DNA of 64,000 bases from Cellvibrionales bacterium (GTDB lineage Bacteria > Pseudomonadota > Gammaproteobacteria > Pseudomonadales > GM7GCV1): NCBI GenBank assembly GCA_014323765.1, contig JACONM010000034.1, forward strand, positions 25,076 through 89,075, given 5' to 3'. The translations under genes and the position numbers were made by a program. The notes under the pieces were generated by a model. The model saw nothing but the letters and a program-made list of their open reading frames with translations, did not search any database and was not told where the DNA came from. This document shows, piece after piece, positions 1 through 64,000 of this stretch (positions are counted from its first letter, which is position 1; each line of letters opens with the position of its first letter).

Positions 1-1
1 T

Positions 2-646
2 TACCTCAATGGCTGCTTGCTGGAAGTTACCCCAGAGCACCTGCGGTTAGTTGCCACCGATGGTCACCGCCTAGCCATGACCACCGACAGCGAATCGCGC
101 TTTGCGGAGGAAGCCCTGCAAGCCATTTTGCCGCGCAAGGGGGTGTTGGAGCTCTCGCGACTGCTCGGCGATGTCGATAGCGCGGTCTCGGTGGCATTGG
201 GCACCAATCACCTGCGGGTATCGGGGGACGGCTACCGTTTCACCACCAAGCTGATCGATGGCAAGTTTCCCGACTATGAGCAGGTGCTACCACGCGCTGC
301 CGACAAGGAGGTCACAGTCGAGCGTGAGCCATTCCGCCGTGGGTTGGCGCGGGTTGCCATTCTTTCCAACGAAAAGTACCGTGGTGTGCGCATTCTGCTG
401 AACGACAACCTGATGCAGCTGACCGCCAACAACCCCGAGCAAGAGCAGGCCGAGGAAGAGGTGGCGATCACCTACAGTGGCGAACAGTTGGAAGTAGGTT
501 TTAATGTCAGTTATATCATCGAGGTGCTCAATACCTTGCAAGTGGAGCAGGTGCGGTTGAACCTAGCTGACCCCAACTCCAGCGCGTTGTTGCAGGATCC
601 GGAAGATTCCTCGACCCTCTACGTCATCATGCCTATGCGCCTGTAA
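2..646 (+). CDS. dnaN: DNA polymerase III beta sliding clamp, C-terminal part (5' end outside window)
   Basis: The frame is open from the window edge. The translation (ATDGHRLA...KFPDYEQVLP...NVSYIIEVL...YVIMPMRL) is typical of a DnaN C-terminus, and recF and gyrB follow it. Confidence 0.95.
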   Translation, partial: YLNGCLLEVTPEHLRLVATDGHRLAMTTDSESRFAEEALQAILPRKGVLELSRLLGDVDSAVSVALGTNHLRVSGDGYRFTTKLIDGKFPDYEQVLPRAADKEVTVEREPFRRGLARVAILSNEKYRGVRILLNDNLMQLTANNPEQEQAEEEVAITYSGEQLEVGFNVSYIIEVLNTLQVEQVRLNLADPNSSALLQDPEDSSTLYVIMPMRL

Positions 647-685
647 CCCGCGGGGTGCCCGGGTAGTCCGACCGCCGCCGGGACA

Positions 686-4262
<3,577 letters not shown>

Positions 4263-4276
4263 CCCCCCCTGAGGCG

Positions 4277-4981
4277 ATGGCCAAGAAAACGCCTTTGGTG
4301 TTGCTGCCCGGCATGCTCTGCGATGGCCGCATGTGGCAAGCGCAAGTATCGGATTTAGCCGCTATTTGCGATCCCCTCATCATCGGCGATATTTCCCGAG
4401 CCAGCAGCATCCGCAAAATTGCCCAGCAAGTGCTGGCAACGGCACCGGGCCATTTTGCGCTGGCGGGCCTTTCCATGGGCGGCATTGTGGCCCTAGAGAT
4501 AGTGCGCCAAGCCCCTGAACGCATCACCCATCTAGCATTGCTGGATACCAACGCCTACGCCGAGAAGCCCGAGCGGCAAGCCAAGCGGGCCCATGAAATA
4601 GACTGTGCACAGGTTGGCCAGCTGCGCAAGCTGATGATCGAACAAATGAAACCGCTTTATCTGGCTAAAGCCAATCGCCAAAATCAAACCCTTTTGCATC
4701 TGGTGCTGGATATGGCGATGGATCTAGGCCCCGACGTTTTCGAGCGGCAGTCCATAGCACTGCGAGACCGACCCGACGCATCCGGCACACTCGCCACCAT
4801 CCGCTGCCCCACACTGGTGCTGTGCGGTGCCGAAGATGCCCTGTGCCCAGTCGCCTATCACCAATATATGCAATCCCAAATTCCCAATGCCCGGCTGGAG
4901 ATTATCGATAATTGCGGCCACCTGTCGGCACTGGAATGTCCACAGCAGGTCAATACTCACCTGCGCCAGTGGCTCCAATAA
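4277..4981 (+). CDS. alpha/beta hydrolase fold protein
   Basis: It begins MAKKTPLVLLPGMLCD and has the nucleophile elbow GLSMGG and a C-terminal CGH motif. The longer track ORF (3731) is an out-of-frame shadow over gyrB. Confidence 0.8.
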   Translation: MAKKTPLVLLPGMLCDGRMWQAQVSDLAAICDPLIIGDISRASSIRKIAQQVLATAPGHFALAGLSMGGIVALEIVRQAPERITHLALLDTNAYAEKPERQAKRAHEIDCAQVGQLRKLMIEQMKPLYLAKANRQNQTLLHLVLDMAMDLGPDVFERQSIALRDRPDASGTLATIRCPTLVLCGAEDALCPVAYHQYMQSQIPNARLEIIDNCGHLSALECPQQVNTHLRQWLQ

Positions 4982-4994
4982 AAAAACGCCCCAA

Positions 4995-5927
4995 CTAAGC
5001 CTTTAATCGATAAAAACGGCGGCAATTTTCACCCAATAACCCGCGCCTCTCAGCCGCAGAAAACCGCATAATAAGCTGGTTATACATGCCCCATAGAGTC
5101 TGGTAATCGATATACAGTTTATCCACCGGGAAATTAGAACCCAGCATACAGCGTTCAACCCCAAAAACATCCAGCACCTGATAAATAATATCGGCAGACC
5201 TATTCGGCTGCCACTTTTGACCAAACATACTCAGACCGGATATTTTGCAATGCACATTGGGCAGCGAGGCCAGCTTACGCAACCCGGTTAGCCACATTTG
5301 CTCGGTTTGTGAGTGTCGATACTGCTCATTTAAAAACCAAGGAGAGCCGCAATGACAAAGCACCACCTGCAACTGCTCAAATCGCTTAAAAACCGGATAG
5401 GCCCGCTCCATCTGTGCCGGAATAAGTTGCAAATCAAAACTCAATCCACGGGTAGCCAACGCACTCAGCCCGCGCTGCCAGTGCGGCGAATCGAGTAATA
5501 AATGGCTGCCAGTTTGCTGGTCTTCCCCCGGTGAACGGCCCAATATCTGGCGAATACCCCGCACCCCGGCGTAACTTTGAATGCGATCCAGCACTTGCGA
5601 TAAATCATCTGCTTCTAGGTCGGCATAAGCCACCATAGCCGCCGGCAGCTGACGATCAGCATTGCGGGACGCTTCAATTTGCCGCTGCACCCAAGCGGTC
5701 TCGGCGAGGTGCTGGCCAGCCGCCGCCCCCACCTCCACATGGACGCTTTCAATGACCGGCAAAGCACCAATATCCGCCTGCAAATCTGCAGTCAGATAAT
5801 TTTTCTGAATCGGGGCCGGGTTACCAAAAAAGCGCGGCGTTCCCAAGGGCGCATTTAGCCAGGGATAACAAACGGCATTTAAATCCCACAAATGATGGTG
5901 GGCATCGCAAATAGGAAAGTTGAACAA
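4995..5927 (-). CDS. amidohydrolase 2 family metal-dependent hydrolase
   Basis: The N-terminal ICDAHHHLW metal-binding motif and ~310 aa length fit a TIM-barrel hydrolase. It starts with TTG. Confidence 0.78.
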   Translation of the reverse strand: MFNFPICDAHHHLWDLNAVCYPWLNAPLGTPRFFGNPAPIQKNYLTADLQADIGALPVIESVHVEVGAAAGQHLAETAWVQRQIEASRNADRQLPAAMVAYADLEADDLSQVLDRIQSYAGVRGIRQILGRSPGEDQQTGSHLLLDSPHWQRGLSALATRGLSFDLQLIPAQMERAYPVFKRFEQLQVVLCHCGSPWFLNEQYRHSQTEQMWLTGLRKLASLPNVHCKISGLSMFGQKWQPNRSADIIYQVLDVFGVERCMLGSNFPVDKLYIDYQTLWGMYNQLIMRFSAAERRGLLGENCRRFYRLKA

Positions 5928-5946
5928 GAGAAACTTAGCAACAAAA

Positions 5947-7008
5947 TTACAACGTATTCTGAGCCGCTCTAGCGCGGTAGATATCCGTTAGAACGGATAA
6001 TTCATCAAACACGGTCCACTCTTCCACAATTTTGCCATCGATAAGGCGGTAATGGCTCTCCCCCAAAATATACAGGGTTTGTCCGCTGGGTTTTCCATAG
6101 CGGGCACTGCCCGTGTGAACGCCGGAAATCGACCACCGCACCGCCAGATCGACTCCCCGATCCCGGTTTGGCTGCTGGCAAACATAATCGGCGGAAAACC
6201 GCAGTTCCGATAAAGTGCCCAACATCTGCATGTAAAAACCGATTATCGCCGCATGGCCATGCAATTCACAGCCCGGGGTGCCGTGCAACACGGCATCCGG
6301 CGCATAGCTTTGATAGACATCGCCCACCATGCGGGCATTCCAAATATTATGCAAACTGGACCGAATAAATGACTCGGGGTCATCCCCCGCCACCTGCCGC
6401 TGAAAATCCACCTGCTGTTGCAAGCGTTGCCGTTGTTCATCCCGCCATGCAGTTAGACGCTCGGAAACTGGTTTCAGAGCCCAGTGTTGCGCCACTTGTT
6501 GAGGATCCTTGCCGAGTTGCTGCGCTAAGGAATAATTGTCCCGCACCAGCCATTCTTCGATAATACGGTTATTTTTAATAACGCAGTGGGCGATCACTAA
6601 TATGGTGGCTTCTTTGTGGGCGGCAACGCCGTATTCGGAGTCACTAGTGTTGGTCATATGGCTGCGAATAAGGTGGGAGGTATGAAACCCGGTTTGCTCA
6701 TCGCCCGCCCAAATAAGATTGACCGCTTCAAGAGTTCGATCGGGAAACGATGCCAAGGTGGTCAGGGTATTTTGGGTGACCTCTGCAGCACCGATGGTCA
6801 CCCCCGCTAGGGTATAGACCGGGCAGTCTGGGGAATAATAATCCAGACAAAGACCCACCTGTTTGCCTTCCCAAATGCGCCGTGTGACGCGCAAAATATA
6901 ATCCGTAATATCGGTAAATTCCGGGTCAAATCCACGCATGGCGGGCACCGCCGCGCTGGCCTTTTCAGCGGCGGGAGCACTATCGTGATGATGTTGCAGG
7001 TGAGTCAT
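5947..7008 (-). CDS. tandem SnoaL-like / NTF2-fold protein (ester-cyclase-like)
   Basis: The two halves each end in a similar NRIIEEW / GKIVEEW strand motif typical of SnoaL-type folds. Confidence 0.6.
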   Translation of the reverse strand: MTHLQHHHDSAPAAEKASAAVPAMRGFDPEFTDITDYILRVTRRIWEGKQVGLCLDYYSPDCPVYTLAGVTIGAAEVTQNTLTTLASFPDRTLEAVNLIWAGDEQTGFHTSHLIRSHMTNTSDSEYGVAAHKEATILVIAHCVIKNNRIIEEWLVRDNYSLAQQLGKDPQQVAQHWALKPVSERLTAWRDEQRQRLQQQVDFQRQVAGDDPESFIRSSLHNIWNARMVGDVYQSYAPDAVLHGTPGCELHGHAAIIGFYMQMLGTLSELRFSADYVCQQPNRDRGVDLAVRWSISGVHTGSARYGKPSGQTLYILGESHYRLIDGKIVEEWTVFDELSVLTDIYRARAAQNTL

Positions 7009-7026
7009 GAATAAAAACTACAAAAG

Positions 7027-8064
7027 TTAAAGTAACCCCTGAGCGGCAGCCGGATGATTGCCGCGCCGGACAACGAGCACCTCTAGTATTTTATCGGTGC
7101 TGTTTTCATACCGGCGGTTCTCACCGGGTGGGGCCGTAAAAACATCACCGGCCGACAATTCCGCCTGAGCATCCAGCGCCTCCACCGCCAGCCCACCGCT
7201 TTGCACAATAATGACCTCTTCTTCCGCCCGCCTATGCGTTGGAATTGCCGTGCCCGGCGCAATAGTTAGGTGGCGGACCTGAAAACCGTGCTGCCATGCC
7301 ATTTTGCCAGCCCCAATCTGTTCCGCCGGGTTTGCGCACCCAATGACCGCGCACTCCACCACATCATCCAAATGACTTAAACCGCCCGTCGCTAATTTGC
7401 CAATTTCATTTTTCCGCACGATACAGTTTTCCATATCCGCCAGACTCAACCGCTGGAAAGCCGCCGCTTCATCGCGGGAAATGGGCCTGTATTCCGCGGC
7501 ACCCGCCGGCACTTTCTCGCCCGCGACGGTGTCGATCAGGCGGCCATCTTCCAACAATATCAGACCGTGGGCTTTGGCTTGCGCAAAAACATAGGGTGCC
7601 CAGATAACGCGCCCGGCCCCGCCGTCTTCAGCGAGCCCCAGTATGGAAAACATAAACCCGTCATCGGGCCCCACATTTTCAAAACCGCGAAATACCTGCG
7701 TGGGGATAGAAATTACATCGCCGCCAGACAATACCGTTTCGCCATCTTCGCCATTTTGTCCCCAGGTAAATTTCCAAGCACCAGAAAAGATCATAAAGAC
7801 CTCTTCTGTATCATGGCTGTGGTGGGAATTTTTGCAACCGTGCGGCTGGCGGGCACCGCCGATATCAAAACCATGCGGGATATTAATGTGAATGAACTGG
7901 CCGGGGTTTTCCGCAACCCCAGCACCGATCAAGCAAAAATTCTCTTTCTTATCACTGCCCGGTGTCCGCGCATCGATAAACGCCGTTTTGCAGGGCACCA
8001 GCTCATTAAAACGGATGATTCTTTGCGCAAGTTTTAGCGGCGGTTGTTTTAGTTGACGATTCAT
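7027..8064 (-). CDS. bicupin domain protein
   Basis: Two cupin-like cores are present (HSHDTEEVFMIFSG...GDVISIP and HRRAEEEVIIVQSG...GDVF). I chose the ATG at 8064 (MNRQLKQ). Confidence 0.7.
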   Translation of the reverse strand: MNRQLKQPPLKLAQRIIRFNELVPCKTAFIDARTPGSDKKENFCLIGAGVAENPGQFIHINIPHGFDIGGARQPHGCKNSHHSHDTEEVFMIFSGAWKFTWGQNGEDGETVLSGGDVISIPTQVFRGFENVGPDDGFMFSILGLAEDGGAGRVIWAPYVFAQAKAHGLILLEDGRLIDTVAGEKVPAGAAEYRPISRDEAAAFQRLSLADMENCIVRKNEIGKLATGGLSHLDDVVECAVIGCANPAEQIGAGKMAWQHGFQVRHLTIAPGTAIPTHRRAEEEVIIVQSGGLAVEALDAQAELSAGDVFTAPPGENRRYENSTDKILEVLVVRRGNHPAAAQGLL

Positions 8065-8351
8065 AATAAACCTTGTCGATTCGCAGGTTAAAAAGGAATT
8101 GTTGAGGCCCCTACTATTTTCGGTAAAAACGGGGCGGCGCAATGGACGTATAACGCAAATGCATCCCTCCTTATGCAACCGAATCGCGCTTGCCTTCCTC
8201 TAGTGGGTGGTGCAAAATGCAATCCTAGCATGAAAAAATCCCCCGTGGGTAATGTGGGTAAGGGTCGCTACAATCTTCCATAGCCGGGCAGTTATTGCAA
8301 AACGCTGCAAAACGCCAGATTCTGCGCCCGCTCCACCTAAAAACATTGCGT

Positions 8352-9128
8352 ATGCAAACATCTAAAGATACCCCGCGTTGTCAGTTCCGGCAAACCCTGC
8401 TTAACCGGGAACTGTTGGTCGGCACCTTTCAAAAAACGCCCTCTGCTATGGTGTCGGAAGTGCTCGGCTTGACCGAACTGGATGTCGTTTGCCTAGATGC
8501 CGAACACGCCCCCTTCGGGCGCGCCGAGTTAGATGCCTGCCTCTTGGCCCTGCGGGCTGCCGGTATGCCATCGCTGGTGCGGGTGTCTTCCGCATCGGCA
8601 GAGCAGATCGTCAATGCGCTGGATTGCGGGGCCAGTGGTGTCATGGTGCCGCACTTGTGTTCGGTCGCAGTGGCTGAAAAGATTAGCCGCGCCGCACAAT
8701 TCGGGCGCGGCGGTCGCGGTTACGCAGGCTCCACGCGCGCCGCCGGATACGGCACGAAGAAAATGTTAGACCACCAAGAAGACAGTGCCGCCACAACCAC
8801 CGTAATCGCCCAGATAGAGGATCCGGAAGCATTGGAATCTATAGATGAGATCGCAAAAGTGGAGGGCATTCACTGTTTGTTTGCAGGCCGCGTTGATCTG
8901 GCCGTCGCCCTAGGCGCAGAAACACTGAATGATGCCGCGGTAATAGAGGCGGTGGAGACCGTATGCGCAGCGGGCCGCAAACAGAGTCGCCCCGTGGGCA
9001 TGTTTCTGGCAGACCGGGCGGAAATCCCCCGCTGGCAGGCACGGGGGGCCAGCTTTTTTCTAGTGGCCTCAGACCACAGCTTTATGCTATCGGGTGCCGC
9101 CGAACTGCACCGCAGTGCCCGTTCCTAG
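8352..9128 (+). CDS. HpcH/HpaI family aldolase
   Basis: The translation (LVGTF...SEVLGLTELDVVCLDAEHAPF...VRV...IAQIEDPEAL) is typical of class II HpcH aldolases. I chose the ATG at 8352. Confidence 0.78.
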   Translation: MQTSKDTPRCQFRQTLLNRELLVGTFQKTPSAMVSEVLGLTELDVVCLDAEHAPFGRAELDACLLALRAAGMPSLVRVSSASAEQIVNALDCGASGVMVPHLCSVAVAEKISRAAQFGRGGRGYAGSTRAAGYGTKKMLDHQEDSAATTTVIAQIEDPEALESIDEIAKVEGIHCLFAGRVDLAVALGAETLNDAAVIEAVETVCAAGRKQSRPVGMFLADRAEIPRWQARGASFFLVASDHSFMLSGAAELHRSARS

Positions 9129-9301
9129 CCAAGCATCGCCGGCCCGGTTGACTCGATCGGCGGCCTGTTGCAAAATGCAGGAATGCAAACAGCCGTTACT
9201 GTTAAATTGCCGGCATGCAGACTCCGCAACTCTTTTGGCGGCCAGTGATAATTTCGGTTGTATCAGCAAATATATGTCAATTCCACAGAGGGGTTTAATA
9301 A

Positions 9302-10582
9302 ATGGCTAAAATCTTGAAACACGGCATATCCGAGCAACAGGCTTTGGATGCCAGCACCAAGGTGCGCACCGTTGTAGAAGATATCCTGCGCGGCATTACC
9401 GAGAACGGCGATGCCCATGTTCGTGAACTTTCCGAGAAATTTGATAACTGGTCGCCAGCCAGCTTTAGGTTATCTGAACAGGAAATCCAAGCCTGCATGG
9501 ATAGCCTAGATACCCAAACCCTCCACGATATTCAGTTTGCTCAGGAGCAGGTCCGCAATTTCGCCAAAATCCAGCTCGACTCCATGCAAAATGTGGAAGT
9601 GGAAACCCGCCCCGGCGTTGTTCTCGGCCACAAACAGATCCCGGTCAACAGCGTCGGTTGCTATATTCCGGGGGGCAAATACCCGCTGGTCGCTTCCGCG
9701 CATATGAGCGTCGCCACGGCCAAAGTCGCCGGTGTCAAGCGCGTGATTGCCTGCGCTCCGCCATTCAATGGTGCCCCCATGCCCGCCATTGTCGCCGCCA
9801 TGAAATTGGCAGGGGCCGATGAAATATATTGTTTCGGTGGGGTGCAAGCGGTGGGGGCCATGGCCCTAGGCACGGAAACTATTGCTCCCGTAGATGTGAT
9901 TGTCGGCCCCGGCAATGCCTTTGTCGCCGAAGCCAAACGCCAGCTGTTTGGGCGGGTTGGCATCGACCTGCTGGCGGGCCCCACTGAGACCCTAATCATC
10001 GCCGATGAAATAGGCTGCGATGCCGAGATGGCCGCCACCGATCTATTGGGCCAAGCCGAACATGGTCCCAACTCACCGGCGGTATTGCTCACCAATAGCG
10101 AGCCATTAGCCCAGGCCACCATGGCCGAGGTGGACCGCCAGCTAGAAACGCTGGAAACCGCCGCAGTGGCCGGCCAAGCGTGGCGCGATTACGGGCAGGT
10201 GATCCTGTGCGACAGCTACGCCGAAATGGTTCAGGTGGCCGATGATCTGGCCTATGAACACGTGCAAGTAATGACCAAAGACCCCGATTATTTCCTCGCC
10301 AATATGACCAATTTTGGCGCATTATTTTTAGGGCGGGAAACCAATGTGGCTTACGGCGATAAAGTGATCGGCACCAACCACACCCTGCCGACCAATAAAG
10401 CAGCGCGGTACACCGGCGGGCTATGGGTCGGCAAGTTTATCAAGACCTGCACCTATCAGCGAGTAACGCCTGCCGCCAGCGTCGAGATCGGCGAGTACTG
10501 TTCAAGGCTTTGCGCTCTGGAAGGCTTTGCCGGCCACAAAGCCCAAGCCGATTTGCGGGTCAAACGCTACAAGAATGCATAA
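9302..10582 (+). CDS. histidinol dehydrogenase family oxidoreductase (paralogue outside a his operon)
   Basis: At 426 aa it shows [36 protein letters not shown] and GTNHTLPT, all HisD-family signatures. Confidence 0.8.
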
Positions 10583-10612
10583 AAATAGCCATGCTCGCAC
10601 GGGGACCATGCA

Positions 10613-11347
10613 ATGGATAAACGGGTTTTAATTACCGGTGCCGCCGGCGGCATAGGCTCCGCCATCGCCCGCGCCTATGCCGCCCAAGGTGCCCAAGTTT
10701 TGCTCGGCTACAACAGCAACCGCGATAAAGCCCAAGCACTGTGCGATGACCTGCCCGGCACGGGCCATCTAGTTCGCCAAATTCCCGTCCTAGACAGCCC
10801 GGCCCTGCAATCGCTGGCTCAGGCATTGCGCACCGAATGGGGCCACCTCGATATTCTGATAAACAATGCCGGCATGACCAAAATGGTCCCCCATGCCGAT
10901 CTAGATGCCCTAGAAGATCGCGATATCGACCAAATTATGGCGACAAACTTTCGCGGCCCTTTTGCCTGCATCCGGGCTTTCCGCCCGCTGCTGGAATCCA
11001 GCGGCGATGGCCTGATTATCAATATCTCCTCCCTCGCCGGCACTACCGCCGTGGGCAGCTGCGTGGCCTACTGCGCCTCCAAATCCGCCCTCAATAACAT
11101 GACTATGTCGCTGGCGCGGGCCCTGGCCCCGAAAATTCGAGTCGTCGCCCTCGCCCCCGGCTGGGTGGCGGGAGAATACGCCAGCAAAGCCGATCCCGCG
11201 TATTTGCAAGAACAGGTGGATAAAACCCCACTAAAAAGAATCGCCACCGCCACAGATGTTGCCAAGGCCGCCCTCGCCCTTTCGCAAGCCATGACTTTCA
11301 GCACCGGGTGCATTATTCCGGTAGATGGCGGGCGCCCGCTCAATTAA
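10613..11347 (+). CDS. short-chain dehydrogenase/reductase (SDR)
   Basis: It has the TGAAGGIGSAIA cofactor motif, NNAG and the catalytic YCASKSAL. Confidence 0.88.
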   Translation: MDKRVLITGAAGGIGSAIARAYAAQGAQVLLGYNSNRDKAQALCDDLPGTGHLVRQIPVLDSPALQSLAQALRTEWGHLDILINNAGMTKMVPHADLDALEDRDIDQIMATNFRGPFACIRAFRPLLESSGDGLIINISSLAGTTAVGSCVAYCASKSALNNMTMSLARALAPKIRVVALAPGWVAGEYASKADPAYLQEQVDKTPLKRIATATDVAKAALALSQAMTFSTGCIIPVDGGRPLN

Positions 11348-11410
11348 CGGGCTGGCACCCAAGCGCAGCGCACTAGTTACCCATTGCGGATTGCGGGGCA
11401 AAAACAGACG

Positions 11411-12028
11411 ATGCATCCAGTGCTATCGATCATTCATTATTGCGACATGCTGGCAGTGGGCGTTTTTGCGCTCAGTGGTGCCTTGGCAGCGGCGGAGAAA
11501 CGGCTGGATATTTTCGGCTTTGCCCTGCTGGCGATCGTCACCGGCATCGGCGGCGGCACAGTCCGCGATGTGCTCCTGAACACGCCCCACATCTTTTGGG
11601 TGGAAAACTCCATTTATCTGCTCATCTGCCTGACCGCCGCCGGGCTGACTTACTGCGCCGCTAGGCTCCTGACCTCGCTGCGCACGGCGTTGCTGTGGAT
11701 GGATGCTGCGGGGCTGGCCCTGTTCAGTGTGTTGGGCTGCTCCAAAGCCTTGCAGCTGGGGGCAGATCCGCTGGTGGCCGTCGCCATGGGGGTTGTCACC
11801 GCCACTTTTGGCTCGGTGATCCGCGATATTTTGCTCAATCGAGAACCGGTGCTGTTCGGCCCGCAGATCTATGTATCCTGCGCCCTGTTGGGATCTTTGG
11901 TGTGTACGCTATTGCTCGGCATCGGGGTGCCGGCCGCCACCAGCCTGTTTATTGCCATCGCCGCCGCCTTCTTATTGCGCGCCGTGGCCATTTTGTTCGA
12001 TCTGCGTCTGCCTAAATACCGCCACTGA
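11411..12028 (+). CDS. UPF0126 / trimeric intracellular cation channel family membrane protein
   Basis: It is polytopic and hydrophobic, with duplicated GGGTVRD / FGSVIRD motifs. I chose the ATG at 11411. Confidence 0.7.
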   Translation: MHPVLSIIHYCDMLAVGVFALSGALAAAEKRLDIFGFALLAIVTGIGGGTVRDVLLNTPHIFWVENSIYLLICLTAAGLTYCAARLLTSLRTALLWMDAAGLALFSVLGCSKALQLGADPLVAVAMGVVTATFGSVIRDILLNREPVLFGPQIYVSCALLGSLVCTLLLGIGVPAATSLFIAIAAAFLLRAVAILFDLRLPKYRH

Positions 12029-12179
12029 GGCACCCCACACGCCACTGCCGATAATTTTCTCTTGACATCCAAATCGACAGGGAGTAGAAAGACTCCTGCT
12101 AAGCATCCTGCGCACTTTCCGCGGCGGGACATTGACAGTTCAAACACAAGTTGACCTAAGAGTCATAGAGGATAGGGGA

Positions 12180-14645
12180 ATGAATCAATCACGCTTAAAA
12201 CCAGCCTTGCTGCTGTCCGCCCTGCTGGCCGCAACCAGCTACATCGGCTCCGCTTCGGCGCAAACGGTGCTCGAAGAGATCGTCGTCACTGCCAGCAAAC
12301 GCGCCGAAAGTGTGCAGGATGTCTCCGCCGCGGTCACGGCATTGGACAGTGCCGCCATCGACCGGGCGGGCATCATCGACCTGACCGGCTTAGAACAGGT
12401 GGTGCCGGGCCTGCGCATCGGTAAATCCGGCGGCGAAGCGCGCCCGGCTCTGCGCGGTGCCCGCACCAACGAAGTGGGCGTGGCGGGAACTGGCATCGCC
12501 GAGCAGGTGGTCGGCATTTTCCTCGATGGCATCTACGTGCCCACCACCACTGCCGGCCTCGGGGCCTATGTCGATGTCAACCGCATTGAAGTGCTGCGCG
12601 GCCCGCAGGGCACCCTATACGGGCGCAACACTTTTGCCGGCAGCATTAACGTCGTCACCAACGCCCCCAACCTCGATGAGCTCAGTGGCAGCATCAAAGC
12701 GGGCACCGGCGCCTACAACCGCACCAATTATGAAGGGGTGCTAAACCTGCCTCTGAGCCCCAATGTGGCCACCCGCCTAGTTATCGCCGGCGACCAACAT
12801 GAAGGCATGATCGAAAACCTCGTATTGCCCGGCTCTTCCGACGATCTGCGCGAGAAGGATCAGTTCTACGCCCGCAAAACCACAGTCTTCGATCTAGGCG
12901 GCGATTCCAGCATTACTTGGCGGGTGGATTATTTCAATAAGGATTCCAATTCTGAGGCCATCTGGGGCTATCAGCAAACCTATGGCTATCAAGTATGCCG
13001 AACGCCGCCTGCGCCCGACCCCGCCGCCCCTCCGTCCGACCCCGACTCCCCGCCCGCCCCTGTGCCCTGCAACCCTGAGGGGGGGGGGGCATTTATTCCT
13101 GATGCTAGGGTTACTCCCGGTCATATTTATCAGCCGGCAGGTGCTTTGAATCAAGACCTAGGCCCCTACAGCGTCTACCGTAACGCCGTATCCTTCGATA
13201 AACAACGGGCTTTTTCTACCAGCCTAGTCTTTGAATGGGCCACCAGCTTTGCCGATGTCAAATTGACGGGCAATTATTCCAGCCTATCGGGTCAGCAGTT
13301 TTACGATAACGATTACAGCGATGGCGGCATTGAGCGCGTCGGTGGCTTTGGTCGCGTGGATGAGCAAACCGCTATATCGATCGAAGCCCTGCTGGTTTCT
13401 AATTCTGATGGCCCCCTGTCTTGGGTGGCTGGATTTTACGGCTTTGATCAGGATGCAGACTGGGGTTGGCTATGGCGCACTGATACTAACGGTGATGGGA
13501 CAGCGGATGCCGTTGTGGTTCCCGGCTGGGGCAACCCCGATGATGACCCCCATACCGTGCTTTCTCTCGCTACTTTCGGACAGGCTACCTTTGCGGTCAA
13601 TGATTCCCTGCGACTGATCGGCGGGCTACGCTACAACACCGATGACAAAGATTTCACCGCCAATGACAACGCCACTGCCATACCGAATCCACCCGACAAA
13701 GATTTAAGCTGGGATGATGATGCCGTGCTCTGGAAAGCGGCGGTGGAATTCGACCTCAACCCCGACATGATGGCTTATGCCAGTGCCTCCACCGGCTACC
13801 GCACTGGCGGTCAGAATGACAGGCGTGTGGTTGCCCGCGGTGCCGAGCAATTTTACGACAATGAAGAGGTAACTTCCTACGAAGTGGGGCTGAAATCCAC
13901 GCTGTTGGGCGGTGCCATGCGATTGAATGCGGCGGCATTTATCAATGAATACTCTGATGTCAAAGCTCAGTTATTCGCGGTGGCTTGTAACGATTCCGCA
14001 TCGACGAAGACTCCCTCTCAGTGTGTCGCGGACGGAGAATCTACAACCTTTGAATACTACGAAAACGGCGGCGATTCACAAACCGTTGGGGTAGAAGTCG
14101 AAATGCAATGGGCGGTCGCCGAGAATCTAACTGTAAACGCCAATCTGGCCTGGCTGGATGCCGAATTTGATTCCAACTATGCCGTGGGTAGCTCCCAGAT
14201 ACGGCCATTATTGGGTTTGGGTAACCTTGAAGGCCGTCAAGATGTCAATGACCCCAATAGCCAATTTAGCTTCGCCGGCTGGACCCCGGCCCTGTCCCCG
14301 GAATACACCGCCGGCCTGTCCGTGCTCTACGATATGCAGCTGGCCAACGGCTCCATCCTGACCCCCTATGTGGGTCTAAATTACGTAGGTAGCTATTACG
14401 CCTTCGACATCAATATCCCGGAAGTGGAGCAGGATGCGCACCTAAATGCCGATCTGCGCCTGACATGGGTTAATGAAGATGCCGGACTCACCCTAGAAGC
14501 CTTTATGCTAAATGCGCTGGATGAAGAGGTCATGACTCGGGCGGTGGTTCATTCGCAAATAGTAGACGGTCTGCCTGCCAACTCGGTGCAGGTCAACTGG
14601 AACAACCCGCGCACTTGGGGCTTCAGCTTAAAACACAGCTTTTAA
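12180..14645 (+). CDS. TonB-dependent receptor
   Basis: It has a signal peptide (ends SASAQ), a plug with EEIVVTASKR and IEVLRGPQGTLYGRN, and a C-terminal barrel ending in F. An unusual Pro-rich loop and a G11 tract lie inside it. Confidence 0.9.
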   Translation: MNQSRLKPALLLSALLAATSYIGSASAQTVLEEIVVTASKRAESVQDVSAAVTALDSAAIDRAGIIDLTGLEQVVPGLRIGKSGGEARPALRGARTNEVGVAGTGIAEQVVGIFLDGIYVPTTTAGLGAYVDVNRIEVLRGPQGTLYGRNTFAGSINVVTNAPNLDELSGSIKAGTGAYNRTNYEGVLNLPLSPNVATRLVIAGDQHEGMIENLVLPGSSDDLREKDQFYARKTTVFDLGGDSSITWRVDYFNKDSNSEAIWGYQQTYGYQVCRTPPAPDPAAPPSDPDSPPAPVPCNPEGGGAFIPDARVTPGHIYQPAGALNQDLGPYSVYRNAVSFDKQRAFSTSLVFEWATSFADVKLTGNYSSLSGQQFYDNDYSDGGIERVGGFGRVDEQTAISIEALLVSNSDGPLSWVAGFYGFDQDADWGWLWRTDTNGDGTADAVVVPGWGNPDDDPHTVLSLATFGQATFAVNDSLRLIGGLRYNTDDKDFTANDNATAIPNPPDKDLSWDDDAVLWKAAVEFDLNPDMMAYASASTGYRTGGQNDRRVVARGAEQFYDNEEVTSYEVGLKSTLLGGAMRLNAAAFINEYSDVKAQLFAVACNDSASTKTPSQCVADGESTTFEYYENGGDSQTVGVEVEMQWAVAENLTVNANLAWLDAEFDSNYAVGSSQIRPLLGLGNLEGRQDVNDPNSQFSFAGWTPALSPEYTAGLSVLYDMQLANGSILTPYVGLNYVGSYYAFDINIPEVEQDAHLNADLRLTWVNEDAGLTLEAFMLNALDEEVMTRAVVHSQIVDGLPANSVQVNWNNPRTWGFSLKHSF
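13079..13089 (+). repeat. 11-nt poly-G homopolymer inside the receptor CDS (encodes E-GGG-A)
   Basis: I counted it directly: gagg at 13077-13080 followed by nine g at 13081-13089. Confidence 0.95.
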
Positions 14646-14670
14646 TCGCTGGCGGCTGAGCACTCTGGAA

Positions 14671-14697
14671 AAGGGGGCCTTCGGGCCTCCTTTTTAT
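14671..14697 (+). terminator. rho-independent terminator after the receptor gene
   Basis: A GGGGGCC-TTCG-GGCCTCC hairpin is followed by TTTTTATT, 25 nt after the stop codon. Confidence 0.75.
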
Positions 14698-14738
14698 TCC
14701 CACAGACCAATTCGAACCGGATAATAACGGGGGCATAG

Positions 14739-16397
14739 ATGGCGGATTTTGGCCTGCTTAACTGGTCCATCGTTTTCATTTATCTGCTAGCCAATCTGGG
14801 CCTCGGCTGGTATATGAGCCGCCGGGTCGCCACGGCGGAGAATTACTATCTAGGCGATCGCAGCGCGCCCTGGTGGGCCATCGGTATTTCGGTCGTGGCC
14901 ACCTATGTCAGTGCGCTATCTTTTCTCGGCGGCCCCGCCTGGGCTTATGGCGATGGCATGGCGGCACTGGCGATCCATATCAATTATGCGCTGGTGGTCT
15001 TCGTCTGCATCGTTTTCTTCATCCCGTTTTTTTACAATAGCGGCGTCGCCTCCATTTACGATTATCTCGAGCGGCGCTTTGGCCTAGCCTCGCGGGCCGT
15101 CATGGGCATTTTGTTTATGGTCACCATGGCATTGGGGGCGGCCTCTATCCTAACCGCCACCGCAGTGGTAGTAACCTTTGTCACCGGCATGGAAACGACC
15201 TATGCCATTATTCTAATGACCGCCATCGTTATCGCCTACACCATGCTCGGCGGTATGAATGCGGTTATCTGGACCGATGTGTTACAGGGCATTATCCTCA
15301 TTATTGGCGTTGTCATTATTCTCGTAACCCTGCTCGCCGAGATCGGTTCACTCCCCAGCGCGCTTAGTTTTTTAGAAGCCCATGGCCGGCTAGACCCAAT
15401 TAACTGGGAATGGGACCTATCCATCGCCCCGACTATTTGGGCGGGAGTCATTGCCATGACCCTGTACCATATTACCGTCTACGGAGCGAACCAATTTATG
15501 GCGCAGCGCGCCCTAGCGGCGAAAAGCATCGGCGATGCCAAAAAATCCTATATGCTAATGGGGTACGCCGCATTCTTTCTTTACTTTATCTTTTTTCTGG
15601 TGGGTGCTCTGCTGTTCGTTCATTATCAAGGCCAACCCTTCGCGCAACCCAATGAGATTATCCTAGTCTTTGCCAACAGCTTAGCGATCCCAGGGCTGCT
15701 AGGCATTATCGGTGCGGCCATTTTGTCGGCCTCTATGTCCACCACCTCCTCTGCGCTCAATTCATTGGCCACAGTATCGGTAACCGATTTCTACCAAAAA
15801 TTCTTTCATAAGGGAGCCAATGAAAAGCATTATTTAGCCTCCTCACGAGTCTTCACCCTGATGTGGGGGCTGGCGGTAATTCCCATAGCCGTCGCCTTTG
15901 CCAACAGCAGTGGTTCTATTTTAGAGGTGCTGTCTAAAGCCGGATCCTATCTAGTGGGAGCCAAACTCGCCATGTTTGGAATGGGCTTCTTTTCCAAACA
16001 TACTTCGGAAAGGGGACTGCTTATCGGCGTGGTCGCCGGCCTAATAGGATTGATGTTTTTTGCGCCCTTGGATCCCCTCGTCCCCGCTGTCGATTCGCTG
16101 TGGCGGATAATCGGCGGCGAGCGGCCCGCTATCGCCTGGCCCTGGTTTGTGGTGATTGCGGGGGGCATCAATATCGCCGTGGCTTGGCTCGCCAGCATCG
16201 CCCTAGATGGCTTTAAGGATGAATGGCATGCGCAAAGCGTACCGGGACAAATCCTCGCTTTTCAGCGCGAGGGAAAACCCCTCAAATCGGCTGGTTGGTA
16301 TGTGGTGCCGGGCAAAGTAGAGCCAATCACTTGGAGCCTGCCCCTGCTATTTTTAGCCAGCATCGCTTTTCTGCTGTGGTTTGGCACTTTGGGCTAA
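14739..16397 (+). CDS. sodium:solute symporter (SSF) family transporter
   Basis: It is 552 aa with about 13 hydrophobic segments and SSF-like motifs (GDRSAPWW, GGMNAVIWTDVLQ). Confidence 0.87.
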   Translation: MADFGLLNWSIVFIYLLANLGLGWYMSRRVATAENYYLGDRSAPWWAIGISVVATYVSALSFLGGPAWAYGDGMAALAIHINYALVVFVCIVFFIPFFYNSGVASIYDYLERRFGLASRAVMGILFMVTMALGAASILTATAVVVTFVTGMETTYAIILMTAIVIAYTMLGGMNAVIWTDVLQGIILIIGVVIILVTLLAEIGSLPSALSFLEAHGRLDPINWEWDLSIAPTIWAGVIAMTLYHITVYGANQFMAQRALAAKSIGDAKKSYMLMGYAAFFLYFIFFLVGALLFVHYQGQPFAQPNEIILVFANSLAIPGLLGIIGAAILSASMSTTSSALNSLATVSVTDFYQKFFHKGANEKHYLASSRVFTLMWGLAVIPIAVAFANSSGSILEVLSKAGSYLVGAKLAMFGMGFFSKHTSERGLLIGVVAGLIGLMFFAPLDPLVPAVDSLWRIIGGERPAIAWPWFVVIAGGINIAVAWLASIALDGFKDEWHAQSVPGQILAFQREGKPLKSAGWYVVPGKVEPITWSLPLLFLASIAFLLWFGTLG

Positions 16398-16411
16398 GTG
16401 CAGTTTTTATT

Positions 16412-17404
16412 ATGACCGATTTACGCCGCCGCACCCAATCCGTCCTCGAGCAGCTGATTTTAGCCCCCGAGGGGGATCTGCCCGCCGTCCTAAACCAGCA
16501 TTTAACCGCGGACACCCTCTGGGATATTGCGTTTCCCATAAACCGCCTCCGCGGGGTAGAGGCGGTGCTGGAAGGGCTAATTTTGCCACTGCGGCGGGCG
16601 CTGTCCGGCATCCATCGCCGCGATGAGATTTTTATTGGCGGTCGTAACAGCGACAGCACCGGCGACGACTGGGTCGCATCGGTGAATCATTATGTCGGCA
16701 ATTTCTGCCAGCCGATCGCCGGCATTGCTCCAAGTAACAGTCTGGTGTTTTTGCGTGCCGGCGAGTTTTATCGCATCGAAAAAGACCGCATCATCGAAGC
16801 CAAATTGATCATCGATTTTCTCGATCTAATGCGCCAAGCTAAACGGTTTCCATTACCGGCAATGCTAGGCACCGAAATGCTGTTCCCGTCCCCGGCCACC
16901 CATGATGGCGTGTTCCCCGAACACCCGGAAAACAGCCCTGCCAGCCTTCGCCTAGTGAATGCGATGCTAAGTGATCTAATTGCCTACGATGCCGAAACTT
17001 TTTCTTCCAAAGGGCAAACCGGCGACGCTGGCTATTGGCATAAAAACATGCTTTGGTATGGGCCGGCCGGTATTGGCTCCAGCTATCGTTGGGAGGGTTT
17101 CGTCAAAGACCACAGAGAGCCTTTCCTCAAAGCCTTTCCTGATCGGGTGGGCGGCGATCACTACTGTAGGATCGCGGATGGCAATTATGTTGCAGTAGGC
17201 GGCTGGCCTTCCATGAGCATGACTCACCAAGGCTCTTATTTAGGCGAGCCTCCCAGCGGCAAAAAATTAACCTTGCGCGTGATGGATTTTTATCGCTGCG
17301 CGGACAACAAAATAATGGAAAATTGGGTACTGCTGGATTATTTGCATCTGTTCCATCAGATGGGAGTGAATCTGCTCGAACGCTCGGCAACAATGCACCC
17401 GTAA
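16412..17404 (+). CDS. SnoaL-like / NTF2-fold protein
   Basis: I chose the ATG at 16412 (MTDLRRR). It contains DRIIEAKLIIDF and NKIMENWVLLDYLHLFHQMG, which resemble ester-cyclase C-termini. The track ORF start at 16223 overlaps the symporter. Confidence 0.55.
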   Translation: MTDLRRRTQSVLEQLILAPEGDLPAVLNQHLTADTLWDIAFPINRLRGVEAVLEGLILPLRRALSGIHRRDEIFIGGRNSDSTGDDWVASVNHYVGNFCQPIAGIAPSNSLVFLRAGEFYRIEKDRIIEAKLIIDFLDLMRQAKRFPLPAMLGTEMLFPSPATHDGVFPEHPENSPASLRLVNAMLSDLIAYDAETFSSKGQTGDAGYWHKNMLWYGPAGIGSSYRWEGFVKDHREPFLKAFPDRVGGDHYCRIADGNYVAVGGWPSMSMTHQGSYLGEPPSGKKLTLRVMDFYRCADNKIMENWVLLDYLHLFHQMGVNLLERSATMHP

Positions 17405-17455
17405 GTGGCATGCATGCCCCACAGGCGAAATACTTATCTATAACCGGAGACTAGG

Positions 17456-17983
17456 ATGAAAGGTTCCCGCCCCGAACAGGCTGTCTTGACCAAAGACAAC
17501 GATCTGAGTAAAACTCAGGAAACGCTGAATACCATTGAAGCCATGGTAAATGGCTTAAATGATCACGATATCGACAACATGGGCCGCTTTTTCAGTGAAA
17601 ATTTTCGCTGGATGGGCAACGCTGGCTGCGGTTTTAAGCAGGGCCTGAAAGAATTTCAGGACAACTGGCAACGCCCTTTTCAGGCGGCGTTCTCCGACAA
17701 AGTCTGCATCGATGAAGCGCGCATTACACAAGGCGAATGGTGCGCCGCTTTTGGCCGCCAAGAAGCCGTCCACACCGGCACTTTTATGGGCATCGAACCC
17801 ACCCACAAACGCGTAGAAATTCGCTACATGGATTTCTGGAAAGTGGTGGACGGCAAGATCGTCGATAACTGGGTCAATGTAGATTTCGCCTATGTCCTCC
17901 AGCAACTAGGCGTAGACCCCTTCAACGGCCACGGCTGGGACAAAAATGATACCGGCAAAATGCCAGTGCAGAATGGTGAATGA
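17456..17983 (+). CDS. SnoaL-like ester cyclase family protein
   Basis: It shows FFSENFRWMGNAG, TGTFMGIEPTHKRVEIRYMDFWKVVDGKIVDNWV, the classic predicted-ester-cyclase pattern. Confidence 0.7.
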   Translation: MKGSRPEQAVLTKDNDLSKTQETLNTIEAMVNGLNDHDIDNMGRFFSENFRWMGNAGCGFKQGLKEFQDNWQRPFQAAFSDKVCIDEARITQGEWCAAFGRQEAVHTGTFMGIEPTHKRVEIRYMDFWKVVDGKIVDNWVNVDFAYVLQQLGVDPFNGHGWDKNDTGKMPVQNGE

Positions 17984-17998
17984 TTAAATGATCTCGAT

Positions 17999-19270
17999 CT
18001 ACTTGATCAATGCCATTGAAATGCCGGGAACGAAAGTAATCGTCAGCAGTGCTAGTAGCATGACTAGGATCCAACCGATCACGGCCCGGCTCAACCTTTC
18101 TAAGCTGATCTGCCCAACCTGAGAAGCCATAAACAAGTTTGCGCCTAGGGGTGGGGTGATAAAGCCAATAGCTAGATTAACCACCATCACAATACCAAAA
18201 TGTATCGGACTCATGCCCATCGCCGTGATTATGGGCAGCAAGATGGGTGTCAGTATCACTATGGCTGCTAGGGTTTCCATAAAAGTACCGACGATGAGCA
18301 GCAGCAAGTTGATGGCTAATAGAATCATGACGGCATTTTCCGTCAAGGATAAAATAAAGCTGGCAATTTCCGTTGGGATGCGCTCAATGGAAAGAATGCG
18401 TCCAAAAGAAACCGATGTTCCAATGATGACCAGCACCGCCCCTACCAACAATGAGGACTCTAGGATAATTTCAAAAATTTGGCGGATCGTAATTTCCCGG
18501 TAGACTAGGAAGCCAAAAACCAAGCCATAGACAACGGCGATAGCGGCAGATTCCGTAGGCGTAAAGACTCCAGAATAAATACCGCCTAGAATAATAAACG
18601 GAATCAGCAGGGCCCATTTGGCATCAATTAATGCCTGCCATTTTTCCCGATTGGTAAAATTCTGTTCTGACCCCATGTATCCATGCTTGTGGGACTGAAT
18701 TAGGCAATAGGCAATCAATACAAAACCAATAAACAGGCCCGGCAATATCCCGGCTAGAAACATATCTGTTACCGATACCTCGGCAGTGACTGCGTAGACG
18801 ATCATCACCACACTCGGCGGAATAATGACACCGATGCCGCCGGAGGTGGCCACGGTTGCGGTGGCAAAACCACGGTCATAACCACGCTTAACCATCATCG
18901 GAATCATGGTCAGGCCGATGGCGGCTACCGTGGCGGATCCTGTGCCGGATATGGAAGCAAAGAAAATGCAAGCGACAATAGTGACCACGCCAAGGCCACC
19001 AGTAGTGCGCCCAAGCCAAACTTCAGCTAAATGTAACAACCGCTGCGAGAGCCCGCCGCGGCTCATTAGGTTGCCGGCCAGGGTAAAGAGCACAACTGCC
19101 AATAGAGGGAATGAATCCAACCCTGAAACCAACCCCTGCACAAAAAATTCAAGGTTGAGAAAGGGCAACACTAGAATCGCCAGCATACTAGCGACTCCCA
19201 AGGCGACGCCGACTGGTATCCCCGCAACTAAAAGGACGATGAAACAGCCGAACAGAATAGCAACTATCAT
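17999..19270 (-). CDS. TRAP transporter large permease (DctM family)
   Basis: It is a 423 aa polytopic protein with DctM-like motifs, directly downstream of the DctQ and DctP genes. Confidence 0.92.
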   Translation of the reverse strand: MIVAILFGCFIVLLVAGIPVGVALGVASMLAILVLPFLNLEFFVQGLVSGLDSFPLLAVVLFTLAGNLMSRGGLSQRLLHLAEVWLGRTTGGLGVVTIVACIFFASISGTGSATVAAIGLTMIPMMVKRGYDRGFATATVATSGGIGVIIPPSVVMIVYAVTAEVSVTDMFLAGILPGLFIGFVLIAYCLIQSHKHGYMGSEQNFTNREKWQALIDAKWALLIPFIILGGIYSGVFTPTESAAIAVVYGLVFGFLVYREITIRQIFEIILESSLLVGAVLVIIGTSVSFGRILSIERIPTEIASFILSLTENAVMILLAINLLLLIVGTFMETLAAIVILTPILLPIITAMGMSPIHFGIVMVVNLAIGFITPPLGANLFMASQVGQISLERLSRAVIGWILVMLLALLTITFVPGISMALIK

Positions 19271-19272
19271 AT

Positions 19273-19785
19273 TCAGGCCGTCCGCTTATCGCTTGTAGCG
19301 GGGCTCGCTAGGCTGTCTCGCTCGATTAGACGTTGATAAAGGCGTACACACAGCCTGATAGAACAGAGCAGGGCACCGAAAAACACCGAGCTATACACCA
19401 CAGCGACTGGCCATTCTGTAGCCGGCGCGATCTGGCCCAGCTCTAGGCTACGCTTGATTAGCTGCCAACCAAATAGCATCACTGCAAGGGAATAGGTGAG
19501 AAAAACTAGATCTGCAAAGTTATGAAAAAACAACCTTCCTGCAGGGGGGAGCATATTTACAAACAAAGTAATACGAATATGACGATTATCCCGAATGGCG
19601 TAGCTGATACTCAAATACATGGCCCAAACAAAAAGATAACGAGCGATCTCTTCGGCTTCTGGCATGGAAGTACCGAACAGTCTCAATACTATCTGCGCAC
19701 AGATAATGCCCGTCATGGCACTGATAAGCAGAACAATGGCCACCGGCTCAAAATATCTTTCGAGAAGGCGTAGCGTTTTTCTCAT
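19273..19785 (-). CDS. TRAP transporter small permease (DctQ family)
   Basis: It is 170 aa with four TM segments and lies between the DctP and DctM genes. Confidence 0.85.
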   Translation of the reverse strand: MRKTLRLLERYFEPVAIVLLISAMTGIICAQIVLRLFGTSMPEAEEIARYLFVWAMYLSISYAIRDNRHIRITLFVNMLPPAGRLFFHNFADLVFLTYSLAVMLFGWQLIKRSLELGQIAPATEWPVAVVYSSVFFGALLCSIRLCVRLYQRLIERDSLASPATSDKRTA

Positions 19786-20870
19786 GGCACTGCCACATCC
19801 TGCCGCTCCCCTTCTGTCCTGTCAGTCTGGTTTTGACCGACTGGCCGGGGTGCAATAGCTTCTATCTCTCGCATAACTCGATCAAACAGCTCGCCGCCGG
19901 TTCTAGTTCTGAGCATTGTCATAACCGCATCATTCATCGTGTGTTTCATGGCTAATCGCACGGCATCATCAACGCGGTTAACCTGCATGCCATATTGTTT
20001 GAGTTCGGCAATAATTTTTTGATTTTGCTGATTGGCGAGCAGCCGCTGTCGCTCAATGCTCGAACGCAAAGCACGGTTGACGATGAGTTGGTGCTTTGGA
20101 GATAGGCCATCCCAGAAAGCCTTGTTGGCAAACAATACATAGTTAGTATAGATGTGATCGGTTAAGGAAAGATATTGCTGGGCTTCGTAAAAACGCTCGG
20201 CGTAGACAGAGTAGATCGCGCTTTCTTGGGTATTGATCAATCCCTGCTGTAATGAGGTAAAGATCTCGCCCCAAGATAAGGGCGTTGGAGCTGCACCCAA
20301 AGATTTCCAAGCTTCTATTTGTACGGGATTTGACGCGGCGCGAATTTTTAAGCCCTCGATATCCTGTAAGGACTCCACATGGCGTTTGCTGCTAGTGATA
20401 CTGCGAAAGCCCACTTCCATATAACCTAAACCCTTTAAGCCCTTACTAGCCATAGCGTCCAACAATAAACCACCGATCTGTGGGTGATCGAGGGAGCGAT
20501 GCGCATGATCAATGCCCCTGAATAGATAGAACATATCCAGGACATTGAATTCAGGGACTATAGATGTCAACAATACCGATGCGCCCACCGTCATCTGTAA
20601 ATTGCCTTGACGAACCATCTCGGTGGTCTCGCGCACCCCGCCGAGCTGGCCACCCGAGTATAGTTCTATCTGAATTTCGCCTCGCGAATCCTTTTCGACC
20701 TGCCGCTCAAAATCTAAGAGTGCCACATGCAGGGGTGAATTTACTTTGCTGTCGTGGGCTAGGCGAATGGTGTTGTTGTTCGTCACAGCATCGGCAAAAT
20801 AACCGACTAGAAAAAGCATTAACAAGAGAGTGAAAACGGCCGCAAGAAGATTCAAGAATCGATTATTCAT
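19782..20870 (-). CDS. TRAP transporter substrate-binding protein (DctP family)
   Basis: It has a signal anchor and DctP-like motifs (QLGG.RE, NVLDMFYLF, FANKAFWDGL). It overlaps the DctQ start by 4 nt. Confidence 0.88.
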   Translation of the reverse strand: MNNRFLNLLAAVFTLLLMLFLVGYFADAVTNNNTIRLAHDSKVNSPLHVALLDFERQVEKDSRGEIQIELYSGGQLGGVRETTEMVRQGNLQMTVGASVLLTSIVPEFNVLDMFYLFRGIDHAHRSLDHPQIGGLLLDAMASKGLKGLGYMEVGFRSITSSKRHVESLQDIEGLKIRAASNPVQIEAWKSLGAAPTPLSWGEIFTSLQQGLINTQESAIYSVYAERFYEAQQYLSLTDHIYTNYVLFANKAFWDGLSPKHQLIVNRALRSSIERQRLLANQQNQKIIAELKQYGMQVNRVDDAVRLAMKHTMNDAVMTMLRTRTGGELFDRVMREIEAIAPRPVGQNQTDRTEGERQDVAVP

Positions 20871-20941
20871 AACTACAGATCAGACAACAGGGCCTAGCTT
20901 TTAGAGGTATTAGACTAGGAGGGCTGGAAGTAGGACAGAAG

Positions 20942-20970
20942 CACCCCCAAGCATTTGTTGCTTGGGGGTG
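20942..20970 (-). terminator. perfect 12-bp stem hairpin downstream of the second receptor gene
   Basis: CACCCCCAAGCA-TTTGT-TGCTTGGGGGTG lies 33 nt past the stop at 21003. The T-run is weak. Confidence 0.5.
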
Positions 20971-21002
20971 TATCCAGGGTTGCCGAAGAGCTGTTGTAGG
21001 GG

Positions 21003-23340
21003 CTAGAATTTATAACCTACTCGCAGGCCATACATTCTCGGCTTGCCCCAGGAGACCTGAATAATGTCACTGCCACCGACAATGGTGTGCTGCAAGACCT
21101 CTTCTTCCGTGACATTTTCGATATATGCCTGCGCCTCCCATTGCTCACTAACCGATCTCCAATAGAGCCGCAGATCGGTTTTGGCGTAGGCATCCTGCTC
21201 GGCTAGATCAAACTGTTGCAAACCAGTTGTCCAGTGCGACCCCGAATAAGCGACCTGCACATGGGGAGTAAAAACACCCATCCCCGTAACCATGTCGTAG
21301 CTGACGCTGAGATTACCGGAGACCGAGGGTGCCCAGGGAGTATCCAGGCCGGATAAGTCATAGAAACCTACAGGGCCTGTGCCTCCCAGCTGAAAGCGGT
21401 TTGAAGCACCGAACTCATCGTACTTGGAATCCTGCAACGCTAGATTGGCCACCACAGTCACGCCCTCACCTAACAGAGCTTTCAAGTCCACTTCCAGCCC
21501 ATTGGCATTAATGGAGCCCCCATTGGTTTTAACGGTGAGGGAATTCTCGTCCAGAATGCCTGCCAGCATGTCTTCAAACTCGTTGCGATAGGCTGAGAAA
21601 TTCAATTCGAGGCGGTCATCCAGCAGGCGGTTCTTCAAGCCGATTTCATAAGCCGTTACTTCCTGCTGGTCAAAGCTGGATCCATCGGGATTAAAGCTAC
21701 CCGCTAGGAATCCGGTGGACACGCTGGCATAAAACAGGCTGTCTTCTAAAACATCCATCTCAAAACCCAACTCCCAAGTGGTTTGGCTCCATGAATCACT
21801 GGCCGCCGCCGTGGTTCCTGTCTGCCTGGTCTCGCCCAGCACACCGGTGCTTCGCAACGTTCTACCGCCGAGATAATCCACTTCGTCCTCACTCCAGCGA
21901 ATACCCGCCAGAATTCTCGCTCGGTCCGAGACGCTAAAAGTACCGTGAGCGAAGATGCCGAAGGTACGATTTTCTAAGTCCGAGGGATTGCCGGCGAACT
22001 GGCCGGGGCACACAGCATTAGGATTATTGGGATCTGCTACCGCCGCCACCGCTTTAACCCCAAACGCACCGCCGCAATTATCTGGATCAGCAGCACCATC
22101 CACCGTCGCCGAAGCAAACCCCAACCAGTTGCGATAAAACGCCTGCGTAAAATCTTCCGCCGCGTAATAAAGGCCAGTCACCCAATCGACATTCCCCGCA
22201 TTGCCGCTGACCTGAAATTCTTGGCTCAAAGAATCCATATCGTCTAGGCGACTCTCCTCCAGCAGACGGCCCTCGCTGTAGTCGCCATCCACATTGGCCA
22301 AATTGTAATAATCGGTAAAAGAAGTCAGCGATTTGACCTGCACCTCGCCAAGATTCCAGTCCAGTTCCAAAGCCACTGTCTCTTCGGTCACATCGCGAAT
22401 AAACGGACTGTCTCGATACACTTGCCAAGGGCCGGGATCGGCACGAGTGCCCAGCGAGCCACCGCGTGAGTTCACCGGGTCGTGAATACCATTGGCGTGA
22501 GTCATACGGTCTTGGATGGGCATTACATTGGAATCGGGGTCGCGCAATGTGCCCCTAGATTGGTAGCCATACGCACCTAGGGCACTGCCACCGGAATCGT
22601 AATTGAAGTAAGAGAGTAGAGCCGTCAGATTATCGGAGACATTCCACAGAGCCGATACCCGGAAGGTCGTATCGTCCACCTCGCCTAGATCATTGCTGGC
22701 CCCCAGATTTTCGATCCAGCCATCGGTTTCATGCCAAGACCCGGCAAACCGAATAGCAAAATCTTCCGACAAGGCAAAATTGGCAATAGCCTCGGCCTTT
22801 TGAGTGCTGAAATCGCCAAATCCCAAGCGGATCCGGTAGTCGTTCTCTGCCGTATCGGGCCGATTGGCTTTGATAAGGACGGCACCGCCGAGGGTGTTAC
22901 GGCCAAATAGCGTACCCTGAGGCCCTTTGAGCACCTCCACCGAGGCGACATCCAGAAAGGCATTGCCCGCTTGCGCCGAGCGCACCCGGTACAGGCCATC
23001 TACAAACACCCCGACCGGCACGGGTTCCGCCCGGTCGGTGTTTTCAGCGTTGGCACCGCGCAAGGTCAGCTTAAAGTCATTGCCCCGCTGCGCAAAGGCA
23101 AGTCCCGGCGTCACCAGTTCCAGCCTAGAGACATCCTGAATCCCAGCCCGGTCCAGAGCGGTAGCATTGAAGACATTGACGGTCTTGCCCACATCCTGCG
23201 CCACCCGCTCCGTACGGGTGGCCGTGACAATGACCTCTTCAAGCACACTGACCTGTGCGGCCACATCGAGGGAAAGCAGGCAGAGCGAAGCTGCTACCCC
23301 CCCCCCCACTGATTACAAAAGACATCAATTTTTTAAACAT
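21003..23340 (-). CDS. TonB-dependent receptor; as sequenced, the signal-peptide start is out of frame with the barrel at a G11 tract
   Basis: The barrel ORF is 21003-23309 (EEVIVTATR plug, VEVLKGPQGTLFGRN, C-terminal YKF). An ATG at 23340 encodes MFKKLMSFVISGGG and would be in frame if the tract were G10. Confidence 0.85.
23297..23307 (-). repeat. 11-nt poly-G (poly-C on the plus strand) at the 5' end of the receptor gene
   Basis: I counted it directly: cccc at 23297-23300 plus ccccccc at 23301-23307. Confidence 0.95.
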
Positions 23341-23543
23341 GATCCTGCTTCCGGGTTAGTTTGTGCCCATAACCTTATCCATCGATAAGACAAAGTCAAT
23401 AAAAAAGCACAAGTTTTTTCAGCCTAGAGAATTTCGACCGTGGTACCCAGCAACCCCGCCATCCACGCTCCCCGATCAAATCATTGAATCCGATACAATC
23501 TTTCCGTTCTTTTGCTTTGAGATGGAGCCGTGCGAGCCGTACT

Positions 23544-24296
23544 TCATCCACCCGGGTCGGCGGGCGCAACCAACTCCCCATACGCCCCCCGCGACCATTC
23601 TTCCACCTGCCGGTTTAGTTCATCAGCCTGCAACCCCTGCGGGTCGATGGGTTTGCCGATGTGCAGGCGGATGGTGCCGGGGCGGAATTCGGATTTGCGC
23701 CAGCATTCGCCGGAGTTTTGCACCATCGGCAACAGGGGTGCGCCGCTTTGCACCGCCAGCTGAAACGCGGCGCGGGCGTATTTGCGCAACGCCCCCGGTG
23801 CCACCCGCGTGCCCTCAGGGAAAATCAGCACATTGCTGCCCGCCTGCAAACGCGCGGCTCCCTTGCTGAGCACGGCATGCATAGCCACCCGCGGCGCACT
23901 GCGGTCGATGCCGATGGCGTGGGTCAGCCGCTGCCCCCAGCCGTAGACCGGAATGCGCAGCAGGGATTCTTTCATGACGATGGAAGCCGGGCACAGCAAC
24001 CGCGCCAGATACAGGGTCTCCCATTCCGACTGGTGATTGCACACGGCAATGCAGGGGCCGGTGGGCAGGTTCTCGCGCCCGGTAACCTCAACGCGAATGC
24101 CCGCCGCCCACCGCAACCCGGGGCCGCTCATCAGGGCCGGCCACAGGGTGGCAATGCGCATGCGGAGGCGATAGGGCAGCAGGGCACCGATGGTCAGCAG
24201 AAACAGCCCGGTCAGCACCATGGTGGCAAAATAGAGACCGAAATAGCCCCAGCGGCGCACCCGGTTAAGCGTTGGGCGGTCGATTTTCTCAGTCAC
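23544..24296 (-). CDS. plsC: 1-acyl-sn-glycerol-3-phosphate acyltransferase
   Basis: It has the catalytic NHQSEWE (HX4D-type) motif and FPEGTR, and overlaps the glyS stop. Confidence 0.88.
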   Translation of the reverse strand: MTEKIDRPTLNRVRRWGYFGLYFATMVLTGLFLLTIGALLPYRLRMRIATLWPALMSGPGLRWAAGIRVEVTGRENLPTGPCIAVCNHQSEWETLYLARLLCPASIVMKESLLRIPVYGWGQRLTHAIGIDRSAPRVAMHAVLSKGAARLQAGSNVLIFPEGTRVAPGALRKYARAAFQLAVQSGAPLLPMVQNSGECWRKSEFRPGTIRLHIGKPIDPQGLQADELNRQVEEWSRGAYGELVAPADPGG

Positions 24297-26394
24297 TGTC
24301 CGCCGCCGGGGCCAGCGCAGAAATATCGGCCACGCTCAAAAACAAGCCACGCAATTCCCGCAGCAGACCAAGGCGATTGGCCCGCACTTTTTTATCCTCA
24401 ACATTGACCATAACATGGGCAAAAAAAGCATCGATCGGCGCATGCAGCCCCAGCAATAATTTCAGAGCCGCCGCATGCTGGCCCGCTTGCAACAGCGGGG
24501 CTAGGGCCTCCGCCATCTGCGTCACCGCCGCCCACAGTTGCCGCTCCTCGTCCGCCACGAACAACGCCGGGTCCACCGCCTGCGGCTCGGCACCAGCGGA
24601 TTTTTCCAAGATGTTGGCCACCCGCTTATTCAGTTGCGCCAAGGCTTTAGCCTCGGCACTGGCGGCAAATTCCGCGACCGCTAAAGTGCGGGCGTGAATC
24701 TCCGCTGGGTCGTCCAGCCCCAGAGCGCGCACCGCCAGAAAGGCTTCCGCCGCCACCCCACGCTCGGCAAACCAAGCGGCAAAGCGTTCCAAAATATAAT
24801 CGAGCAGCCGCTCTGTCAGCGCAGCGGCAGGCTCCGTCAACCCGCTGTGCAATGCGCTGGCGCGCTCGATCAGATCGCGCAAACTCAGCGCATGCCCGCC
24901 CTCCACCAGCAGGCGCAAAACGCTCAAGCTGGCGCGGCGCAGGGCGAAGGGGTCGCGTGAGCCGGATGGCGGCTGGCCGATGCCGAATAATCCGGTCAGG
25001 CTATCGAGCCGGTCAGCCAAGGCCAAGGCGGTGCCGACCGCCGTTTGCGGCAAGCGGTCGCCGGCAAAGCGCGGCAAATAATGCTCGCCAATGGCCTCCG
25101 CAACCGCCGCCGCCTCGCCGCTCGCCAGCGCATAATGGCGGCCCATCACCCCCTGCAACTGCGCAAATTCCAGCACCATTTGCGACACCAGATCGCATTT
25201 GCAAAGGCCCCCAGCACGGGCAGCCACTTCGGGATCGGCCCCCACCAGCGGGGCGATCTGCGCCGCCAACGCCGCCACCCGCTCGCTTTTGGCATAGACT
25301 GAACCGAGCGATTCCTGAAAAATGACCGCCTTGAGCCGCTCGCGAAAATCCGCAAACGCCGTCTTTTTATCCGCCTCATAGAAAAACGCCGCATCCGCCA
25401 AACGCGAGCGCATCACCCGCTCATTACCACCCACCACCCGCTGCGGCTGGCGCGATTCGATATTGGCGACGCCGATAAACCCCGGCAGCAACGCGCCCTT
25501 GTCGTCCACTGCATGAAAGCACTTCTGATGTTCGCGCATGGCGCAGATCAACGCCTCCGCCGGCACGCTCAGAAAACGCCGATCGAACCGCCCGGCCAGA
25601 GCCACCGGCCACTCGACCAGCGCAGCCACTTCATCCAGCAACTCGGCATCGATGACCGCCCGCCCGCCGAGCTCAGTCTGCGCCAAATCCTCCACCGCCC
25701 GCCGAATCTGCTCGCGCCGCCGCGCCAAATCGGGCTCCACCTTGCCCGCCGAGCGCAGCAACGCCGGGTAACCGGCGGCAGCCGGCACGGCAATCTCGCC
25801 AGGGGCATGAAAGCGATGCCCGCGACTCACCCGCCCGATCGGCACCCCAAAAACCTCCCCAGCAACGGGCTGGCTACCAAATAATATCAACGCCCAATGA
25901 ATGGGGCGCACAAATTCAGCCCGCCCCGCCCCCCAGCGCATGCGTTTAGCGATCGGCAACGATTCCAGCGCACTCTGGACAATCGCCGGCAACAAGGCGG
26001 CGGTGGCTCCCCCCGGGATGCGCCGGAGGTAAGCGAGTCGTGCGCCCTTGGAAGAATTGCCGGGATCATCGATCTGTTGAAGATCAGTCACCGCCACCCC
26101 GACCTTGCGGGCAAACCCCTGCGCCGCGGCGGTAGGGTTCCCCGCCGCATCAAACGCCACCGCCACGCTGGGGCCAAGCAGCCGCTCATCGCGGTCCGGC
26201 TGCTGAGCGGCGACATCGCGAATCAGCAACGCCAAGCGCCGCGGGCCGGCCAGCCGACCGCGGGATTGGCCGCAGGCAATGCGCTGGCGTTCCAGCCCGG
26301 CGCAGACCGCAGTCTCAAAGGCCGCCCGCAACGGCTCCAAGGATTTCGACGGCAATTCCTCAGTGCCGATTTCCACCAGCAGGTCGGCGCGCAT
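24289..26394 (-). CDS. glyS: glycine--tRNA ligase beta subunit
   Basis: It is 701 aa, begins [15 protein letters not shown], and lies immediately downstream of glyQ with a 1-nt overlap. Confidence 0.95.
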   Translation of the reverse strand: MRADLLVEIGTEELPSKSLEPLRAAFETAVCAGLERQRIACGQSRGRLAGPRRLALLIRDVAAQQPDRDERLLGPSVAVAFDAAGNPTAAAQGFARKVGVAVTDLQQIDDPGNSSKGARLAYLRRIPGGATAALLPAIVQSALESLPIAKRMRWGAGRAEFVRPIHWALILFGSQPVAGEVFGVPIGRVSRGHRFHAPGEIAVPAAAGYPALLRSAGKVEPDLARRREQIRRAVEDLAQTELGGRAVIDAELLDEVAALVEWPVALAGRFDRRFLSVPAEALICAMREHQKCFHAVDDKGALLPGFIGVANIESRQPQRVVGGNERVMRSRLADAAFFYEADKKTAFADFRERLKAVIFQESLGSVYAKSERVAALAAQIAPLVGADPEVAARAGGLCKCDLVSQMVLEFAQLQGVMGRHYALASGEAAAVAEAIGEHYLPRFAGDRLPQTAVGTALALADRLDSLTGLFGIGQPPSGSRDPFALRRASLSVLRLLVEGGHALSLRDLIERASALHSGLTEPAAALTERLLDYILERFAAWFAERGVAAEAFLAVRALGLDDPAEIHARTLAVAEFAASAEAKALAQLNKRVANILEKSAGAEPQAVDPALFVADEERQLWAAVTQMAEALAPLLQAGQHAAALKLLLGLHAPIDAFFAHVMVNVEDKKVRANRLGLLRELRGLFLSVADISALAPAADSD

Positions 26395-27320
26395 CAGCCC
26401 GCCCCGCCCGACTCATTGGCACCCCGCGCCAACGGAAAGCCCAGTGCCTGGCGCGATTCAAAATACGCCTGCGCCACCCGCCGCGCCAGCCGCCGCACCC
26501 GCAAAATAAAACGCTGCCGCTCGGTGGCCGCGACAGCATGCCGCGCATCCAGCAGATTAAAAGCATGCGATGCCTGCATCACCCGCTCATAGGCCGGCAG
26601 CGGCAAATTGCCATCCAACAGCCGCATGCAATCGGCTTCATGGGCGGCAAAAGCGGCGAACAAAAACTCGGTGTTAGCCTCGGCAAAATTGTAAGCGGAC
26701 ATTTCCACCTCATTTTGTTTGAACAGGTCGCCGTAGGTCAACGCACCGCCCGCCGGATGTTGCGTCCAGAGCAGGTCATAGACGCTGTCGACCCCCTGCA
26801 AATACATGCCGATGCGCTCCAGCCCATAGGTGATCTCGCCGCTGACCGGAAAACACTCCAGCCCGCCAACCTGCTGAAAATAAGTGAACTGCGTCACCTC
26901 CATGCCGTTCAACCACACCTCCCAACCCAGCCCCCAAGCCCCCAGAGTGGGCGATTCCCAATCGTCCTCCACAAAGCGAATATCATCGGTCAGCGGGTCA
27001 ATGCCCAAACTCCGCAACGAGTCCAAATAGAGATCCTGAATATCCTCCGGCGACGGCTTCAGAATCACCTGAAACTGATAGTACTGTTGCAAGCGGTTCG
27101 GGTTGTCGCCGTAACGCCCATCGGTGGGGCGGCGGCACGGCTGGACATAGGCCGCATTCCACGGCTCCGGGCCGATGGCACGCAAAAAAGTGGCCGGGTG
27201 AAAGGTGCCCGCCCCCACTTCCATATCGAGCGGCTGCAAAACGGCACAACCCCGCTCGCTCCAATAGAGTTGCAACGCCGCGATCAGGTCTTGAAAGCTA
27301 GGACCAGCGATGGCGTTCAC
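26394..27320 (-). CDS. glyQ: glycine--tRNA ligase alpha subunit
   Basis: The translation [46 protein letters not shown] is a highly conserved GlyQ sequence. Confidence 0.96.
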
Positions 27321-27500
27321 CCGCTACGCTGAATGGCTAAGGGCGGCAATTATAGAGCCATTCTCCGCCCGCACCGCCCATAAATCCGCCCGCCCACCCC
27401 ACATGGCGCAAAACCAAAAAATAAGCAATAATGCCCGCATCATACCCCGCCCCTTTCCACACAGTGGCAAGCCAGCAGCCGCAACAAACGAGGAACCCCC

Positions 27501-28745
27501 GTGTCACTGAGAAAGAAAACCGTCCCGCCAAAAGACCAGCAGATCGCCAACCACACCATCTTCACCGGCGACAATCTAGACATCATGCGCGGCATGAATT
27601 CCGCCAGCATCGACCTGATCTACCTCGACCCCCCATTCAATTCCAACCGCCACTATTCCGCCCCCATCGGCTCCAAAGCAGCCGGGGCCGAATTCAAAGA
27701 TGCCTGGACTTTCGAAGACACCAAAGACGCATGGTGGGGCCTAATCGCCGACCACCACCCAGCCCTCTTCAAGGTCATCGACGCGGCAGGTGACATCGGC
27801 AACACCGGCGACAAAGCCTATCTAATCTACATGGCCATGCGCCTGATTGAGATACACCGCATCCTAAAACCCACCGGCTCCCTCTACCTACACTGCGACC
27901 CGACCATGAGCCATAGCTTAAAGATGGCTATGGATGCGATTTTTGGTCACGCAAATTTTATCAACGAAGTGATTTGGCATTATCAGACCGGCGGCGCGAG
28001 CCGCAATCATTATTCTAAAAAACATGACGTAATTCTTTTTTACCGGGCTTCCCGCACCTACACGTTTAACGCAAAAGATGTAAGAGTGCCCCGCACCGAT
28101 GAAGTTTTACGCAGATTAGCATCCGGAAGTGATGCCGCTACACGCGCAACCGATGCAACCAAATTAGCAATGGATGTATGGGCCGACATTCAGGCTCTAA
28201 ATGCTATGGCGACAGAAAGGGTTGGCTATCCAACTCAAAAACCGCTTGACCTATTAAGACGCATCATCGCCGCTTCCAGCAACGAAGGCGACATAGTACT
28301 CGACCCATTTTGCGGCTGCGCCACGGCCCCTTTAGCGGCGGAAGATCTAGGCCGCCAATGGATCGGCATCGATATTGCCCCCCTAGCCGCAAAACTAGTC
28401 GTCCAACGCATGCGCGACGAACTCAACCTATTCGGCGATATAATACACCGCCAAGATATCCCCATCCGCACCGAAGACCTGAAACCACCGAGCGAAAACA
28501 TCACCCACATCCTGTTCGGCCTACAAGAAGGCAAATGCAACGGTTGCGGCATCAGCTTCCCCTTCCAAAACTTCACCCGCGACCACATAATCCCCCGCTC
28601 AAAAGGCGGCCCCGACACAGACAAAAACCTACAGCTACTCTGCGGTCGCTGCAATTCCATAAAAGGCAACCGCGACATGCCCTACCTAAAAGCCCGTCTA
28701 ATCGAGGATAGGATTATTGACAGGCCGAGGAGGGATGATGGATAA
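27501..28745 (+). CDS. N6/N4 DNA methyltransferase (beta-class, DPPF) fused to a C-terminal HNH endonuclease domain
   Basis: It has DLIYLDPPFNSNR (motif IV) near the N-terminus and YPTQKPLDLLRRII...VLDPFCGCATA (motif I). The C-terminus reads CNGC...DHIIPRSKGG...NLQLLCGRCNSIKGNR (CxxC-HNH-CxxC). It starts with GTG. Confidence 0.88.
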   Translation: MSLRKKTVPPKDQQIANHTIFTGDNLDIMRGMNSASIDLIYLDPPFNSNRHYSAPIGSKAAGAEFKDAWTFEDTKDAWWGLIADHHPALFKVIDAAGDIGNTGDKAYLIYMAMRLIEIHRILKPTGSLYLHCDPTMSHSLKMAMDAIFGHANFINEVIWHYQTGGASRNHYSKKHDVILFYRASRTYTFNAKDVRVPRTDEVLRRLASGSDAATRATDATKLAMDVWADIQALNAMATERVGYPTQKPLDLLRRIIAASSNEGDIVLDPFCGCATAPLAAEDLGRQWIGIDIAPLAAKLVVQRMRDELNLFGDIIHRQDIPIRTEDLKPPSENITHILFGLQEGKCNGCGISFPFQNFTRDHIIPRSKGGPDTDKNLQLLCGRCNSIKGNRDMPYLKARLIEDRIIDRPRRDDG

Positions 28746-28899
28746 GATTCTCTACGACAAGGCTTGCACAATTTTAGACAGAACCCTTGACAGCCTGTCA
28801 CCAGCCCTCTACTATCATCCACAGCGGTTGGAATTGCCGCAACAGTGCGTACAGGAACGAACCGTTTTGCTATGGTTCGTCAAGCCTGTGCGGTATTGA
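28735..28899 (+). CDS. small hypothetical protein (about 54 aa)
   Basis: The ATGATG start overlaps the MTase stop (GATGATGGATAA). I recognise no family, and coding is uncertain. Confidence 0.3.
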   Translation: MMDKILYDKACTILDRTLDSLSPALYYHPQRLELPQQCVQERTVLLWFVKPVRY

Positions 28900-28926
28900 A
28901 ATCGACTAGAGTGATGGGAGGGCATC

Positions 28927-29349
28927 ATGGCAGAGAAAGTGACACTTCGTTTGCGTTTGGAGGATGCCGAGTTTGAGGCAACTGGCTCTGAAACTTTTGT
29001 CCATTCTGTGTGGAAGGAATTTTTCTCCAAGTTTGGGGGATCGGGTGTCTCTTCAGGCAAGCCTTCGATCAGCCCACCGAAAAGTAGCATGTCTAAATCT
29101 GCTAAGAAGCCAGCACCCAAAGCCAAGGCCCGGAACTCAAAGAAAACGCCAGCATATCACAAGAATGACGAATTCGCTAACGGAGAGATGGGAGCAAAAT
29201 TCATAAGCGAATGGGAAAAAATTAACCAAAAACCTAAAGGCGCAGTAAAAACAAATATTGTTTTTATGTATTTACTAAAAGAAAAGCTGCAATATTCACC
29301 AGTTGATTCAAATCTTCTTTACACTTGCTATAAAGTGCTTAGCCTATAA
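28927..29349 (+). CDS. hypothetical protein with a K/S/P-rich linker; the frame stays open to 29484 past an in-frame TAA
   Basis: A GGGAGGG RBS lies 5 nt upstream of the ATG. A ~40 aa N-terminal domain is followed by a basic low-complexity linker (SKSAKKPAPKAKARNSKK) and a C-terminal domain. I see no family match by eye. Confidence 0.55.
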   Translation: MAEKVTLRLRLEDAEFEATGSETFVHSVWKEFFSKFGGSGVSSGKPSISPPKSSMSKSAKKPAPKAKARNSKKTPAYHKNDEFANGEMGAKFISEWEKINQKPKGAVKTNIVFMYLLKEKLQYSPVDSNLLYTCYKVLSL

Positions 29350-29485
29350 ATCCCCAATATTCCAACAAGCGTAAGGAATGCGATGGGCAAATACACAGCT
29401 ATCGATTTTAACGATTGGAGCGACTTGAAGCTCACTGTAAAGGGAGAAAACATGGCGCGAGAATTGATAGAGGCTAGCGACTAAT

Positions 29486-30223
29486 ATGTCGAATGACTTA
29501 GCTCGATTCGTATCTTCTCTTCAGTTCATTTCGTTAAAAACAATGGACAAAGTGGAAGCATTGCTCTGGTGGCATGGGGTCAATAAAACAAACGGTAATG
29601 GCCGAGTTAAGTTTAGCCAAATTAAACAGGAAATTGAAAACGCCAATCATGGCGAACTTCCAAGGAATGCAGCTTCTCTCATAATCAGGAAAAACGGTGT
29701 GGTAAAAGACAAGAATTCTGGCTGCTATTACCTTAGAACTAGTCGGGTTAATGAGTTATCGGAAGCTTATAGCGAATTTTTAGCCCCTACACCAAGAACT
29801 TCATCCAGTCTTCTTTTAGAAGAAGACTTTAAGGATACGCGGAGATATGTTGAAGCCGTCATCCGTCAAATAAATGTCAGCTATGATGAAAAATTATATG
29901 ATTGTTGCGCGATCATGATACGCCGATTGATTGAAACTCTTATAATTGAGTTATTTGAACGCAAAAAAGTCGCCAATGAGATAAAATTTGACGGTGGGAA
30001 TTACAAGATGCTAAAAGAAATATTGAATACTCTTAATGCGAGCCAATCAGTCAGCATTTCCCGGAAATCTCAAAATATCCCAAAATTGGAAAAATTTAAA
30101 GAGAATATAGCAGATAAATCAGCGCACAACAGAACTTTCAATGCCAAAAAATCTGACATTGACAATGTATGGGAAGATTTAAGGGCAATTATCCTGGATT
30201 TAAAAGCTCAGGCTTTCGATTAG
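29486..30223 (+). CDS. hypothetical protein; C-terminal half resembles a DUF4145-type helical module
   Basis: The ATG lies 1 nt after the preceding frame's stop, in an AT-rich stretch. The pattern CCAIMIRRLIETLIIELFE ... LEKFKENIADKSAHN ... WEDLRAIILDL is DUF4145-like. This is recognition by eye only. Confidence 0.55.
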   Translation: MSNDLARFVSSLQFISLKTMDKVEALLWWHGVNKTNGNGRVKFSQIKQEIENANHGELPRNAASLIIRKNGVVKDKNSGCYYLRTSRVNELSEAYSEFLAPTPRTSSSLLLEEDFKDTRRYVEAVIRQINVSYDEKLYDCCAIMIRRLIETLIIELFERKKVANEIKFDGGNYKMLKEILNTLNASQSVSISRKSQNIPKLEKFKENIADKSAHNRTFNAKKSDIDNVWEDLRAIILDLKAQAFD

Positions 30224-30394
30224 ATCTTTCTACCGCTCTCCAATCTCAATCAGTCCGCTTCACTCTCCCTCGCTCCTTTAAGTAGAAACATGTTAGATTA
30301 AAATTTCTAAACTAGGGTCGCACCCCCACTTAGCCATGTAAAGCCTCCTCGTTACCCTATTTCAGGGGCGATACAAAATTTTAGAAAAATTCTC

Positions 30395-30472
30395 TTGACA
30401 CTAGACATAGCAAGGTCTTACAGTAGGCAGTCTAGTAAAAGGAGGCGGTCCGGGTGCTTTGTCTAGTATAAT
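30395..30472 (+). promoter_or_regulatory. candidate promoter(s) and repeated GTCTAGT motif upstream of the Dam-type MTase
   Basis: TTGACA (30395-30400) is followed 18 nt later by TACAGT. ACTAGAC (30400-30406) is the inverted form of GTCTAGT, which occurs at 30430-30436 and 30461-30467. TATAAT lies at 30467-30472. Confidence 0.4.
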
Positions 30473-30519
30473 GGCAGGCAAACGAATCACTTATCAGAAA
30501 CTGATTGTGAGACGAAGTT

Positions 30520-31398
30520 ATGACTAGAAAAGCCCATTATACCGAAGACATCCCGGCTACCTTTGAGTATGTGGTGGTTGGCGAACAGATGATGGATGTG
30601 CGCTATAGTGTTCCTACCACCCCCACCACCCCATCAAAGGTGCGCTCACCGCTACGCTACCCAGGCGGCAAAAGCCGTGCGGTGGATACCATCTTAGATC
30701 TGATGCCACCCGGGCTTGATTGTATTGCCAGCCCATTTTTCGGCGGCGGCAGCATTGAGCTTGCCTTAGTAAGCAATGGAGTTCAGGTATCTGGCTACGA
30801 TATTTTTGAGCCGCTAGTCGCTTTTTGGCAGGCCGCAATCAATGCTCCCCAAGCACTTGCCAAACGAGTTGCGGTTTATCACCCGATGAACCGCGACATT
30901 TTTTATTCACTGCAGAAAAAAATGCGCGACGACAGGGTGCTCGATACAGATATAGCGGCGGTGTTTTTTGCGCTAAACCGGTGTAGTTTTTCTGGAACAA
31001 CTTTATCCGGTGGGATGTCCCCCGGGCATCCTCGTTTCACGCAATCGTCCATAGACCGGGTATGCAATTTTGATAGCCATGGACTACTATCCGTTGAGCG
31101 ACTAGGGTTTGAAGAAAGCATCGCTCGCCACAGCAACGATTTTCTTTATTGCGACCCGCCTTACGCCAATGGGGGAGCACTGTATGGACAACGCGGCGAT
31201 TGCCATGTGGATTTTGATCATGAATCGTTGGCCGAGATATTAACGTCTCGCGATGGGTGGATTCTGTCTTACAACGATTGCCCTATAGTTCGCGACTTAT
31301 ATGCTGGCTTTACTGTGCTTGATGCCGCTTGGTCTTATGGGATGAATAGCGACAAAAAAAGCAACGAGATCCTAGTTTTGTCTAAAGACTTGATGTAG
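30520..31398 (+). CDS. Dam-family (alpha-class, D12) N6-adenine DNA methyltransferase
   Basis: LRYPGGKSR, SPFFGGGS (AdoMet motif I) and YCDPPYA (motif IV) occur in the alpha-class order. Confidence 0.9.
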   Translation: MTRKAHYTEDIPATFEYVVVGEQMMDVRYSVPTTPTTPSKVRSPLRYPGGKSRAVDTILDLMPPGLDCIASPFFGGGSIELALVSNGVQVSGYDIFEPLVAFWQAAINAPQALAKRVAVYHPMNRDIFYSLQKKMRDDRVLDTDIAAVFFALNRCSFSGTTLSGGMSPGHPRFTQSSIDRVCNFDSHGLLSVERLGFEESIARHSNDFLYCDPPYANGGALYGQRGDCHVDFDHESLAEILTSRDGWILSYNDCPIVRDLYAGFTVLDAAWSYGMNSDKKSNEILVLSKDLM

Positions 31399-31403
31399 TT
31401 ACA

Positions 31404-32294
31404 ATGGGTAAGCAAGTCATCAATGGGCTGGGCTTTGAGTATGCTATAGCCCATGCACTGAACCGAATTTTGCATTGCGGCATTGCGCAGAATACCGCTG
31501 CCAAAAAATGCGCGACGGCTTACCGTGCAATGGATAAAAATATCAGAATAAAGGCGGATGTTTCGGCAGAAAAAATAGCGGCTTTTCTGCTGCAGTGCGA
31601 TAAGCGACTAAATCATGCTGTCACAATATCTATTCAGGGTAGTGCGGAAGGTCGGACGGGTGATGTTCGCGATGTTTTGATCGATTGTGTCGACAGTGAA
31701 ATAGGAATCAGTGCCAAACATCGCCATTACGATGTCAAGCATCCGCGCCTATCCAGCAAGATCGACTTCGGCAAGCAATGGGGTGACCAGCCTGTGAGCG
31801 ATACATATTGGCGCAGAGTTAAGCCGATATTTGAAGATTTGCAAGAGCGACGGCTTCGAGGAGAAAAATGGCGCAACATACCGAATAAGCAAGGCACTAT
31901 CTATTTGCCACTGCTAATCGCATTTCAAGATGAGCTAGAAAGGCTGTGCGCAGATTACGGCAGGCAATTTATTCCGCGATTCTTTCACTACCTCATAGGG
32001 CGCAATGATTTTTACAAGGCCATTTGTGATACACATGAGTCGGTCGTTGAATCCATTAACCTTAATGGAACACTGGCATGGGGCGATAAATGGAAAATAC
32101 CCGATCGCATCCAGTCGGTAAATAGAGCCACCAATAGTGAGACCATATTAATTGTCACCTTCGAGGGCGGCTGGCAAATTAGCTTCCGCCTGCATAGTGC
32201 CAGTAGCAAAGTGGAACCTAGCCTAAAGTTTGCAGTGAGTTTTATTGGTGTCTCAAGCAAGGTGAGTAGAATCACCTTGTCGCATGATGATTGA
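31404..32294 (+). CDS. putative type II restriction endonuclease partner of the Dam-type MTase
   Basis: It starts 5 nt after the MTase stop and is equally AT-rich. A possible PD-(D/E)XK-like core is GDVRDVLID..DSEIGISAKH. I could not assign a family by eye. Confidence 0.5.
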   Translation: MGKQVINGLGFEYAIAHALNRILHCGIAQNTAAKKCATAYRAMDKNIRIKADVSAEKIAAFLLQCDKRLNHAVTISIQGSAEGRTGDVRDVLIDCVDSEIGISAKHRHYDVKHPRLSSKIDFGKQWGDQPVSDTYWRRVKPIFEDLQERRLRGEKWRNIPNKQGTIYLPLLIAFQDELERLCADYGRQFIPRFFHYLIGRNDFYKAICDTHESVVESINLNGTLAWGDKWKIPDRIQSVNRATNSETILIVTFEGGWQISFRLHSASSKVEPSLKFAVSFIGVSSKVSRITLSHDD

Positions 32295-33169
32295 AATTGT
32301 ATATAATTCCCTTACTTTTACGCCTATTCGCCCGGCTACCGCTACCGCTGTGCCATGCTTTGGGCGCATTGGCCGGTCGCCTGCTTTATTTGTGCCGCGG
32401 TCGTGAGCGGCGCGTGACGGAGCGCAATTTAGCCCTTTGTTACCCGCAGTTGAGCGATCAGAAACGCCAGCAGCTGGCGCGGCGGAGCCTGATTGAAACC
32501 GCTAAGTGGGCCTTTGAAGTGGGTGCAGTCTGGTTTCGTGGGGCGCGATGGCGGCAGCGGCGCATTGTCGAGTTTCGCAACCTGAATTGGTTCACGCAGG
32601 CCGCCGCCGATAAAGAACGCGGGCTACTCCTACTGATGCCGCATTACGGCAACTGGGAGCTGGCTGGTATGTGGGCGGCGGAACAAGCCCCCGCCACCTG
32701 CATTTACCGCACCCCGCGGCGGGCTGCGCTGGACCCACTGGTGCGCAGGGCCCGCTTGGCCGCGCCGCAAAGCACTCTAGTACCGGCCACCGCCCGCGGT
32801 GTATTGGCGGTGCTACGGGCCCTAAAACGCGGCGAGATGACTATCATCTTGCCGGATCAGGTGCCGCCCGGCGAAGGCGGAGTGCATGCCGAGTTTTTTG
32901 GCGTTCCCGCCTACACGCAGACACTGGTTCACAGCTTGATTCAGAAAACCCGCCCGCAGGTTTTATTGATCTACGCCCGCCGCATCGGTGCCCGCTTCGA
33001 GCTTGGTTTTATGCGCCCGGAGGAAGGCATTTATTCAACCGATGCGCAAGAGTCGGCCCGGGCGATGAATCGCACCATTGAAAAACTTTGCGCTCTCGAC
33101 CCAGCGCAGTACCAATGGGAATACAAGCGTTTCAAACACCAAGCAGACGGACGCGACTATTATGAATAA
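32291..33169 (+). CDS. lipid A biosynthesis / lysophospholipid acyltransferase (LpxL/HtrB family)
   Basis: It shows NLALCYPQLSDQKRQQL, PHYGNWEL (HX4-type motif) and LPDQ. A TTG start overlaps the endonuclease stop, and the N-terminus is shorter than usual. Confidence 0.82.
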   Translation: MKLYIIPLLLRLFARLPLPLCHALGALAGRLLYLCRGRERRVTERNLALCYPQLSDQKRQQLARRSLIETAKWAFEVGAVWFRGARWRQRRIVEFRNLNWFTQAAADKERGLLLLMPHYGNWELAGMWAAEQAPATCIYRTPRRAALDPLVRRARLAAPQSTLVPATARGVLAVLRALKRGEMTIILPDQVPPGEGGVHAEFFGVPAYTQTLVHSLIQKTRPQVLLIYARRIGARFELGFMRPEEGIYSTDAQESARAMNRTIEKLCALDPAQYQWEYKRFKHQADGRDYYE

Positions 33170-33210
33170 AATCGACAGATAACACGACGAAAAAAGACGA
33201 ATAAAAAGCC

Positions 33211-34680
33211 TCAGCTGCGCCAATAAGCAGGCACGAAAAGCACGATTAAAGTAAAAAGTTCCAACCGCCCCAACAGCATACTCAAACACAGCACCCACTT
33301 AGCCGGCGCATTCAACCCGGCGTAATTGCTACCCACCTCGCCCAAACCCGGCCCCAAGTTATTAAGCGTCGCCGCCACCGCCGACCAAGCGGTAATAAAA
33401 TCCAACCCAGTGGCCAGCAGCACAATGGTCATCAGATAAAAGACGATCAAATAGACCCCAAAAAACCCCCAAATGGCATCGGCAATGCGCGGCGGAATAG
33501 GCCGCTCATCCACTTTAACCGGCAAGACCGCATTCGGGTGAATCAAACGGGTAATTTCCCGCAGCGACTGCCGCGCCAAAATTAACATGCGACCGATCTT
33601 AATACCGCCACCCGTAGAGCCAGCGCAGGCCCCGAAAAACGACAGCACAATCAAAACAAACGCAATATGCAGCGGCCAGGCACTAAAATCTTCGGTGGTA
33701 AAACCGGTGGTGGTCATAACAGAGACGGTCTGAAACACCCCATGGCGCAGGCCATCGCCCGCATCATAGGTGCCCCAAGCAAACAGGCTGAACGATACCG
33801 CCACGGCGGCCACCGCCAGCAGCCCGAAATACAGGCGCGTCTCGGCATCGCGAGCGTAATGGCCCAGGGTGCGGCGCGCAAAGCAATAATAATGCAGCGC
33901 AAAATTAAGCCCGGAGACCACCATAAACCCCATGCAAACCGCTATGATGAAATCGCCGTTAATATCCGGTTGGGCGGTAAAGTGGGCCATGCTCGCGTCA
34001 TGGGTGGAAAAGCCGCCGATTGACACGGTGGAGAAAGCATGTGCGATGGCATCGAAGGCACTCATGCCGCCCAGCCAATAAAGCGCGGCGCAGGCCACGG
34101 TCAGCACCCCGTAGATAGCCGCTAGGGCTTTGGCGGTCTCGGCGATGCGCGGGGTCAGCTTATTATCTTTGACCGGCCCGGGCGTCTGCGCCCGGTAGAT
34201 TTGCATGCCGCCAACCCCGAGCAGCGGCAGAATAGCGACCGCGATAACCACGATGCCAATACCGCCCATCCATTGCAAAAGCTGGCGATAAAACAGCAGC
34301 GATTTCGGCAGGCTATCCAACCCGCTGAGCACAGTGGCCCCAGTAGTGGTCAGCCCGGAAATGGACTCGAACACGGCATCGGTAATCGACATCGCCGGTG
34401 CCGCACTAAGCAAAAACGGCAGCGCACTGGCCAACCCCAATACAAACCAGAACAGCACGGTCAGCATAAACCCATCGCGCACCCGCAGCTCCCCCGCCCG
34501 CCGCGCATTGGGAATCCACAGCAACGCCCCGCCACTGAAGGTCAGCAAAAAGGCATAGAGAAACACCGGCACTTTACCGTCCTGATACAGCAGCGAAACC
34601 CCCACCGGACAGATATAGCTGAGGCTGAAAATCATCAGCAACAGCCCCAACAGTTTGCAAATAAGGCCCGTGCGCAGCAT
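33211..34680 (-). CDS. trkH: Trk-type potassium uptake protein TrkH
   Basis: It is a 489 aa polytopic protein with repeated GFTT/GFST selectivity-like motifs, adjacent to trkA. Confidence 0.92.
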   Translation of the reverse strand: MLRTGLICKLLGLLLMIFSLSYICPVGVSLLYQDGKVPVFLYAFLLTFSGGALLWIPNARRAGELRVRDGFMLTVLFWFVLGLASALPFLLSAAPAMSITDAVFESISGLTTTGATVLSGLDSLPKSLLFYRQLLQWMGGIGIVVIAVAILPLLGVGGMQIYRAQTPGPVKDNKLTPRIAETAKALAAIYGVLTVACAALYWLGGMSAFDAIAHAFSTVSIGGFSTHDASMAHFTAQPDINGDFIIAVCMGFMVVSGLNFALHYYCFARRTLGHYARDAETRLYFGLLAVAAVAVSFSLFAWGTYDAGDGLRHGVFQTVSVMTTTGFTTEDFSAWPLHIAFVLIVLSFFGACAGSTGGGIKIGRMLILARQSLREITRLIHPNAVLPVKVDERPIPPRIADAIWGFFGVYLIVFYLMTIVLLATGLDFITAWSAVAATLNNLGPGLGEVGSNYAGLNAPAKWVLCLSMLLGRLELFTLIVLFVPAYWRS

Positions 34681-34708
34681 GGTTTTAAAGTTCTAAATAT
34701 CGCGAGCG

Positions 34709-36121
34709 TTAAAAAAAGCGCACACCGACTTGAAACAACCGCTCCACCTGGCGGGTGTGCGATTTATCGGCCAGAAACACCACCAGATGGTCCTGATCTT
34801 CAATAACCAGATCCCCCACCCCCATAAACACCTGCTGCCCCTTTTTACCCCCCTTGCCCGCCGCCGGCCCGCGCACCACTGCGCCGATGGTGGCCCCCTC
34901 CGGCAGGGCGATCTCATCGATTCGCCGGCCCACCACCCGCGAATTGCCGGCATCACCGTGCGCGACCACTTCCATGGCCTCGGCGGCCCCGCGGCGCAGC
35001 GAATAGACGCGCACCGTATCGCCGCGGCGCACAAAGCTAAGCAATTTACCGGTGGTAATCTGCGCTGGCGAGACCGCAATATCCAAATCCGAACTTTGCA
35101 TCATGTCGACGTACACCGAATTATTAATCAGCGTAATCACTTTGCCGGCCCCCAGCTTTTTAGCCAGAATGGAAGAAATAATATTGGCGGCATCGTTATT
35201 CGTCAGCGCCAGAAAAACATCGGCCTCATCGATATTTTCCGCCAACAGCAGATCCTGGTCCGAGCCGCTACCGTGCAACACAAAACTCTTTTGCAGGTGC
35301 CCGGCCAGAAAATCGCAGCGTGCCGGATCCAATTCAATAACCTTAGTCAGAAAATCCTGCTCCACCGCCTCGGCAAAGCGAAAGCCGATGTTGCCGCCGC
35401 CCGCCACAATAATTTTGCGATAGGCTTTTTCTTTGGCGGCAAGCTCACTCATCACCCGGCGAATCTGTTTGGTCGCCGCCAGAAAAAACACCTCATCGCC
35501 CTCCAGAACCTGCGTACTACCGGTGGGAATAATCGCCCGCGATTGGCGATAAATGGCCGCCACCCGCACCGGCACATTGGGAATATGCTGCTTCAGCGTG
35601 GCCACCGTCTTACCCACCATGGGTGCCCCTGAAGCAGCGCGTACGCCCACCAGCTGCACCGTGCCCTCGGCAAATTCCAGAACTTGCAAGGCACCCGGCT
35701 GATTGATCAACCGTTGCAAATGTTCAGTGACCAAAATCTCCGGCGTGATCACCGCATCGACCGGCAAATTTTGATCGCCAAACAGCCGCCGGGCGATGTG
35801 CGGGCGGGTGTAGCCCTCGGAGCGAATGCGGGCGATTTTCTGCGGCGTGTGATACAGCGAATGCGCAATCTGGCAGGCGATCATGTTCACCTCATCGTGA
35901 GTGGTTACCGCCACCAGCATCTCGGCATCGGCAATGCCGGCCTGCTCCAGAACCTCCGGGTGCGACCCCTGCCCGTGGACGATGCGGATATCGAGCCGCT
36001 CGTGCAGGTCGCCTAGGCTGGCCTCGTCCATATCGATCAGGGTGATGTCGTTGGCCTCATCGGCCAAGTTTTCCGCCAGAGTGCTACCCACCTGCCCGGC
36101 CCCAATAATGATAATTTTCAT
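34709..36121 (-). CDS. trkA: Trk system potassium uptake protein TrkA
   Basis: It begins MKIIIIGAGQVG and has a second Rossmann motif IIVAGGGNIG, giving the duplicated TrkA-N/TrkA-C architecture. Confidence 0.93.
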   Translation of the reverse strand: MKIIIIGAGQVGSTLAENLADEANDITLIDMDEASLGDLHERLDIRIVHGQGSHPEVLEQAGIADAEMLVAVTTHDEVNMIACQIAHSLYHTPQKIARIRSEGYTRPHIARRLFGDQNLPVDAVITPEILVTEHLQRLINQPGALQVLEFAEGTVQLVGVRAASGAPMVGKTVATLKQHIPNVPVRVAAIYRQSRAIIPTGSTQVLEGDEVFFLAATKQIRRVMSELAAKEKAYRKIIVAGGGNIGFRFAEAVEQDFLTKVIELDPARCDFLAGHLQKSFVLHGSGSDQDLLLAENIDEADVFLALTNNDAANIISSILAKKLGAGKVITLINNSVYVDMMQSSDLDIAVSPAQITTGKLLSFVRRGDTVRVYSLRRGAAEAMEVVAHGDAGNSRVVGRRIDEIALPEGATIGAVVRGPAAGKGGKKGQQVFMGVGDLVIEDQDHLVVFLADKSHTRQVERLFQVGVRFF

Positions 36122-37524
36122 CCGCCTCCCCCCGTTTTACGCAACAGCGCGAAGTAAAACCCATCCGCGCCGTCCACCTGCGGCAGCAGCTGGGTGCCGA
36201 CCGCCAAAGACAGCCCCCAACCGCGGTTGATCGGCACCGCCTGCGCATCCGACTGCTGCGCCAGAAAGTCCGCCATCTGTCCCTCGTTCTCCGCCGGCAT
36301 TATCGAGCAGGTCACATAAAGCAACAAGCCATCGGGGGCCAGCAGCGGCCAGAGTCCCTCCAGCAGCCGCCGCTGTTGACGGGCAAAGCGGGCAATGTCC
36401 GCCGCCCGCCGCACCAGCTTGATATCCGGATGGCGGCGGATAACCCCGCTGGCCGAACATGGCGCATCCAGCAAAATACGCGCAAAGGGCTGCCCGTCCC
36501 ACCATTCGCCCGGCTCCGCCGCATCGGCGACCATCAGTTTGGCGGAGAATTGTAACCGCTGCAAATTGGCGGCCACGCACTCCAAACGTTCTGCCGAGAC
36601 ATCCACCGCGGTCAAGGCAATGGCCGGGCAGGTCTCCAACAAATGCCCGGTTTTACCGCCCGGCGCAGCGCAAGCATCCAACACCCGCTGCCGCGGCCGC
36701 AAATCCAACAATCCGGCACAACACTGCGCCGCCGCATCCTGCACACTGCAAAAACCGTCCGCAAAACGCGGCAGCCGCCCCACAGACACTGGGGCCTTCA
36801 GCCGCAACGCATGGGCACTCAAAGCCCCCCCCTCGCAATCGATACCGACCTCGCGCAACAGCGCGGCGTACTCGGCGGTGGCAATTTTCTGCCGATTGAC
36901 CCGCAGCCACAGCGGCGGTCGCTGGTTCCCCGCCGCAATAATTTGCGCAAAATGCGCCGGCCAATCGCGCTCGAAGGCTTCGCACAGCCAAGCCGGATGC
37001 GCATGCCGAAACTCGCAATTCTCCGCCAGCTGCACCGCCAACGCCGCCGCCCGCCGTACCGCATTGCGCAACACCGCATTGACCAACCCCTTGGCCCATT
37101 TCTCACCCAACGCCTCCGCCGCCCGCACCGTCTGATCAATGGCCGCATGCGCCGGCACCCGCATATGTTGCAGCTGATAGAGACCGATCAGCAGCAGGGC
37201 ACGGACCGCCGCATCGCGGGCCCGGAGCGGCTTGTCCAGCAACGCCTGCAACAGGGCATCAAGCCGCGGCAACATCCGCAGAGTGCCGTAGCAAAGCTCG
37301 GCATGCAATGCACTGTCTGACCCGCTCAATCTACCTGATCGCTCCGCCCCATCCTCCCGCTCGGCACCCGCAGACAGCCGCAAACTGCCGTGCCCGCGCA
37401 AAAGGGGGGCCAGGGTTTGCGCGGCGGTGGCGCGGGCATTCGGGCCGTTCAGACCGGGGCCTCGGCGGTGAACTGTGCACCGACCCGCAACTGCGCCGGT
37501 TGACCCCGCAGCAGCGCGGCACAA
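36118..37524 (-). CDS. rsmB: 16S rRNA (cytosine967-C5)-methyltransferase RsmB
   Basis: It has a NusB-like N-terminus (NARATAAQTL), DACAAPGGKT, DAPCSASG and the TCS motif. The start is uncertain: the conserved sequence begins near 37452, at the fmt stop. Confidence 0.88.
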   Translation of the reverse strand: MCRAAAGSTGAVAGRCTVHRRGPGLNGPNARATAAQTLAPLLRGHGSLRLSAGAEREDGAERSGRLSGSDSALHAELCYGTLRMLPRLDALLQALLDKPLRARDAAVRALLLIGLYQLQHMRVPAHAAIDQTVRAAEALGEKWAKGLVNAVLRNAVRRAAALAVQLAENCEFRHAHPAWLCEAFERDWPAHFAQIIAAGNQRPPLWLRVNRQKIATAEYAALLREVGIDCEGGALSAHALRLKAPVSVGRLPRFADGFCSVQDAAAQCCAGLLDLRPRQRVLDACAAPGGKTGHLLETCPAIALTAVDVSAERLECVAANLQRLQFSAKLMVADAAEPGEWWDGQPFARILLDAPCSASGVIRRHPDIKLVRRAADIARFARQQRRLLEGLWPLLAPDGLLLYVTCSIMPAENEGQMADFLAQQSDAQAVPINRGWGLSLAVGTQLLPQVDGADGFYFALLRKTGGGG

Positions 37525-38432
37525 TCCAGCACCTTGCGACCGGGCAGCTGCAAGCGCGTCAAGCGCAAAATGCCGCTACCCGTCTGCACCTCCAGCCCGG
37601 CAGGATCCACGCCAACGATCCGCCCCGGGTCGCCGCCCGCCGCCCGCTCCCCTACCGGCATCACCTGCGCCGCATGCAGACGAATGCGCTGACCGCGCAA
37701 AGTGCTAAAGCAAACCGGGGCCGGGTGAAAGGCGCGAATTTTCCGCTCAATCTCCACCGCCGATCGCCGCCAATCGATGGCCCCCTCCGCCTTGCTGATC
37801 TTGGGCGCGTAGCAGGCATTGGCTTCATCCTGCGCCCGGGGGTTAAGCCCGCCGCGGGCCAGATCTTCCAGCACCTGCAACAACAACGGGCAACCGAGCG
37901 CGACCAGCTTGGCTTGCAGGTCACCGGCGGTGTCGGTGGCGGCGATGGGGCAGGCCGCGCTGGCCAGAACCGCGCCAGTATCCAGCCCCGCATCCATTTG
38001 CATCAGGCTGACCCCGCTCTGCCGGTCGCCGGCTTCAATGGCGCGAGCGATGGGCGCGGCCCCGCGCCAACGCGGCAACAAGGAGGCGTGAACATTGATG
38101 CCGCCGTGCGCCGGGATGGCGAGCACTGCCGGCGGCAACAGCAAGCCGTAGGCGACCACCACCAGCAAGTCCGGCCGCAGGGCGCGCAATGCCGCCTGTT
38201 CCGCCCGCCCATCGAGACGCGCCGGCTGTTGGACGGCAATCTGCCGCGCCTGCGCCAATGCTTTGACTGGGCTGGGCCCAAGCTTTTTACCGCGCCCGTG
38301 CGGACGGTCCGGCTGGGTGTAGACAGCGACCACCTGCAGCGAATGGGCCAGCAAATAATCCAAATAATCGGCGGCAAATTGCGGCACCCCGGCGAAGACG
38401 ATGCGCAGATCGCGGGCAGTGCGCCGGGTCAT
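37449..38432 (-). CDS. fmt: methionyl-tRNA formyltransferase
   Basis: It shows RIVFAGVPQFA, HGGINVHASLLPRWRGAAPI, in the def-fmt-rsmB order. Confidence 0.95.
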   Translation of the reverse strand: MTRRTARDLRIVFAGVPQFAADYLDYLLAHSLQVVAVYTQPDRPHGRGKKLGPSPVKALAQARQIAVQQPARLDGRAEQAALRALRPDLLVVVAYGLLLPPAVLAIPAHGGINVHASLLPRWRGAAPIARAIEAGDRQSGVSLMQMDAGLDTGAVLASAACPIAATDTAGDLQAKLVALGCPLLLQVLEDLARGGLNPRAQDEANACYAPKISKAEGAIDWRRSAVEIERKIRAFHPAPVCFSTLRGQRIRLHAAQVMPVGERAAGGDPGRIVGVDPAGLEVQTGSGILRLTRLQLPGRKVLDCAALLRGQPAQLRVGAQFTAEAPV

Positions 38433-38491
38433 CGGGGGGCGCGTCGGGTCAAAAAATGGCAGAGAGCAGCAAAAAGTAGCAGCGGGATGGC

Positions 38492-38998
38492 TTAGGCAGC
38501 CCGCCGGTGCTGTTTTTGCAATTTGCGGCGGATGCGCTGGCGTTTCAGCGGCGACAAATAATCGACAAACAGCTTGCCATCCAAATGGTCGATCTCATGC
38601 TGCACACAGACCGCCAGCAAACCCCGCGATTCCAAAGTAAAAGGGGCCCCATCCAAACCCAGTGCCTCAATGGTGGCCCGCGCCGGGCGCCGCACCTCGC
38701 CAAAAAACCCCGGCACCGACAGGCAGCCCTCTTCGTAGCCCTGCTCCTCGCCGCCCTGCTCGCGCACCTGCGGGTTGATAAACACCTGCGGGGCGGACTT
38801 GTCCTCCGACACATCCAACACCAACAGCCGCTCGTGAACATTCACCTGAGTCGCCGCCAAGCCAATGCCGCGGGCCGCGTACATGGTCTCCAGCATATCG
38901 GCGGCGAGCTGGCGGATGCGCTCATCCACCCGTGCAACCGGACGCGCCACCGTGCGCAGACGCGGGTCGGGAAATTCGAGAATCGGCAGCAGAGCCAT
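38492..38998 (-). CDS. def: peptide deformylase
   Basis: It begins [15 protein letters not shown] and has [17 protein letters not shown] and HEIDHLDG. I chose the ATG at 38998. Confidence 0.95.
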
Positions 38999-39110
38999 AG
39001 CGTTAAGGTTGTGCGGCGGAAAAAGCCCGCAGCCAGTGGCGGGCGAGTGCAAATGCAAGCATGGCTACTATACTATACCGGCCCAACCACACCGCTAACC
39101 GAGTGCAAAA

Positions 39111-40142
39111 GTGAATAACGCAAAACTGTGCGCCGCCGCGCTGGCGGTGTTTATCGGCGGCGGGGCCAGCGGGCTGGCCGCACAGACGCTGCGGCTCGAT
39201 CACCCCAGCGAATATCGGGTGCAAAAGGGCGACACGCTCTGGAGCATCGCCAGCCGCTTCCTCGAAGACCCCTGGCGTTGGCCCGCCATTTGGCGGTTAA
39301 ACGAGGATCAGGTCGCCGACCCGCACCTCATCTACCCCGGCGACCTACTGCGCCTAACCTACGTCGACGGCCAACCGCGGCTGACGGTCGACCCGCAAGT
39401 GGTCAAGCTCAGCCCCCGTCTGCGCATCGCGGCGCACGATCAGGCGGTGGCCAGCATCCCGCTCGAAGCGGTGCGCGAATTTTTCACCAAAAACCGCAGG
39501 CTGGATCTGGATACGCTAAAAGCGGCCCCGCACATGGTCAGCGGCCCGCCCGACCGCATGATTTTCGGGGCCGGCGACATCCTCTACGTGCGCGGCGACT
39601 TGGAAGCCGGCCCCTACAGCATCTTCCGCGCCGGCGACAAATTCAAAGATCCAGAGACCGGCAAAACGCTCGGAGTGCGGGCTAAACTAGTCGGAGTGGC
39701 GCAGTTTTTAAGCCAAAAAAAAGGCGAGCTGGCGCGCTTTGAGGTGCTGGAATCCTACGCCGAGATCCTCCGCGGCGACCGCTTCCTGCCGCTGCAACGT
39801 GCCGAGCTAGACCCGCGCCTCTTCCCGGCCCCGCCGGCGCAGCCGGTCAGCGGGCGCATCATGGCGGTCGAGGGCGGGCTGTCGGAAGCTGGCATGCTAG
39901 GGGTGGTCGCCATCAATCGCGGCGCGGACGCAGGGCTGGAAATTGGCAGCCTGCTGGCGGCCTGGGAAGAGGGGCGGCGGGTGCGCGACCGCACCGGCGG
40001 CGGCAAGGTCAAACTGCCCGATGAACAGCGCGGACTGCTGATGATCTTCCGCGTCTACGCGCAAATGAGCTTCGGCCTGGTGCTGGAAGCGCACAAAGGG
40101 TTGCGGGCTGGCTTCGTGGTCAACAGCGAATTTGATTCCTAA
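39111..40142 (+). CDS. LysM peptidoglycan-binding domain protein (TsaP-like position)
   Basis: It has a signal peptide and a LysM motif (YRVQKGDTLWSIASRFL...YPGDLL). It is divergent from def, as in Pseudomonas. Confidence 0.8.
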   Translation: MNNAKLCAAALAVFIGGGASGLAAQTLRLDHPSEYRVQKGDTLWSIASRFLEDPWRWPAIWRLNEDQVADPHLIYPGDLLRLTYVDGQPRLTVDPQVVKLSPRLRIAAHDQAVASIPLEAVREFFTKNRRLDLDTLKAAPHMVSGPPDRMIFGAGDILYVRGDLEAGPYSIFRAGDKFKDPETGKTLGVRAKLVGVAQFLSQKKGELARFEVLESYAEILRGDRFLPLQRAELDPRLFPAPPAQPVSGRIMAVEGGLSEAGMLGVVAINRGADAGLEIGSLLAAWEEGRRVRDRTGGGKVKLPDEQRGLLMIFRVYAQMSFGLVLEAHKGLRAGFVVNSEFDS

Positions 40143-41265
40143 TCGCCTCCCCTTCCGCCGCGCCGGGCAAATGGATTTTGCCGTTCTCTGCGCCGCGCTC
40201 GCGCTGCCTAACAGTGCGCTGCTACCCGCCCTGCGCCACTGCGGCAGCCCGGCGGAATTGCTGGAAGCCCCGCCGGACGATCTGGCGCAATTCTTCGATG
40301 CGACGGCCCTAAAATCGATCAAAAATTGGCAAAAGCGCGGTCGCCCGCCGCCCGCTTATCAGTCCTATTTGGAGGCGTTGCGCCGCACCGATGCGCACAC
40401 CATGGCTTGTACGGACGCGGATTACCCGCCGCTGCTGAATGAGATCGGCGGCCCGCCGGCCCTGCTGTTTGTGCGCGGCGAGCGCCCCTGTTTGAGCATG
40501 CCGCAGGTCGCCATGGTCGGCAGCCGCAAAGCCAGCCGCGCTGGCGAACAAACCGCCGCCGAATTTGCCGCCGATCTGGGGGCCGCCGGGCTGGCCGTGA
40601 CCAGCGGCCTGGCCCTCGGCATCGACCGCGCCGCGCACCTAGGCGCACTGCGGGCGCAAGCCCCGACTCTGGCGGTGATGGGCACCGGCATCGACCGCAT
40701 CTATCCCCCTCGCCACCGCGAACTGGCCGAGCGCATCCTGCAAGGCGGCGGCGCACTGATATCCGAATTTGTGCCCGGCACCGCGCCGCTACCCCGCCAC
40801 TTCCCGCAGCGCAACCGGGTGGTCACCGGCCTAAGTCTGGGCGTGGTGGTGGTCGAGGCTGGCGAGCGCAGCGGCTCACTCATCAGTGCCCGCCTAGCCG
40901 CCGAGCAAGGGCGCGAGGTGTTCGCCGTGCCCGGTAGCGTGCGCTCCCCAGTCGCCGCCGGCTGCCACCGCCTAATTCGCGATGGGGCCACCCTAGTCAC
41001 CAGTGCCCGCCAAATCATGGAGCCGCTACTGCCCATGCTCAATTTTCAAATACAGGCGCAACCAGATACGCCGGAAAACGCCGAAAATAGCAGCACCGCC
41101 GAACCCGACCACTGGCTAATAAAGGAGATGGACTTCGCCCCAATCTCCGTCGATGAACTCTGCACCCGCTGCAACAAACCAGCCGCCGAGATCACCGCCG
41201 CGCTAGTCGATCTAGAACTGTTAGGCCGGGTCGAAGCCACCGAGACCGGCTATCGGCGCATTTAA
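40132..41265 (+). CDS. dprA: DNA processing protein DprA (Smf)
   Basis: It shows VGSRKAS..G, SGLALGIDRAAH, YPPRHRELAE, RNRVVTGLS and GSLISARLAAEQGREVFAVPG. Confidence 0.9.
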   Translation: MIPNRLPFRRAGQMDFAVLCAALALPNSALLPALRHCGSPAELLEAPPDDLAQFFDATALKSIKNWQKRGRPPPAYQSYLEALRRTDAHTMACTDADYPPLLNEIGGPPALLFVRGERPCLSMPQVAMVGSRKASRAGEQTAAEFAADLGAAGLAVTSGLALGIDRAAHLGALRAQAPTLAVMGTGIDRIYPPRHRELAERILQGGGALISEFVPGTAPLPRHFPQRNRVVTGLSLGVVVVEAGERSGSLISARLAAEQGREVFAVPGSVRSPVAAGCHRLIRDGATLVTSARQIMEPLLPMLNFQIQAQPDTPENAENSSTAEPDHWLIKEMDFAPISVDELCTRCNKPAAEITAALVDLELLGRVEATETGYRRI

Positions 41266-41341
41266 TGAGGTAGAATCCAAAATGTTCGGTCGCTACGCTG
41301 GCCGAGCAGGACTTGTCATTCAATCAATGGGAGAAGTAACC

Positions 41342-42037
41342 ATGCGTATATTTTCACTGATGCCTATTATTTTGCTGGCACTGGCCGGCTGCACTACAAT
41401 GCGCTCGCATTATTCGCCAGAGGTGCAGTATTTTAGCGAACCAGCGGTTAATGCCACGGCTACTGTGGGCCTAGGCGAGGCCATGTTGCGTCAGGGGCGA
41501 ATGGCCGAGCATGACACAATTTATTTTGAACAGGAATGCAAAATTAGTAGTAGGCTAGCGTATTACAGATTATTTCCGGGTTACTGGACGAAAGAAGGAT
41601 CAAACAAGCGGGGTGATTTTTACCGACCGAGCCAGTATGGGAATCCAGCCTCCGTTCGCAAATCTGCGTGGGCCGATCCTTTTCAATCCTTGTATATCCC
41701 GCATCATAAAAGAAAAATCTGTGCAGTAAATGTGTTTAATACCAAAATCTGTAAAAAATACGAGGGTGAATATCAACGCACGACGCAAACTGCAATATCT
41801 GATCAATATTTTCAGCAGCACCTAATTTACGGTGGTGGCCACTGTGAAAAAATCAACATGATTTATCGCGAACTTATCCACAGTGCCGCACGGTCTGCCT
41901 TTGACCATGAAGTGGAATATGACCTGTCCGAGTCAAAAATAATCGGCTATCGCGGAGCCAGAGTTGAAATTATTAATGCCACAAATTCGGAAATTACCTA
42001 CCGAGTGCTGCGCCATTTTAACGAGCCGGGCCGGTAG
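41342..42037 (+). CDS. hypothetical lipoprotein (AT-rich insertion)
   Basis: It has a lipobox (MRIFSLMPIILLALAGC). The gene is markedly AT-richer than its dprA and tsaC neighbours, and I recognise no family. Confidence 0.6.
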   Translation: MRIFSLMPIILLALAGCTTMRSHYSPEVQYFSEPAVNATATVGLGEAMLRQGRMAEHDTIYFEQECKISSRLAYYRLFPGYWTKEGSNKRGDFYRPSQYGNPASVRKSAWADPFQSLYIPHHKRKICAVNVFNTKICKKYEGEYQRTTQTAISDQYFQQHLIYGGGHCEKINMIYRELIHSAARSAFDHEVEYDLSESKIIGYRGARVEIINATNSEITYRVLRHFNEPGR

Positions 42038-42054
42038 CACCGGGCGGCGGCAAA

Positions 42055-42609
42055 ATGGATCTTGATTCATCAGTTAAAGCGGCGGCTAAAAAAATCCGCA
42101 CCGGCGCACTAGTCGCCTACCCCACCGAAGGCGTATGGGGGCTGGGCTGCGACCCGGCCAATCGAGCGGCGGTGCTGCGCCTGCTGAAATTAAAACAGCG
42201 AGCGGTTGACAAGGGTTTAATTCTAGTCGCCGAACAAGTCGCCCACTTTGCGCCTTTTTTACGGGCATTGCCCACCGAATTCAGCCTGCGGCCCGGGGCC
42301 TTTATTACTTGGGTTATCGACCACGGCGGCGCAGCCCCCGCTTGGCTTAGCGGCGGGCGCAACACCCTCGCTGTGCGGCTCAGCACCCATCCGCTAATCG
42401 GCGCGCTCTGTCAGGCGGCGGATATGGCCCTAGTATCGACCTCCGCCAACCCGGCCGGTGCCCCCCCCGCGACCACTGCCGAGCAAGTGCATGATTATTT
42501 TGGCGCGGCGGTGGATACTGTACCGGGCGAATTGGGCACTGGCGGCGGCCCATCGGAAATGCGCGATTATCAAACCGGCGAATTATTGCGCCCATCCGCC
42601 GCCCCGTGA
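42055..42609 (+). CDS. tsaC: L-threonylcarbamoyladenylate synthase (Sua5/YrdC/TsaC family)
   Basis: It shows [18 protein letters not shown] and STSAN, and is 184 aa long. Confidence 0.87.
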
Positions 42610-43538
42610 ATTCGCAAACACTACCCATCGATCAAGTCGAGCACTATTTGCTAGACCTGCAAGAACGCGTCTGCGCCGAACTAGGGCGACTCGATGGCCA
42701 ACCATTCGCTATCGACCGCTGGCAACGCGATAGCGATTCAATCGCCGGCAGCGGCTGCACCCGAGTATTGGCCGCTGGCAAATATATCGAAAAAGGCGGA
42801 GTCAATTATTCACGGGTTAGCGGTGACCGCCTGCCGCCTGCCGCCACCGCCGCCCGCCCGGAATTAGCCGGCCGCGCCTACACCGCCATGGGGGTCTCGC
42901 TGGTCATTCACCCGCGTAACCCCTATGCGCCCACCTCGCATGCCAATGTCCGCCTATTTGTCGCCGAACAATCGGGGCAGCCGCCGGTCTGGTGGTTCGG
43001 CGGCGGCTACGACCTGACCCCCTATTACGGCTTTAGTGAAGATTGCCAACATTGGCACCGCACCGCCGCCACCGCCTGCGCCCCTTTTGGCGCGGACCTT
43101 TACCCGCGCCTAAAAAAATGGTGCGATACCTATTTTTATTTACCCCACCGCAAAGAAGCACGCGGCATTGGCGGCTTGTTTTTTGACGATTTTAACGAGC
43201 GCGATTTCGCTAACAGTTTTGCCTTTATGCGAGCGGTGGGCGACAGTTATTTAAATGCGTATTTACCCATTTTCACCCGCCGTAAAGATTACCAATACAG
43301 CGAGCGTGAGCGGCAATTTCAGCTTTACCGTCGCGGGCGTTATGTGGAGTTTAATTTAGTCCACGACCGCGGCACCCTATTCGGCCTGCAATCCGGCGGG
43401 CGCACCGAATCCATCCTCATGTCCCTGCCGCCGCAAGTGGCATGGCATTACGCTTGGCAGCCCGACCCCGGCTCGCCCGAAGCGCGGCTTTACACGGATT
43501 TTCTACCGCCCCGCGACTGGCTAGGGGGCGACTCATGA
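42606..43538 (+). CDS. hemF: oxygen-dependent coproporphyrinogen III oxidase
   Basis: It shows [47 protein letters not shown] and YVEFNLV.DRGT.FGL. Confidence 0.95.
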
Positions 43539-44419
43539 CCGACCGCTACGCCGTATTCGGCGACCCCATCGACCACAGCCTCTCGCCGCAAATCCACCGC
43601 CTATTCGCCACCGAGACCGGGCAGGATATAAGCTATGTCGCCCAGCGCGTCGCGGTCGGCAAATTGGCAGAGGCGGCAAAGCATTTTTTTACAGCGGGCG
43701 GCAAGGGCTTAAACATCACCTTGCCATTAAAAACCGAAGCCTACGATTTTGCCGACCGCCTAACCGAGCGGGCACAATTAGCCGGTGCGGTAAATACCCT
43801 AGCATTGCAACCCGATGGCACAATTTTAGGCGATAACACCGACGGTGTGGGCCTAGTCCGCGCCCTAGAAGAAATCTGCGGCTGGCCACTACAGGATCAA
43901 CGGCTGTTAATTCTCGGCGCCGGCGGTGCCGCCCGCGGCGTTATTGCCCCGCTATTACAAGCCAAAGTGCGATCCATTTGCATCGCCAACCGCACAGCAA
44001 AAAAAGCCCAGCAATTAGCAAGCGATTTTGCCGCGCTATCGAATAATTTAACTGGCATCGACACAGTTGAATTAGCCCACCAGAAAAAACCTTTCGACCT
44101 AATAATAAACGCCACCAGTGCGGCCCGGTCCGGCGGCGCATTAACCTTACCCGACCAAATAATCGCCCCCCAAACTCGTGCCTACGACATGGGATACGCC
44201 ACCCAACCCACCGCCTTCATGCGCTGGGCCAGCCAGCAAGCAGCAACCGCAGCAGACGGCACAAGCATGCTAGTCTGCCAAGCCGCCGAGTCCTTCCACC
44301 TGTGGCGCAACAAGCGCCCAAGCGCTGTCTCGACAATCGCAAAATTGCGCTCAGATAGCGTACAATCGACATCAGATCGCACACAACCGCAAGCAAAGCA
44401 GCACAAACAGAGAGAATGA
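43535..44419 (+). CDS. aroE: shikimate dehydrogenase
   Basis: It begins [21 protein letters not shown] and has NITLPLK, NTDG.G and [10 protein letters not shown]. The ATGA overlaps the hemF stop. The last ~25 codons run into island-derived leader sequence. Confidence 0.9.
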
Positions 44420-44477
44420 CAGTGACGACAACAGCAAACGCTAACGCTTTAGGCATATTCACCCGGAGACATTATTC
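44341..44477 (+). promoter_or_regulatory. conserved leader/promoter block, copy 1 (upstream of the first MTase-nuclease fusion)
   Basis: It shares ordered blocks with 45989-46130: AAAATTGC, TACAATCG (-10-like), CGCAC, AACCG, CAGTGACG, CTAACGCT and CCGGAGAC (RBS). Confidence 0.5.
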
Positions 44478-45935
44478 ATGAATCGCTTATATTACGGCGA
44501 CAACCTAACCATCATGCAGGAAATGGAACCCGCCAGCGTCGATCTCATTTACCTCGACCCACCCTTTAATTCCAACCGCTCCTACAACGCCATCTACAAA
44601 GATGAAACCGGTCGGCCTCTTCCGGACCAGATCGATGCCTTTTGCGATCTATGGACGCTAAACGAAGAGCATGAGCGAGCCATCCGCCATATGCCAGTGA
44701 TCCTGCGAGAAGCAGGGCTAGACGATGAAACAGTCGAATTCTGGCGACTGTGGATGAACGCCCTACGAAAAACCCAACCCACCATGCTGGCGTATCTGTC
44801 TTACATGATGCAGCGACTCATTGTAATGAAGCGACTGCTACGCCCCACCGGCTCAATTTATCTGCACTGCGATCCCACAGCCAGCCATTACATCAAAGTA
44901 ATGATGGATGTGGTTTTTGGGAATAAAAATTTTCTCAATGAGATCGCGTGGTGCTACAAATCGGGCGGTGCCAGCAAACGTTGGTTTGCCCGCAAGCACG
45001 ATGTGCTGCTGTATTATGCGCATTCAAAAGGAAGCCACTTATTCCATCCGATAAAAATAAAATCATACGGTCAAAGCGGCGGAGGGCAAGGCGGCAAAGT
45101 TAAATATCACAAAGACAGTCAAGGCACCTATTCGATTGTAAGTGCCCGTGATTGGTGGGAAATATCGATGCTTTCAACTACGCATCCGGAACGCCTAGGC
45201 TACGCCACTCAAAAACCATTAGCCCTGCTAGAACGGGTAATCCAAGCCAGCAGCAACGAAGGCGACACAGTCCTAGACCCTTTCTGCGGCTGCGCCACCA
45301 CCTTAGAAGCCGCGCACCGACTTAAGCGAAATTGGATCGGCATAGACATTGCCATCCACGCCATAAAGCGAGTAGCCGCTATCCGCCTAGGCGAACGCTG
45401 CCACCTAAAGCAAGGCAAAGACTTTGCAATAGCCGGGATCCCACACAGCCTAGAAGGCGCAAAAGATTTATGGGAGCGAGACAAGTACCACTTCCAGAAA
45501 TGGGCCGTGGAGGAAGTAGATGGGTTTGTTACCGCCAAGCGCACCGCCGATGGCGGCATAGACGGCAGGCTGTACTTCGACATGCCCGGCCAGCGCGATC
45601 TGCAAAGCATGATCCTAGAAGTCAAGGGCGGTAAAAATGTCAGCATCGCCGACTTCCGCGCTTTGCACAGTGTCCTAGAGCGAGAAGAAGCCTTAATGGC
45701 TGGCTTAATCACCATGGAACCGCTACCCGACCGCCAAAAAACCAACTTCCTAAAACTGGCCGCCCAAGCCGGCGACCTAGAAATGCCCGGCTCAATCCGC
45801 CATTACCCCAAACTCCAGATCCTATCCGTACCCGAAATCCTAGAAGGCAAGCGGTTTGCAACCCCTACTCCTATGGGGAAGTCTGGATCTTTACAAAACA
45901 GATTCAGCTATGCCGCTAACCCAAGCGATTGTTGA
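44478..45935 (+). CDS. N6/N4 DNA methyltransferase (DPPF) fused to a C-terminal Mrr-like PD-(D/E)XK restriction-endonuclease domain
   Basis: It has DLIYLDPPFNSNR and ATQKPLALLERVI...VLDPFCGCATT. The C-terminus reads FQKWAVEEV...ADGGIDGRLYF...MILEVKGGKN, the Mrr catalytic-domain pattern. Confidence 0.85.
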   Translation: MNRLYYGDNLTIMQEMEPASVDLIYLDPPFNSNRSYNAIYKDETGRPLPDQIDAFCDLWTLNEEHERAIRHMPVILREAGLDDETVEFWRLWMNALRKTQPTMLAYLSYMMQRLIVMKRLLRPTGSIYLHCDPTASHYIKVMMDVVFGNKNFLNEIAWCYKSGGASKRWFARKHDVLLYYAHSKGSHLFHPIKIKSYGQSGGGQGGKVKYHKDSQGTYSIVSARDWWEISMLSTTHPERLGYATQKPLALLERVIQASSNEGDTVLDPFCGCATTLEAAHRLKRNWIGIDIAIHAIKRVAAIRLGERCHLKQGKDFAIAGIPHSLEGAKDLWERDKYHFQKWAVEEVDGFVTAKRTADGGIDGRLYFDMPGQRDLQSMILEVKGGKNVSIADFRALHSVLEREEALMAGLITMEPLPDRQKTNFLKLAAQAGDLEMPGSIRHYPKLQILSVPEILEGKRFATPTPMGKSGSLQNRFSYAANPSDC

Positions 45936-45988
45936 TGGCGGCACTAATTCAACCGTGGTAAGCGGTCGAGTGCCACCCAAGCCAGTGT

Positions 45989-46130
45989 AAAATTGCAAAT
46001 AAATGGCATACAATCGGTATCATGGTGGAGCGCACGAAACCGTACTCGAGACAGCAGACATAGAGGAAACCACAGTGACGGCAATGGAAAATTCTAACGC
46101 TGCCTGCCCGTTTATCCGGAGACCCTGCCC
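45989..46130 (+). promoter_or_regulatory. conserved leader/promoter block, copy 2
   Basis: It has the same ordered blocks as 44341-44477, with identical 20-nt spacing between AAAATTGC and TACAATCG. Confidence 0.5.
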
Positions 46131-47744
46131 GTGAACCGTCTATATTACGGCGACAACCTAACCATCATGCAGGAAATGGAATCCGCCAGCGTCGATCTCA
46201 TTTACCTCGACCCACCGTTCAATTCCAACCGTGACTACCACGCCATCTACAAAAGCGAGACCGGTCGCCCCATAAACGCCCAAGTGGTCGCCTTCACCGA
46301 CCAATGGGAATACACGGCTCGTACCGAAGCCGCCAGTAAAGAACTGCCGCATGCAATGGCCGCGGTCGGTATTGATGGTACTTGGTGGCTCGGCTTAGCC
46401 AGTATGCTCCGCGCCAGCGACCCGCCATTGCTGGCTTACCTCACCTATATGACCGAGCGGCTAATAATAATGCGCCGCCTGCTCAAACCCACCGGCAGCC
46501 TTTATTTACACTGCGACGACGAAGCTGTCCATTACCTAAAAATTGTGCTGGACGGAATTTTCGGACGCACCAATTTCCGCAATCAAATTGCATGGCAACG
46601 CATAAAAGGGGCCGGCAAACGCAGCCAACACGGAATCAAAAATTACGGACGTTCATCGGATATCCTCCTTTTTTACAGTGCCGGCAAAACCTACACCTTT
46701 AATGCGCAAGCAATTAGCCTACTGTACGCTGACATTGAAAAATCTTTTCCGTTCACGGATAAAAAAGGCCGTTACAAACGAAGAAGTCCATTCCGCCCCC
46801 CGGGTTTAGGTCCGCGCCCAAATCTTTGTTACGAATACAAAGGGGTTTTCCCCCCGCACCCTTCTGGCTGGACAGTAAAAGAAAGTAAATTGGCCGCGCT
46901 AGATAAGGCGGGGGAGTTAGAATGGATCGGGCAAAAACCTTGGCGCAAACAGCGACCATCCAGCGGCATAGTCCCGAACAACATCTGGACGGACATCAAC
47001 CCCCCATCAAAAAGCGAGCGCCTAGGCTACCCCACCCAAAAGCCCCTAAAACTCCTCGACCGCATAATAAAAGCCAGCAGCAACGAAGGCGATCTAGTCC
47101 TAGACCCCTTTTGCGGCTGCGCAACCACCATCGAGGCCGCACACCGATTGAATCGCCGATAGATCGGCATCGATATCGCCTACTACGCCATCAAATGCGT
47201 CTCCCGCGACCGCCTAGCCGACCAACTCAACCTGATTCCGGATCAGCACTTCGCCATCGAAGGGGTGCCCAATTCCTTCGAGAGCGCACTCGACCTATGG
47301 ACGCGAGATCCTTACCACTTCCAACAATGGGCAGTAAGCCTTGTCGAAGGAATCGTCCTCGCCCGCCAAAGCGGTGATAAAGGCATAGACGGCTGGATAT
47401 TCTTCGACCTGCCCGATCAAAAAGACTGCGCCGGCATGGTGCTAGAAGTCAAGGGCGGCCAAAACCCGACTGCCGAAAATGTCCGCAGCCTAGGCGGCGT
47501 ACTCGACCGCGAACCGTTCGCCGAAATGGCCGGCCTAATTCTGCTACACCCACCGGGAACTCAAAAACGCCGCAACTTCGAGACTGAAATGGCCGCCGCC
47601 GGCCACCTCGAAGTCAAAGGCCGAAAACACCCCCGCATGCAAATCCTCACCATCGAAGAAATACTCGCCGGCAAACAATTCGACTTACCCGCCCCACCCC
47701 GCACCAGCCGCGATCCCAATCGCCAGTTGACGGGCATCCTTTAA
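46131..47744 (+). pseudogene. paralogous MTase/Mrr-like nuclease fusion interrupted by one in-frame amber codon (TAG 47160-47162)
   Basis: ORFs 46131-47162 and 47265-47744 are in the same frame. RLNRR*IGIDIA aligns with RLKRNWIGIDIA in the paralogue (TGG to TAG). The central region is divergent. Confidence 0.8.
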
Positions 47745-47822
47745 CAGAGTAAGTTTGCCGAATTCAACTCAAGCATCTGTCGTTTTTTCTATCGGGATAT
47801 GAAAACCTTTGAGGAAGGATAA

Positions 47823-48815
47823 ATGAATCAAGCAAAATGTCCAATAACTGGACTTCCAGCGGTCTATCGAAATGGCTTCAATACAGGCATACATTACTAC
47901 AGCGTGGATGATACTGAGCTTTCCTACGGGATTACTAGGGAGGCAAGAGAAGACAAACTGCCAATATTAAAGAAGGAGAAAGTTCAACTGAAGTTGACCA
48001 AACTTGCATTTTGGATCTTGCAACAGAATAGACGCGGTATTAGGAATCCCGTTATTTATTCGGCTGACGTTGACTATTTGGTGAACATGCCAATGCCACG
48101 TCTTCGTGACAGGATGGTCAGTTTTATGTCTTCGTTTCGACAGGCAACGAATGGAACGCTTATCAAAATAAACGCAGCTAGATTTATTCCCGTATGGAGA
48201 ATTGCGTCATGTTCTTTTAATGATGATGATTTAGCTTCGTTTATCGAGCAGATGACATCGCTTGGTTACATTGATTGTAAATTTTCTCGTACCATGAGTG
48301 GTGTTGTATTCGGGAACGCCTCTTTGACATTTGCCGGGTTGCAATTTTTGGAAGAATTGGAATCAAAAAATGCACTTTCGAAAGAAGTTTTCCTCGCAAT
48401 GTGGTTTGACTCTTCAATGGATATACTTTTCCGGCATTTAAAAGAAGAGTTTAAACGCAATACCGATATGGAATTGGTCCGGATAGATAAAACGGAACAC
48501 AACAACAAGATTGACGATGAAATAATCGCCCGCCTCAGAAGCAGTCGTCTGGTCATCGCCGATTTTACCTGCGCTGATGCGGGTAAAGCTCATCGCGGCG
48601 GCGTTTATTATGAAGCGGGGTTTGCTCATGGCCTGAATAGACATGTGATTTTCACTGTTAGAGAAGATTGCGTTAAAAACCTTCATTTTGATACACGACA
48701 ATATAATCACATTGTTTGGAAGCAAAATGAATCCAGTGAGCTGGTCGTGGCAGGAGATGAAAACAAACCACTCGGACAAGCCATATTGGAGAGGATTCAA
48801 GCCCTTGGGGCTTAA
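47823..48815 (+). CDS. hypothetical protein: unknown N-terminal region, winged-helix-like middle, C-terminal nucleoside 2-deoxyribosyltransferase/TIR-like domain
   Basis: It is the most AT-rich gene in the window. Its C-terminus (VFLAMWFD...IDDEIIARLRSSRLVIADFT...GGVYYEAGFAHGLNRHVIF) matches the NDT-like Rossmannoid pattern by eye. Confidence 0.6.
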   Translation: MNQAKCPITGLPAVYRNGFNTGIHYYSVDDTELSYGITREAREDKLPILKKEKVQLKLTKLAFWILQQNRRGIRNPVIYSADVDYLVNMPMPRLRDRMVSFMSSFRQATNGTLIKINAARFIPVWRIASCSFNDDDLASFIEQMTSLGYIDCKFSRTMSGVVFGNASLTFAGLQFLEELESKNALSKEVFLAMWFDSSMDILFRHLKEEFKRNTDMELVRIDKTEHNNKIDDEIIARLRSSRLVIADFTCADAGKAHRGGVYYEAGFAHGLNRHVIFTVREDCVKNLHFDTRQYNHIVWKQNESSELVVAGDENKPLGQAILERIQALGA

Positions 48816-48892
48816 TTCTTTTTCTAGGATGTGGTTTTTATGTTAAGCACCTATGCTATCGTAACCAACACACACTTCAACGGGAACACACC

Positions 48893-49555
48893 ATGCGAAC
48901 ACCAATTCTCGGTCCACACCTAATCGCCGCCCTAGCCCTGCTACTAGGCACGGTCCAAGCCCATGCGCAGGCACTAGTGGCGCAGCTGGACTCCGACAAT
49001 TCCAGCTTGAGTTTTGTTAGCGTCAAGGCGGGGGATATTGGCGAGGTTCACCGCTTCACGCGGTTGTCTGGCGGCATTGCCGAGGGGCGGCTTCGGGTGG
49101 ATATTGAGGTTGCCAGCCTCGACAGCGGCATTGCCATCCGCGATAAACGCATGCTGGAACACCTGTTCCGCGCCGCCGACCATCCGCGCATTCGGGTCGA
49201 GGCTACGGTTGCGGTCGACCAGATTCCTATGGGGGCCTCGCAACGGGAGGTCGATGCCGAACTGCTGCTGCTTGGCAAATCGCACCCGGTGCGGCTGGCG
49301 GTTACCGTGGTGCGCATGCCTTATTTGTTACAGGTGGCGGCCAGCCAGCCGCTGATGCTTAATGCCGCCAGTTTAGGGCTGACCGATGCCTTGCGTACGC
49401 TGGGCGGGCTGGTCGGTGGCATTCCCATTAGCGCGGCGGTGCCGGTCTACTTCAATTTGATTTTTGCGTTGGCACCGGCGGCCAGCTCGCGCTATTTGCC
49501 CTACGCCACGCCCAATACCGGCGGGGAAGCTCCGCCCGCCGCGAAGCCGGACTAA
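48893..49555 (+). CDS. YceI-like domain protein
   Basis: It has a signal peptide plus SLSFVSVKAG...VHRFTRLSG...SLDSGIAIRDKRMLEHLF...HPRI. Confidence 0.75.
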   Translation: MRTPILGPHLIAALALLLGTVQAHAQALVAQLDSDNSSLSFVSVKAGDIGEVHRFTRLSGGIAEGRLRVDIEVASLDSGIAIRDKRMLEHLFRAADHPRIRVEATVAVDQIPMGASQREVDAELLLLGKSHPVRLAVTVVRMPYLLQVAASQPLMLNAASLGLTDALRTLGGLVGGIPISAAVPVYFNLIFALAPAASSRYLPYATPNTGGEAPPAAKPD

Positions 49556-50658
49556 TCCGCCGGATCGCCGCCAGCGGAGTCGGCGGGGCGGGTATCGGGG
49601 TCGAGTTTTTGCGACTTTTTGCGCCAGCGGCGGCGCGCCAGTTTTTGCATATCTCTGGTGCGGTCGGTCTCATCGATAATTTCCTGGCCGACCAGTTCCT
49701 CCAAAATATCTTCCAGCGACAGCAGCCCGCGAAAGGTGCCGTGCTCGTTGACCACATAGCGCAGCGGCACCCGTTGATTGAGGAACCGCTCAAAGACGGT
49801 CAGTAGCGGCAGCTTGTCGGGGATGGCGCTCAGCGGGCGGCAGTATTCGGCAAGGAGTTTTTGGGAATTGCCGCGCGCTTGCGCCAGAAGCAGGTCGTCG
49901 CGGATGACAAAGCCGGTGATATCGTCCGGCGACTCGCCGTAGACCGGGATGCGGGTGAAAGGCTCTTTGTCGTGCTTATTGAAAAACAGGGCCACGCTGG
50001 CACTGGCTGGCAGGGAAAACACCACCGAGCTTGGGGTCATCACATCCTCCACCCGCTTATTGCGCAGGCGCAGCACATTTTGCAACAGCTGCGCTTCATG
50101 CTCGCCCAAGGTGCCCTCTTCCAGACCGAGGTCGGCCAGCGCGGAAAATTCGGCGCGGCTGAAGCTGGACGGCTCGGCCCGCGAGCGGAATAGGGCGGTA
50201 ATCCTCCGACAAATCAACACCAGCGGCTGCATGGCAATGACCAGATACTTCAGGATCCAAGCGACCGCCGGGGCCAGAGTGCGCCAATGTAGCGAGCCGA
50301 GCGTTTTGGGGATCACCTCGGAGAAAAACAGAATTAACAAAGTTACCAGCGCGTAGGTCAGCCCCGTTAGCACCTCCGAGGTCAGCCCCATATAAGAAGC
50401 ATCGCCGAAAACCCGCGCCGACTGCGCCCCCACCCCCGCCGCGCCCACGGTGTGCGCGATCGTATTTAGCGACAGAATGGCGGCCAGAGGAATCTCGATG
50501 TCGGTCTTGAACTTGCGCAGCAATTCGCCCGATTTGCGCCCCTGCTTGACCAGCAGGCGGATATAGGCCGGGGTGACGCTGAGCAGCACCGCCTCGGTAA
50601 TCGAGCACAGAAAGGAAAAGACCAGCGCGATGGCCAGATAGATCAGTAGCAGAGTCAT
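49552..50658 (-). CDS. CNNM/DUF21 plus CBS-pair transporter (HlyC/CorC family)
   Basis: It has the N-terminal DUF21 membrane domain (ITEAVLLSV...LNTIAHTVGA) followed by a CBS-pair region (VEDVMTP..., VVNEHGTFRGLLSLEDILEELVG). Confidence 0.82.
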   Translation of the reverse strand: MTLLLIYLAIALVFSFLCSITEAVLLSVTPAYIRLLVKQGRKSGELLRKFKTDIEIPLAAILSLNTIAHTVGAAGVGAQSARVFGDASYMGLTSEVLTGLTYALVTLLILFFSEVIPKTLGSLHWRTLAPAVAWILKYLVIAMQPLVLICRRITALFRSRAEPSSFSRAEFSALADLGLEEGTLGEHEAQLLQNVLRLRNKRVEDVMTPSSVVFSLPASASVALFFNKHDKEPFTRIPVYGESPDDITGFVIRDDLLLAQARGNSQKLLAEYCRPLSAIPDKLPLLTVFERFLNQRVPLRYVVNEHGTFRGLLSLEDILEELVGQEIIDETDRTRDMQKLARRRWRKKSQKLDPDTRPADSAGGDPAD

Positions 50659-50777
50659 GGGGATTAGGCGGGGCGGGTGGAATTGTGGCGGCTTGCCGGG
50701 TTTAGCGTGGGTTCATCGAGGGTTTAGGACGGCGACTCGATCGGTGCGACAGCCAGTGCGGGCGAGCGGGGCGCGGG

Positions 50778-51332
50778 TCAGCCAGCATCGGCGGCCTGTT
50801 CGCGCAAATAGATATTTTTGAGCGCGACATAGTTTTGCGGCGAATAGGTCAAAAAGCGGCGTTCGTCCGCACTCAATGGACGCAGCCGCCGGGCGGGATT
50901 GCCCACATAGACTGAGCCGGACTCTAAGGTTTTACCGGGCGGCACCATGCAGCCGGCCCCGACCATGACCTCGCTTTCGACCACGGCACCATCCAGAACG
51001 ATGGCCCCGATGCCGATCAGGGCGCGATCATGCACCGTGCAACCGTGCAGGATCGCGCTGTGGCCGATGGTGACATCCGCGCCGATCTCCAGCGGAAAGC
51101 CCGCCGGGTTGTATTCGCCCGCATGGGTGATGTGCAACACCGCGTTGTCCTGCACATTGGAACGCGCCCCGATGCGGATGCGGTGCATATCGGCGCGGAC
51201 CACCGCCCCCGGCCAGACGGACACATCATCGCCGAGCACCAGATCGCCGAGGATTGTCGCCGCCGGGTCCACATAGACCCGCGCCCCCAGCTGCGGGGTG
51301 CTACCATTGTGCGAGCGGATGGAGTGGGACAC
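50778..51332 (-). CDS. gamma-carbonic-anhydrase-like hexapeptide-repeat protein
   Basis: It has left-handed beta-helix repeats with the motifs VWPGAVVRAD, IGARSNVQDNAVLH and IGHSAILHGC. Confidence 0.85.
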   Translation of the reverse strand: MSHSIRSHNGSTPQLGARVYVDPAATILGDLVLGDDVSVWPGAVVRADMHRIRIGARSNVQDNAVLHITHAGEYNPAGFPLEIGADVTIGHSAILHGCTVHDRALIGIGAIVLDGAVVESEVMVGAGCMVPPGKTLESGSVYVGNPARRLRPLSADERRFLTYSPQNYVALKNIYLREQAADAG

Positions 51333-51364
51333 GCCTGTTTTGAGTCGCGGTTGAACGGTTGACT

Positions 51365-51658
51365 ATGAGTGCCAATGATACGCCAGCGCGGGGCATTGTG
51401 CGGAAGCGATTTATCGCCGCCGCGATCTGCCCGCACTGCGCCACACAGGACACAGTCTACACCTACCAGCGGCAAGGCCGCCCACACCGCGCCTGCACCC
51501 GCTGCGATCTCGATGAACCCCTGCCCACCGCCATTCCCCCCAGCACGACCAGCGAGCCAGCCACCCGGGTCAATCGCGCTGCGCAGTCGCGCCCTAATCC
51601 TGCCGAGCCATTGCGCCTGCGCCCCCAGCCCCAGCCCGCCGAACTGGGGTCGCCCTAG
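51365..51658 (+). CDS. YheV-like putative zinc-ribbon protein
   Basis: It shows KRFIAAAICPHCATQDT...ACTRCD (CxxC...CxxC). I chose the ATG at 51365. Confidence 0.6.
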   Translation: MSANDTPARGIVRKRFIAAAICPHCATQDTVYTYQRQGRPHRACTRCDLDEPLPTAIPPSTTSEPATRVNRAAQSRPNPAEPLRLRPQPQPAELGSP

Positions 51659-51836
51659 GCCCTGAAACATAGGGGCTAAAAATGGGGCGTATTCAAAAAG
51701 AGGGGATGAATGCTCGCCAGTTGGCAACCGGGCGTTGCATCGGTTACACTCTAACGGCTCCTTGCGGCCAGCCAGCGGGCCGCACAGACTCCACGCACTC
51801 ACGCCTACCAGTGACATCCTCTAGGGAGAACCCGCC

Positions 51837-52991
51837 ATGCTGAGCCAGGCATCCCGGCTTTTTACTTTTCGCCTTTTGGCCGTTGCGGCCACCCTGTCCG
51901 CCCTATTTTTCGCCGCCGAGGCCCGCGCCCAGGCGGAGGTCAACATGACCCGCGGGGTCACCCCGGTCGCCCATGAGGTCTACGACATCCATATGTTCAT
52001 GCTGTGGATCTGCGTGGCTGTGGGGGTGTTGGTGTTTGCCTATTTGCTGTGGACACTGATTTTTCACCGCAAATCGGCGGGGCGCGAGCCAGCGCAATTT
52101 CACGAACATCTGGGCGCGGAGATTGCTTGGACGGTCATCCCGTTCTGTATTCTGGTGATCATGGCGATTCCGGCGACCGCCAAAATTAAAGCCATCTACG
52201 ACACTTCCGAGGCCGAGATCGACATCAAGGTCACCGGCTGGCAGTGGAAGTGGCAATACGAATATCTGGGCGAGGGGGTCAGCTTTATGTCGGAGCTCGC
52301 CACCCCCAACGACCAGATTTACAACCTCGATGCCAAGGGCCAAAACTATCTGCAAGAGGTCACCGAGCCGCTGGTGCTACCGGCGGACACCAAAGTGCGC
52401 TTCCTGGTCACCGCCAAAGATGTGATTCATGCCTGGTGGGTGCCAGCCTTTGCGATCAAGCGCGATGCCATCCCCGGTTACACAGTGGAAACCTGGGCCA
52501 CGGTCGAACAGCCCGGCATCTACCGCGGTGCCTGCGCCGAGCTGTGCGGGCAGGGGCACGCCTTTATGCCGATTGTGGTCGATGTGCGCCCCAAAGCGGA
52601 ATACGCCGCATGGCTGGCCGCGAAAAAGCAAGAGGCGGCCGCGGTGGCGGCACTCAAAGACAAAACCTACGACATGGCGGAATCGATGGAACTCGGCCAG
52701 GCGGTCTACGAGCGCGCCTGCGCCTTCTGCCACGGGGTCAATGGCGAGGGCGGCGCGGGCGGGGCCTTCCCGGCCATGGCCGGCAGCCCGATTAGCCTAG
52801 GCGACCTGCGCGCCCATCTGGATATAGTGGTCAACGGCAGCGCAAATAACGCCGCCATGCAATCGTTCAAAGACCAGTTAAACGAGGCGGAAATCGCCGC
52901 CGTCATCACCTACGAGCGCAACGCCTTCGGCAACAACACCGGCGATCTGGTGCAGCCGCTCGATGTCTACAACTTCGCCCGCGGCCAATAG
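51837..52991 (+). CDS. coxB: cytochrome c oxidase subunit II with C-terminal cytochrome c domain
   Basis: It has the CuA site HAWWVP...CAELCGQGHAFMP and the C-terminal haem-c motif CAFCHG. Confidence 0.95.
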   Translation: MLSQASRLFTFRLLAVAATLSALFFAAEARAQAEVNMTRGVTPVAHEVYDIHMFMLWICVAVGVLVFAYLLWTLIFHRKSAGREPAQFHEHLGAEIAWTVIPFCILVIMAIPATAKIKAIYDTSEAEIDIKVTGWQWKWQYEYLGEGVSFMSELATPNDQIYNLDAKGQNYLQEVTEPLVLPADTKVRFLVTAKDVIHAWWVPAFAIKRDAIPGYTVETWATVEQPGIYRGACAELCGQGHAFMPIVVDVRPKAEYAAWLAAKKQEAAAVAALKDKTYDMAESMELGQAVYERACAFCHGVNGEGGAGGAFPAMAGSPISLGDLRAHLDIVVNGSANNAAMQSFKDQLNEAEIAAVITYERNAFGNNTGDLVQPLDVYNFARGQ

Positions 52992-53030
52992 CGGTTGGCG
53001 GGCAAAGAGCCAAATTCAGGAGGATTAACG

Positions 53031-54605
53031 ATGGGACACGCCGCCCCGCAAGGAATAGGCCGCTGGCTATTCACCACCAACCACAAAGACATCGGCACCC
53101 TGTACCTCTGGTTTAGTTTCGCCATGTTTATCCTCGGCGGGCTGTTCGCCATGGTGATCCGCGCCGAATTGTTCGAGCCGGGCATGCAGCTGGTGGACCC
53201 GGCTTTTTTCAATCAAATGACCACCATGCACGGGCTGGTAATGGTGTTCGGGGCCATTATGCCGGCCTTTGTCGGCTTGGCAAACTGGTTAATCCCATTG
53301 CAGATCGGCGCGCCCGATATGGCCCTGCCGCGGATGAATAACCTCAGTTTCTGGATTCTGCCGCCGGCCTTCCTCTTATTGGCGGCTACGCTGTTTATGG
53401 AAGGCGGCGCGCCCAATTTTGGTTGGACTTTTTACGCGCCGCTATCGACCACCTACGCGCCCGATACGGTCAATTATTTTATCTTCGCCGTCCACATCAT
53501 GGGGGCCTCGTCCATTATGGGCTCCATCAACATTATCGCCACCGTGCTAAATATGCGCGCCCCCGGCATGACGCTGATGAAAATGCCGCTGTTTGTCTGG
53601 ACTTGGCTAATTACCGCCTTTTTGCTAATCGCCGTTATGCCGGTGCTGGCTGGGGCGGTGACCATGATGCTGATGGACATCAACTTCGGCACCAGTTTCT
53701 TCGATGCCGCCGGCGGCGGCGACCCGGTGTTGTTTCAGCACATTTTCTGGTTCTTCGGTCATCCGGAGGTCTACATTATTATCCTGCCGGCTTTCGGGGT
53801 GATTTCCGAGATCATCCCCACTTTCAGCCGCAAGCCATTATTCGGCTACAGTTCCATGGTGTACGCCACCGCGTCGATCGCCTTTCTGTCCTTTATCGTC
53901 TGGGCGCACCACATGTTCACAGTCGGCATGCCAGTGGGCGGGCAGCTGTATTTTATGTACGCCACCATGCTGATCGCGGTGCCCACGGCGGCCAAAGTAT
54001 TTAACTGGATTACCACCATGTTCCGCGGGGCCATTACCTTTGAAACGCCCATGCTGTTTGCCATCGCCTTTGTGGTGCTGTTCACCATGGGCGGCTTTAC
54101 CGGCCTAATGCTGGCGATTGCCCCGGCCGATGTGCAATATCACGATAGTTATTTTGTAGTGGCGCATTTTCATTATGTCATGGTGGCCGGCGCGGTATTT
54201 AGCATGTCCGCCGCCGTTTATTATTGGCTGCCAAAATGGTGCGGGCGCATGTACAACGAAACCATGGGCAAGCTGCACTTTTGGGTGTCTTTCATCGGCT
54301 TTAATGTCACCTTCTTCCCGCAGCATTTTCTAGGGCTGGCCGGCATGCCACGCCGCTACGCCGACTACGCACTGCAATTTGCCGATTGGAATATGGTTTC
54401 TTCCATCGGTGCCTTTATTTACGGGGCCTCGCAAATCCTGTTTTTATACAATGTCATCGCCACCATCCGCAGCGGTAAAAAAGTAACCAGCCCCAAAGTG
54501 TGGGAAGGGGCCCGCGGCCTAGAATGGACAGTGCCCACCCCCGCCCCCTACCACACCTTCAGCACCCCGCCCGATGTGCAGCAAAAGCCAGAAGAAATTC
54601 GCTAG
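53031..54605 (+). CDS. ctaD: cytochrome c oxidase subunit I
   Basis: It shows WLFTTNHKDIGTLY, FFGHPEVYIIILPAFG and HHMFTVG. The ATG at 53031 has a CAGGAGG RBS. Confidence 0.97.
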   Translation: MGHAAPQGIGRWLFTTNHKDIGTLYLWFSFAMFILGGLFAMVIRAELFEPGMQLVDPAFFNQMTTMHGLVMVFGAIMPAFVGLANWLIPLQIGAPDMALPRMNNLSFWILPPAFLLLAATLFMEGGAPNFGWTFYAPLSTTYAPDTVNYFIFAVHIMGASSIMGSINIIATVLNMRAPGMTLMKMPLFVWTWLITAFLLIAVMPVLAGAVTMMLMDINFGTSFFDAAGGGDPVLFQHIFWFFGHPEVYIIILPAFGVISEIIPTFSRKPLFGYSSMVYATASIAFLSFIVWAHHMFTVGMPVGGQLYFMYATMLIAVPTAAKVFNWITTMFRGAITFETPMLFAIAFVVLFTMGGFTGLMLAIAPADVQYHDSYFVVAHFHYVMVAGAVFSMSAAVYYWLPKWCGRMYNETMGKLHFWVSFIGFNVTFFPQHFLGLAGMPRRYADYALQFADWNMVSSIGAFIYGASQILFLYNVIATIRSGKKVTSPKVWEGARGLEWTVPTPAPYHTFSTPPDVQQKPEEIR

Positions 54606-54654
54606 GCGCAGCACAGGGGCAACGTTGCAAGTGGAAAGTTAAAGGGAACCGAGC

Positions 54655-55269
54655 ATGCCAACCAACCGACCCGATCCGCGCATCGACCGCACCGTGGCCC
54701 GCTCCGCAGTGGCAGTGGTCGCCATGTTCAGCTTTGCCGTGTTCGCCATGCCGCCGCTGTATGTTTTATTTTGCGATATAACCGGCATCGGCGACAAAAC
54801 CGCCGATCAATATCAAGCCGCACCGGTCAGTGCTCTCGATAAAAACCGCACCGTAAAAGTGCAATTCATCGCCACCAACGAAGCCGCCATGCCCTGGGAT
54901 TTCACCCCCTCGGTATTTGAAGTCGAGGTCCACCCGGGCGCCCCCACTCGAGTCACCTATCAAGTAAAAAACCCCACCCCGCGTGACATGGTGGCGCAGG
55001 CGATTCCTGCCGTGGTACCGGCCAAAGCCACCCGCTATTTCCACAAAACCGAATGCTTTTGCTTCGAGCAACAGCCGCTCAAAGCCGGGGCGGAAGCGCA
55101 AATGCCGCTGGTTTTTATTGTCGACCGCGACCTACCGCCCGCCATCCACACCATCACCCTGTCCTACAGCATCTTTGATGTCACCGACCGCTACCCGCAA
55201 GCCCTAGCGGGTTTAAGGGGTTCGGCCCCGCCCGCCCCGCGCATCGATTCCGGCCCGCCCACCACTTAA
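54655..55269 (+). CDS. ctaG: cytochrome c oxidase assembly protein CtaG/Cox11
   Basis: It has a TM anchor, the CFCF copper-binding motif (KTECFCFEQQ) and TLSYSIF. Confidence 0.92.
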   Translation: MPTNRPDPRIDRTVARSAVAVVAMFSFAVFAMPPLYVLFCDITGIGDKTADQYQAAPVSALDKNRTVKVQFIATNEAAMPWDFTPSVFEVEVHPGAPTRVTYQVKNPTPRDMVAQAIPAVVPAKATRYFHKTECFCFEQQPLKAGAEAQMPLVFIVDRDLPPAIHTITLSYSIFDVTDRYPQALAGLRGSAPPAPRIDSGPPTT

Positions 55270-55283
55270 AACAGGAGCAGAAA

Positions 55284-56192
55284 ATGGCCAGCGAAGGCAC
55301 CTATTACGTCCCCGAACAAAGCCGCTTCCCGATAATCGTCGGCCTAGCACTGGGCCTGTCCGCCTACGGCGCGGGCCAAATGATGATAGACGGCAACGCC
55401 ACCGCGTTAATTCTCGGCATGGCGGTATTTTGGGTCACCCTAGCCTGCTGGTGGAACACCGTCATCAGCGAACACATGCAGGGGCTGACCGATACACAGC
55501 TAAAGCGTTCCTACGTCTGGGGCATCGGCTGGTTTATTTTCTCCGAGGTAATGTTTTTCGCCGCCTTTTTCGGTGCGCTTTTTTATGTACGCACTGTCGC
55601 GCTACCCACCCTCGGCGGCTGGGGCATGGGCGCAGAAAACCCCGAAGCCTGGGGCGGTTTTGAAGCCGAGTGGCCGCTAATGACCACCCCGGATCAAAGC
55701 CTCAACGGCGAGGAGGCCGCCATGCTCGGCCCGAAAAAAGAATTCGGGGCCTTCCCCGGCTGGGCGCAGCTGTATCACTGGTTGCCGCTTTGGGGCACGA
55801 TTATTTTAATGAGCTCCAGCTGGACAGTGCATCTGGCGCACCACCACATTAAACACGGCGACCGCCGCGCCCTATTTAATTTCTGGCTAGGGCTAACCGT
55901 GCTACTCGGTGCCACTTTCCTCGGTTTGCAGGCGTATGAATACTACGAGGCATACGCACATTACGGCCTAACCCTGCAATCCGGCATCTACGGCACCACC
56001 TTCTTCATGCTAACCGGCTTCCACGGCTTCCATGTCGCCATGGGCACGATCATGCTCGCCATCCAACTCGCCCGCTCCCTAAAAGGCCACTTCCGCCAAG
56101 ACGACCACTTCGGCTTCGAAATGGCCTCATGGTATTGGCACTTCGTCGATGTAGTCTGGGTAATGCTATTCTTCTTCGTCTATATTCTCTAG
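55284..56192 (+). CDS. ctaE: cytochrome c oxidase subunit III
   Basis: It shows FFMLTGFHGFHVAMGT and ASWYWHFVDVVW. Confidence 0.95.
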   Translation: MASEGTYYVPEQSRFPIIVGLALGLSAYGAGQMMIDGNATALILGMAVFWVTLACWWNTVISEHMQGLTDTQLKRSYVWGIGWFIFSEVMFFAAFFGALFYVRTVALPTLGGWGMGAENPEAWGGFEAEWPLMTTPDQSLNGEEAAMLGPKKEFGAFPGWAQLYHWLPLWGTIILMSSSWTVHLAHHHIKHGDRRALFNFWLGLTVLLGATFLGLQAYEYYEAYAHYGLTLQSGIYGTTFFMLTGFHGFHVAMGTIMLAIQLARSLKGHFRQDDHFGFEMASWYWHFVDVVWVMLFFFVYIL

Positions 56193-56222
56193 GCCAAAGC
56201 CGGTAAAACAAGCAAAGCCGAT

Positions 56223-56630
56223 ATGCTCCGCATATTTCTCATCGCCTGCGCCGCAAAGAAAAAACCGACCGCCTGCCCGGCAGACAGACTGTACGACAGC
56301 CCGCTATTCCAAAAAAGCCTTGCCTATGCCCGCCGCAAAGCAGCAGACAAAATTTACATTCTATCCGCAAAACATGGACTATTAAAAACGCAAGCAAAGA
56401 TCGCGCCCTATAATCTGACACTCAATCAAATGCCGCTCCACGCCCGCCGCAAATGGGCCAACAAGGTCGCCATCCAGCTGCAAAATGAAACCAATTTGCA
56501 GGAAGACCTATTCACATTTCTAGCCGGCCAAAAATATCGTGAAAACCTAGAGCCGCTCATGGCGCATGTCGAGACACCGCTCGCCGGAATGCCCATAGGC
56601 AAGCAGCTACAATGGCTAGGGAGCAATTAA
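56223..56630 (+). CDS. DUF6884-like small protein
   Basis: The pattern MLRIFLIACAAKKK...LYDSPLF...IYILSAKHGLL....IAPYNLTL...FLAGQKYRE...ETPLAGMPIGKQLQWL matches my memory of DUF6884. It is AT-richer than the cox genes. Confidence 0.6.
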   Translation: MLRIFLIACAAKKKPTACPADRLYDSPLFQKSLAYARRKAADKIYILSAKHGLLKTQAKIAPYNLTLNQMPLHARRKWANKVAIQLQNETNLQEDLFTFLAGQKYRENLEPLMAHVETPLAGMPIGKQLQWLGSN

Positions 56631-56631
56631 C

Positions 56632-57267
56632 ATGTCGGAAGCATGCCAAATCCTGCACCGGGTTTTTAATGCTTTGCCGCGCTTGGATGCCAATTACAGC
56701 GAACAAACTATTCCACGTAACGGAATCTATATCCTGTTCGAGAAAGGTGAAACAGCGCACGGCACCGACCGCATTGTGCGCATTGGCACTCATACCGGCC
56801 AAGACAACCTGCGACAGCGATTAAAAGAACATTTATTCACCCCGAATAAAGACCGCAGCATATTCCGCAAACATATCGGGCGGTGTTTTTTGAATAAAAA
56901 TAACGATCCTTTTTTAGCGCGCTGGGATTTAGATCTAACCAATCGAGAAAACCGCCTGCGATACAAAAACCAAATTAACCAGAAAAAACTCATCGAGACC
57001 GAAAACGCTGTAACCAGCTATATGCAAGAAAAATTCTCCTTTGTCGTATTTGCAGAACCAATAAAGTCGAAACGCTGCGACTTAGAAACACAGCTTATCG
57101 CCACGGTCGCCCAGTGCGAAGACTGCCACCCCTCCCCCAGTTGGCTCGGCAATCACCATCCGAATTCAGCAATCAAAAAATCCGGCCTTTGGAATGTACA
57201 AGGGCGAACCAAAACCCCGCTCACCACTTCTCAAGCCAAAGATTTAGCCGCAACACTCACCGATTAA
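56632..57267 (+). CDS. GIY-YIG nuclease superfamily protein
   Basis: It starts 1 nt after the preceding stop. It shows NGIYILFEKGE...IVRIGTHTG.DNLRQRLKEH, then RKHIG and a downstream conserved E (LETQLI). Confidence 0.7.
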   Translation: MSEACQILHRVFNALPRLDANYSEQTIPRNGIYILFEKGETAHGTDRIVRIGTHTGQDNLRQRLKEHLFTPNKDRSIFRKHIGRCFLNKNNDPFLARWDLDLTNRENRLRYKNQINQKKLIETENAVTSYMQEKFSFVVFAEPIKSKRCDLETQLIATVAQCEDCHPSPSWLGNHHPNSAIKKSGLWNVQGRTKTPLTTSQAKDLAATLTD

Positions 57268-57330
57268 CCTAAATAACCCCGCACCATGCTATCCTCTCCA
57301 CCACAAAACAGACTTCTTTGCATGCCCAAT

Positions 57331-57427
57331 ATGCTCAATCGGACACAATTCCCTCATGAACCACCCGCTCCGGGTGCAGGCCACGGTCCCAAGGGGCTCG
57401 GCTCCCAGCTGCCCGCTGCCGATGCCG
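57331..57427. repeat. direct repeat copy 1 (duplicate of the 3' tail of the DUF2909-like gene)
   Basis: It aligns with 59011-59108 over about 97 nt, with about 10 mismatches and a 1-nt indel (hand alignment). Confidence 0.85.
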
Positions 57428-57482
57428 CGAGCCTGCCACCACCCGCACCCCTAACCGCCCTACCGGGGAACGAGTTGCACTG

Positions 57483-59000
57483 ATGGGTGAATTTCTTGTT
57501 GGCATCGTTGCGTTAGTAGTGTGTGTAATACAGTTACGCTACTTCTTCGTTGCCGACCGCAAAACCCACTACGCCAAAAATCCCCTCGTATTCGCCGCTA
57601 AATCCACCCGCCGCGCCGCCAAAACCTGCAAACGCAAACACCTCAAAGCCGCCGTCAAAGAAACCCGCCGCGCCCTCAAAGCCGCCACCAAACACTACGA
57701 ACAGTACTTCTACTTCGAAAGCAGACAACCGCCCCACCTGCTTCAAAAAAAAGCTGGCGAAGCCGTTTGGGAAGCCGAAGAAGCCGCCACAAAAGCCGCC
57801 TACTCCAGCTGGCGCACTGAAGCCGACGATGAAGACGATGAAGAAGCCGAAACCGAAGCACGACGCAAAGCCAAAACCCAAGCCAAAGCACTACGCAAAG
57901 CCATAGACTACATGGACTATGCCGAAACCCGCGCCGCCGAAGTCGCCAGAATCATCACCGCCAAAAAACACCTAGCCGCTCACAAAGCCGAAACCAGAGC
58001 CACAGCGCGACTCGAAACCAAAGACCGCGCCAAAGACGAAGAAGCTGACCGTGATGCCAAAGATGAAGGAGATGCCAAAGTCCGTCGAGCCGTCGTAACC
58101 ACCTACGCCGTCGCCGCCGCTAAAGCGGCCAACGCTGCCAATTTAGTCGCCGCCGACGCCGGAGACACGGCCCACGATGCCAAATGGGATGCCATCGCCC
58201 GCGCTCACGATGCCGCCAAAGCCATCGCAACCGCCGAAAACAACGTTGATGCCAACGAAGTCGCCGCCGCCGTCAAAGATGTCGAAGCCCGCGCCGCCGC
58301 CCAAGCCGAAGTCACCAAAGCCACCCTAACCGCTCTAGCCACTGCCGCAGATGACCTCAATGCTGCCGATGGTGCCGCCAGCAAAGCCGGCTACAAAGTC
58401 CGCAGAGCCATGGATGAAGTCCACAAAGCCCGCAGAGCCGCCAACAAAGCCGACCCCGACGACCGCGATGCTAAAGCGCGATTCGAAGCCGCTAACGAAG
58501 CCCTCAACAAAATCCGCGCCGAAACCAGGGCCGACCGTGAAGCCGCCGACAAAGCCAAAGCTAAAGCCGCTGCCGTCTACCAAGCCGCCTACGAAGCTGC
58601 AGACACTCGCAGAGCCACCTGCGCAGCGCAACTACCCGCCGCCGCTGCCCTATTCGCCTCCTACAGAACTCAAATCAAAGCCAACACCGCCTACGACAAA
58701 GCCGAAGCCGCCTACAACAAAGCCAAGGCCGCCCACAAAGCCAATCCCGACGACCCCGATGCCAAAGCGCGACTCAAAGATGCCAAGGCGCGACTCGAAG
58801 CCAAAGACAGCACCAAAGACGAAGCCGAATACGCCGTCAGAGCCGCCGAAGCTCCCCTATCCGTCGAAACCTCCCCTGCGTCGGATGATATCTTTCCACC
58901 CCGCCGCTCTTCCCTAACCGAGATAGCTGCCGCCGCTCGCGCCGAAGCCGAAGCCGAAGCTGCCTTATCCGCCGAAATAACTAAAATTCGAGAAAAATAG
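57483..59000 (+). CDS. membrane-anchored Ala/Lys/Asp/Glu-rich low-complexity protein (TolA-domain-II-like composition)
   Basis: It is an uninterrupted 505-codon frame with an N-terminal TM helix (FLVGIVALVVCVIQL), followed by an A/K/D/E-rich sequence with internal repeats (NPDDPDAKARL / ADPDDRDAKARF). Confidence 0.6.
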   Translation: MGEFLVGIVALVVCVIQLRYFFVADRKTHYAKNPLVFAAKSTRRAAKTCKRKHLKAAVKETRRALKAATKHYEQYFYFESRQPPHLLQKKAGEAVWEAEEAATKAAYSSWRTEADDEDDEEAETEARRKAKTQAKALRKAIDYMDYAETRAAEVARIITAKKHLAAHKAETRATARLETKDRAKDEEADRDAKDEGDAKVRRAVVTTYAVAAAKAANAANLVAADAGDTAHDAKWDAIARAHDAAKAIATAENNVDANEVAAAVKDVEARAAAQAEVTKATLTALATAADDLNAADGAASKAGYKVRRAMDEVHKARRAANKADPDDRDAKARFEAANEALNKIRAETRADREAADKAKAKAAAVYQAAYEAADTRRATCAAQLPAAAALFASYRTQIKANTAYDKAEAAYNKAKAAHKANPDDPDAKARLKDAKARLEAKDSTKDEAEYAVRAAEAPLSVETSPASDDIFPPRRSSLTEIAAAARAEAEAEAALSAEITKIREK

Positions 59001-59010
59001 GCTTCCTTAC

Positions 59011-59108
59011 ATGCTCAATCCGACGCAATCCCCTCATGAACCACCCGCTCCGGGTGCAACCCACGGTCCCAAGGGGCTTGGCTGCTAAACTGCCCGCTGC
59101 CGATGCCG
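59011..59108. repeat. direct repeat copy 2 (overlaps the 3' end of the DUF2909-like gene)
   Basis: It is the partner of 57331-57427. Confidence 0.85.
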
Positions 59109-59275
59109 TAGGCGATGGTGCCGATCAGTGCGGTGGCTAGGCTGATGCGGATGCCCAGTGCCCACAGCAGGCGGCGGCGGGCGTTGCCTTTATCCTGCAC
59201 CAGAAAATAAAAGCCGCTACACAGGCTGGCGAGCATGGCCAACAGCAGGATGAGGACGATGGACTTTAACAGCAT
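59015..59275 (-). CDS. twin-transmembrane small protein (DUF2909-like), cox-cluster associated
   Basis: MLLKSIVLILLLAMLASL...LWALGIRISLATALIGTIAYGIG forms two TM helices. I chose the ATG at 59275. The long C-terminal tail is encoded by the repeat. Confidence 0.6.
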   Translation of the reverse strand: MLLKSIVLILLLAMLASLCSGFYFLVQDKGNARRRLLWALGIRISLATALIGTIAYGIGSGQFSSQAPWDRGLHPERVVHEGIASD

Positions 59276-59295
59276 GGGGCGACTCTCGATGGAGG

Positions 59296-60099
59296 ATGAA
59301 CGGGCGATGGACGATGAACAAGCGGATACCCCATTTAACCACATTGCCGCAGGCAGCGTTTGTGTGTGAAGCCGTCCGCTTCGCCTGGCAACCACACTGG
59401 CGTTTTATTGCCCTGCTCGCCGCCATGTTGCCGCTGACATTCGCCGCCGGTTTCTGGCAGCTAGACCGCGCCGAACAAAAGCGCGACATGATTGCCGCCC
59501 AAGCCCATGCCATACGACTGCCCGCCATCCCGCTCGATTCCCTCGCCGCACCGGAAAATTACCGCCGCGTTTGGGTCGAAGGGCGGTGGACGGACGCACT
59601 CTTTTTATTGGACAACCGCACTCGCGCCGGGCGGGTGGGGTACGAAGTGTTGGGAATCCTGCGCGCCGCTAATTTGCCACCAGTGCTGGTCAATCGCGGC
59701 TGGGTCGCCGCCGGTGCCGACCGCGCCGCCCTGCCCACTATTCAAATGCCCGCCGGTCCACAGCGTATCGCCGGGCAACTTTATCGCTCGCCCAGCAAGC
59801 CCCTAGTGCTGGCACCGCAAACCTGGGCCGACAGCTGGCCGGAACGCCTGCAAGCGATCGACTTCGCGCTGCTGGAAGCGCGGCTCGGCGAGCGGCTTTA
59901 TCCCGCCGTGTTACGCATGGAGCCAACCGCGCCGGGGGCCTATCAGGCCACCTGGCCGCTGCCCCGCGCCCGCCCCGCGATGCACACCGGCTACGCGGTG
60001 CAATGGTTTGCCATTGGCGCGACCCTGCTGGTGCTGGCGGTGTTTGCCAATTCCAACCTGTGGGAATGGGCGCAGCACCGCCGCCGCAACCCCAAATAG
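59296..60099 (+). CDS. SURF1 family cytochrome oxidase biogenesis protein
   Basis: It shows GFWQLDRAEQK, VLVNRGWV, YAVQWF and a terminal TM. An alternative ATG lies at 59314. Confidence 0.85.
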   Translation: MNGRWTMNKRIPHLTTLPQAAFVCEAVRFAWQPHWRFIALLAAMLPLTFAAGFWQLDRAEQKRDMIAAQAHAIRLPAIPLDSLAAPENYRRVWVEGRWTDALFLLDNRTRAGRVGYEVLGILRAANLPPVLVNRGWVAAGADRAALPTIQMPAGPQRIAGQLYRSPSKPLVLAPQTWADSWPERLQAIDFALLEARLGERLYPAVLRMEPTAPGAYQATWPLPRARPAMHTGYAVQWFAIGATLLVLAVFANSNLWEWAQHRRRNPK

Positions 60100-60108
60100 G
60101 CCCCCGCT

Positions 60109-60771
60109 ATGTCTGGCCCGCATCCACCCTCACGTCCTAATACTTGGGCCCAGCTCTGGCCGCTCTACATCATCGTCGGCACAGTGGCCCTAACGCTCGC
60201 CCTCGGCCAGCTACTCAGCCCGCAGACTGAAGAAGGCAAGCTGCGCTGGGTCGATTGGCTCGGCACCACCAACCACGGGCGATTGCTCAATCCGCCAATC
60301 GAAGTGACGGCGGGACAGCTGCGCAACGCGGACGGCACTGCCTGGGCCGGGCTGCAAGACAATCGCTGGAAGCTGCTGGTTCTCTATCGGGACGCATGCG
60401 CCGCCGCCTGCCAGCAACGCCTAGCCCAGCTGCAAGCGATGCGGATACGCCTAAACACCGAGGCACACCGCCTGAGCATCGGCGCACTGGCGGCAAACAC
60501 CACCGCGGCCCCGCCCAACCTAGATGCCACCCCGCCAGACCTGCCAAATCCAGATCGGCAAAACCCAGACCGGCAAAAAGTAGCATCGCTGCAAATCACC
60601 GACCCCGATCTAGTAACCGCGCTACACAGGGCCGGGGCCACCGGGCTGGACAGCGGCCCGCTGGTGTTATTGATGAACCCGCCGGGCGACTTTATACTGG
60701 CTTACTCCAACTCCCACCCGGCGTTGGAAATTTTCGAAGATTTTGAGCACCTGCTGGATCTGGCCCGTTAA
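60109..60771 (+). CDS. hypothetical membrane-anchored protein of the cox biogenesis cluster
   Basis: It has an N-terminal TM and sits between SURF1 and ctaA, as in other gammaproteobacterial cox clusters. It contains a short tandem PNPDRQ/NPDRQ repeat. Confidence 0.55.
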   Translation: MSGPHPPSRPNTWAQLWPLYIIVGTVALTLALGQLLSPQTEEGKLRWVDWLGTTNHGRLLNPPIEVTAGQLRNADGTAWAGLQDNRWKLLVLYRDACAAACQQRLAQLQAMRIRLNTEAHRLSIGALAANTTAAPPNLDATPPDLPNPDRQNPDRQKVASLQITDPDLVTALHRAGATGLDSGPLVLLMNPPGDFILAYSNSHPALEIFEDFEHLLDLAR

Positions 60772-60778
60772 GTCCGCC

Positions 60779-61825
60779 ATGTCGTTTTTTCAGCACTTTT
60801 TGCATAACCCCCGCCCCGGCTTTGCGCTCGCCCTCGGCACCCTGATTTTTACGTTTTTTGTGGTGGGTCTCGGGGCCTTCACCCGCTTGGTCGATGCCGG
60901 TCTCGGCTGCCCCGACTGGCCGGGCTGCTACGGGCACCTGCTGTGGCCCAATCAGCCGGACGAGATCGCCGCCGCCAATCGGGCTTTTCCGGATATGCCG
61001 GTCATCGCCGGCAAAGCCTGGCCGGAAATGCTCCACCGCTACGCCGCCGGCCTGCTCGGTCTGCTAATTCTGGCCCTAGCCGCGGTGGCGGTATGGCAGC
61101 GCAAAGTGCTCGGTTACCCCTTCCGTCTGCCGCTATTTCTGCTGTTGCTGGTCGTCTGGCAGGCGTTGTTTGGCATGTGGACGGTCACTCTCAAGCTCTG
61201 GCCACAGGTGGTTACGATTCACCTGCTCGGCGGCTTTGCGACTCTGGTGCTGCTCAGTGTGTTAGTGCAGCGGCTGTCCACCTATCGCTGGCAGCTAAAT
61301 GCGCCCGTACAAACGCGCCTGCGCCGCCTGCGCCCGTGGATGTTCGGCGGCATTGCGCTGGTCGCCGTGCAGGTGGGCCTCGGCGGCTGGCTGGCGGCCA
61401 ATTACGCCGCTTTCGGCTGCCCGCCCGGCGAATTCCCCGCCTGCCACGGCAGTTTCTGGCCCCCGATGGACTTTGCGCAGGGGTTCAATATCGCGCAACG
61501 CATCGGCCCCAATTATCTCGGCGGACTCATGGACAGCGAAGCGCGCACCGCCATCCACTACGCACACCGCGCCGGTGCCCTAGCGGTGACGCTCTATTTG
61601 CTCGGTTTGGCGGTCGCCTGCCTGCGGCTAAACTACCCGCCCCTGAACAGCCTGACCCACGCCCTGCTGGCCGCCCTTGCCCTGCAGCTCATGTTGGGAA
61701 TCGGCAACATCCTGTTGTTAGTGCCGTTATGGCTGGCGGTGGCGCACAACCTAGCGGGCGCATTACTGCTCGCCTTGCTGGCCGCCTTGGCGGTGCAAAG
61801 CATGCAAGCGCGGCTGGAGGAATAG
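60779..61825 (+). CDS. ctaA: heme A synthase (COX15/CtaA)
   Basis: It is polytopic, with GAFTRLVDAGLGCPDWPGCYG, HR..A and HLLGG motifs. I chose the ATG at 60779. Confidence 0.9.
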   Translation: MSFFQHFLHNPRPGFALALGTLIFTFFVVGLGAFTRLVDAGLGCPDWPGCYGHLLWPNQPDEIAAANRAFPDMPVIAGKAWPEMLHRYAAGLLGLLILALAAVAVWQRKVLGYPFRLPLFLLLLVVWQALFGMWTVTLKLWPQVVTIHLLGGFATLVLLSVLVQRLSTYRWQLNAPVQTRLRRLRPWMFGGIALVAVQVGLGGWLAANYAAFGCPPGEFPACHGSFWPPMDFAQGFNIAQRIGPNYLGGLMDSEARTAIHYAHRAGALAVTLYLLGLAVACLRLNYPPLNSLTHALLAALALQLMLGIGNILLLVPLWLAVAHNLAGALLLALLAALAVQSMQARLEE

Positions 61826-61826
61826 G

Positions 61827-62732
61827 GTGATGATAGCCAGCCCCGCCATGCGCACCAAATTGAGCGATTACCTAGAGCTGACCAAGCCGCGGGTGGTGGC
61901 GTTAATGATTCTGACTTCGCTCATCGGCATGCTGCTGGCTGTGCCGGGCATGGTGGCGATCGAAGTGCTAATCCTGGGCAATCTGGGAATCGCCCTCTGC
62001 GCCGGCTCGGCGGCGGCGGTTAACCATCTGGTAGACCGGCACATCGACCTAAAAATGGCCCGCACCCGCGACCGCCCAGTCGCCGCCGGCCGGGTCGAGC
62101 CGCTGCCCGCCGCCCTGTTTGCCTTGGCACTCGGCCTGTTGGGCACCGCCATCCTGGTCGCTTTCATCAATATCACCACCGCACTGCTGACGCTCGCCTC
62201 CCTAGTCGGCTATGCGCTGATCTACACCCTCTGGCTGAAACGCGCCACACCGCAAAATATCGTCATCGGTGGCTTGGCCGGGGCCGCCCCGCCCCTGCTC
62301 GGCTGGACCGCAGTCGCCGGCGAAGTCCACCCCTACGCCCTGCTATTGGTGCTCATCATCTTCGCCTGGACACCGCCGCACTTCTGGGCCCTCGCCCTGT
62401 ACCGCAAGGAAGAATACGCCTGCAGCGGGATACCCATGCTGCCGGTCACCCACGGCGAGCACTACACCAAAATCAACATTCTGCTCTATACTGCCATTCT
62501 GCTGGCGGTCTCGCTGCTGCCCTATTGCGTTGGCATGCTCAGCTGGATTTACCTCGGCGGTGCCCTAATCCTCGGCACCGTCTTCCTCTATTGGGCGATT
62601 CGCCTACTGGCAAGCCCCGGGCGACAGGCCGGCATGCCCACCTTCCGCTATTCCATTTTTTACCTGATGGCCCTGTTCGTGGTGATGCTGGCCGACCACT
62701 ATCTGCTGCCATCCGCCTACCTCGCTCACTAA
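61827..62732 (+). CDS. cyoE: protoheme IX farnesyltransferase (heme O synthase)
   Basis: It shows YLELTKPRVV, NHLVDRHID..M.RT..RP and WTPPHFWALAL. The start is GTG 61827 or ATG 61830. Confidence 0.93.
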   Translation: MMIASPAMRTKLSDYLELTKPRVVALMILTSLIGMLLAVPGMVAIEVLILGNLGIALCAGSAAAVNHLVDRHIDLKMARTRDRPVAAGRVEPLPAALFALALGLLGTAILVAFINITTALLTLASLVGYALIYTLWLKRATPQNIVIGGLAGAAPPLLGWTAVAGEVHPYALLLVLIIFAWTPPHFWALALYRKEEYACSGIPMLPVTHGEHYTKINILLYTAILLAVSLLPYCVGMLSWIYLGGALILGTVFLYWAIRLLASPGRQAGMPTFRYSIFYLMALFVVMLADHYLLPSAYLAH

Positions 62733-62756
62733 TCTCGTTCACTAAGGAAAGCCGCC

Positions 62757-63419
62757 ATGACCCCCCCGCTCGACCCGCTCACCCGCCGCCGCATCCACCG
62801 CACCGCCGCGCTGGCCCTCGCCCTCATAGCGGTCTTCGTCACCGTCTTTTTCTGGAAGGTGACCCAGCCCCGCGCCCTCTCCGAATCCGCCATGGCCGCC
62901 AACGGCCTAATTCTATTTTCCACCCCCCGCGAGGTCCGCCCCTTCACACTGACCGACCACCACGGCCAACCCTTCACTCACGAGAACCTACAAGGCAAGT
63001 GGACCATGCTATTCCCCGGCTTCACCCACTGCCCCGACATTTGCCCCACCACCATGGCGCAGCTAGGGCAAATGTGGGAATACCTCGATGCCACCCCGCG
63101 GCAAGACCTGCAGGTCGCGATGCTCTCAGTTGACCCCGCCCGCGACACGCTCGATAAGCTCCGCCAATACGTCCCCTACTTCAACCCCAACTTCATCGGC
63201 CTAACCGGCGACCTCGCCGCCATCGCCAATCTCGCCGCCCAACTCAATGTCGCCTTCGACATCATCAACCCCGACAATGCCCCCGCCGACTACGAAGTCG
63301 CCCACAGCGCCAACATAGTCCTACTAAACCCACAAGGCCACTACCAAGGCTTCTTCAAACCCCCCTTCGACCCCGCCATCCTCAAGCTAAACTACCAATC
63401 CGTCTGGGTCCAAAATTAA
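62757..63419 (+). CDS. SCO1/SenC family copper chaperone
   Basis: It has a TM anchor, FPGFTHCPDICPTT (CxxxC) and a conserved VAHSANIVLLNP.G. Confidence 0.9.
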   Translation: MTPPLDPLTRRRIHRTAALALALIAVFVTVFFWKVTQPRALSESAMAANGLILFSTPREVRPFTLTDHHGQPFTHENLQGKWTMLFPGFTHCPDICPTTMAQLGQMWEYLDATPRQDLQVAMLSVDPARDTLDKLRQYVPYFNPNFIGLTGDLAAIANLAAQLNVAFDIINPDNAPADYEVAHSANIVLLNPQGHYQGFFKPPFDPAILKLNYQSVWVQN

Positions 63420-63450
63420 CCCCAACCCGCCGAATTAAGCGCAGAGTTAG

Positions 63451-63512
63451 CCAAATCCCCCCGGATAAGGGGGTTCTAACCAAAGCCCCCCTGATAAGGG
63501 GGGTCGGGGGGG
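63451..63512 (+). repeat. two tandem C6-loop-G5/6 hairpins after the SCO gene (possible terminator or REP-like element)
   Basis: CCCCCC-GGATAA-GGGGG (63457-63473) and CCCCCC-TGATAA-GGGGGG (63486-63503) have similar flanks. Confidence 0.45.
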
Positions 63513-63556
63513 TTTCCATGCTAGATTCACCCAACCCCATCTCCGGAGGCAAAAAA

Positions 63557-64000
63557 ATGCAGCAATCCACCAAACACCTACTAGCACCAGAACTCCAGCC
63601 GACCATCGGCGCCTTCCCCATCGACGATATCAGCGACGCAACCCTGCCCGCCTTGCGCGCCATGTTCGCCCCCCCGCCCCTCGCCGACCCCGCCCCCTTC
63701 GCAGTCACCCGTGAAGAAATAAACATCCCCAGCGCAACAGGCCATGTCCGCTGTCTGCTCTACCGCCCCGCCACAACAAAAGCAAACCAAAAACCCTACC
63801 CCGCCTACCTGCACCTGCACGGCGGCGGCTATATCCTCGGCGCACCGGAAGACTCAGACGCACACAACCTCCAGCTGTGCAGCCAGCTCGGCATCGCAGT
63901 GCTCTCGGTCGACTACCGCCTCGCCCCCGAACACCCCGCCCCCGCCGCATTGGACGACTGCGCCGCCGCCCTCGCCTATTTACACCAAGAAGCCGACCGC
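63557..64000 (+). CDS. alpha/beta hydrolase (esterase/lipase, HGGG type), 3' end outside window
   Basis: A GGAGG RBS precedes the ATG at 63557. The frame is open to the window end, with LHLHGGGYILG and VLSVDYRLAPEHP motifs. It is absent from the ORF track because no stop is reached. Confidence 0.8.
   Translation, partial: MQQSTKHLLAPELQPTIGAFPIDDISDATLPALRAMFAPPPLADPAPFAVTREEINIPSATGHVRCLLYRPATTKANQKPYPAYLHLHGGGYILGAPEDSDAHNLQLCSQLGIAVLSVDYRLAPEHPAPAALDDCAAALAYLHQEADR

Follow-up and report, generated by a model that had tools for sequence, protein, structure and literature searches.

A probable degenerate copy of an undescribed two-gene HEPN-type module in the genome of a sponge symbiont

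Background

RNases of the HEPN type belong to the most frequent effectors of bacterial immunity, and, to our knowledge, the manner in which they are restrained and switched on is understood for only a few of them.

DUF4145 is a divergent version of the HEPN RNase that has been used in defence (PMC3710099; PMC13017515; PMC10799925; bioRxiv 10.64898/2026.07.06.735840). In RAZR (PD-T7-4) it is combined with a zinc finger in an abortive-infection RNase, which needs R146 of an Rx7H motif (PMC13017515). In the portion of their 2013 survey on which we draw, Anantharaman et al. report DUF4145 fused to a 'SIGMA-HTH' and other N-terminal domains, record it in R-M operons, and propose that HEPN genes linked to R-M systems act as suicide modules (PMC3710099). 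AbiJ, BxaP (PMC10799925) and Ishtar1 (bioRxiv 10.64898/2026.07.06.735840) join a DUF4145/HEPN-type domain to a variable accessory domain in defence-linked, single-gene systems. Here, we analyze a locus with two genes, ORF2 and ORF3, which is probably a degenerate copy of an undescribed HEPN-type module of a TA-like or abortive-infection-like kind.

Results and discussion

The locus and its setting

The window, i.e. the entire stretch of 64,000 nucleotides that was analyzed, derives from the genome of a sponge symbiont, a Cellvibrionales bacterium (GCA_014323765.1, JACONM010000034.1, positions 25,076-89,075, forward strand), and all features given below lie on its plus strand. A gene coding for a 414-residue methyltransferase-HNH fusion (MTase-HNH; 27501..28745, with its TAA stop at 28743-28745; Pfam N6_N4_Mtase, 8.9e-43, and HNH, 3.3e-14) is followed by three ORFs that the preliminary description had taken for a single cassette. 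Beyond these, separated from ORF3 by 296 nt in which a promoter-like site occurs at 30395-30424, lies a pair of genes (30520..32294) coding for a D12-class (Dam-like) methyltransferase (30520-31398; Pfam MethyltransfD12, 3.9e-25) and a HaeIII-family restriction endonuclease (31404-32294; Pfam RE_HaeIII, 4.6e-66). Both the Dam/HaeIII pair and the MTase-HNH gene, which has relatives in the plasmid and phage collections for its methyltransferase part only, lie outside the module. The GC content steps from 0.53 in the MTase-HNH gene to 0.37-0.42 in the module (0.416 in ORF2 and 0.374 in ORF3) and then to 0.47-0.50 in the Dam/HaeIII pair, which suggests separate acquisitions. As had been noted earlier, the cassette is AT-richer than the flanking backbone, where glyQ, glyS and the acyltransferase gene stand at 0.60-0.65. 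The island between glyQ and the acyltransferase gene thus appears to have been put together from three pieces of separate origin, the middle one of which is probably already decaying. Around the module, searches found no direct repeats on its flanks, no tRNA integration site in the vicinity and no Rfam elements. Elsewhere in the window, a further split gene is present at 46131-47744.

ORF1 (28735..28899; 54 residues, or 53 from the ATG at 28738) begins at the first ATG of an ATGATG and overlaps the end of the MTase-HNH gene by 11 nt, or by 8 nt if counted from the second ATG; this overlap and the 1-nt gap at 29484/29486 are both borne out by the sequence. While a gene caller predicts ORF1 as a gene, its coding status is unsupported: about 170 related loci contain no homologue of it, and it has no match in Pfam, PADLOC, NCBIfam or PHROGs. 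Its composition (GC 0.485, GC3 0.58) is closer to that of the MTase-HNH gene than to that of ORF2 and ORF3. It contains a promoter-like TTGACA-17-TACTAT at 28787-28815, although such sites in this region do not exceed their chance frequency. ORF1 is outside the module, and its region may be a leader or promoter of the two genes that follow. Accordingly, the ORF positions of the three-ORF cassette stand, as do ORF2 and ORF3 as real genes, but the unit comprises two genes rather than three.

A partner gene interrupted by a nonsense codon

ORF2 (28927..29349; 140 residues) is, going by its homologues and the family alignment, the 5' fragment of a partner gene that we term type A. Its product begins with an N-terminal beta-beta-alpha domain (residues 1-35), continues with the basic K/S/P-rich linker remarked upon earlier, which is disordered, and breaks off halfway through a winged-helix-like domain. 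The remainder of this last domain is encoded in frame by a 3' remnant (29350..29484; 44 sense codons, closed by the TAA at 29482-29484), which aligns with the C-termini of intact partners and within which a gene caller predicts a 33-aa ORF at 29383-29484. In alignments with intact partners the intervening premature TAA (29347..29349) coincides with the conserved K/R of a 'K/R-I/V-P' motif, and the original change is likely to have been AAA to TAA. These alignments indicate that what had been described as a 140-residue product with a possible 45-codon continuation forms one gene, interrupted by a nonsense codon within its C-terminal winged-helix-like domain. The island recurs, with the identical TAA, in four independent sponge-metagenome assemblies, including a variant of 99.88% identity; hence, the codon is not a sequencing error. 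We also considered a recoded stop at 29347-29349, and rejected it given that TAA also terminates the MTase-HNH gene and the ORF2 continuation. The continuation ends 1 nt (29485) before ORF3, and such a junction is the usual layout of intact pairs.

The ORF2 family amounts to 998 clusters (50% identity; E <= 1e-3), its members including P0103, the closest intact relative of the repaired ORF2, and a 166-aa gene at the locus L001. Neither ORF2 nor its continuation recovered anything significant in Pfam, PADLOC, NCBIfam or PHROGs, and a sequence-profile search of the PDB with the family gave nothing useful. A model of P0103 built from a two-sequence alignment reached a pLDDT of only 42.7 and was left out of the fold search.

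An intact effector-type protein with predicted winged-helix and HEPN-type domains

ORF3 (29486..30223; 245 residues) yields an AlphaFold2 model with a mean pLDDT of 90.5, in which a winged helix is followed by a helical bundle. The N-terminal domain (approximately residues 1-99, nt 29486-29782) is predicted to have the three-helix core and ensuing beta-hairpin wing that define the winged helix (H19-33, H43-52, H62-68, E72-74, E80-83), and Foldseek matches it locally to the winged helix of MUS81 (probability 0.96), to LOTUS (0.90) and to the winged-helix domain of Cdc6, in each case with E > 0.1. A linker joins it to a DUF4145-like, HEPN-type domain (approximately residues 120-245, nt 29843-30220), which is entirely helical over residues 120-244 of the model and finds its best match in the HEPN protein AF_0298 (2hsb; probability 0.92, TM 0.68 target-normalised, E 1.7), followed by Csm6/Csx1. 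Thus, the structural comparison that had been recommended for the locus returns winged-helix and HEPN proteins as the best local matches, none of them reaching significance (no match at E <= 1e-3).

At E <= 1e-3, sequence searches recovered 101 homologues. Outside this organism the best match stands at 3e-66; the nearest is P0002 with 52% identity, followed by proteins with about 38%. No close relative emerged from a metagenome scan with ORF3 alone, and tblastn gave no match in 72,556 plasmids and 50,697 phage records. The family matches no solved structure in a sequence-profile search of the PDB, and ORF3 has nothing significant in NCBIfam or PHROGs. Against PADLOC-DB v2.0.0 none of the three ORFs has a match at E <= 1, which for ORF2 and ORF3 agrees with the earlier remark that the locus resembles no named defence system; relatives of ORF3 show weak matches to AbiJ (E 0.003-0.04) and PD-T7-3. 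ORF3 resembles AbiJ, BxaP and Ishtar1 in the linkage of its HEPN-type domain to an accessory domain and, as a candidate, to defence, but the accessory domains of those proteins are different ones and they have no significant sequence match to ORF3.

The preliminary description had associated the helical pattern in the C-terminal half of ORF3 with DUF4145. Around 30 of the 101 homologues indeed carry a precomputed match to PF13643 (DUF4145), and in a scan of the homologues P0045 passes its gathering score of 23.1 bits (28.5 bits), with P0005 (E 0.0016) and P0084 (E 0.042) falling below threshold; ORF3 itself, however, has no direct match even at E <= 10. Its membership in DUF4145 is thus transitive only, at the edge of the family.

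Thirteen charged or polar positions of the HEPN-like domain are invariant (R146, R147, E150, T151, E155, E158, R193, K205, D210, S212, A213, H214 and R216 of ORF3), including the histidine of the 'ADKSAHNR' motif (H214; codon 30125..30127), which occupies the position of the HEPN catalytic histidine. The family lacks the canonical HEPN arginine, displaying 'GDKSAH' where a sister family, described below, has 'RNSSAH': position -5 from H214 is G or A (A209 in ORF3) as against R in the sister family, and position -8 is K, which in ORF3 of the window is displaced to -9 (K205) by a one-residue insertion. Consequently, ORF3 has neither the Rx4-6H configuration of HEPN domains in general nor the Rx7H configuration of RAZR (R146/H154 in the latter), the arginine position of which is taken by this lysine. 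Because the canonical arginine is absent, the RNase activity of ORF3 is uncertain. RAZR and ORF3 nevertheless have in common a helical domain of the DUF4145 type, in which a histidine is conserved, and a small domain attached to it for sensing or docking; both can occur near defence genes. They differ in that RAZR is a single polypeptide containing its zinc ribbon, whereas here a separate partner carries the sensor-like parts, zinc ribbons in some cases, and the N-terminal domain of the effector is a winged helix.

A conserved gene pair with a shared domain and exchanged effectors

Of 80 genome loci and 80 metagenome loci, 42 and 47, respectively, have an ORF2-like gene directly upstream of an ORF3-like gene. 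These approximately 90 pairs are co-directional and tightly coupled, with junctions of -25 to +31 nt (mostly -4 to +9 nt, and a 4-nt overlap in many loci), and have a patchy distribution across many phyla, from Proteobacteria to Patescibacteria. They show the layout of type II-like TA systems, i.e. small, adjacent, co-directional and coupled genes conserved as a pair, and a search across the loci for a conserved third gene adjoining them found none. The conservation of the pair indicates that the functional unit is an autonomous two-gene module consisting of ORF2 and ORF3.

The presence of a partner follows that of the effector winged helix: 87 ORF3-like proteins have both the domain and an upstream partner, 9 the domain only, 2 the partner only and 50 neither (Fisher p 1.5e-27), and the DUF4145-only versions of about 170 aa have no partner. 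In profile comparisons with hhalign, the N-terminus of the effector matched the C-terminus of the type-A partner at 91% (E 1.1e-6) and 94.7% (E 5.7e-8), against 2.9% for a reversed-sequence control, and other alignments gave weak support (probability 13%, E 0.002). On these comparisons, the C-terminal domain of the type-A partner is homologous to the winged helix of ORF3. Many ORF3-like genes are instead paired with partners of another family (type B), in which no similarity to type A or to the winged helix is detectable; its unification with type A was rejected at the sequence level (hhalign probability 0.2-0.8%), and the partner families match no Pfam family. Some partners possess N-terminal double zinc ribbons.

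Type-A partners are also found, with an equally tight junction, upstream of 245-259-aa effectors annotated as PF27235 'AF_1680', which by profile comparison share the N-terminal winged helix of ORF3. One further type-A partner lies upstream of a PLD-like protein with a match to the PADLOC candidate PDC-S05 (1.4e-10) and with an N-terminal winged helix resembling that of ORF3, as judged by eye only. These sister modules thus have the partner family and junction of ORF2/ORF3 but differ in the effector C-terminus: in place of the 'ADKSAHNR' of ORF3 they have a canonical Rx4H HEPN motif ('GIRNSSAHPS') or a PLD-like nuclease. Such an exchange of effectors behind one partner is the modularity typical of conflict systems. 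The general picture of ORF3 agrees with the DUF4145 census of Anantharaman et al.; an upstream partner with a homologous winged helix, and its strict link to the effector N-terminal domain, are not described in the portion of that census considered here (PMC3710099).

The HEPN-MNT (HepT/MntA) systems, as characterized in the same portion, offer the closest parallel in gene order, for in both cases a regulator gene lies upstream of that for the HEPN protein, the two genes often overlap, and the pair is scattered (PMC3710099). HEPN toxins with upstream antitoxins being established by that precedent, the present pair might be a plain type II-like TA addiction cassette with no dedicated role in defence, with the HEPN protein as toxin and the partner as an antitoxin that binds DNA and represses its own expression. 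The small upstream gene overlapping its neighbor by 4 nt in many loci, the scattering of the pair as single insertions among housekeeping genes, and its adjacency to the TA pairs TacA/TacT in L004 and nucleotidyltransferase/HEPN in L178 would all fit such a cassette. The pair differs from HEPN-MNT in that the partner is not a nucleotidyltransferase and its coupling to the effector appears to run via the shared winged helix. We consider the plain addiction cassette unlikely. The presumed toxin is intact and the presumed antitoxin truncated in at least two strain variants, which argues against an indispensable antitoxin and an essential neutralization. No operator-like inverted repeat was found upstream of ORF2, the canonical catalytic arginine is absent, and the plasmids searched do not carry the module.

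Genomic context

We surveyed the 146 nearest neighbors of the 42 paired loci, as raw counts, and found AAA_21 (6), RloB (3), ResIII (4), DEAD (5), N6_N4 methyltransferase (3), DUF1016 (2) and NgoFVII (2); matches to PADLOC among the neighbors are to AbiLi, AriA, PbeA and PtuA-type ATPases. The proposed association with defence is accordingly seen at some loci, which lie beside AbiL-like AAA_21/RloB genes, type III R-M systems, DUF1016, NgoFVII, transposases and resolvases, but many others are flanked by housekeeping genes. The preliminary description had itself said in advance that homologues in non-defence contexts would speak against its proposal, and in part this is what the loci show.

That proposal allowed for a defence or R-M accessory module. 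On the R-M reading, the cassette would share a transcript with the MTase-HNH gene and serve as a HEPN suicide module of the second line, set free once R-M is overwhelmed. The cassette is co-directional with, and tightly packed behind, the MTase-HNH gene, and the precedent of DUF4145 in R-M operons is in keeping with such a role (PMC3710099). Beta-class methyltransferase-nuclease fusions are the sole neighbors recurring across unrelated loci, namely in the window (HNH), L001 (Mrr_cat, divergent) and L071, where the fusion overlaps the stop of the ORF3-like gene by 4 nt; in L076 a type III-like methyltransferase lies upstream of the module. However, these four, the window included, are the only paired loci with an adjoining methyltransferase, most modules having none nearby, so that there is no consistent co-occurrence with methyltransferase or restriction genes and no specific tie to the MTase-HNH gene. 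Taken with the low share of N6_N4 methyltransferases in the survey, the GC steps between the MTase, the module and the Dam/HaeIII pair, and the broken partner gene, this leaves the R-M accessory role distinctly unlikely.

The housekeeping contexts also bear on a non-conflict function, in which the HEPN-like domain would be inactive and the winged-helix proteins would be regulators or nucleic-acid-binding housekeeping factors, decaying in this genome. The canonical arginine is lost throughout the ORF3 family, inactive regulatory HEPN domains such as MtlR exist (PMC3710099), and the window has another split gene. Likewise, the clade of P0103 and P0172 within the partner family stands alone, at a conserved position adjoining a metH-like gene. 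Yet the patchy distribution, the variable neighbors and the exchange of effectors for a canonical HEPN domain or a PLD-like nuclease are marks of mobile conflict modules, the thirteen residues of the HEPN-like domain are invariant, and several kinds of defence gene occur among the neighbors. Hence, we regard a non-conflict function as very improbable.

Conclusions

On balance, we favor the interpretation that 28927-30223 is a copy of a conserved, autonomous partner/effector module with a HEPN-type effector under the control of its partner, and that the local copy is likely to be inactive or decaying. The partner and effector would associate via their related winged-helix domains, and the partner would control the effector, serving as an inhibitor of the antitoxin kind or as the subunit that senses the trigger. 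Once released or activated, the HEPN-type domain might act on RNA and thereby stop growth, a course that we model on HEPN TA systems and on abortive-infection proteins such as RAZR. Since the nonsense codon lies in the middle of the partner winged helix, the copy in the window is most likely inactive or decaying; and, given its disrupted partner and the missing canonical HEPN arginine of ORF3, it is ill suited to the cloning assay that had been suggested.

More tentatively, and with somewhat less confidence than we attach to the partner/effector module as such, ORF2/ORF3 might belong to a large unnamed class in which a partner is combined with interchangeable effectors, i.e. the DUF4145-like HEPN, the Rx4H HEPN of the 'AF_1680' type and the PLD-like nuclease, docked via the shared winged helix. 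The variable N-terminus of the partner, be it the beta-beta-alpha domain or the double zinc ribbon, would then sense the invader. If true, such a docking class would constitute a new defence or TA family with a new coupling principle.

The module presents a simple and widespread two-protein case, with about 1,000 partner clusters at 50% identity, in which copies of one small domain seemingly tie the control subunit to the effector and one effector can take the place of another. Confirmation would place a new family in the catalogues of defence and TA systems and provide a tractable system for the study of HEPN regulation.

An interrupted gene in a low-GC island

The three ORFs that the preliminary description had placed on the forward strand (ORF1, 28735-28899; ORF2, 28927-29349; ORF3, 29486-30223) are borne out in the sequence at these coordinates. 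They belong to a forward-strand, low-GC island (27501-32294) flanked by the reverse-strand glyQ/glyS genes (24289-27320) and an acyltransferase gene (from 32291). Against a backbone GC of 0.60-0.65, the island's composition falls into three blocks: a fusion of an N6/N4 methyltransferase with an HNH domain (27501-28745, forward strand, GC 0.53), the ORF1-ORF3 stretch (GC 0.37-0.49), and a D12-class methyltransferase with a HaeIII-family endonuclease (30520-32294, forward strand, GC 0.47-0.50). The source is a bacterium in sponge metagenomes; four assemblies have the island, in one case at 99.88% identity.

The neighboring methyltransferase genes display features of their own. HaeIII itself is partnered by a C5-cytosine methyltransferase; hence, the pairing at 30520-32294 of an RE_HaeIII endonuclease (Pfam 4.6e-66) with a D12-class N6-adenine methyltransferase looks unusual. 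No beta-class N6/N4 methyltransferase-HNH fusion like that at 27501-28745 was recovered from 72,556 plasmids or 50,697 phage records; the methyltransferase part alone was matched there, with coverage of at most 74% among the records listed. A second methyltransferase island, at 44478-48815, comprises a 485 aa N6_N4 methyltransferase (44478-45935) whose C-terminal region can be aligned to the C-terminus, with Mrr_cat, of the enzyme at L001 (the contig that carries ORF3's nearest relative), a further methyltransferase copy in two pieces (ORFs 46131-47162 and 47265-47744), and a 330 aa protein (47823-48815) with a weak nucleoside 2-deoxyribosyltransferase-like match. The split copy is a sign that genes may have decayed at other places in the genome too.

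ORF1, proposed earlier as the first gene of the cassette, did not hold up as such. It is called by a gene caller and contains a promoter-like site (28787-28815), of a kind not above chance in this region; it lacks relatives in any related locus and matches in the family libraries, and its composition is unlike that of ORF2 and ORF3. We accordingly count it as an unsupported ORF that may be the module's leader region.

ORF2 and the 44 in-frame codons between its terminal TAA and a second TAA at 29482-29484 are one interrupted gene: the alignment with its closest intact relative, the 206 aa protein P0103, spans the stop codon ('YTCYKAAKIRVPANL' versus 'YTCYKVLSL*IPNIP'), the stop coincides with a nearly invariant K/R in larger family alignments, and the continued gene would end 1 nt before ORF3, the usual junction of the family. 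All four assemblies with the island keep this premature TAA. The family alignment shows three parts in these partner proteins (type A hereafter), namely a conserved N-terminal beta-beta-alpha unit ('KLxIDLxxGxLEVEGSExFV'), a variable, K/P/S/T-rich linker, and a C-terminal domain ('ERNLVFVYYLQ...DHIYTCY...K.P.AL.QSL.DT..KGWID') that the nonsense codon of ORF2 halves. A search of 1.84 billion cluster representatives yielded 998 type-A clusters at E <= 1e-3, of which 329 reach E <= 1e-10; most are 180-200 aa long, and none has a Pfam family or an informative name.

A widespread partner-effector gene pair

At L001, 4 nt lie between the end of an ORF2-like gene ('MTEKVTLRLRFGDVEFEVSG...') and the ORF3-like gene. 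Such a partner gene lies directly upstream of the ORF3-like effector gene in 42 of 80 loci from species genomes and 47 of 80 from metagenomes, in hosts of many phyla and mostly with junctions of -4 to +9 nt. The partners are of two families without detectable sequence similarity to each other: type A, the kind in the window, which also occurs in Bacteroidota, sometimes with N-terminal double zinc ribbons; and type B, found in Xanthomonas, Nocardiopsis, Acidobacteriota and many others. Intact pairs occur in cultured strains, among them Xanthomonas sp. SS (HEP74_00674/00675), Nocardiopsis yanglingensis (partner ACJ7C5_06660 with its downstream gene) and Hydrogenophaga palleronii NBRC 102513 (L011). 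Partner-gene decay is not unique to the window. L081 (7003-8573) has its partner in two ORFs and a shortened effector, and at L093 and L094 an IS630-type transposase ORF takes the partner's expected place upstream of the ORF3-like gene.

The family libraries gave no significant match for ORF3 itself, and it has no relative among the above plasmid and phage records. Homology searches recovered 101 homologues, a few of which can be aligned from end to end (52% identity for P0002, about 35% for P0003 to P0005); in many, the alignment is limited to the C-terminal 130 residues. The suggestion that the C-terminal half of ORF3 is DUF4145-like stands by way of these homologues, about 30 of the 101 carrying a precomputed PF13643 match; in a direct scan P0045 exceeded the Pfam threshold and P0005 fell below it, with no match in ORF3. 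An AlphaFold2 model built on the family alignment is confident (pLDDT 90.5): a winged helix (~19-83; three helices and a hairpin) is joined through a linker to a C-terminal domain made up entirely of helices (120-244). In a Foldseek search of the PDB nothing reached E <= 1e-3; below that significance, the best local matches were the winged helices of MUS81, LOTUS and Cdc6 for the N-terminal part and the HEPN proteins AF_0298, Csm6 and Csx1 for the C-terminal part.

DUF4145 is classed as a divergent HEPN RNase (PMC3710099), and the abortive-infection protein RAZR, a single chain with a zinc finger, needs the arginine and histidine of this domain (PMC13017515). The invariant motifs of the ORF3 family are 'RRLIETLIIE' and 'GDKSAHNR' ('ADKSAHNR' with H214 in ORF3). 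Of the two residues that RAZR needs, the family has the histidine alone; a lysine takes the position of the RAZR-type arginine and is displaced in ORF3 by a one-residue insertion. Its catalytic competence is therefore only putative.

The N-terminal domain of the effector and the partner go together: among 148 judgeable loci both are present in 87, the domain alone in nine, the partner alone in two and neither in 50 (Fisher p 1.5e-27, a value that takes no account of kinship among the loci). In several of the nine domain-only loci there is a different small ORF upstream, or a transposase has inserted. Moreover, the C-terminal domain of the partner matches the ORF3 winged helix in hhalign (probability 91%, E 1.1e-6), rising to 94.7% (E 5.7e-8) with domain-only alignments, as against 2.9% for a reversed-sequence control. 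As the same comparison on other alignments was much weaker (13%, E 0.002), we regard the homology of the two domains as probable rather than certain.

Exchange of effectors

We sampled eight type-A representatives for their downstream genes. Behind six of them, at junctions of -4 to +3 nt, lies a gene for a protein of 240-259 aa; four of these proteins have a precomputed match to PF27235 ('AF_1680'). The PF27235-type effector of L175 has an N-terminal domain like that of ORF3 (hhalign 95% in profile comparison), and all effectors of this type align with it, two matching DUF4145 weakly. They carry the canonical HEPN motif 'RNSSAH', with 'GIRNSSAH' in this sister family at the place of 'GDKSAH' in the ORF3 family. 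Another of the six, a 240 aa protein (L179 5001-6293; also L180), is PLD-like, with the motif LHDRYIFDD...GNSLN, a match to the PADLOC candidate PDC-S05 (1.4e-10), a weak DrmC match, and an N-terminal region that, by eye only, appears winged-helix-like in alignment. The motif and the PDC-S05 match indicate that the type-A family also pairs with a non-HEPN, nuclease-type effector. A constant partner with exchanged effectors is the pattern of modular conflict systems.

The other two partners (P0103 and P0172) stand alone, adjoining a metH-like gene; their clade lacks a downstream effector gene, and its conserved place is ahead of a gene that fuses homocysteine S-methyltransferase with MTHFR (L002 1888-2508; L169 2570-3232). 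It may represent a domesticated or differently used version of the partner.

Genomic context and functional implications

Among the 146 nearest neighbors of 42 paired loci, defence-type Pfam families are the most frequent (AAA_21 6, DEAD 5, ResIII 4, N6_N4 methyltransferase 3, RloB 3, DUF1016 2, NgoFVII 2), and PADLOC matches include AbiLi, AriA, PbeA and PtuA-type ATPases. Many neighbors are ordinary metabolic genes, as might be seen around a non-conflict regulator, a rival reading of the module; the defence association is suggestive only. In the related Chitinophagaceae loci L049, L054 and L062 (~4820-6780), an AAA_21/RloB (AbiL-like) pair directly precedes the partner, giving four co-directional, tightly packed genes, an arrangement limited to close relatives. 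A role as an R-M accessory, another rival, would accord with the sole neighbor recurring in unrelated loci, a beta-class methyltransferase-nuclease fusion (the window, L001 and L071, where its gene overlaps the ORF3-like stop by 4 nt). This lends limited support to an R-M link in a subset of loci; close relatives apart, no third gene is conserved beside the pair.

The best reading of ORF2/ORF3 is a two-gene HEPN-type module. Partner and effector might be coupled through their related winged-helix domains, and the effector would be under the control of the partner; if RAZR, the HEPN-MNT toxin-antitoxin pairs and AbiJ-type proteins are a guide, the likely outcome on some trigger would be growth arrest by RNA cleavage. 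The window's copy is probably inactive, as its partner is without half of the coupling domain. A plain toxin-antitoxin pair is the further rival, and it has to be weighed against the fact that at least two strain variants retain an intact effector next to the broken partner. That state argues either for a partner that is dispensable as an antitoxin or for a harmless effector in this genome.

A catalogue of 2013 had already recorded DUF4145/HEPN proteins in which the N-terminal domain varies and R-M genes lie close by (PMC3710099), and single-gene DUF4145 proteins with a defence role have since been characterised in several cases. Neither the libraries nor the papers searched describe the present arrangement of two genes, the families of partners, the strict link between partner and N-terminal domain or the exchange of effectors. 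With a mechanism that we infer, an atypical catalytic motif and a degenerate copy in the window as its limits, the module is, at the level of the family, a sound lead.

Follow-up and report, generated by a model that had tools for sequence, protein, structure and literature searches.

A winged-helix protein with an NDT-like domain, often carried downstream of restriction-modification genes, as a candidate anti-phage effector

Introduction

Second-line suicide effectors housed in restriction-modification (R-M) operons are exemplified by PrrC, which occupies position X in the hsdM-hsdS-X-hsdR layout of the prr locus. The effector of retron Ec86 (Eco1, type II), which acts in abortive infection, combines an N-terminal domain resembling nucleoside 2-deoxyribosyltransferase (NDT) with a C-terminal winged helix-turn-helix (wHTH). 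This effector depletes NAD+ (PMC13276650; bioRxiv 10.1101/2023.08.16.553469) and has been reported to deplete adenine derivatives, and its NDT domain contacts DNA (both bioRxiv 10.1101/2023.08.16.553469); its release is brought about by a change in DNA methylation (PMC13276650). For Abi proteins, comparative genomics from the Aravind laboratory has proposed architectures in which variable N-terminal sensors are joined to interchangeable toxins, NDT-like and TIR domains among them (PMC3710099; PMC9503650), and proteins that combine PUA-like with DrHyd or TIR domains have been found embedded in R-M operons with N6A methylases (10.64898/2026.01.15.699771). The anti-phage DUF4062/NIR proteins (Swarozyc, Evangelion) contain a TIR/NDT-related NADase domain with a conserved Glu (10.64898/2026.05.01.722283; 10.64898/2026.09.04.749371).

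Here we describe a gene from a 64,000-nt stretch of a Cellvibrionales bacterium contig (JACONM010000034.1), referred to below as the window, whose 330-aa product joins a β/α region and a winged helix to an NDT-like domain. An earlier note, made from the DNA letters, had seen in it a defence candidate that fits no named system; in agreement with this, PADLOC, NCBIfam and Pfam hold no model for it. A previous description of such a sensor-NDT-like family, or of its N-terminal module, was not found in the literature searched, most subscription journals lying outside the scope of that search.

The protein and the Ec86 effector both contain a winged helix and an NDT-like Rossmannoid domain, but the order of the two is reversed, the family has an extra N-terminal sub-domain of ~90 aa, and its link is to host R-M methylases and not to a retron. 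No reverse transcriptase or ncRNA was seen near the gene, the ±10 kb around it are free of RT Pfam families, and the PADLOC retron effector models gave zero matches to the protein. DNPH1/Rcl and the NDT family (PF05014) provide its best structural matches and, as far as a weak alignment shows, may have in common with it a 'hydrophobic strand - G-x-x-Y-E-x-G' motif whose Glu is invariant; however, the HFDTRQ and AMWFD motifs are not evident in DNPH1 over the aligned region, the family has a 185-aa sensor half, and its context is one of defence and R-M, not of metabolism. The domains of single-gene NADase effectors of the TIR, SEFIR and Cap12 types replace the NDT-like one in some proteins that have the N-terminal module, and these proteins are alike in size (~330-390 aa) and in sensor-effector layout, whereas the protein described here has no Pfam TIR, TIR_2 or SEFIR match and a fold nearer to NDT. 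As with PrrC and RloC, homologues fill the hsdS-X-hsdR slot with overlapping stop and start codons, and the concept of a suicide effector carried as a second line within an R-M operon is common to both, yet the window protein contains neither an ABC-ATPase nor an anticodon nuclease domain (Pfam, NCBIfam), its fold being wHTH plus NDT-like. In further contrast to PrrC and RloC, the family is linked also to Type III, IIG/ISP, DUF1156-type and Type II systems, many copies have no R-M neighbour, and the window copy follows β-MTase/Mrr-like genes, with no Type I genes adjoining the ORF. Effectors of the AbiJ-NTD plus NDT/TIR and 'DrHyd' kinds belong to the same conceptual class, but the N-terminal module shows no Pfam match to AbiJ-NTD or PUA and has a distinct β/α plus wHTH structure. 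Nor does the protein match DUF4062 in Pfam at E<=1, and its motifs and partners differ from those of DUF4062/NIR proteins. Membership in the DUF4062/NIR, retron, CBASS, Pycsar and Thoeris systems was rejected because models or partners were missing: neither a CD-NTase nor a pyrimidine cyclase occurs within ±10 kb of the gene or among the recurrent neighbour families, and a ThsA-type gene is found neither near it nor among the 25 most frequent neighbour families listed. ThsB-like TIR genes lie downstream in 3 homologous loci.

Results

The features of the gene and of its upstream neighbours are collected in Table 1. Translation reproduced the ORF, from ATG to stop and with the exact coordinates of the ORF list, as well as all of the motifs that had been quoted from it: DDLASFIEQMTSLGYIDCKF (aa 134-153), VFLAMWFD (188-195), IDDEIIARLRSSRLVIADFT (230-249) and GVYYEAGFAHGLNRHVIF (260-277). 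In the 78-bp spacer 5' of the ORF a promoter scan found no promoter-like match on the + strand, and the hairpin at the other end is probably the end of the transcription unit. The GC content of the ORF is 0.419, compared to 0.569 for the window, and the locus forms a low-GC island flanked by aroE and yceI. It is not the lowest in the window, as had been claimed, since an island around 29.2 kb is lower still (0.37).

Table 1. Coordinates of the ORF, its sub-features and its upstream neighbours (window positions)
Feature	Position	Strand	Details and basis
ORF, sensor-NDT-like protein	47823..48815	+	330 aa plus stop, complete; ORF list
Shine-Dalgarno-like sequence GAGGAAGGA	47811..47819	+	3 nt separate its end from the ATG; intergenic sequence
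β/α sub-domain, aa 1-90	47823..48092	+	Three short β-strands, then helices; secondary structure
Family motif C6-P-I-(W/T)-G-x-P-A, in the β/α sub-domain	47838-47861	+	
Winged helix-turn-helix, PadR/MarR-like, aa ~94-185	48102..48377	+	Foldseek, Pfam, PHROGs
NDT/DNPH1-like (TIR-superfamily) Rossmannoid domain, predicted N-glycosidase effector, aa 186-330	48378..48812	+	Pfam, PADLOC, Foldseek, BFVD, PHROGs
D231/D232, invariant	48513-48518	+	
Glu264 codon, in GGVYYEAGFAHG, predicted catalytic nucleophile	48612..48614	+	Invariant in 50/50 sequences
HFDTRQ, invariant	48684-48701	+	
Terminator-like hairpin AAGCCC-TTG-GGGCTT, then T-run	48799..48825	+	Overlaps the ORF stop codon; terminator scan
Upstream neighbour 1: β-class N6_N4 DNA methylase, intact, with C-terminal Mrr-like PD-(D/E)xK extension	44478..45935	+	485 aa; Pfam, PADLOC
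Upstream neighbour 2: paralogous methylase/Mrr-like gene, broken by one in-frame TAG	46131..47744	+	Translation, codon check

The gene had been said to sit directly downstream of methylase-nuclease genes. As to position this was correct, as there are two N6_N4 methylase genes, each extended at its C-terminus by an Mrr-like tail, on the same strand 78 bp upstream; as to the genes themselves it has to be qualified, the nearer one being broken and the nuclease tails being matched below threshold. The intact methylase is recognised by PF01555 (1.4e-38) and PADLOC MTase_II (1.9e-53), and its tail by Mrr_cat (E=0.13) and NA-iREase1 (E=0.037) only. These sub-threshold Pfam matches (E=0.04-0.13), together with a GxDG...EVKGG motif, suggest that the Mrr-like tails may be nucleases. 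In the paralogue, the TAG (47160-47162) replaces the conserved Trp of 'WIGIDI' in what is otherwise one reading frame, and the TAG-bearing sequence is identical across two independent assemblies; this gene is probably a pseudogene or a split gene.

The structure of the protein was taken from an AlphaFold model (mean pLDDT 87.7), in which three parts can be distinguished: aa 1-90, aa ~94-185 and aa 186-330. The last of these had been recognised in the earlier note as an NDT/TIR-like Rossmannoid fold, and several searches bear this out. PF05014 (NDT/DNPH1) matched aa 201-282 with 21.7 bits (E=2.3e-4), which is below its gathering threshold of 28.8 bits, and a precomputed match to this family is present in 5 among the 120 homologues listed. 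The PADLOC 'Effector TIR' model PDLC00733 scored 1e-7, albeit over 83 of its 388 profile positions, and phrog_16139 matched the domain at 2e-35. With the model as query, the best Foldseek match in the PDB was human DNPH1/Rcl (E=3e-4, TM-score normalised to target 0.62-0.69), below which came the TIR domains of SARM1, MyD88, SIGIRR and SPARTA (E=3e-3 to 2e-2, probability ~1.0); bacterial NDT 7o62 was matched at 9e-3. In BFVD, CMP/hmCMP hydrolase and NDT were the best matches and Cap12/Pycsar TIR ranked lower. As modelled, aa 186-330 is an NDT-type Rossmannoid fold, which is TIR-like as well but nearer to NDT than to TIR. None of the Pfam TIR families (PF01582 / PF13676), TIR_2 or SEFIR was found on the 330-aa protein at E<=1. 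Searches of PDB sequences, with the single protein and with a profile of 50 sequences, gave no match to the catalytic domain; its kinship to NDT and TIR was revealed by fold comparison only.

Conservation was assessed in an alignment of 50 homologues that are 33-48% identical to the window protein. It contains 29 invariant columns, which places the motifs far beyond chance; they include F190, A192-M193-W194, I230-D231-D232, D247-F248, R258-G259, E264 and H288-F-D-T-R-Q293. The Glu of YYEAG, whose conservation the earlier note had proposed to check, is this same E264. In an hhalign comparison it was paired with the Glu in the 'GVGYELG' motif of DNPH1, weakly (probability 2%, E=0.023) and with a DNPH1 sequence that is approximate. 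NDT and DNPH1 enzymes have their nucleophilic Glu in a G-x-x-Y-E-x-G loop and an acidic residue on the helix before it, positions for which E264 and D231/D232 are candidates here.

The N-terminus, earlier described as unassignable, did remain so for its first ~90 aa: neither a significant PDB fold match nor a family match was obtained (Foldseek, Pfam, NCBIfam), apart from a sub-threshold Pfam match to YL1_C at aa 5-28. Within the N-terminal half C6, I8 and G72 are invariant, and W64, P76 and R97 nearly so (homologue alignment A3). The winged-helix-like segment suspected next to it was recovered by Foldseek, in which the N-terminal model matched PadR/MarR/HpaR regulators over ~90 residues (E~1e-2, TM-score normalised to target 0.5-0.57). 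Residues 170-184 form a long linker helix that closes this sub-domain. The wHTH region also gave matches to Pfam DUF2513 (E=0.017) and to phrog_585/phrog_3675. No model in the Pfam, NCBIfam, PADLOC and PHROGs libraries used covers the sensor half.

At E<=1e-3 the protein has 3,097 homologues, mostly 310-345 aa in length, and zero matches in NCBIfam; a profile of the N-terminal module retrieved 2,170 representative clusters. Among 235 N-terminal-module matches whose tails were examined, 164 carry an NDT-like tail (137 complete, 27 truncated) and 15 another one, including TIR, SEFIR and Cap12-type domains, one TM tail and one unknown tail. Two of these tails are canonical TIR_2 (P0138 and P0140; 72 bits, Pfam), and PDB sequence searches identified a TIR (P0223; 7uxr, 2e-5), a SEFIR (P0322; 5y8e, 7e-23) and a Cap12-type TIR-like tail (P0220; 9lmq, 8e-5). 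Judged from these sequences, a common N-terminal module with interchangeable effectors is the sensor/swappable-effector pattern of defence proteins. The verified swapped tails belong to the TIR/NDT superfamily and include NAD-cleaving TIR and Cap12 members, which points to NAD+ as a shared substrate. The window protein itself lies in a divergent sub-clade (CPITGLPA vs CPIWGTPA), and compared pair by pair with the TIR-fused N-terminal modules it shows no similarity that is significant in itself, the relationship being seen at profile level only.

The family is spread patchily over Proteobacteria, Chloroflexota, Acidobacteriota, Latescibacterota, Binatia, Bdellovibrionota and others. Plasmids carry copies of the family gene, which is also found in Staphylococcus phages as a moron on the opposite strand, and integrases, transposases and a resolvase are among the neighbours. 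The window gene is horizontally acquired.

The genomic neighbourhoods of homologues, an analysis which had also been suggested earlier, were compared at 76 loci of GTDB reference genomes, with neighbour identities assigned by Pfam. R-M genes lie within ±3 genes at 26 of the 76 loci, an enrichment near the family gene that is highly significant (Fisher OR 13.9, p=3.7e-11). They make up 28% of the genes at position -1, about 3% of those downstream and 4/414 at |d|>=7. The linkage is thus polarised: the family gene lies 3' of a methylase or specificity gene, on the same strand throughout, often overlapping the upstream R-M gene by 4 bp, and junctions of -4 to +10 bp were seen with hsdS, Mod, Type ISP, hsdR and a UvrD-like helicase. 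Types I, III and IIG/ISP and β-MTase-nuclease fusions are all represented, and the family tree contains at least ~16 separate R-M-linked runs covering four R-M types. When lineage was checked, 14 of the 28 R-M-linked tree copies (27 loci plus the window) fell into two clades, and ~14 were scattered among unlinked relatives. A 50%-identical relative is placed after an MvaI/BcnI REase, a 37%-identical one follows two MTase-HNH fusions, and a TIR variant adjoins an MmeI-type enzyme. The hsdS-X-hsdR slot of a Type I operon is filled at L055 and similarly at four other loci (L066, L070, L075 and L077), and in this layout hsdS and hsdR each overlap the family gene by 4 bp. R-M operons that carry the family gene also hold MNT/HEPN and ThsB-like TIR genes.

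An independent metagenome set replicated this linkage weakly, with R-M genes at 6 of 42 loci (BLAST probes). Among that set, 92 neighbours classified by Pfam were mainly housekeeping genes, integrases and UvrD-type helicases, and R-M families were absent from their recurrent Pfam families. An obligate partnership with R-M was rejected, as about two thirds of the GTDB loci and most of the metagenome loci are without an R-M gene. The data favour a facultative link, in which the gene is autonomous and co-transcription with a methylase or specificity gene is common without being obligatory; of the two possibilities left open by the earlier note, a single gene or a partner of the methylases, the former is therefore preferred, with co-transcription frequent. 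Since many copies lie among housekeeping genes, a 'defence island' context is not general.

Discussion

By analogy, an architecture in which a DNA-binding-type sensor half is joined to a nucleotide- or NAD-cleaving half is typical of bacterial suicide-type antiviral proteins, and the defence reading is supported by the effector swapping on the N-terminal module and by the R-M enrichment directly upstream. We favour, with modest confidence, the view that the gene encodes a self-contained, single-polypeptide anti-phage protein of the abortive-infection type, an N-glycosidase and probably an NADase, which is often carried in R-M operons. Residues 1-185, comprising the novel β/α region and the PadR/MarR-like winged helix, would act as a sensing or regulatory module, most likely one that binds nucleic acid, or else a ligand derived from the phage or related to R-M; residues 186-330 would be the effector, in which Glu264, once triggered, would cleave an N-glycosidic bond. 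The most probable substrate would be NAD+, and depletion of this cofactor would stop phage replication while sacrificing cell growth. The gene may accordingly be pictured as a mobile cassette that works alone, but has frequently been inserted immediately 3' of an R-M methylase or specificity gene and then shares the transcript of that gene. Arguing against NADase activity, the best structural matches are dNMP/CMP N-glycosidases (DNPH1, MilB-like) and not NADases.

One alternative, which appears unlikely, is that the protein guards the R-M system in the way of PrrC. With the same effector chemistry, the protein would then not be autonomous: either the co-encoded methylase/specificity complex or DNA bearing its methylation would keep the effector in check, and disablement or evasion of R-M by a phage would set it off, anti-restriction proteins and a foreign methylation pattern being examples of the means. 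In Type I operons the homologues sit where PrrC does in its own locus. A strictly polarised, same-strand linkage across unrelated R-M types, the DNA-binding type of the wHTH and the release of the Ec86 NDT-like effector by a methylation change (PMC13276650) are in line with a guard as well. Against this, most loci have no R-M gene nearby, the partner R-M types offer no common protein for one sensor, and one of the two adjacent methylase genes in the window is broken. Moreover, unrelated defence/TA genes such as MNT/HEPN and ThsB-like TIR are commonly embedded in R-M operons, so that co-location may simply mean a shared integration hotspot.

Similarly doubtful is the proposal that the N-terminal β/α plus winged-helix module reads the mark of the co-transcribed methylase, either on DNA or as a methylated mononucleotide set free by degradation of the chromosome, and in this way gates an NDT-like NADase. 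If true, such a methylation-reading family would be a retron-free counterpart of Ec86 and a fold-unrelated analogue of Metis; it would represent a portable 'methylation-keyed suicide switch' that backs up the attached R-M system, be it Type I, III, IIG or β-MTase-nuclease. Metis MisB had been considered as a possible NDT-fold enzyme, which was rejected, as MisB is a HAD phosphatase.

We give less weight to a nucleotide-directed N-glycosidase, namely a DNPH1-like hydrolase of (modified) dNMPs, that would serve either as a pool-destroying effector or as a methylase companion that would clear, or respond to, methylated mononucleotides (m6dAMP, m4dCMP) coming from methylated DNA. The closest structures, DNPH1 (a dNMP/5hmdUMP hydrolase) and CMP/hmCMP hydrolase, speak for it, as does a linkage that is specific to methylase and specificity genes. 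Methylome-derived m6dAMP is a danger signal that is cleared by MisB (bioRxiv 10.1101/2025.11.05.686725; 10.64898/2026.01.15.699771), and the reported depletion of adenine derivatives by the retron Ec86 effector (bioRxiv 10.1101/2023.08.16.553469) also fits. The exchange of effectors for TIR, SEFIR and Cap12-type domains on the N-terminal module, however, points to NAD+ rather than dNMPs; a wHTH sensor half would be needless in a housekeeping 'sanitiser', and a patchy distribution and foreign GC are unlike one.

Action on DNA itself is decidedly improbable. Here the winged helix would place the NDT-like domain on DNA, and bases would be excised from phage or unmethylated DNA, as by an R component of the 'restriction glycosylase' kind or by a Brig1-like defence that forms a pair with the methylase. 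The combination of a wHTH with an N-glycosidase fold directly after methylase genes is compatible with this, NDT toxin domains would, in the proposal of Anantharaman et al. 2013, attack DNA as ricin attacks RNA (PMC3710099), and the NDT domain of retron Ec86 touches DNA (bioRxiv 10.1101/2023.08.16.553469). Most of the linked R-M operons nevertheless have a nuclease of their own (HsdR, Res, Type ISP, HNH/Mrr tails), and a small-molecule substrate is favoured by the exchange of the effector for TIR, SEFIR and Cap12 domains, which cleave NAD. It also counts against a DNA glycosylase that, to our knowledge, action on polymeric DNA is not established for any NDT-fold enzyme.

An ordinary metabolic enzyme, an NDT or a salvage nucleotide hydrolase found in the island by chance, is highly improbable: the fold and the Glu are NDT-like and PGAP and JGI label some homologues 'nucleoside 2-deoxyribosyltransferase', but the PF05014 score is under the gathering threshold, the sensor half adds 185 aa, relatives swap the effector for TIR, SEFIR or Cap12 domains, and foreign GC, embedding in R-M operons and the occurrence of copies on plasmids or as a prophage moron do not suit such an enzyme.

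If the reading as a self-contained anti-phage protein is right, the family would be a widespread candidate defence family without a matching model, with about 3,100 homologues and 2,170 sensor-module clusters. It would add a new sensor domain driving NADase effectors of the TIR/NDT superfamily, and, independent of retrons, a second setting in which immunity makes use of the NDT fold. It would also offer a tractable system in which to study why suicide effectors so often share a transcript with R-M methylation modules, whether as guard, methylation reader or mere passenger. The natural series of NDT-like, TIR, SEFIR and Cap12-type tails on one sensor would be a ready panel for separating sensing from killing.

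Two further ORFs of the window (28927-30223) were considered as recurrent partners of the family and rejected, with zero relatives among 1,435 neighbour proteins. Both are unknown low-GC ORFs, and they are preceded by the window's third MTase-nuclease gene.

The ORF and its immediate surroundings

The ORF of the NDT-like protein lies exactly where the earlier note had placed it, and its translation contains every peptide motif quoted there. At 0.419 (GC3, 0.405), its GC content is lower than that of the whole window (0.569) and of yceI downstream (0.62), and the gene has the look of a horizontal acquisition. The claim that it has the lowest GC in the window does not hold, because an island near 29.2 kb falls to 0.37. 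A Shine-Dalgarno-like sequence, GAGGAAGGA, stands shortly 5' of the ORF, and a terminator-like hairpin overlaps its stop codon. The MTase-nuclease genes said to lie directly upstream are a pair, each encoding a β-class N6_N4 DNA methylase with an Mrr-like tail; they are on the same strand and end 78 bp 5' of the ORF. The TAG in the nearer gene falls exactly on the conserved Trp of the intact paralogue; since this sequence is the same in two independent metagenome assemblies, the TAG is probably a real nonsense mutation, parting the methylase portion from the nuclease-like tail.

Features of the window and of one phage relative
Feature	Position	Strand	Remarks
Second low-GC island	27501-32294	+	GC 0.37-0.45, lower than the island of the NDT-like ORF
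N6_N4 methylase-HNH fusion	within 27501-32294	+	414 aa; 66% identical to one beside the NDT-like homologue at locus L005
Low-GC ORF	28927-29349	+	after the methylase-HNH fusion
Low-GC ORF	29486-30223	+	after the methylase-HNH fusion
Dam-like D12 methylase and HaeIII-like endonuclease	within 27501-32294	+	after the two low-GC ORFs
ORF between dprA and tsaC	41282-42037	+	251 aa; GC 0.46
Intact methylase/Mrr-like paralogue	44478-45935	+	'WIGIDI' with conserved Trp
Nearer methylase/Mrr-like gene	46131-47744	+	one frame, single TAG
TAG codon	47160-47162		in the nearer gene
NDT-like ORF	47823-48815	+	ATG start; 330 aa
YL1_C match	47835-47906		aa 5-28 of the NDT-like protein
DUF6884 and GIY_YIG_3 gene pair	~56223-57267	+	18401-19445 of locus L001; GC 0.49
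Catalytic-domain-only gene	3890-4549 of Staphylococcus phage vB_SauS_Mh1 (L088)	opposite	219 aa; replication module

Sequence family and predicted structure

Pfam Nuc_deoxyrib_tr matched the protein at E=2.3e-4 and 21.7 bits, below the gathering score of 28.8 bits. Other matches were to Pfam DUF2513 (winged helix; E=0.017), one PADLOC 'TIR effector' model (1e-7) and phrog_16139 (function not assigned; 2e-35); NCBIfam and PDB sequence searches gave none. Although these library labels are weak, the family is large: it has 3,097 members at E<=1e-3, almost all of them 310-345 aa long and named 'hypothetical'. In an alignment of 50 homologues, whose identity to the window protein is 33-48%, 29 columns are invariant and concentrated in the last 145 residues, among them F190, A192-M-W194, D222, I230-D-D232, D247-F248, R258-G259, V261-Y262, E264-A-G266 and H288-F-D-T-R-Q293; E264 is the Glu previously proposed as catalytic. 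At the N-terminus C6-P-I8-(W/T)-G is conserved. A sub-threshold match to Pfam YL1_C (E=1e-3; 19.1 bits against a cut-off of 22.6) coincides with C-P-I-(W/T)-G-x-P-A, the N-terminal motif best conserved in the family. YL1_C is a motif of eukaryotic chromatin remodellers, and the resemblance may be due to chance.

An AlphaFold2 model built with the 50-sequence alignment is confident (mean pLDDT 87.7) and divides into three: residues 1-90, with three short β-strands and helices; residues ~94-185, folded as a winged helix; and residues 186-330, which form an α/β Rossmannoid domain. When compared to the PDB by Foldseek, human DNPH1/Rcl ranked first (E=3e-4; TM-score normalised to target, 0.62-0.69), followed by the TIR domains of SARM1, MyD88, SIGIRR and SPARTA and one bacterial NDT; among viral models CMP/hmCMP hydrolase and NDT came on top, with Cap12/Pycsar TIR lower. 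A profile-sequence alignment sets E264 against the nucleophile Glu of the DNPH1 GYELG motif, but the match is weak. For the N-terminal half modelled alone (pLDDT 90.9, pTM 0.86), matches were confined to winged-helix regulators of the PadR/MarR type and spanned ~90 residues; its first ~90 residues had no structural match. The model and fold comparisons therefore support the earlier note on three points: an NDT/TIR-like fold, a winged-helix segment and an N-terminus that cannot be assigned. The protein has two parts: an N-terminal module that contains a wHTH, and a domain of the NDT/TIR superfamily with an invariant Glu/Asp constellation.

An N-terminal module with interchangeable tails

A 22-sequence profile of residues 1-185 only detected 551 proteins in a word-indexed database and, in an exhaustive search, 2,170 representative clusters (1,102 at E<=1e-10). 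Tails were classified for 235 hits: 137 have a complete NDT-like domain, 27 a truncated one, 56 the N-terminal module alone (probably fragments) and 15 a different tail. The latter include canonical TIR_2 (proteins P0138/P0140, 72 bits against a Pfam cut-off of 28; P0311 and P0314 look alike), TIR with an extra domain (P0223; PDB 7uxr at 2e-5), SEFIR (P0322, PDB 5y8e at 7e-23; P0254 looks alike) and a Cap12-type TIR-like domain (P0220, PDB Cap12 at 8e-5; P0278 looks alike). The tail of P0269, with predicted transmembrane helices, and that of P0229, ~170 unassigned residues that have no PDB match but include 'FHDRYVFVD', a motif resembling those of PLD-type nucleases, look like further effector swaps.

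This modularity is the most informative result of the analysis: one sensor-like module with interchangeable TIR/NDT-superfamily domains is a classic signature of abortive-infection defence proteins. Because the same module couples to either kind of domain, the NDT-like domain is predicted to do as defence TIR domains do and cleave NAD+; tail swapping is the best available argument for this. Within the N-terminal family the window protein is on a branch of its more divergent members. Compared pairwise by BLAST with a TIR-fused member, it showed no significant similarity, and it is tied to such members at the profile level only (profile score 1e-45 to 3e-46).

Association with restriction-modification genes

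A pattern scan, run on a single genome for each GTDB species, yielded at least 564 relatives; the best 80 loci were kept with ±10 kb of flank, neighbour ORFs were called crudely (longest ORFs, greedy selection) and 1,435 neighbour proteins were clustered. In these best 80 of at least 564, R-M components, confirmed by Pfam and PADLOC, were the only recurrent neighbours: Type I operons (hsdM-(MNT/HEPN)-hsdS-NDT-like gene-...-hsdR), a conserved Type III-like cassette (Res, ~370-aa protein, 976-aa Mod, NDT-like gene, UvrD-like helicase), Type ISP/IIG enzymes, a DUF1156-methylase/HEPN-DUF499/SNF2 system and β-MTase-nuclease fusions. The neighbourhood analysis proposed earlier thus finds R-M genes enriched, with an R-M-cluster gene within ±3 genes in 26/76 GTDB loci. 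R-M-cluster genes account for 28% of the genes in position -1, some 18% in -2 and -3 and some 3% in +1 to +3, with 4/414 at seven or more genes away; all of them share the strand of the NDT-like gene (Fisher OR 13.9, p=3.7e-11). Many junctions measure -4 to +10 bp, which implies co-transcription and often translational coupling with the R-M genes. Individual relatives fit this picture: one from Parvibaculaceae (37% identical) comes after two MTase-HNH fusions, a fragment (50% identical) after an MvaI/BcnI endonuclease, and a TIR-tailed variant adjoins an MmeI-type enzyme; further relatives adjoin resolvase, RES-domain, transposase or integrase genes. The NDT-like gene is itself a mobile cassette, polarised 3' of methylation modules, and its effector domains are swappable within the TIR/NDT superfamily.

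A neighbour-joining tree splits the R-M-linked copies into roughly 16 distinct runs. Of the 28 linked copies, 14 fall in just two clades, one made up of the mobile Type III-like cassette and the other of Type I loci from Chloroflexota. The remainder, with four R-M types represented, are dispersed among unlinked relatives; the association is therefore not that of one inherited operon. Of 80 independent metagenome loci 42 were usable, and these reproduced the link weakly, BLAST probes detecting R-M genes in six, including an identical Res-Mod-NDT-like-helicase cassette. The 92 neighbours in this set (Pfam) were mainly housekeeping genes, with three integrases and UvrD-type helicases. We conclude that the gene appears autonomous and mobile, with R-M operons as a frequent but facultative home; where the earlier note offered a single-gene system or an MTase partner, the data favour the former, often but not obligatorily co-transcribed with methylase or specificity genes.

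The Type III-like cassette (Res-like helicase of ~1,010 aa, N6_N4 Mod-like methylase of 976-990 aa, UvrD-like helicase of ~700 aa) was seen in Alpha- and Gammaproteobacteria at loci L010, L031, L058, L068, L023 (partial) and L103/L104, with overlapping or almost abutting junctions; it is apparently mobile, and its five genes may form a distinct defence system of their own. Several passengers occur together in Type I loci L055, L062, L066, L070, L075, L077, L081 and L083, mostly from Chloroflexota/Dehalococcoidia (L062, Bdellovibrionales): between hsdM and hsdR lie the NDT-like gene and MNT/HEPN pairs, in one of which the MNT is joined to HsdS. ThsB-like TIR genes, downstream in three loci, are possibly also passengers of some Type I operons.

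The NDT-like catalytic domain is also plasmid-borne, where PGAP sometimes writes 'nucleoside 2-deoxyribosyltransferase'. Without the N-terminal module it is also encoded by many S. aureus phietaviruses, whose replication module carries it as an insert on the opposite strand, and by Streptococcus prophages. The phietavirus position is typical of prophage-carried defence, and the protein looks like a prophage defence or exclusion moron.

Proposed mode of action and comparison with named systems

We infer that the N-terminal half would sense an infection-associated cue, upon which the C-terminal half would hydrolyse NAD+ (or a nucleotide), so that the cell arrests. The nearest characterised analogue, the retron Ec86 effector, shares an NDT-like domain and a wHTH but in reversed order; it is freed when phage methylases modify msDNA, and depletes NAD+ (PMC13276650; bioRxiv 10.1101/2023.08.16.553469). 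Less probable alternatives to NAD+ cleavage, to which the swapped tails point, are a DNPH1-like hydrolase of (modified) dNMPs and, lower still, a DNA glycosylase; a metabolic NDT is unlikely. In Type I operons the NDT-like gene occupies the slot that prrC has in the prr locus. Methylome-derived m6dAMP can act as a danger signal (bioRxiv 10.1101/2025.11.05.686725; 10.64898/2026.01.15.699771) and DrHyd/TIR effectors with PUA-like sensors sit in R-M operons with N6A methylases (10.64898/2026.01.15.699771), so it is conceivable, if doubtful, that the methylation state produced by the neighbouring methylase is what this family reads.

No named system fits, as the earlier note had held. Pfam NDT membership fails at the gathering score, and the protein belongs neither to Pfam TIR nor to DUF4062/NIR. 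Retron effectors were rejected (no RT, reversed domain order, no model match), as were CBASS, Pycsar and Thoeris effectors, whose partner genes are missing at the window locus, and PrrC, whose domains are unrelated. The family does have the generic 'sensor NTD + swappable toxin' Abi architecture already described by comparative genomics (PMC3710099; PMC9503650). A literature search, with most subscription journals outside its scope, found no description of the N-terminal module or the family. The candidate is credible, widespread and experimentally tractable; it would be conceptually surprising to a specialist only if the methylation-coupled or R-M-guard reading were true.

Other unusual stretches of the window

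The methylase-HNH fusion of the second low-GC island brings the β-MTase-nuclease fusion genes of this genome to three. The two low-GC ORFs that follow it had no Pfam match and no relatives among the 1,435 neighbour proteins. The ORF between dprA and tsaC, which interrupts a row of housekeeping genes that is otherwise conserved, has a lipoprotein-like N-terminus and matches phrog_1353 (function not assigned) at 1e-54. The DUF6884 and GIY_YIG_3 pair, directly 3' of cytochrome oxidase genes, may be another small inserted module.

Follow-up and report, generated by a model that had tools for sequence, protein, structure and literature searches.

The window analysed here is a 64,000-nucleotide stretch of a contig from a Cellvibrionales bacterium. 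Two adjacent genes were found on its + strand among the genes for cytochrome oxidase: ORF1 (56223-56630), coding for a 135-aa DUF6884 protein (PF21818; PADLOC PDC-M57A) that is predicted to be a base-flipping reader or enzyme, and ORF2 (56632-57267), coding for a 211-aa member of a divergent GIY-YIG nuclease family (PF26468, GIY_YIG_3; PADLOC PDC-M57B). These positions, both on the + strand, agree with the first-pass annotation of this DNA, as does the gap of 1 nt between the genes, in which the stop codon TAA of ORF1 (56628-56630) is followed by C and the ATG of ORF2 (56632-56634), the junction reading AAT TAA C ATG. Together with a Shine-Dalgarno-like GGGAG motif at 56619-56623, 8 nt 5' of the ORF2 ATG, this forms a coupling junction (56619-56634, + strand) that could be read directly from the letters. 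Both genes are also AT-richer than the cox genes, as had been noted before, with GC contents of 0.51 (ORF1) and 0.47 (ORF2) compared to 0.55-0.65, and their GC3 values (0.57 and 0.51) are below those of the flanking cox genes (0.69-0.80). Because ORF1 matches DUF6884 over its full length, ORF2 has 3470 relatives in the database and both proteins match PADLOC models, the two are, as judged by sequence, real genes and not chance ORFs.

The two-gene cassette is the left-hand part of an insertion of ~2.8 kb (56193-59010) that related cox operons lack. The insertion consists, in this order, of a 30-nt spacer, the cassette, an orphan 3' end of a DUF2909 gene (57331-57427) and a 505-aa, Ala/Lys-rich ORF (ORF505, 57483-59000). 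The 80 related operons, which came from a metagenome scan, have the arrangement ctaG-coxC-(100-200 bp)-DUF2909(-)-SURF1, and ORF1, ORF2 and ORF505 were present in none of them. Homology of the window to these operons ends at 56191 and resumes at ~59049, and GC3 is 0.51-0.59 within the insertion versus 0.69-0.80 outside. An exact CoxC look-up for empty sites returned the source contig only. When the region 55900-59500 was scanned for promoters and terminators, counts were no higher than in shuffled sequences and the stretch from coxC to ORF1 showed no + strand terminator; transcription of the cassette is probably by read-through from the cox operon. ORF505 was considered as a third component of the system and rejected, as it was never found beside the cassette elsewhere.

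The cassette is horizontally mobile. It occurred in 451 of 185,579 species genomes (~0.24%) with a patchy distribution, its bacterial and archaeal proteins are ~50% identical, and its closest relative was found at a different locus, between fabF-like and pnp genes, with homology confined to the cassette. One reading of such mobility is that of a selfish cassette, in which a free-standing homing endonuclease and a DNA-binding helper would spread by cutting empty sites. GIY-YIG is a classic homing-endonuclease fold, the insertion sits exactly in the spacer between two genes of a conserved operon, where no recombinase is close by, and the homology to the nearest relative stops at the cassette borders, all of which would suit this reading. 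However, the nuclease was absent from all 50,697 phage genomes searched and had no PHROG match, and of 2.9 million viral contigs just 11 contained it. Insertion sites differed in every genome examined, no family being represented in more than 2 of 145 flanking ORFs, and no intron or intein context was observed. As none of the 80 related cox operons was occupied, there was also no sign of homing at the cox site. The homing module that the first-pass annotation had listed among possible functions is disfavored by the absence of the nuclease from phages and by the heterogeneous insertion sites, and we consider it quite improbable.

The assignment of ORF1 to DUF6884 in the first-pass annotation was borne out by Pfam: PF21818 matched residues 4-132 with an E-value of 3.7e-45 (score 153.8 bits, cut-off 30; profile positions 1-133 of 135). 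The motifs of this family, CxxxK and LSAxxG (PMC11701544), correspond to C9-A-A-K-K13 and L47-S-A-K-H-G52 of ORF1, and residues C9, K13, L47, S48, A49 and G52 were invariant in an alignment of 48 ORF1 homologs. The segments ILSAKHGLL (46-54) and IAPYNLTL (60-67), on which a likeness to the YaaA/DUF328 family had been proposed, were located in the protein, and its AF2 model has a pLDDT of 95.6. The likeness is real but weak. PF03883 (YaaA/DUF328) matched residues 36-111 only (E 3.7e-4), its 20.5 bits being below the gathering threshold of 29.6; NCBIfam YaaA models gave E-values of 0.01-0.04; and a profile comparison of DUF6884 with YaaA (hhalign), a check suggested earlier, returned a 39% probability over 74 columns. 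Against the sequence of the YaaA structure 5CAJ, the ORF1 profile gave an E-value of 0.24, and 5CAJ was not among the top 50 PDB structures found by Foldseek with the ORF1 model (best E 0.011), the top matches being generic alpha/beta folds. An LS(A/G)xYG...PY segment is common to YaaA and ORF1; in contrast, ORF1 is half the size, and the part of it that aligns with YaaA does not include the N-terminal CxxxK motif. The relationship was already published by the Pfam curators, who described a common fold with a basic cleft and reported that YfjM flips a base in an AlphaFold3 model (PMC11701544). YfjM is the Bacillus subtilis member of DUF6884, and baits with abasic sites or ribonucleotides were found to enrich it (PMC10220248).

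ORF2 is a relative of GIY-YIG nucleases, as first proposed, but a very divergent one, its second motif being RIG rather than YIG and its scores falling below the cut-offs of the classical Pfam models (PF20815, 16.3 vs 22.4 bits; PF01541, 13.8 vs 22.6 bits); the PF26468 label of its family is a precomputed annotation. The families most commonly matched by 47 ORF2 homologs all belonged to the GIY-YIG clan (DUF123, 28; GIY-YIG, 14; GIY_YIG_2, 10), all of these matches being sub-threshold. The AF2 model (pLDDT 94.3) has a beta-beta-alpha...beta-alpha layout, and the motifs previously quoted, GIYILF (31-36), RIGTHTG (50-56) and RQRLKEH (61-67), could be placed on it. G31-I-Y33 lies at the start of a predicted strand (31-42), and both G31 and Y33 were invariant in the family alignment. 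The second motif is R50-I-G52, in which R50 was ≥90% conserved, and the family has no Tyr at that position. R63 and H67 were invariant and lie in a predicted helix (60-69); their equivalence to the Arg and the His or Tyr that stand 4 residues apart in helix 1 of GIY-YIG nucleases (R27/H31 in I-TevI) is by pattern and not by a significant alignment. GIY-YIG nucleases also have a metal-binding Glu on the helix that follows strand 3; in ORF2, E152 lies in the helix 145-160 after the strand 135-141 and was ≥90% conserved, though not invariant, and the invariant E124 precedes this strand. NKDRSIFRK (72-80) is an invariant motif, and C5, H9, C162 and C165 possibly form a Zn site. The best thematic fold match of ORF2, although a weak one, was the UvrC GIY-YIG domain 1yd6 (target-normalised TM 0.52-0.57, E 3.8-4.7, rmsd ~6 Å). 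Foldseek searches of PDB and BFVD with the ORF2 model returned nothing significant and only weak GIY-YIG-themed matches, such as viral GIY-YIG/SegD-like proteins (E 0.3-4). A profile of ORF2 homologs had no match among PDB sequences at E-values up to 10, and hhalign detected no relation between the ORF2 profile and the E. coli UvrC N-terminus.

We then examined the two families across genomes. A DUF6884 gene was directly upstream of the nuclease gene, on the same strand, in 67 of 80 genomes spanning Bacteria and Archaea. These 67 paired loci comprised 63 split and 4 fused ones, and in 5 further loci of the 80 the partner of the nuclease was a divergent CxxxK DUF6884/DpdC-like protein. Overlap was the rule in the unfused pairs of other genomes (58 of 62): it measured 4 or 8 nt in 49 of them and had another length in 9, and among the non-overlapping pairs 3 were spaced by 1-2 nt and 1 by 89 nt. 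The order of fusion was always DUF6884 followed by GIY; the protein database and viral contigs contained fused proteins as well, and a triple fusion with DUF7662 was present in viral contigs. Even for a Deinococcus relative of the nuclease with only 27% identity, DUF6884 was still located 5'. The pairing of DUF6884 and nuclease is real, general and obligate, and the functional coupling of ORF1 and ORF2 is strongly supported by the conserved adjacency and the fusions.

Although the first-pass annotation was right that no function had been described for this pairing, the pairing itself has been catalogued as PDC-M57, a candidate defense system of PADLOC from the "guilt-by-embedding" analysis of Payne et al., in which PDC systems are defined by embedding within known defense systems (bioRxiv 10.1101/2024.01.29.577857). 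Both window proteins are full-length matches to its two models: ORF1 to PDC-M57A (E 2e-50; residues 1-133 vs model positions 1-133 of 138) and ORF2 to PDC-M57B (E 7.4e-87; residues 1-208 vs model positions 1-208 of 211), and the two genes lie side by side on the + strand in the order of the PDC-M57 pair. A literature search for PDC-M57 revealed no functional study, domain analysis or mechanism, the PDC validation papers having covered other candidates, and a search for PF26468 and GIY_YIG_3 revealed nothing. ORF1 and ORF2 are best explained as an intact, horizontally acquired copy of this candidate system. We also reproduced an embedded instance from Methanosarcina, in which the cassette is flanked by the hsdS and hsdR genes of a type I restriction-modification system (hsdS-M57A-M57B-hsdR); in contrast, the window copy is inside a cytochrome oxidase operon and not within a defense system. 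The signal for a location in defense islands, which the first-pass annotation had suggested checking, was thin. Comparison of 145 flanking ORFs from 79 loci with PADLOC and Pfam revealed no recurrent partner, no recurrent methyltransferase and only sporadic restriction-modification genes. In a check with Methanosarcina Hsd proteins, the type I-embedded cassettes all belonged to one lineage, and most cassette loci are "solo", outside defense islands. PIN and HEPN-like genes were occasional neighbors.

Another reading is that of a toxin-antitoxin or abortive-infection pair, in which the upstream DUF6884 protein would restrain a GIY-YIG toxin until infection. A small upstream gene translationally coupled to the nuclease gene, a mobile and sporadic distribution and the PIN and HEPN-like neighbors would be in keeping with such a pair, but stable in-frame fusions in several lineages would be unusual for an antitoxin and its toxin. 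The enzyme-like pocket of DUF6884 is, moreover, strictly conserved and common to stand-alone phage proteins without a nuclease, and the nuclease also pairs with another DpdC-like DUF6884 clade and therefore a sensor fits better than a dedicated inhibitor. We regard this reading as improbable; among the functions offered earlier, defense is the best supported and toxin-immunity is disfavored by the fusions.

A different line of evidence came from DpdC, whose PADLOC model matched ORF1 with an E-value of 3e-6 (residues 11-69 vs DpdC positions 46-103 of 312). By this match, ORF1 is distantly related to DpdC, a DUF328-like protein (PMC5699537) that converts preQ0-DNA to ADG-DNA in vitro and acts on a base already in the duplex (PMC5699537, PMC10164549). 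The link of the DUF6884 subfamily to phage 7-deazaguanine operons and to DpdC is new here and was absent from the first-pass annotation. Of the best 80 viral loci with ORF1's DUF6884 subfamily (membership by PDC-M57A, E 1e-37 to 1e-51), 35 also carried QueC, QueE, FolE, YhhQ or DpdA, and in 31 of these 35 the nearest deazaguanine pathway gene was ≤86 nt from the DUF6884 gene; 35 of the 80 had neither a deazaguanine gene nor the nuclease. One example is the cultured Fusobacterium phage phiFN37, which contains, in order, genes for a ParB-like protein, a TGT-like protein, DUF6884 and a preQ0 transporter. The cellular and phage DUF6884 groups do not differ at C9, K13, Y24, F29, LSA47-49, Y63, T66, W78 and Y105. 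Phage DUF6884 proteins of deazaguanine operons mostly form sister clades and do not belong to the clade of GIY-paired genes, and the ligand could therefore differ. The DpdA-like phage neighbors were identified by PHROGs, and PDB sequence searches with them returned nothing. Phage members of the ORF1 subfamily occupy a DpdC-like position beside ParB-like/DpdA genes; unlike DpdC (about 310 aa), ORF1 has 135 aa and matches it partially, its partner is a predicted nuclease, and neither the surroundings of the window cassette nor 80 cellular loci contained dpdA, dpdB or que genes.

The relationship to DpdC admits the reading of a restriction-modification-like pair, in which DUF6884 would alter a host base for self-protection and the nuclease would cut unaltered DNA. 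DpdC modifies DNA enzymatically within a restriction-modification system (PMC10164549), and the conserved Cys-Lys pocket of ORF1 may point to catalysis. However, DpdC requires preQ0 that has been inserted beforehand by DpdA/DpdB, and no DpdA, Que or YhhQ genes were detected within 10 kb of 80 cellular cassettes, nor dpdA, dpdB or que genes in the window neighborhood of the cassette. A 135-aa protein without a cofactor domain would be limited to hydrolytic chemistry on a canonical base, which would be mutagenic. This reading appears highly improbable.

By exchanging guanine for 7-deazaguanine derivatives, phages protect their DNA against restriction enzymes, and host countermeasures to such phages are only beginning to be discovered. 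Our leading explanation, which we hold tentatively and at slightly less than an even chance, is that the cassette is a split modification-dependent (type IV-like) restriction enzyme directed against deazaguanine-modified phage DNA. PDC-M57 would then be a self-contained two-protein DNA endonuclease, for which we infer the base flipping, the division of labor, the defense role and the identity of the mark: the DUF6884 protein, with its conserved Cys-Lys pocket, would flip a non-canonical base out of the duplex, and the divergent GIY-YIG protein would cut the DNA near the recognized base. The most likely mark would be a preQ0-type 7-deazaguanine base in invading phage DNA, and no methyltransferase would be needed because host DNA would not carry the mark. 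The cassette has the make-up of type IV enzymes, a predicted base-sensor module and a nuclease, split or fused, with no cognate methyltransferase. A narrower version is clearly more doubtful: the reader may be a miniature DpdC that flips 7-cyano-7-deazaguanine or a close derivative and so licenses the GIY-YIG cut, with stand-alone phage DUF6884 as the phage DpdC. QueF captures the nitrile of preQ0, and the nitrile of the flipped base could perhaps be captured on the invariant Cys9. Phage stand-alone DUF6884 between QueC/DpdA/YhhQ would represent an unrecognized step of phage deazaguanine DNA modification.

Several observations count against the type IV-like explanation or its parts. The window cassette is in a cox operon and not in a defense island, and the defense signal among the neighbors of other cassettes is thin. 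The sister clades of the phage genes and the 35 viral loci with neither a deazaguanine gene nor the nuclease also count against it. At ~50%, the identity across domains exceeds that typical of arms-race genes and would fit a repair enzyme as well. The nuclease role is predicted, the second Tyr of GIY-YIG being Arg and matches to the classical GIY-YIG fold and sequences being below significance. In one viral contig, a QueC-like gene was directly beside a fused DUF6884-GIY protein, which sits uneasily with an enzyme directed against deazaguanine DNA.

The serious rival, which we nevertheless consider unlikely, is an accessory DNA-repair endonuclease in which DUF6884 would bind damaged DNA at abasic sites, embedded ribonucleotides or oxidized or alkylated bases and the GIY-YIG partner would incise beside the lesion. 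The N-terminal domains of UvrC and Cho incise next to lesions, and the UvrC domain was the best thematic match of ORF2; YaaA is a DNA-binding peroxide-stress protein, to which weak homology was confirmed. Conservation across domains of life is very high, and most loci are solo. The enrichment of YfjM on abasic-site and ribonucleotide baits (PMC10220248) and its base-flipping model (PMC11701544) would also agree with a repair role. On the other hand, the cassette is patchy, horizontally transferred and present in only ~0.24% of species genomes, no recurrent linkage to repair genes was found among the 145 neighbors, and in Methanosarcina the cassette lies inside the genes of a type I restriction-modification system. 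In addition, phage base-modification operons include members of the DUF6884 subfamily, which points to modified and not damaged bases as the ligand.

The type IV-like explanation has precedents in modular sensor-plus-nuclease enzymes, some of which contain GIY-YIG (PMC12191111, PMC11037411). END nucleases (iEndoIII and PLD, PMC12191111) and winged-helix-GIY-YIG fusions (PMC11037411) likewise combine a repair- or modification-derived reader with a standard nuclease, are split or fused, have no methyltransferase and are horizontally mobile. In contrast to these, the proposed sensor of PDC-M57 is DUF6884, of the "cantaloupe" fold (YaaA/DpdC superfamily), ORF1 keeps an apparently catalytic Cys-Lys pocket and is thus unlike an inactivated enzyme, and the predicted nuclease belongs to a distinct GIY-YIG family that has RIG for YIG and a 65-residue helical insert. 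Host glycosylases acting against deazaguanine-modified phages are also known (bioRxiv 10.1101/2025.10.29.685425). For these Dag glycosylases, as proposed here for PDC-M57, the protective deazaguanine of the phage is a non-self mark for a host enzyme; however, they are single proteins with unrelated HhH/UDG-type folds, whereas the M57 target is deduced from gene context.

We found no description of a DUF6884 domain as an immune sensor in the literature. If the type IV-like explanation is true, DUF6884 would add a new sensor fold to the few domains that read modified bases, the YaaA/DpdC fold would for the first time be seen in immune sensing, a widespread family and a PADLOC candidate would gain a function, and a deazaguanine-specific cutter would be a useful tool for mapping such modifications. 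If the cassette were a lesion-directed repair nuclease instead, it would represent a new, mobile excision pathway. PDC-M57 was present in hundreds of species of Bacteria and Archaea, with DPANN archaea and bacteria of the candidate phyla radiation (CPR) among them, and DUF6884 is an unannotated conserved gene of phage deazaguanine operons.

Both genes of the module proposed in the first-pass annotation were found exactly where it had placed them: ORF1 (56223-56630, + strand, 135 aa) and ORF2 (56632-57267, + strand, 211 aa), joined by the sequence AAT-TAA-C-ATG, with a GGGAG motif 8 nt 5' of the ORF2 start. All of the peptide motifs quoted for them were present in the translations, and the pair was AT-richer than the flanking cox genes, as claimed (GC 0.445-0.52 across ORF1 and ORF2 versus 0.53-0.66 in the flanks; GC3 0.57 in ORF1 and 0.51 in ORF2 versus 0.69-0.80 in coxB, coxA, ctaG, coxC, SURF1 and cox15). 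The observation itself is correct, and its interpretation partly so. Because ORF1 is an end-to-end match to Pfam DUF6884 (E 3.7e-45) and ORF2 has 3470 database relatives, both are bona fide genes. In PADLOC, ORF1 matched PDC-M57A (E 2e-50) and ORF2 matched PDC-M57B (E 7.4e-87). PDC designates a set of 145 'phage defence candidates' obtained by guilt-by-embedding, each cassette having been seen at least once within BREX, DISARM or type I restriction-modification loci (bioRxiv 10.1101/2024.01.29.577857). With this pair, another copy is added to a system so far catalogued as a candidate but uncharacterised; our literature search found no mention of PDC-M57 or PF26468 and no test of the pair. Thus, the statement that the pairing has no described function holds, although the pairing was already on record. 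An embedded instance, hsdS-DUF6884-GIY-hsdR, was reproduced in Methanosarcina, and the embedded cases within our sample came from this one lineage only. Neighbours across 79 loci were heterogeneous, no family occurring in more than 2 of 145, and defence genes were only sporadic among them.

Using one genome per species, we detected ORF2 relatives in 451 of 185,579 species and counted pairing in the best 80 loci. A DUF6884 ORF lay directly upstream on the same strand in 67 of these 80 (in four of the 67 as a single fused ORF), and five more had a longer, divergent CxxxK DUF6884/DpdC-like partner; among the rest, three ended at a contig edge and five had no visible partner. Co-occurrence of the two families beyond chance is thereby borne out. 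Among the unfused pairs (n=62), 58 overlapped, 49 of them by 4 or 8 nt. In fused proteins the order was always DUF6884 then GIY, including a triple fusion, DUF6884-GIY_YIG_3-DUF7662 (457 aa), present in a viral locus (L098:5563-6933) and five similar viral contigs. Even in a Deinococcus relative with only 27% identity, DUF6884 precedes the ORF2 homolog. Fusion and conservation of order argue for one two-part enzyme and against a toxin with its inhibitor, and it is likely that the two proteins constitute one DNA-directed enzyme.

The window belongs to a metagenome scaffold of 164 kb. Across 80 related cox operons, whose CoxC is 43-80% identical, the order was always ctaG-coxC-(100-200 bp spacer)-DUF2909(-)-SURF1, with ORF1, ORF2 and a 505-aa ORF (57483-59000, +) missing from every one. 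Homology of these operons to the window ended at 56191 and restarted at ~59049, which places the cassette within a lineage-specific insertion of ~2.8 kb. The cassette begins 30 nt past the coxC stop, with no terminator detected in the gap, and probably shares a transcript with the cox genes. Its closest relative (67% identity) is flanked by fabF-like and pnp genes, with nucleotide homology limited to 56232-57197. No relative of the nuclease was found among 50,697 phage genomes, and 11 of 2.9 million viral contigs carried one. These data show that the cassette is a self-contained, horizontally moving unit. A homing endonuclease, also suggested originally, is disfavoured by the heterogeneous flanks, the lineage-specific insertion and the near-absence of the nuclease from phages. 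The 505-aa ORF encodes a hydrophobic stretch at the N terminus and, after it, degenerate repeats (28% Ala, with Lys, Glu, Arg and Asp; AT skew up to 0.59; GC3 0.59), had no Pfam, PADLOC or PHROG match and was not found at other M57 loci. It is bracketed by a direct repeat of ~97 nt, ~92% identical (57331-57427 and 59011-59108). On the right, the repeat coincides with the 3' end of DUF2909, which is intact there (59015-59275, minus strand); on the left, an orphan fragment codes for the same DUF2909 C-terminal ...APWDRGLHPERVVHEGI(V/A)SD. The arrangement points to a second insertion, separate from the first, at this coxC/DUF2909 hot spot.

Several neighbouring genes were also recorded. A large serine recombinase is encoded immediately upstream of the cassette in Paracoccus sp. 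Z118 (L009:7193-9424, -), one of the few mobile-element genes seen beside an M57 locus. At the locus of the closest relative (L084:1284-1949, -), a 221-aa ORF without a Pfam match converges on the nuclease gene, overlaps its 3' end and contains an RNQLLH (RxxxxH, HEPN-like) motif. In the window, a non-adjacent gene for a 343-aa N6/N4 DNA methyltransferase (PF01555) lies at ~46131-47162 (+), ~9 kb upstream of the cassette.

The CxxxK and LSAxxG motifs named for DUF6884 by Pfam curators (PMC11701544) correspond to C9...K13 and L47...G52 of ORF1, and neither motif varied among 48 aligned homologs. The resemblance to YaaA noted in the first-pass annotation is real at the segment it quoted, where a profile matched the 5CAJ sequence with E 0.24, but weak: ORF1 scored 20.5 bits against PF03883 (cut-off 29.6), hhalign with E. 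coli YaaA gave 39% probability, and 5CAJ was not among the top 50 Foldseek hits of the confident ORF1 AF2 model (pLDDT 95.6). Therefore, ORF1 is placed outside the YaaA family; any relationship is at most a distant one at superfamily level, as Pfam had stated. PADLOC DpdC models also matched ORF1 (E 3e-6). DpdC has been described as DUF328-like (PMC5699537) and in vitro converts preQ0 already in DNA to ADG (PMC10164549).

ORF2 is a remote GIY-YIG relative. It was sub-threshold for classical Pfam GIY-YIG models, but the three families most often matched among 47 homologs all belong to the GIY-YIG clan, and precomputed annotation of the sequence collection assigned its family to PF26468 (GIY_YIG_3). 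The AF2 model (pLDDT 94.3) had the hairpin-helix...strand-helix order expected for GIY-YIG, and the UvrC GIY-YIG domain was its only thematically coherent PDB match (TM 0.52-0.57, target-normalised; E ~4). G31 and Y33 of the GIY motif, R63 and H67 were invariant; the second motif is RIG, with Arg in place of the second tyrosine. As metal-binding Glu, either E152 (at least 90% conserved) or E124 (invariant) is a candidate. An invariant NKDRSIFRK motif lies inside a ~65-residue helical insert, and C5/H9/C162/C165 could form a zinc site. The remote matches and this residue picture make a putative nuclease activity plausible, short of established. One GIY_YIG_3 protein (P0044, 367 aa) carries a C-terminally fused nucleoside diphosphate kinase domain (PF00334).

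In contrast to the nuclease, its DUF6884 partner occurs often in viruses: IMG/VR contains 213 ORF1 relatives. The best 80 of them are 36-48% identical to ORF1, and seven that were scanned matched PDC-M57A as strongly as ORF1 (E 1e-37 to 1e-51). Within 10 kb of these 80, we looked for QueC (PF06508), FolE (PF01227), QueE-like radical SAM proteins, the Vut_1/YhhQ preQ0 transporter family and DpdA (phrog_887, 'queuine tRNA-ribosyltransferase'). Of the 80 loci, 35 had one or more 7-deazaguanine pathway genes and 31 had two or more; the closest such gene lay within 86 nt of the DUF6884 gene at 31 of the 35. No such genes were detected near the 80 cellular cassettes. For example, viral locus L251 has the order QueD-QueE-FolE-QueC-DUF6884-DpdA (DUF6884 at 4004-4432). 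In the cultured Fusobacterium phage phiFN37 (L337), depositor annotation lists a ParB-like protein, queuine tRNA-ribosyltransferase, DUF6884 ('hypothetical', 6001-6435) and a queuosine precursor transporter, an order that mirrors bacterial dpdB/dpdA/dpdC. Thirteen of the conserved pocket positions showed full or near identity across four DUF6884 groups (cellular GIY-paired, viral GIY-paired, viral deazaguanine and other viral). In a neighbour-joining tree, phage deazaguanine DUF6884 fell mostly in sister clusters to GIY-paired genes, and for 7 of 30 the nearest neighbour was a GIY-paired gene. The stand-alone M57A-subfamily DUF6884 (loci L184-L336) is a conserved, apparently unannotated member of phage 7-deazaguanine operons, between QueC/DpdA/YhhQ; we found no description of it in the papers on phage deazaguanine modification that we consulted. 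It may be a phage counterpart of DpdC.

Modular modification-dependent enzymes combine a base reader derived from repair or modification proteins with a PD-DExK, HNH, PLD or GIY-YIG nuclease, in one chain or two (PMC12191111; PMC11037411). By this scheme, ORF1 would flip out and bind, or chemically engage, a modified base absent from the host; ORF2 would then cut, and a methyltransferase would be unnecessary. The best candidate for the mark, given the gene context in phages and the kinship with DpdC, is a preQ0-type 7-deazaguanine; host glycosylases that target deazaguanine-modified phages are already known (bioRxiv 10.1101/2025.10.29.685425). The chief competing reading is a repair nuclease directed at lesions, supported by the unusually high conservation and by the enrichment of YfjM on abasic and ribonucleotide baits (PMC10220248) but weakened by the sporadic, transferred distribution. 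Among the roles first suggested, we favour defence, here by a modification-dependent nuclease. Confidence drops with each added step beyond the enzyme itself: we place the defence nuclease slightly below an even chance, and deazaguanine as the mark it reads as less likely again. Such a pair would represent modification-dependent restriction with a sensor fold not given that role before. To the extent that we checked, the link to deazaguanine had not been made before, and it replaces 'function unknown' with a prediction that can be tested directly.

Two further arrangements were observed in viral sequences. At L237:3334-5209, on a contig of viral or prophage origin with high GC, a QueC-like gene (weak match, E 9e-9) is located directly 5' of a fused DUF6884-GIY gene (420 aa); this may represent either a defence gene of the QueC-like kind or a counter-example to deazaguanine targeting. 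In addition, ~500-aa phage proteins at five loci (L186, L189, L194, L195 (3509-5005) and L212 (3536-5071)) combine DUF6884 in the middle of the chain with an XkdF-like serine protease domain (PF14550) at the C terminus.
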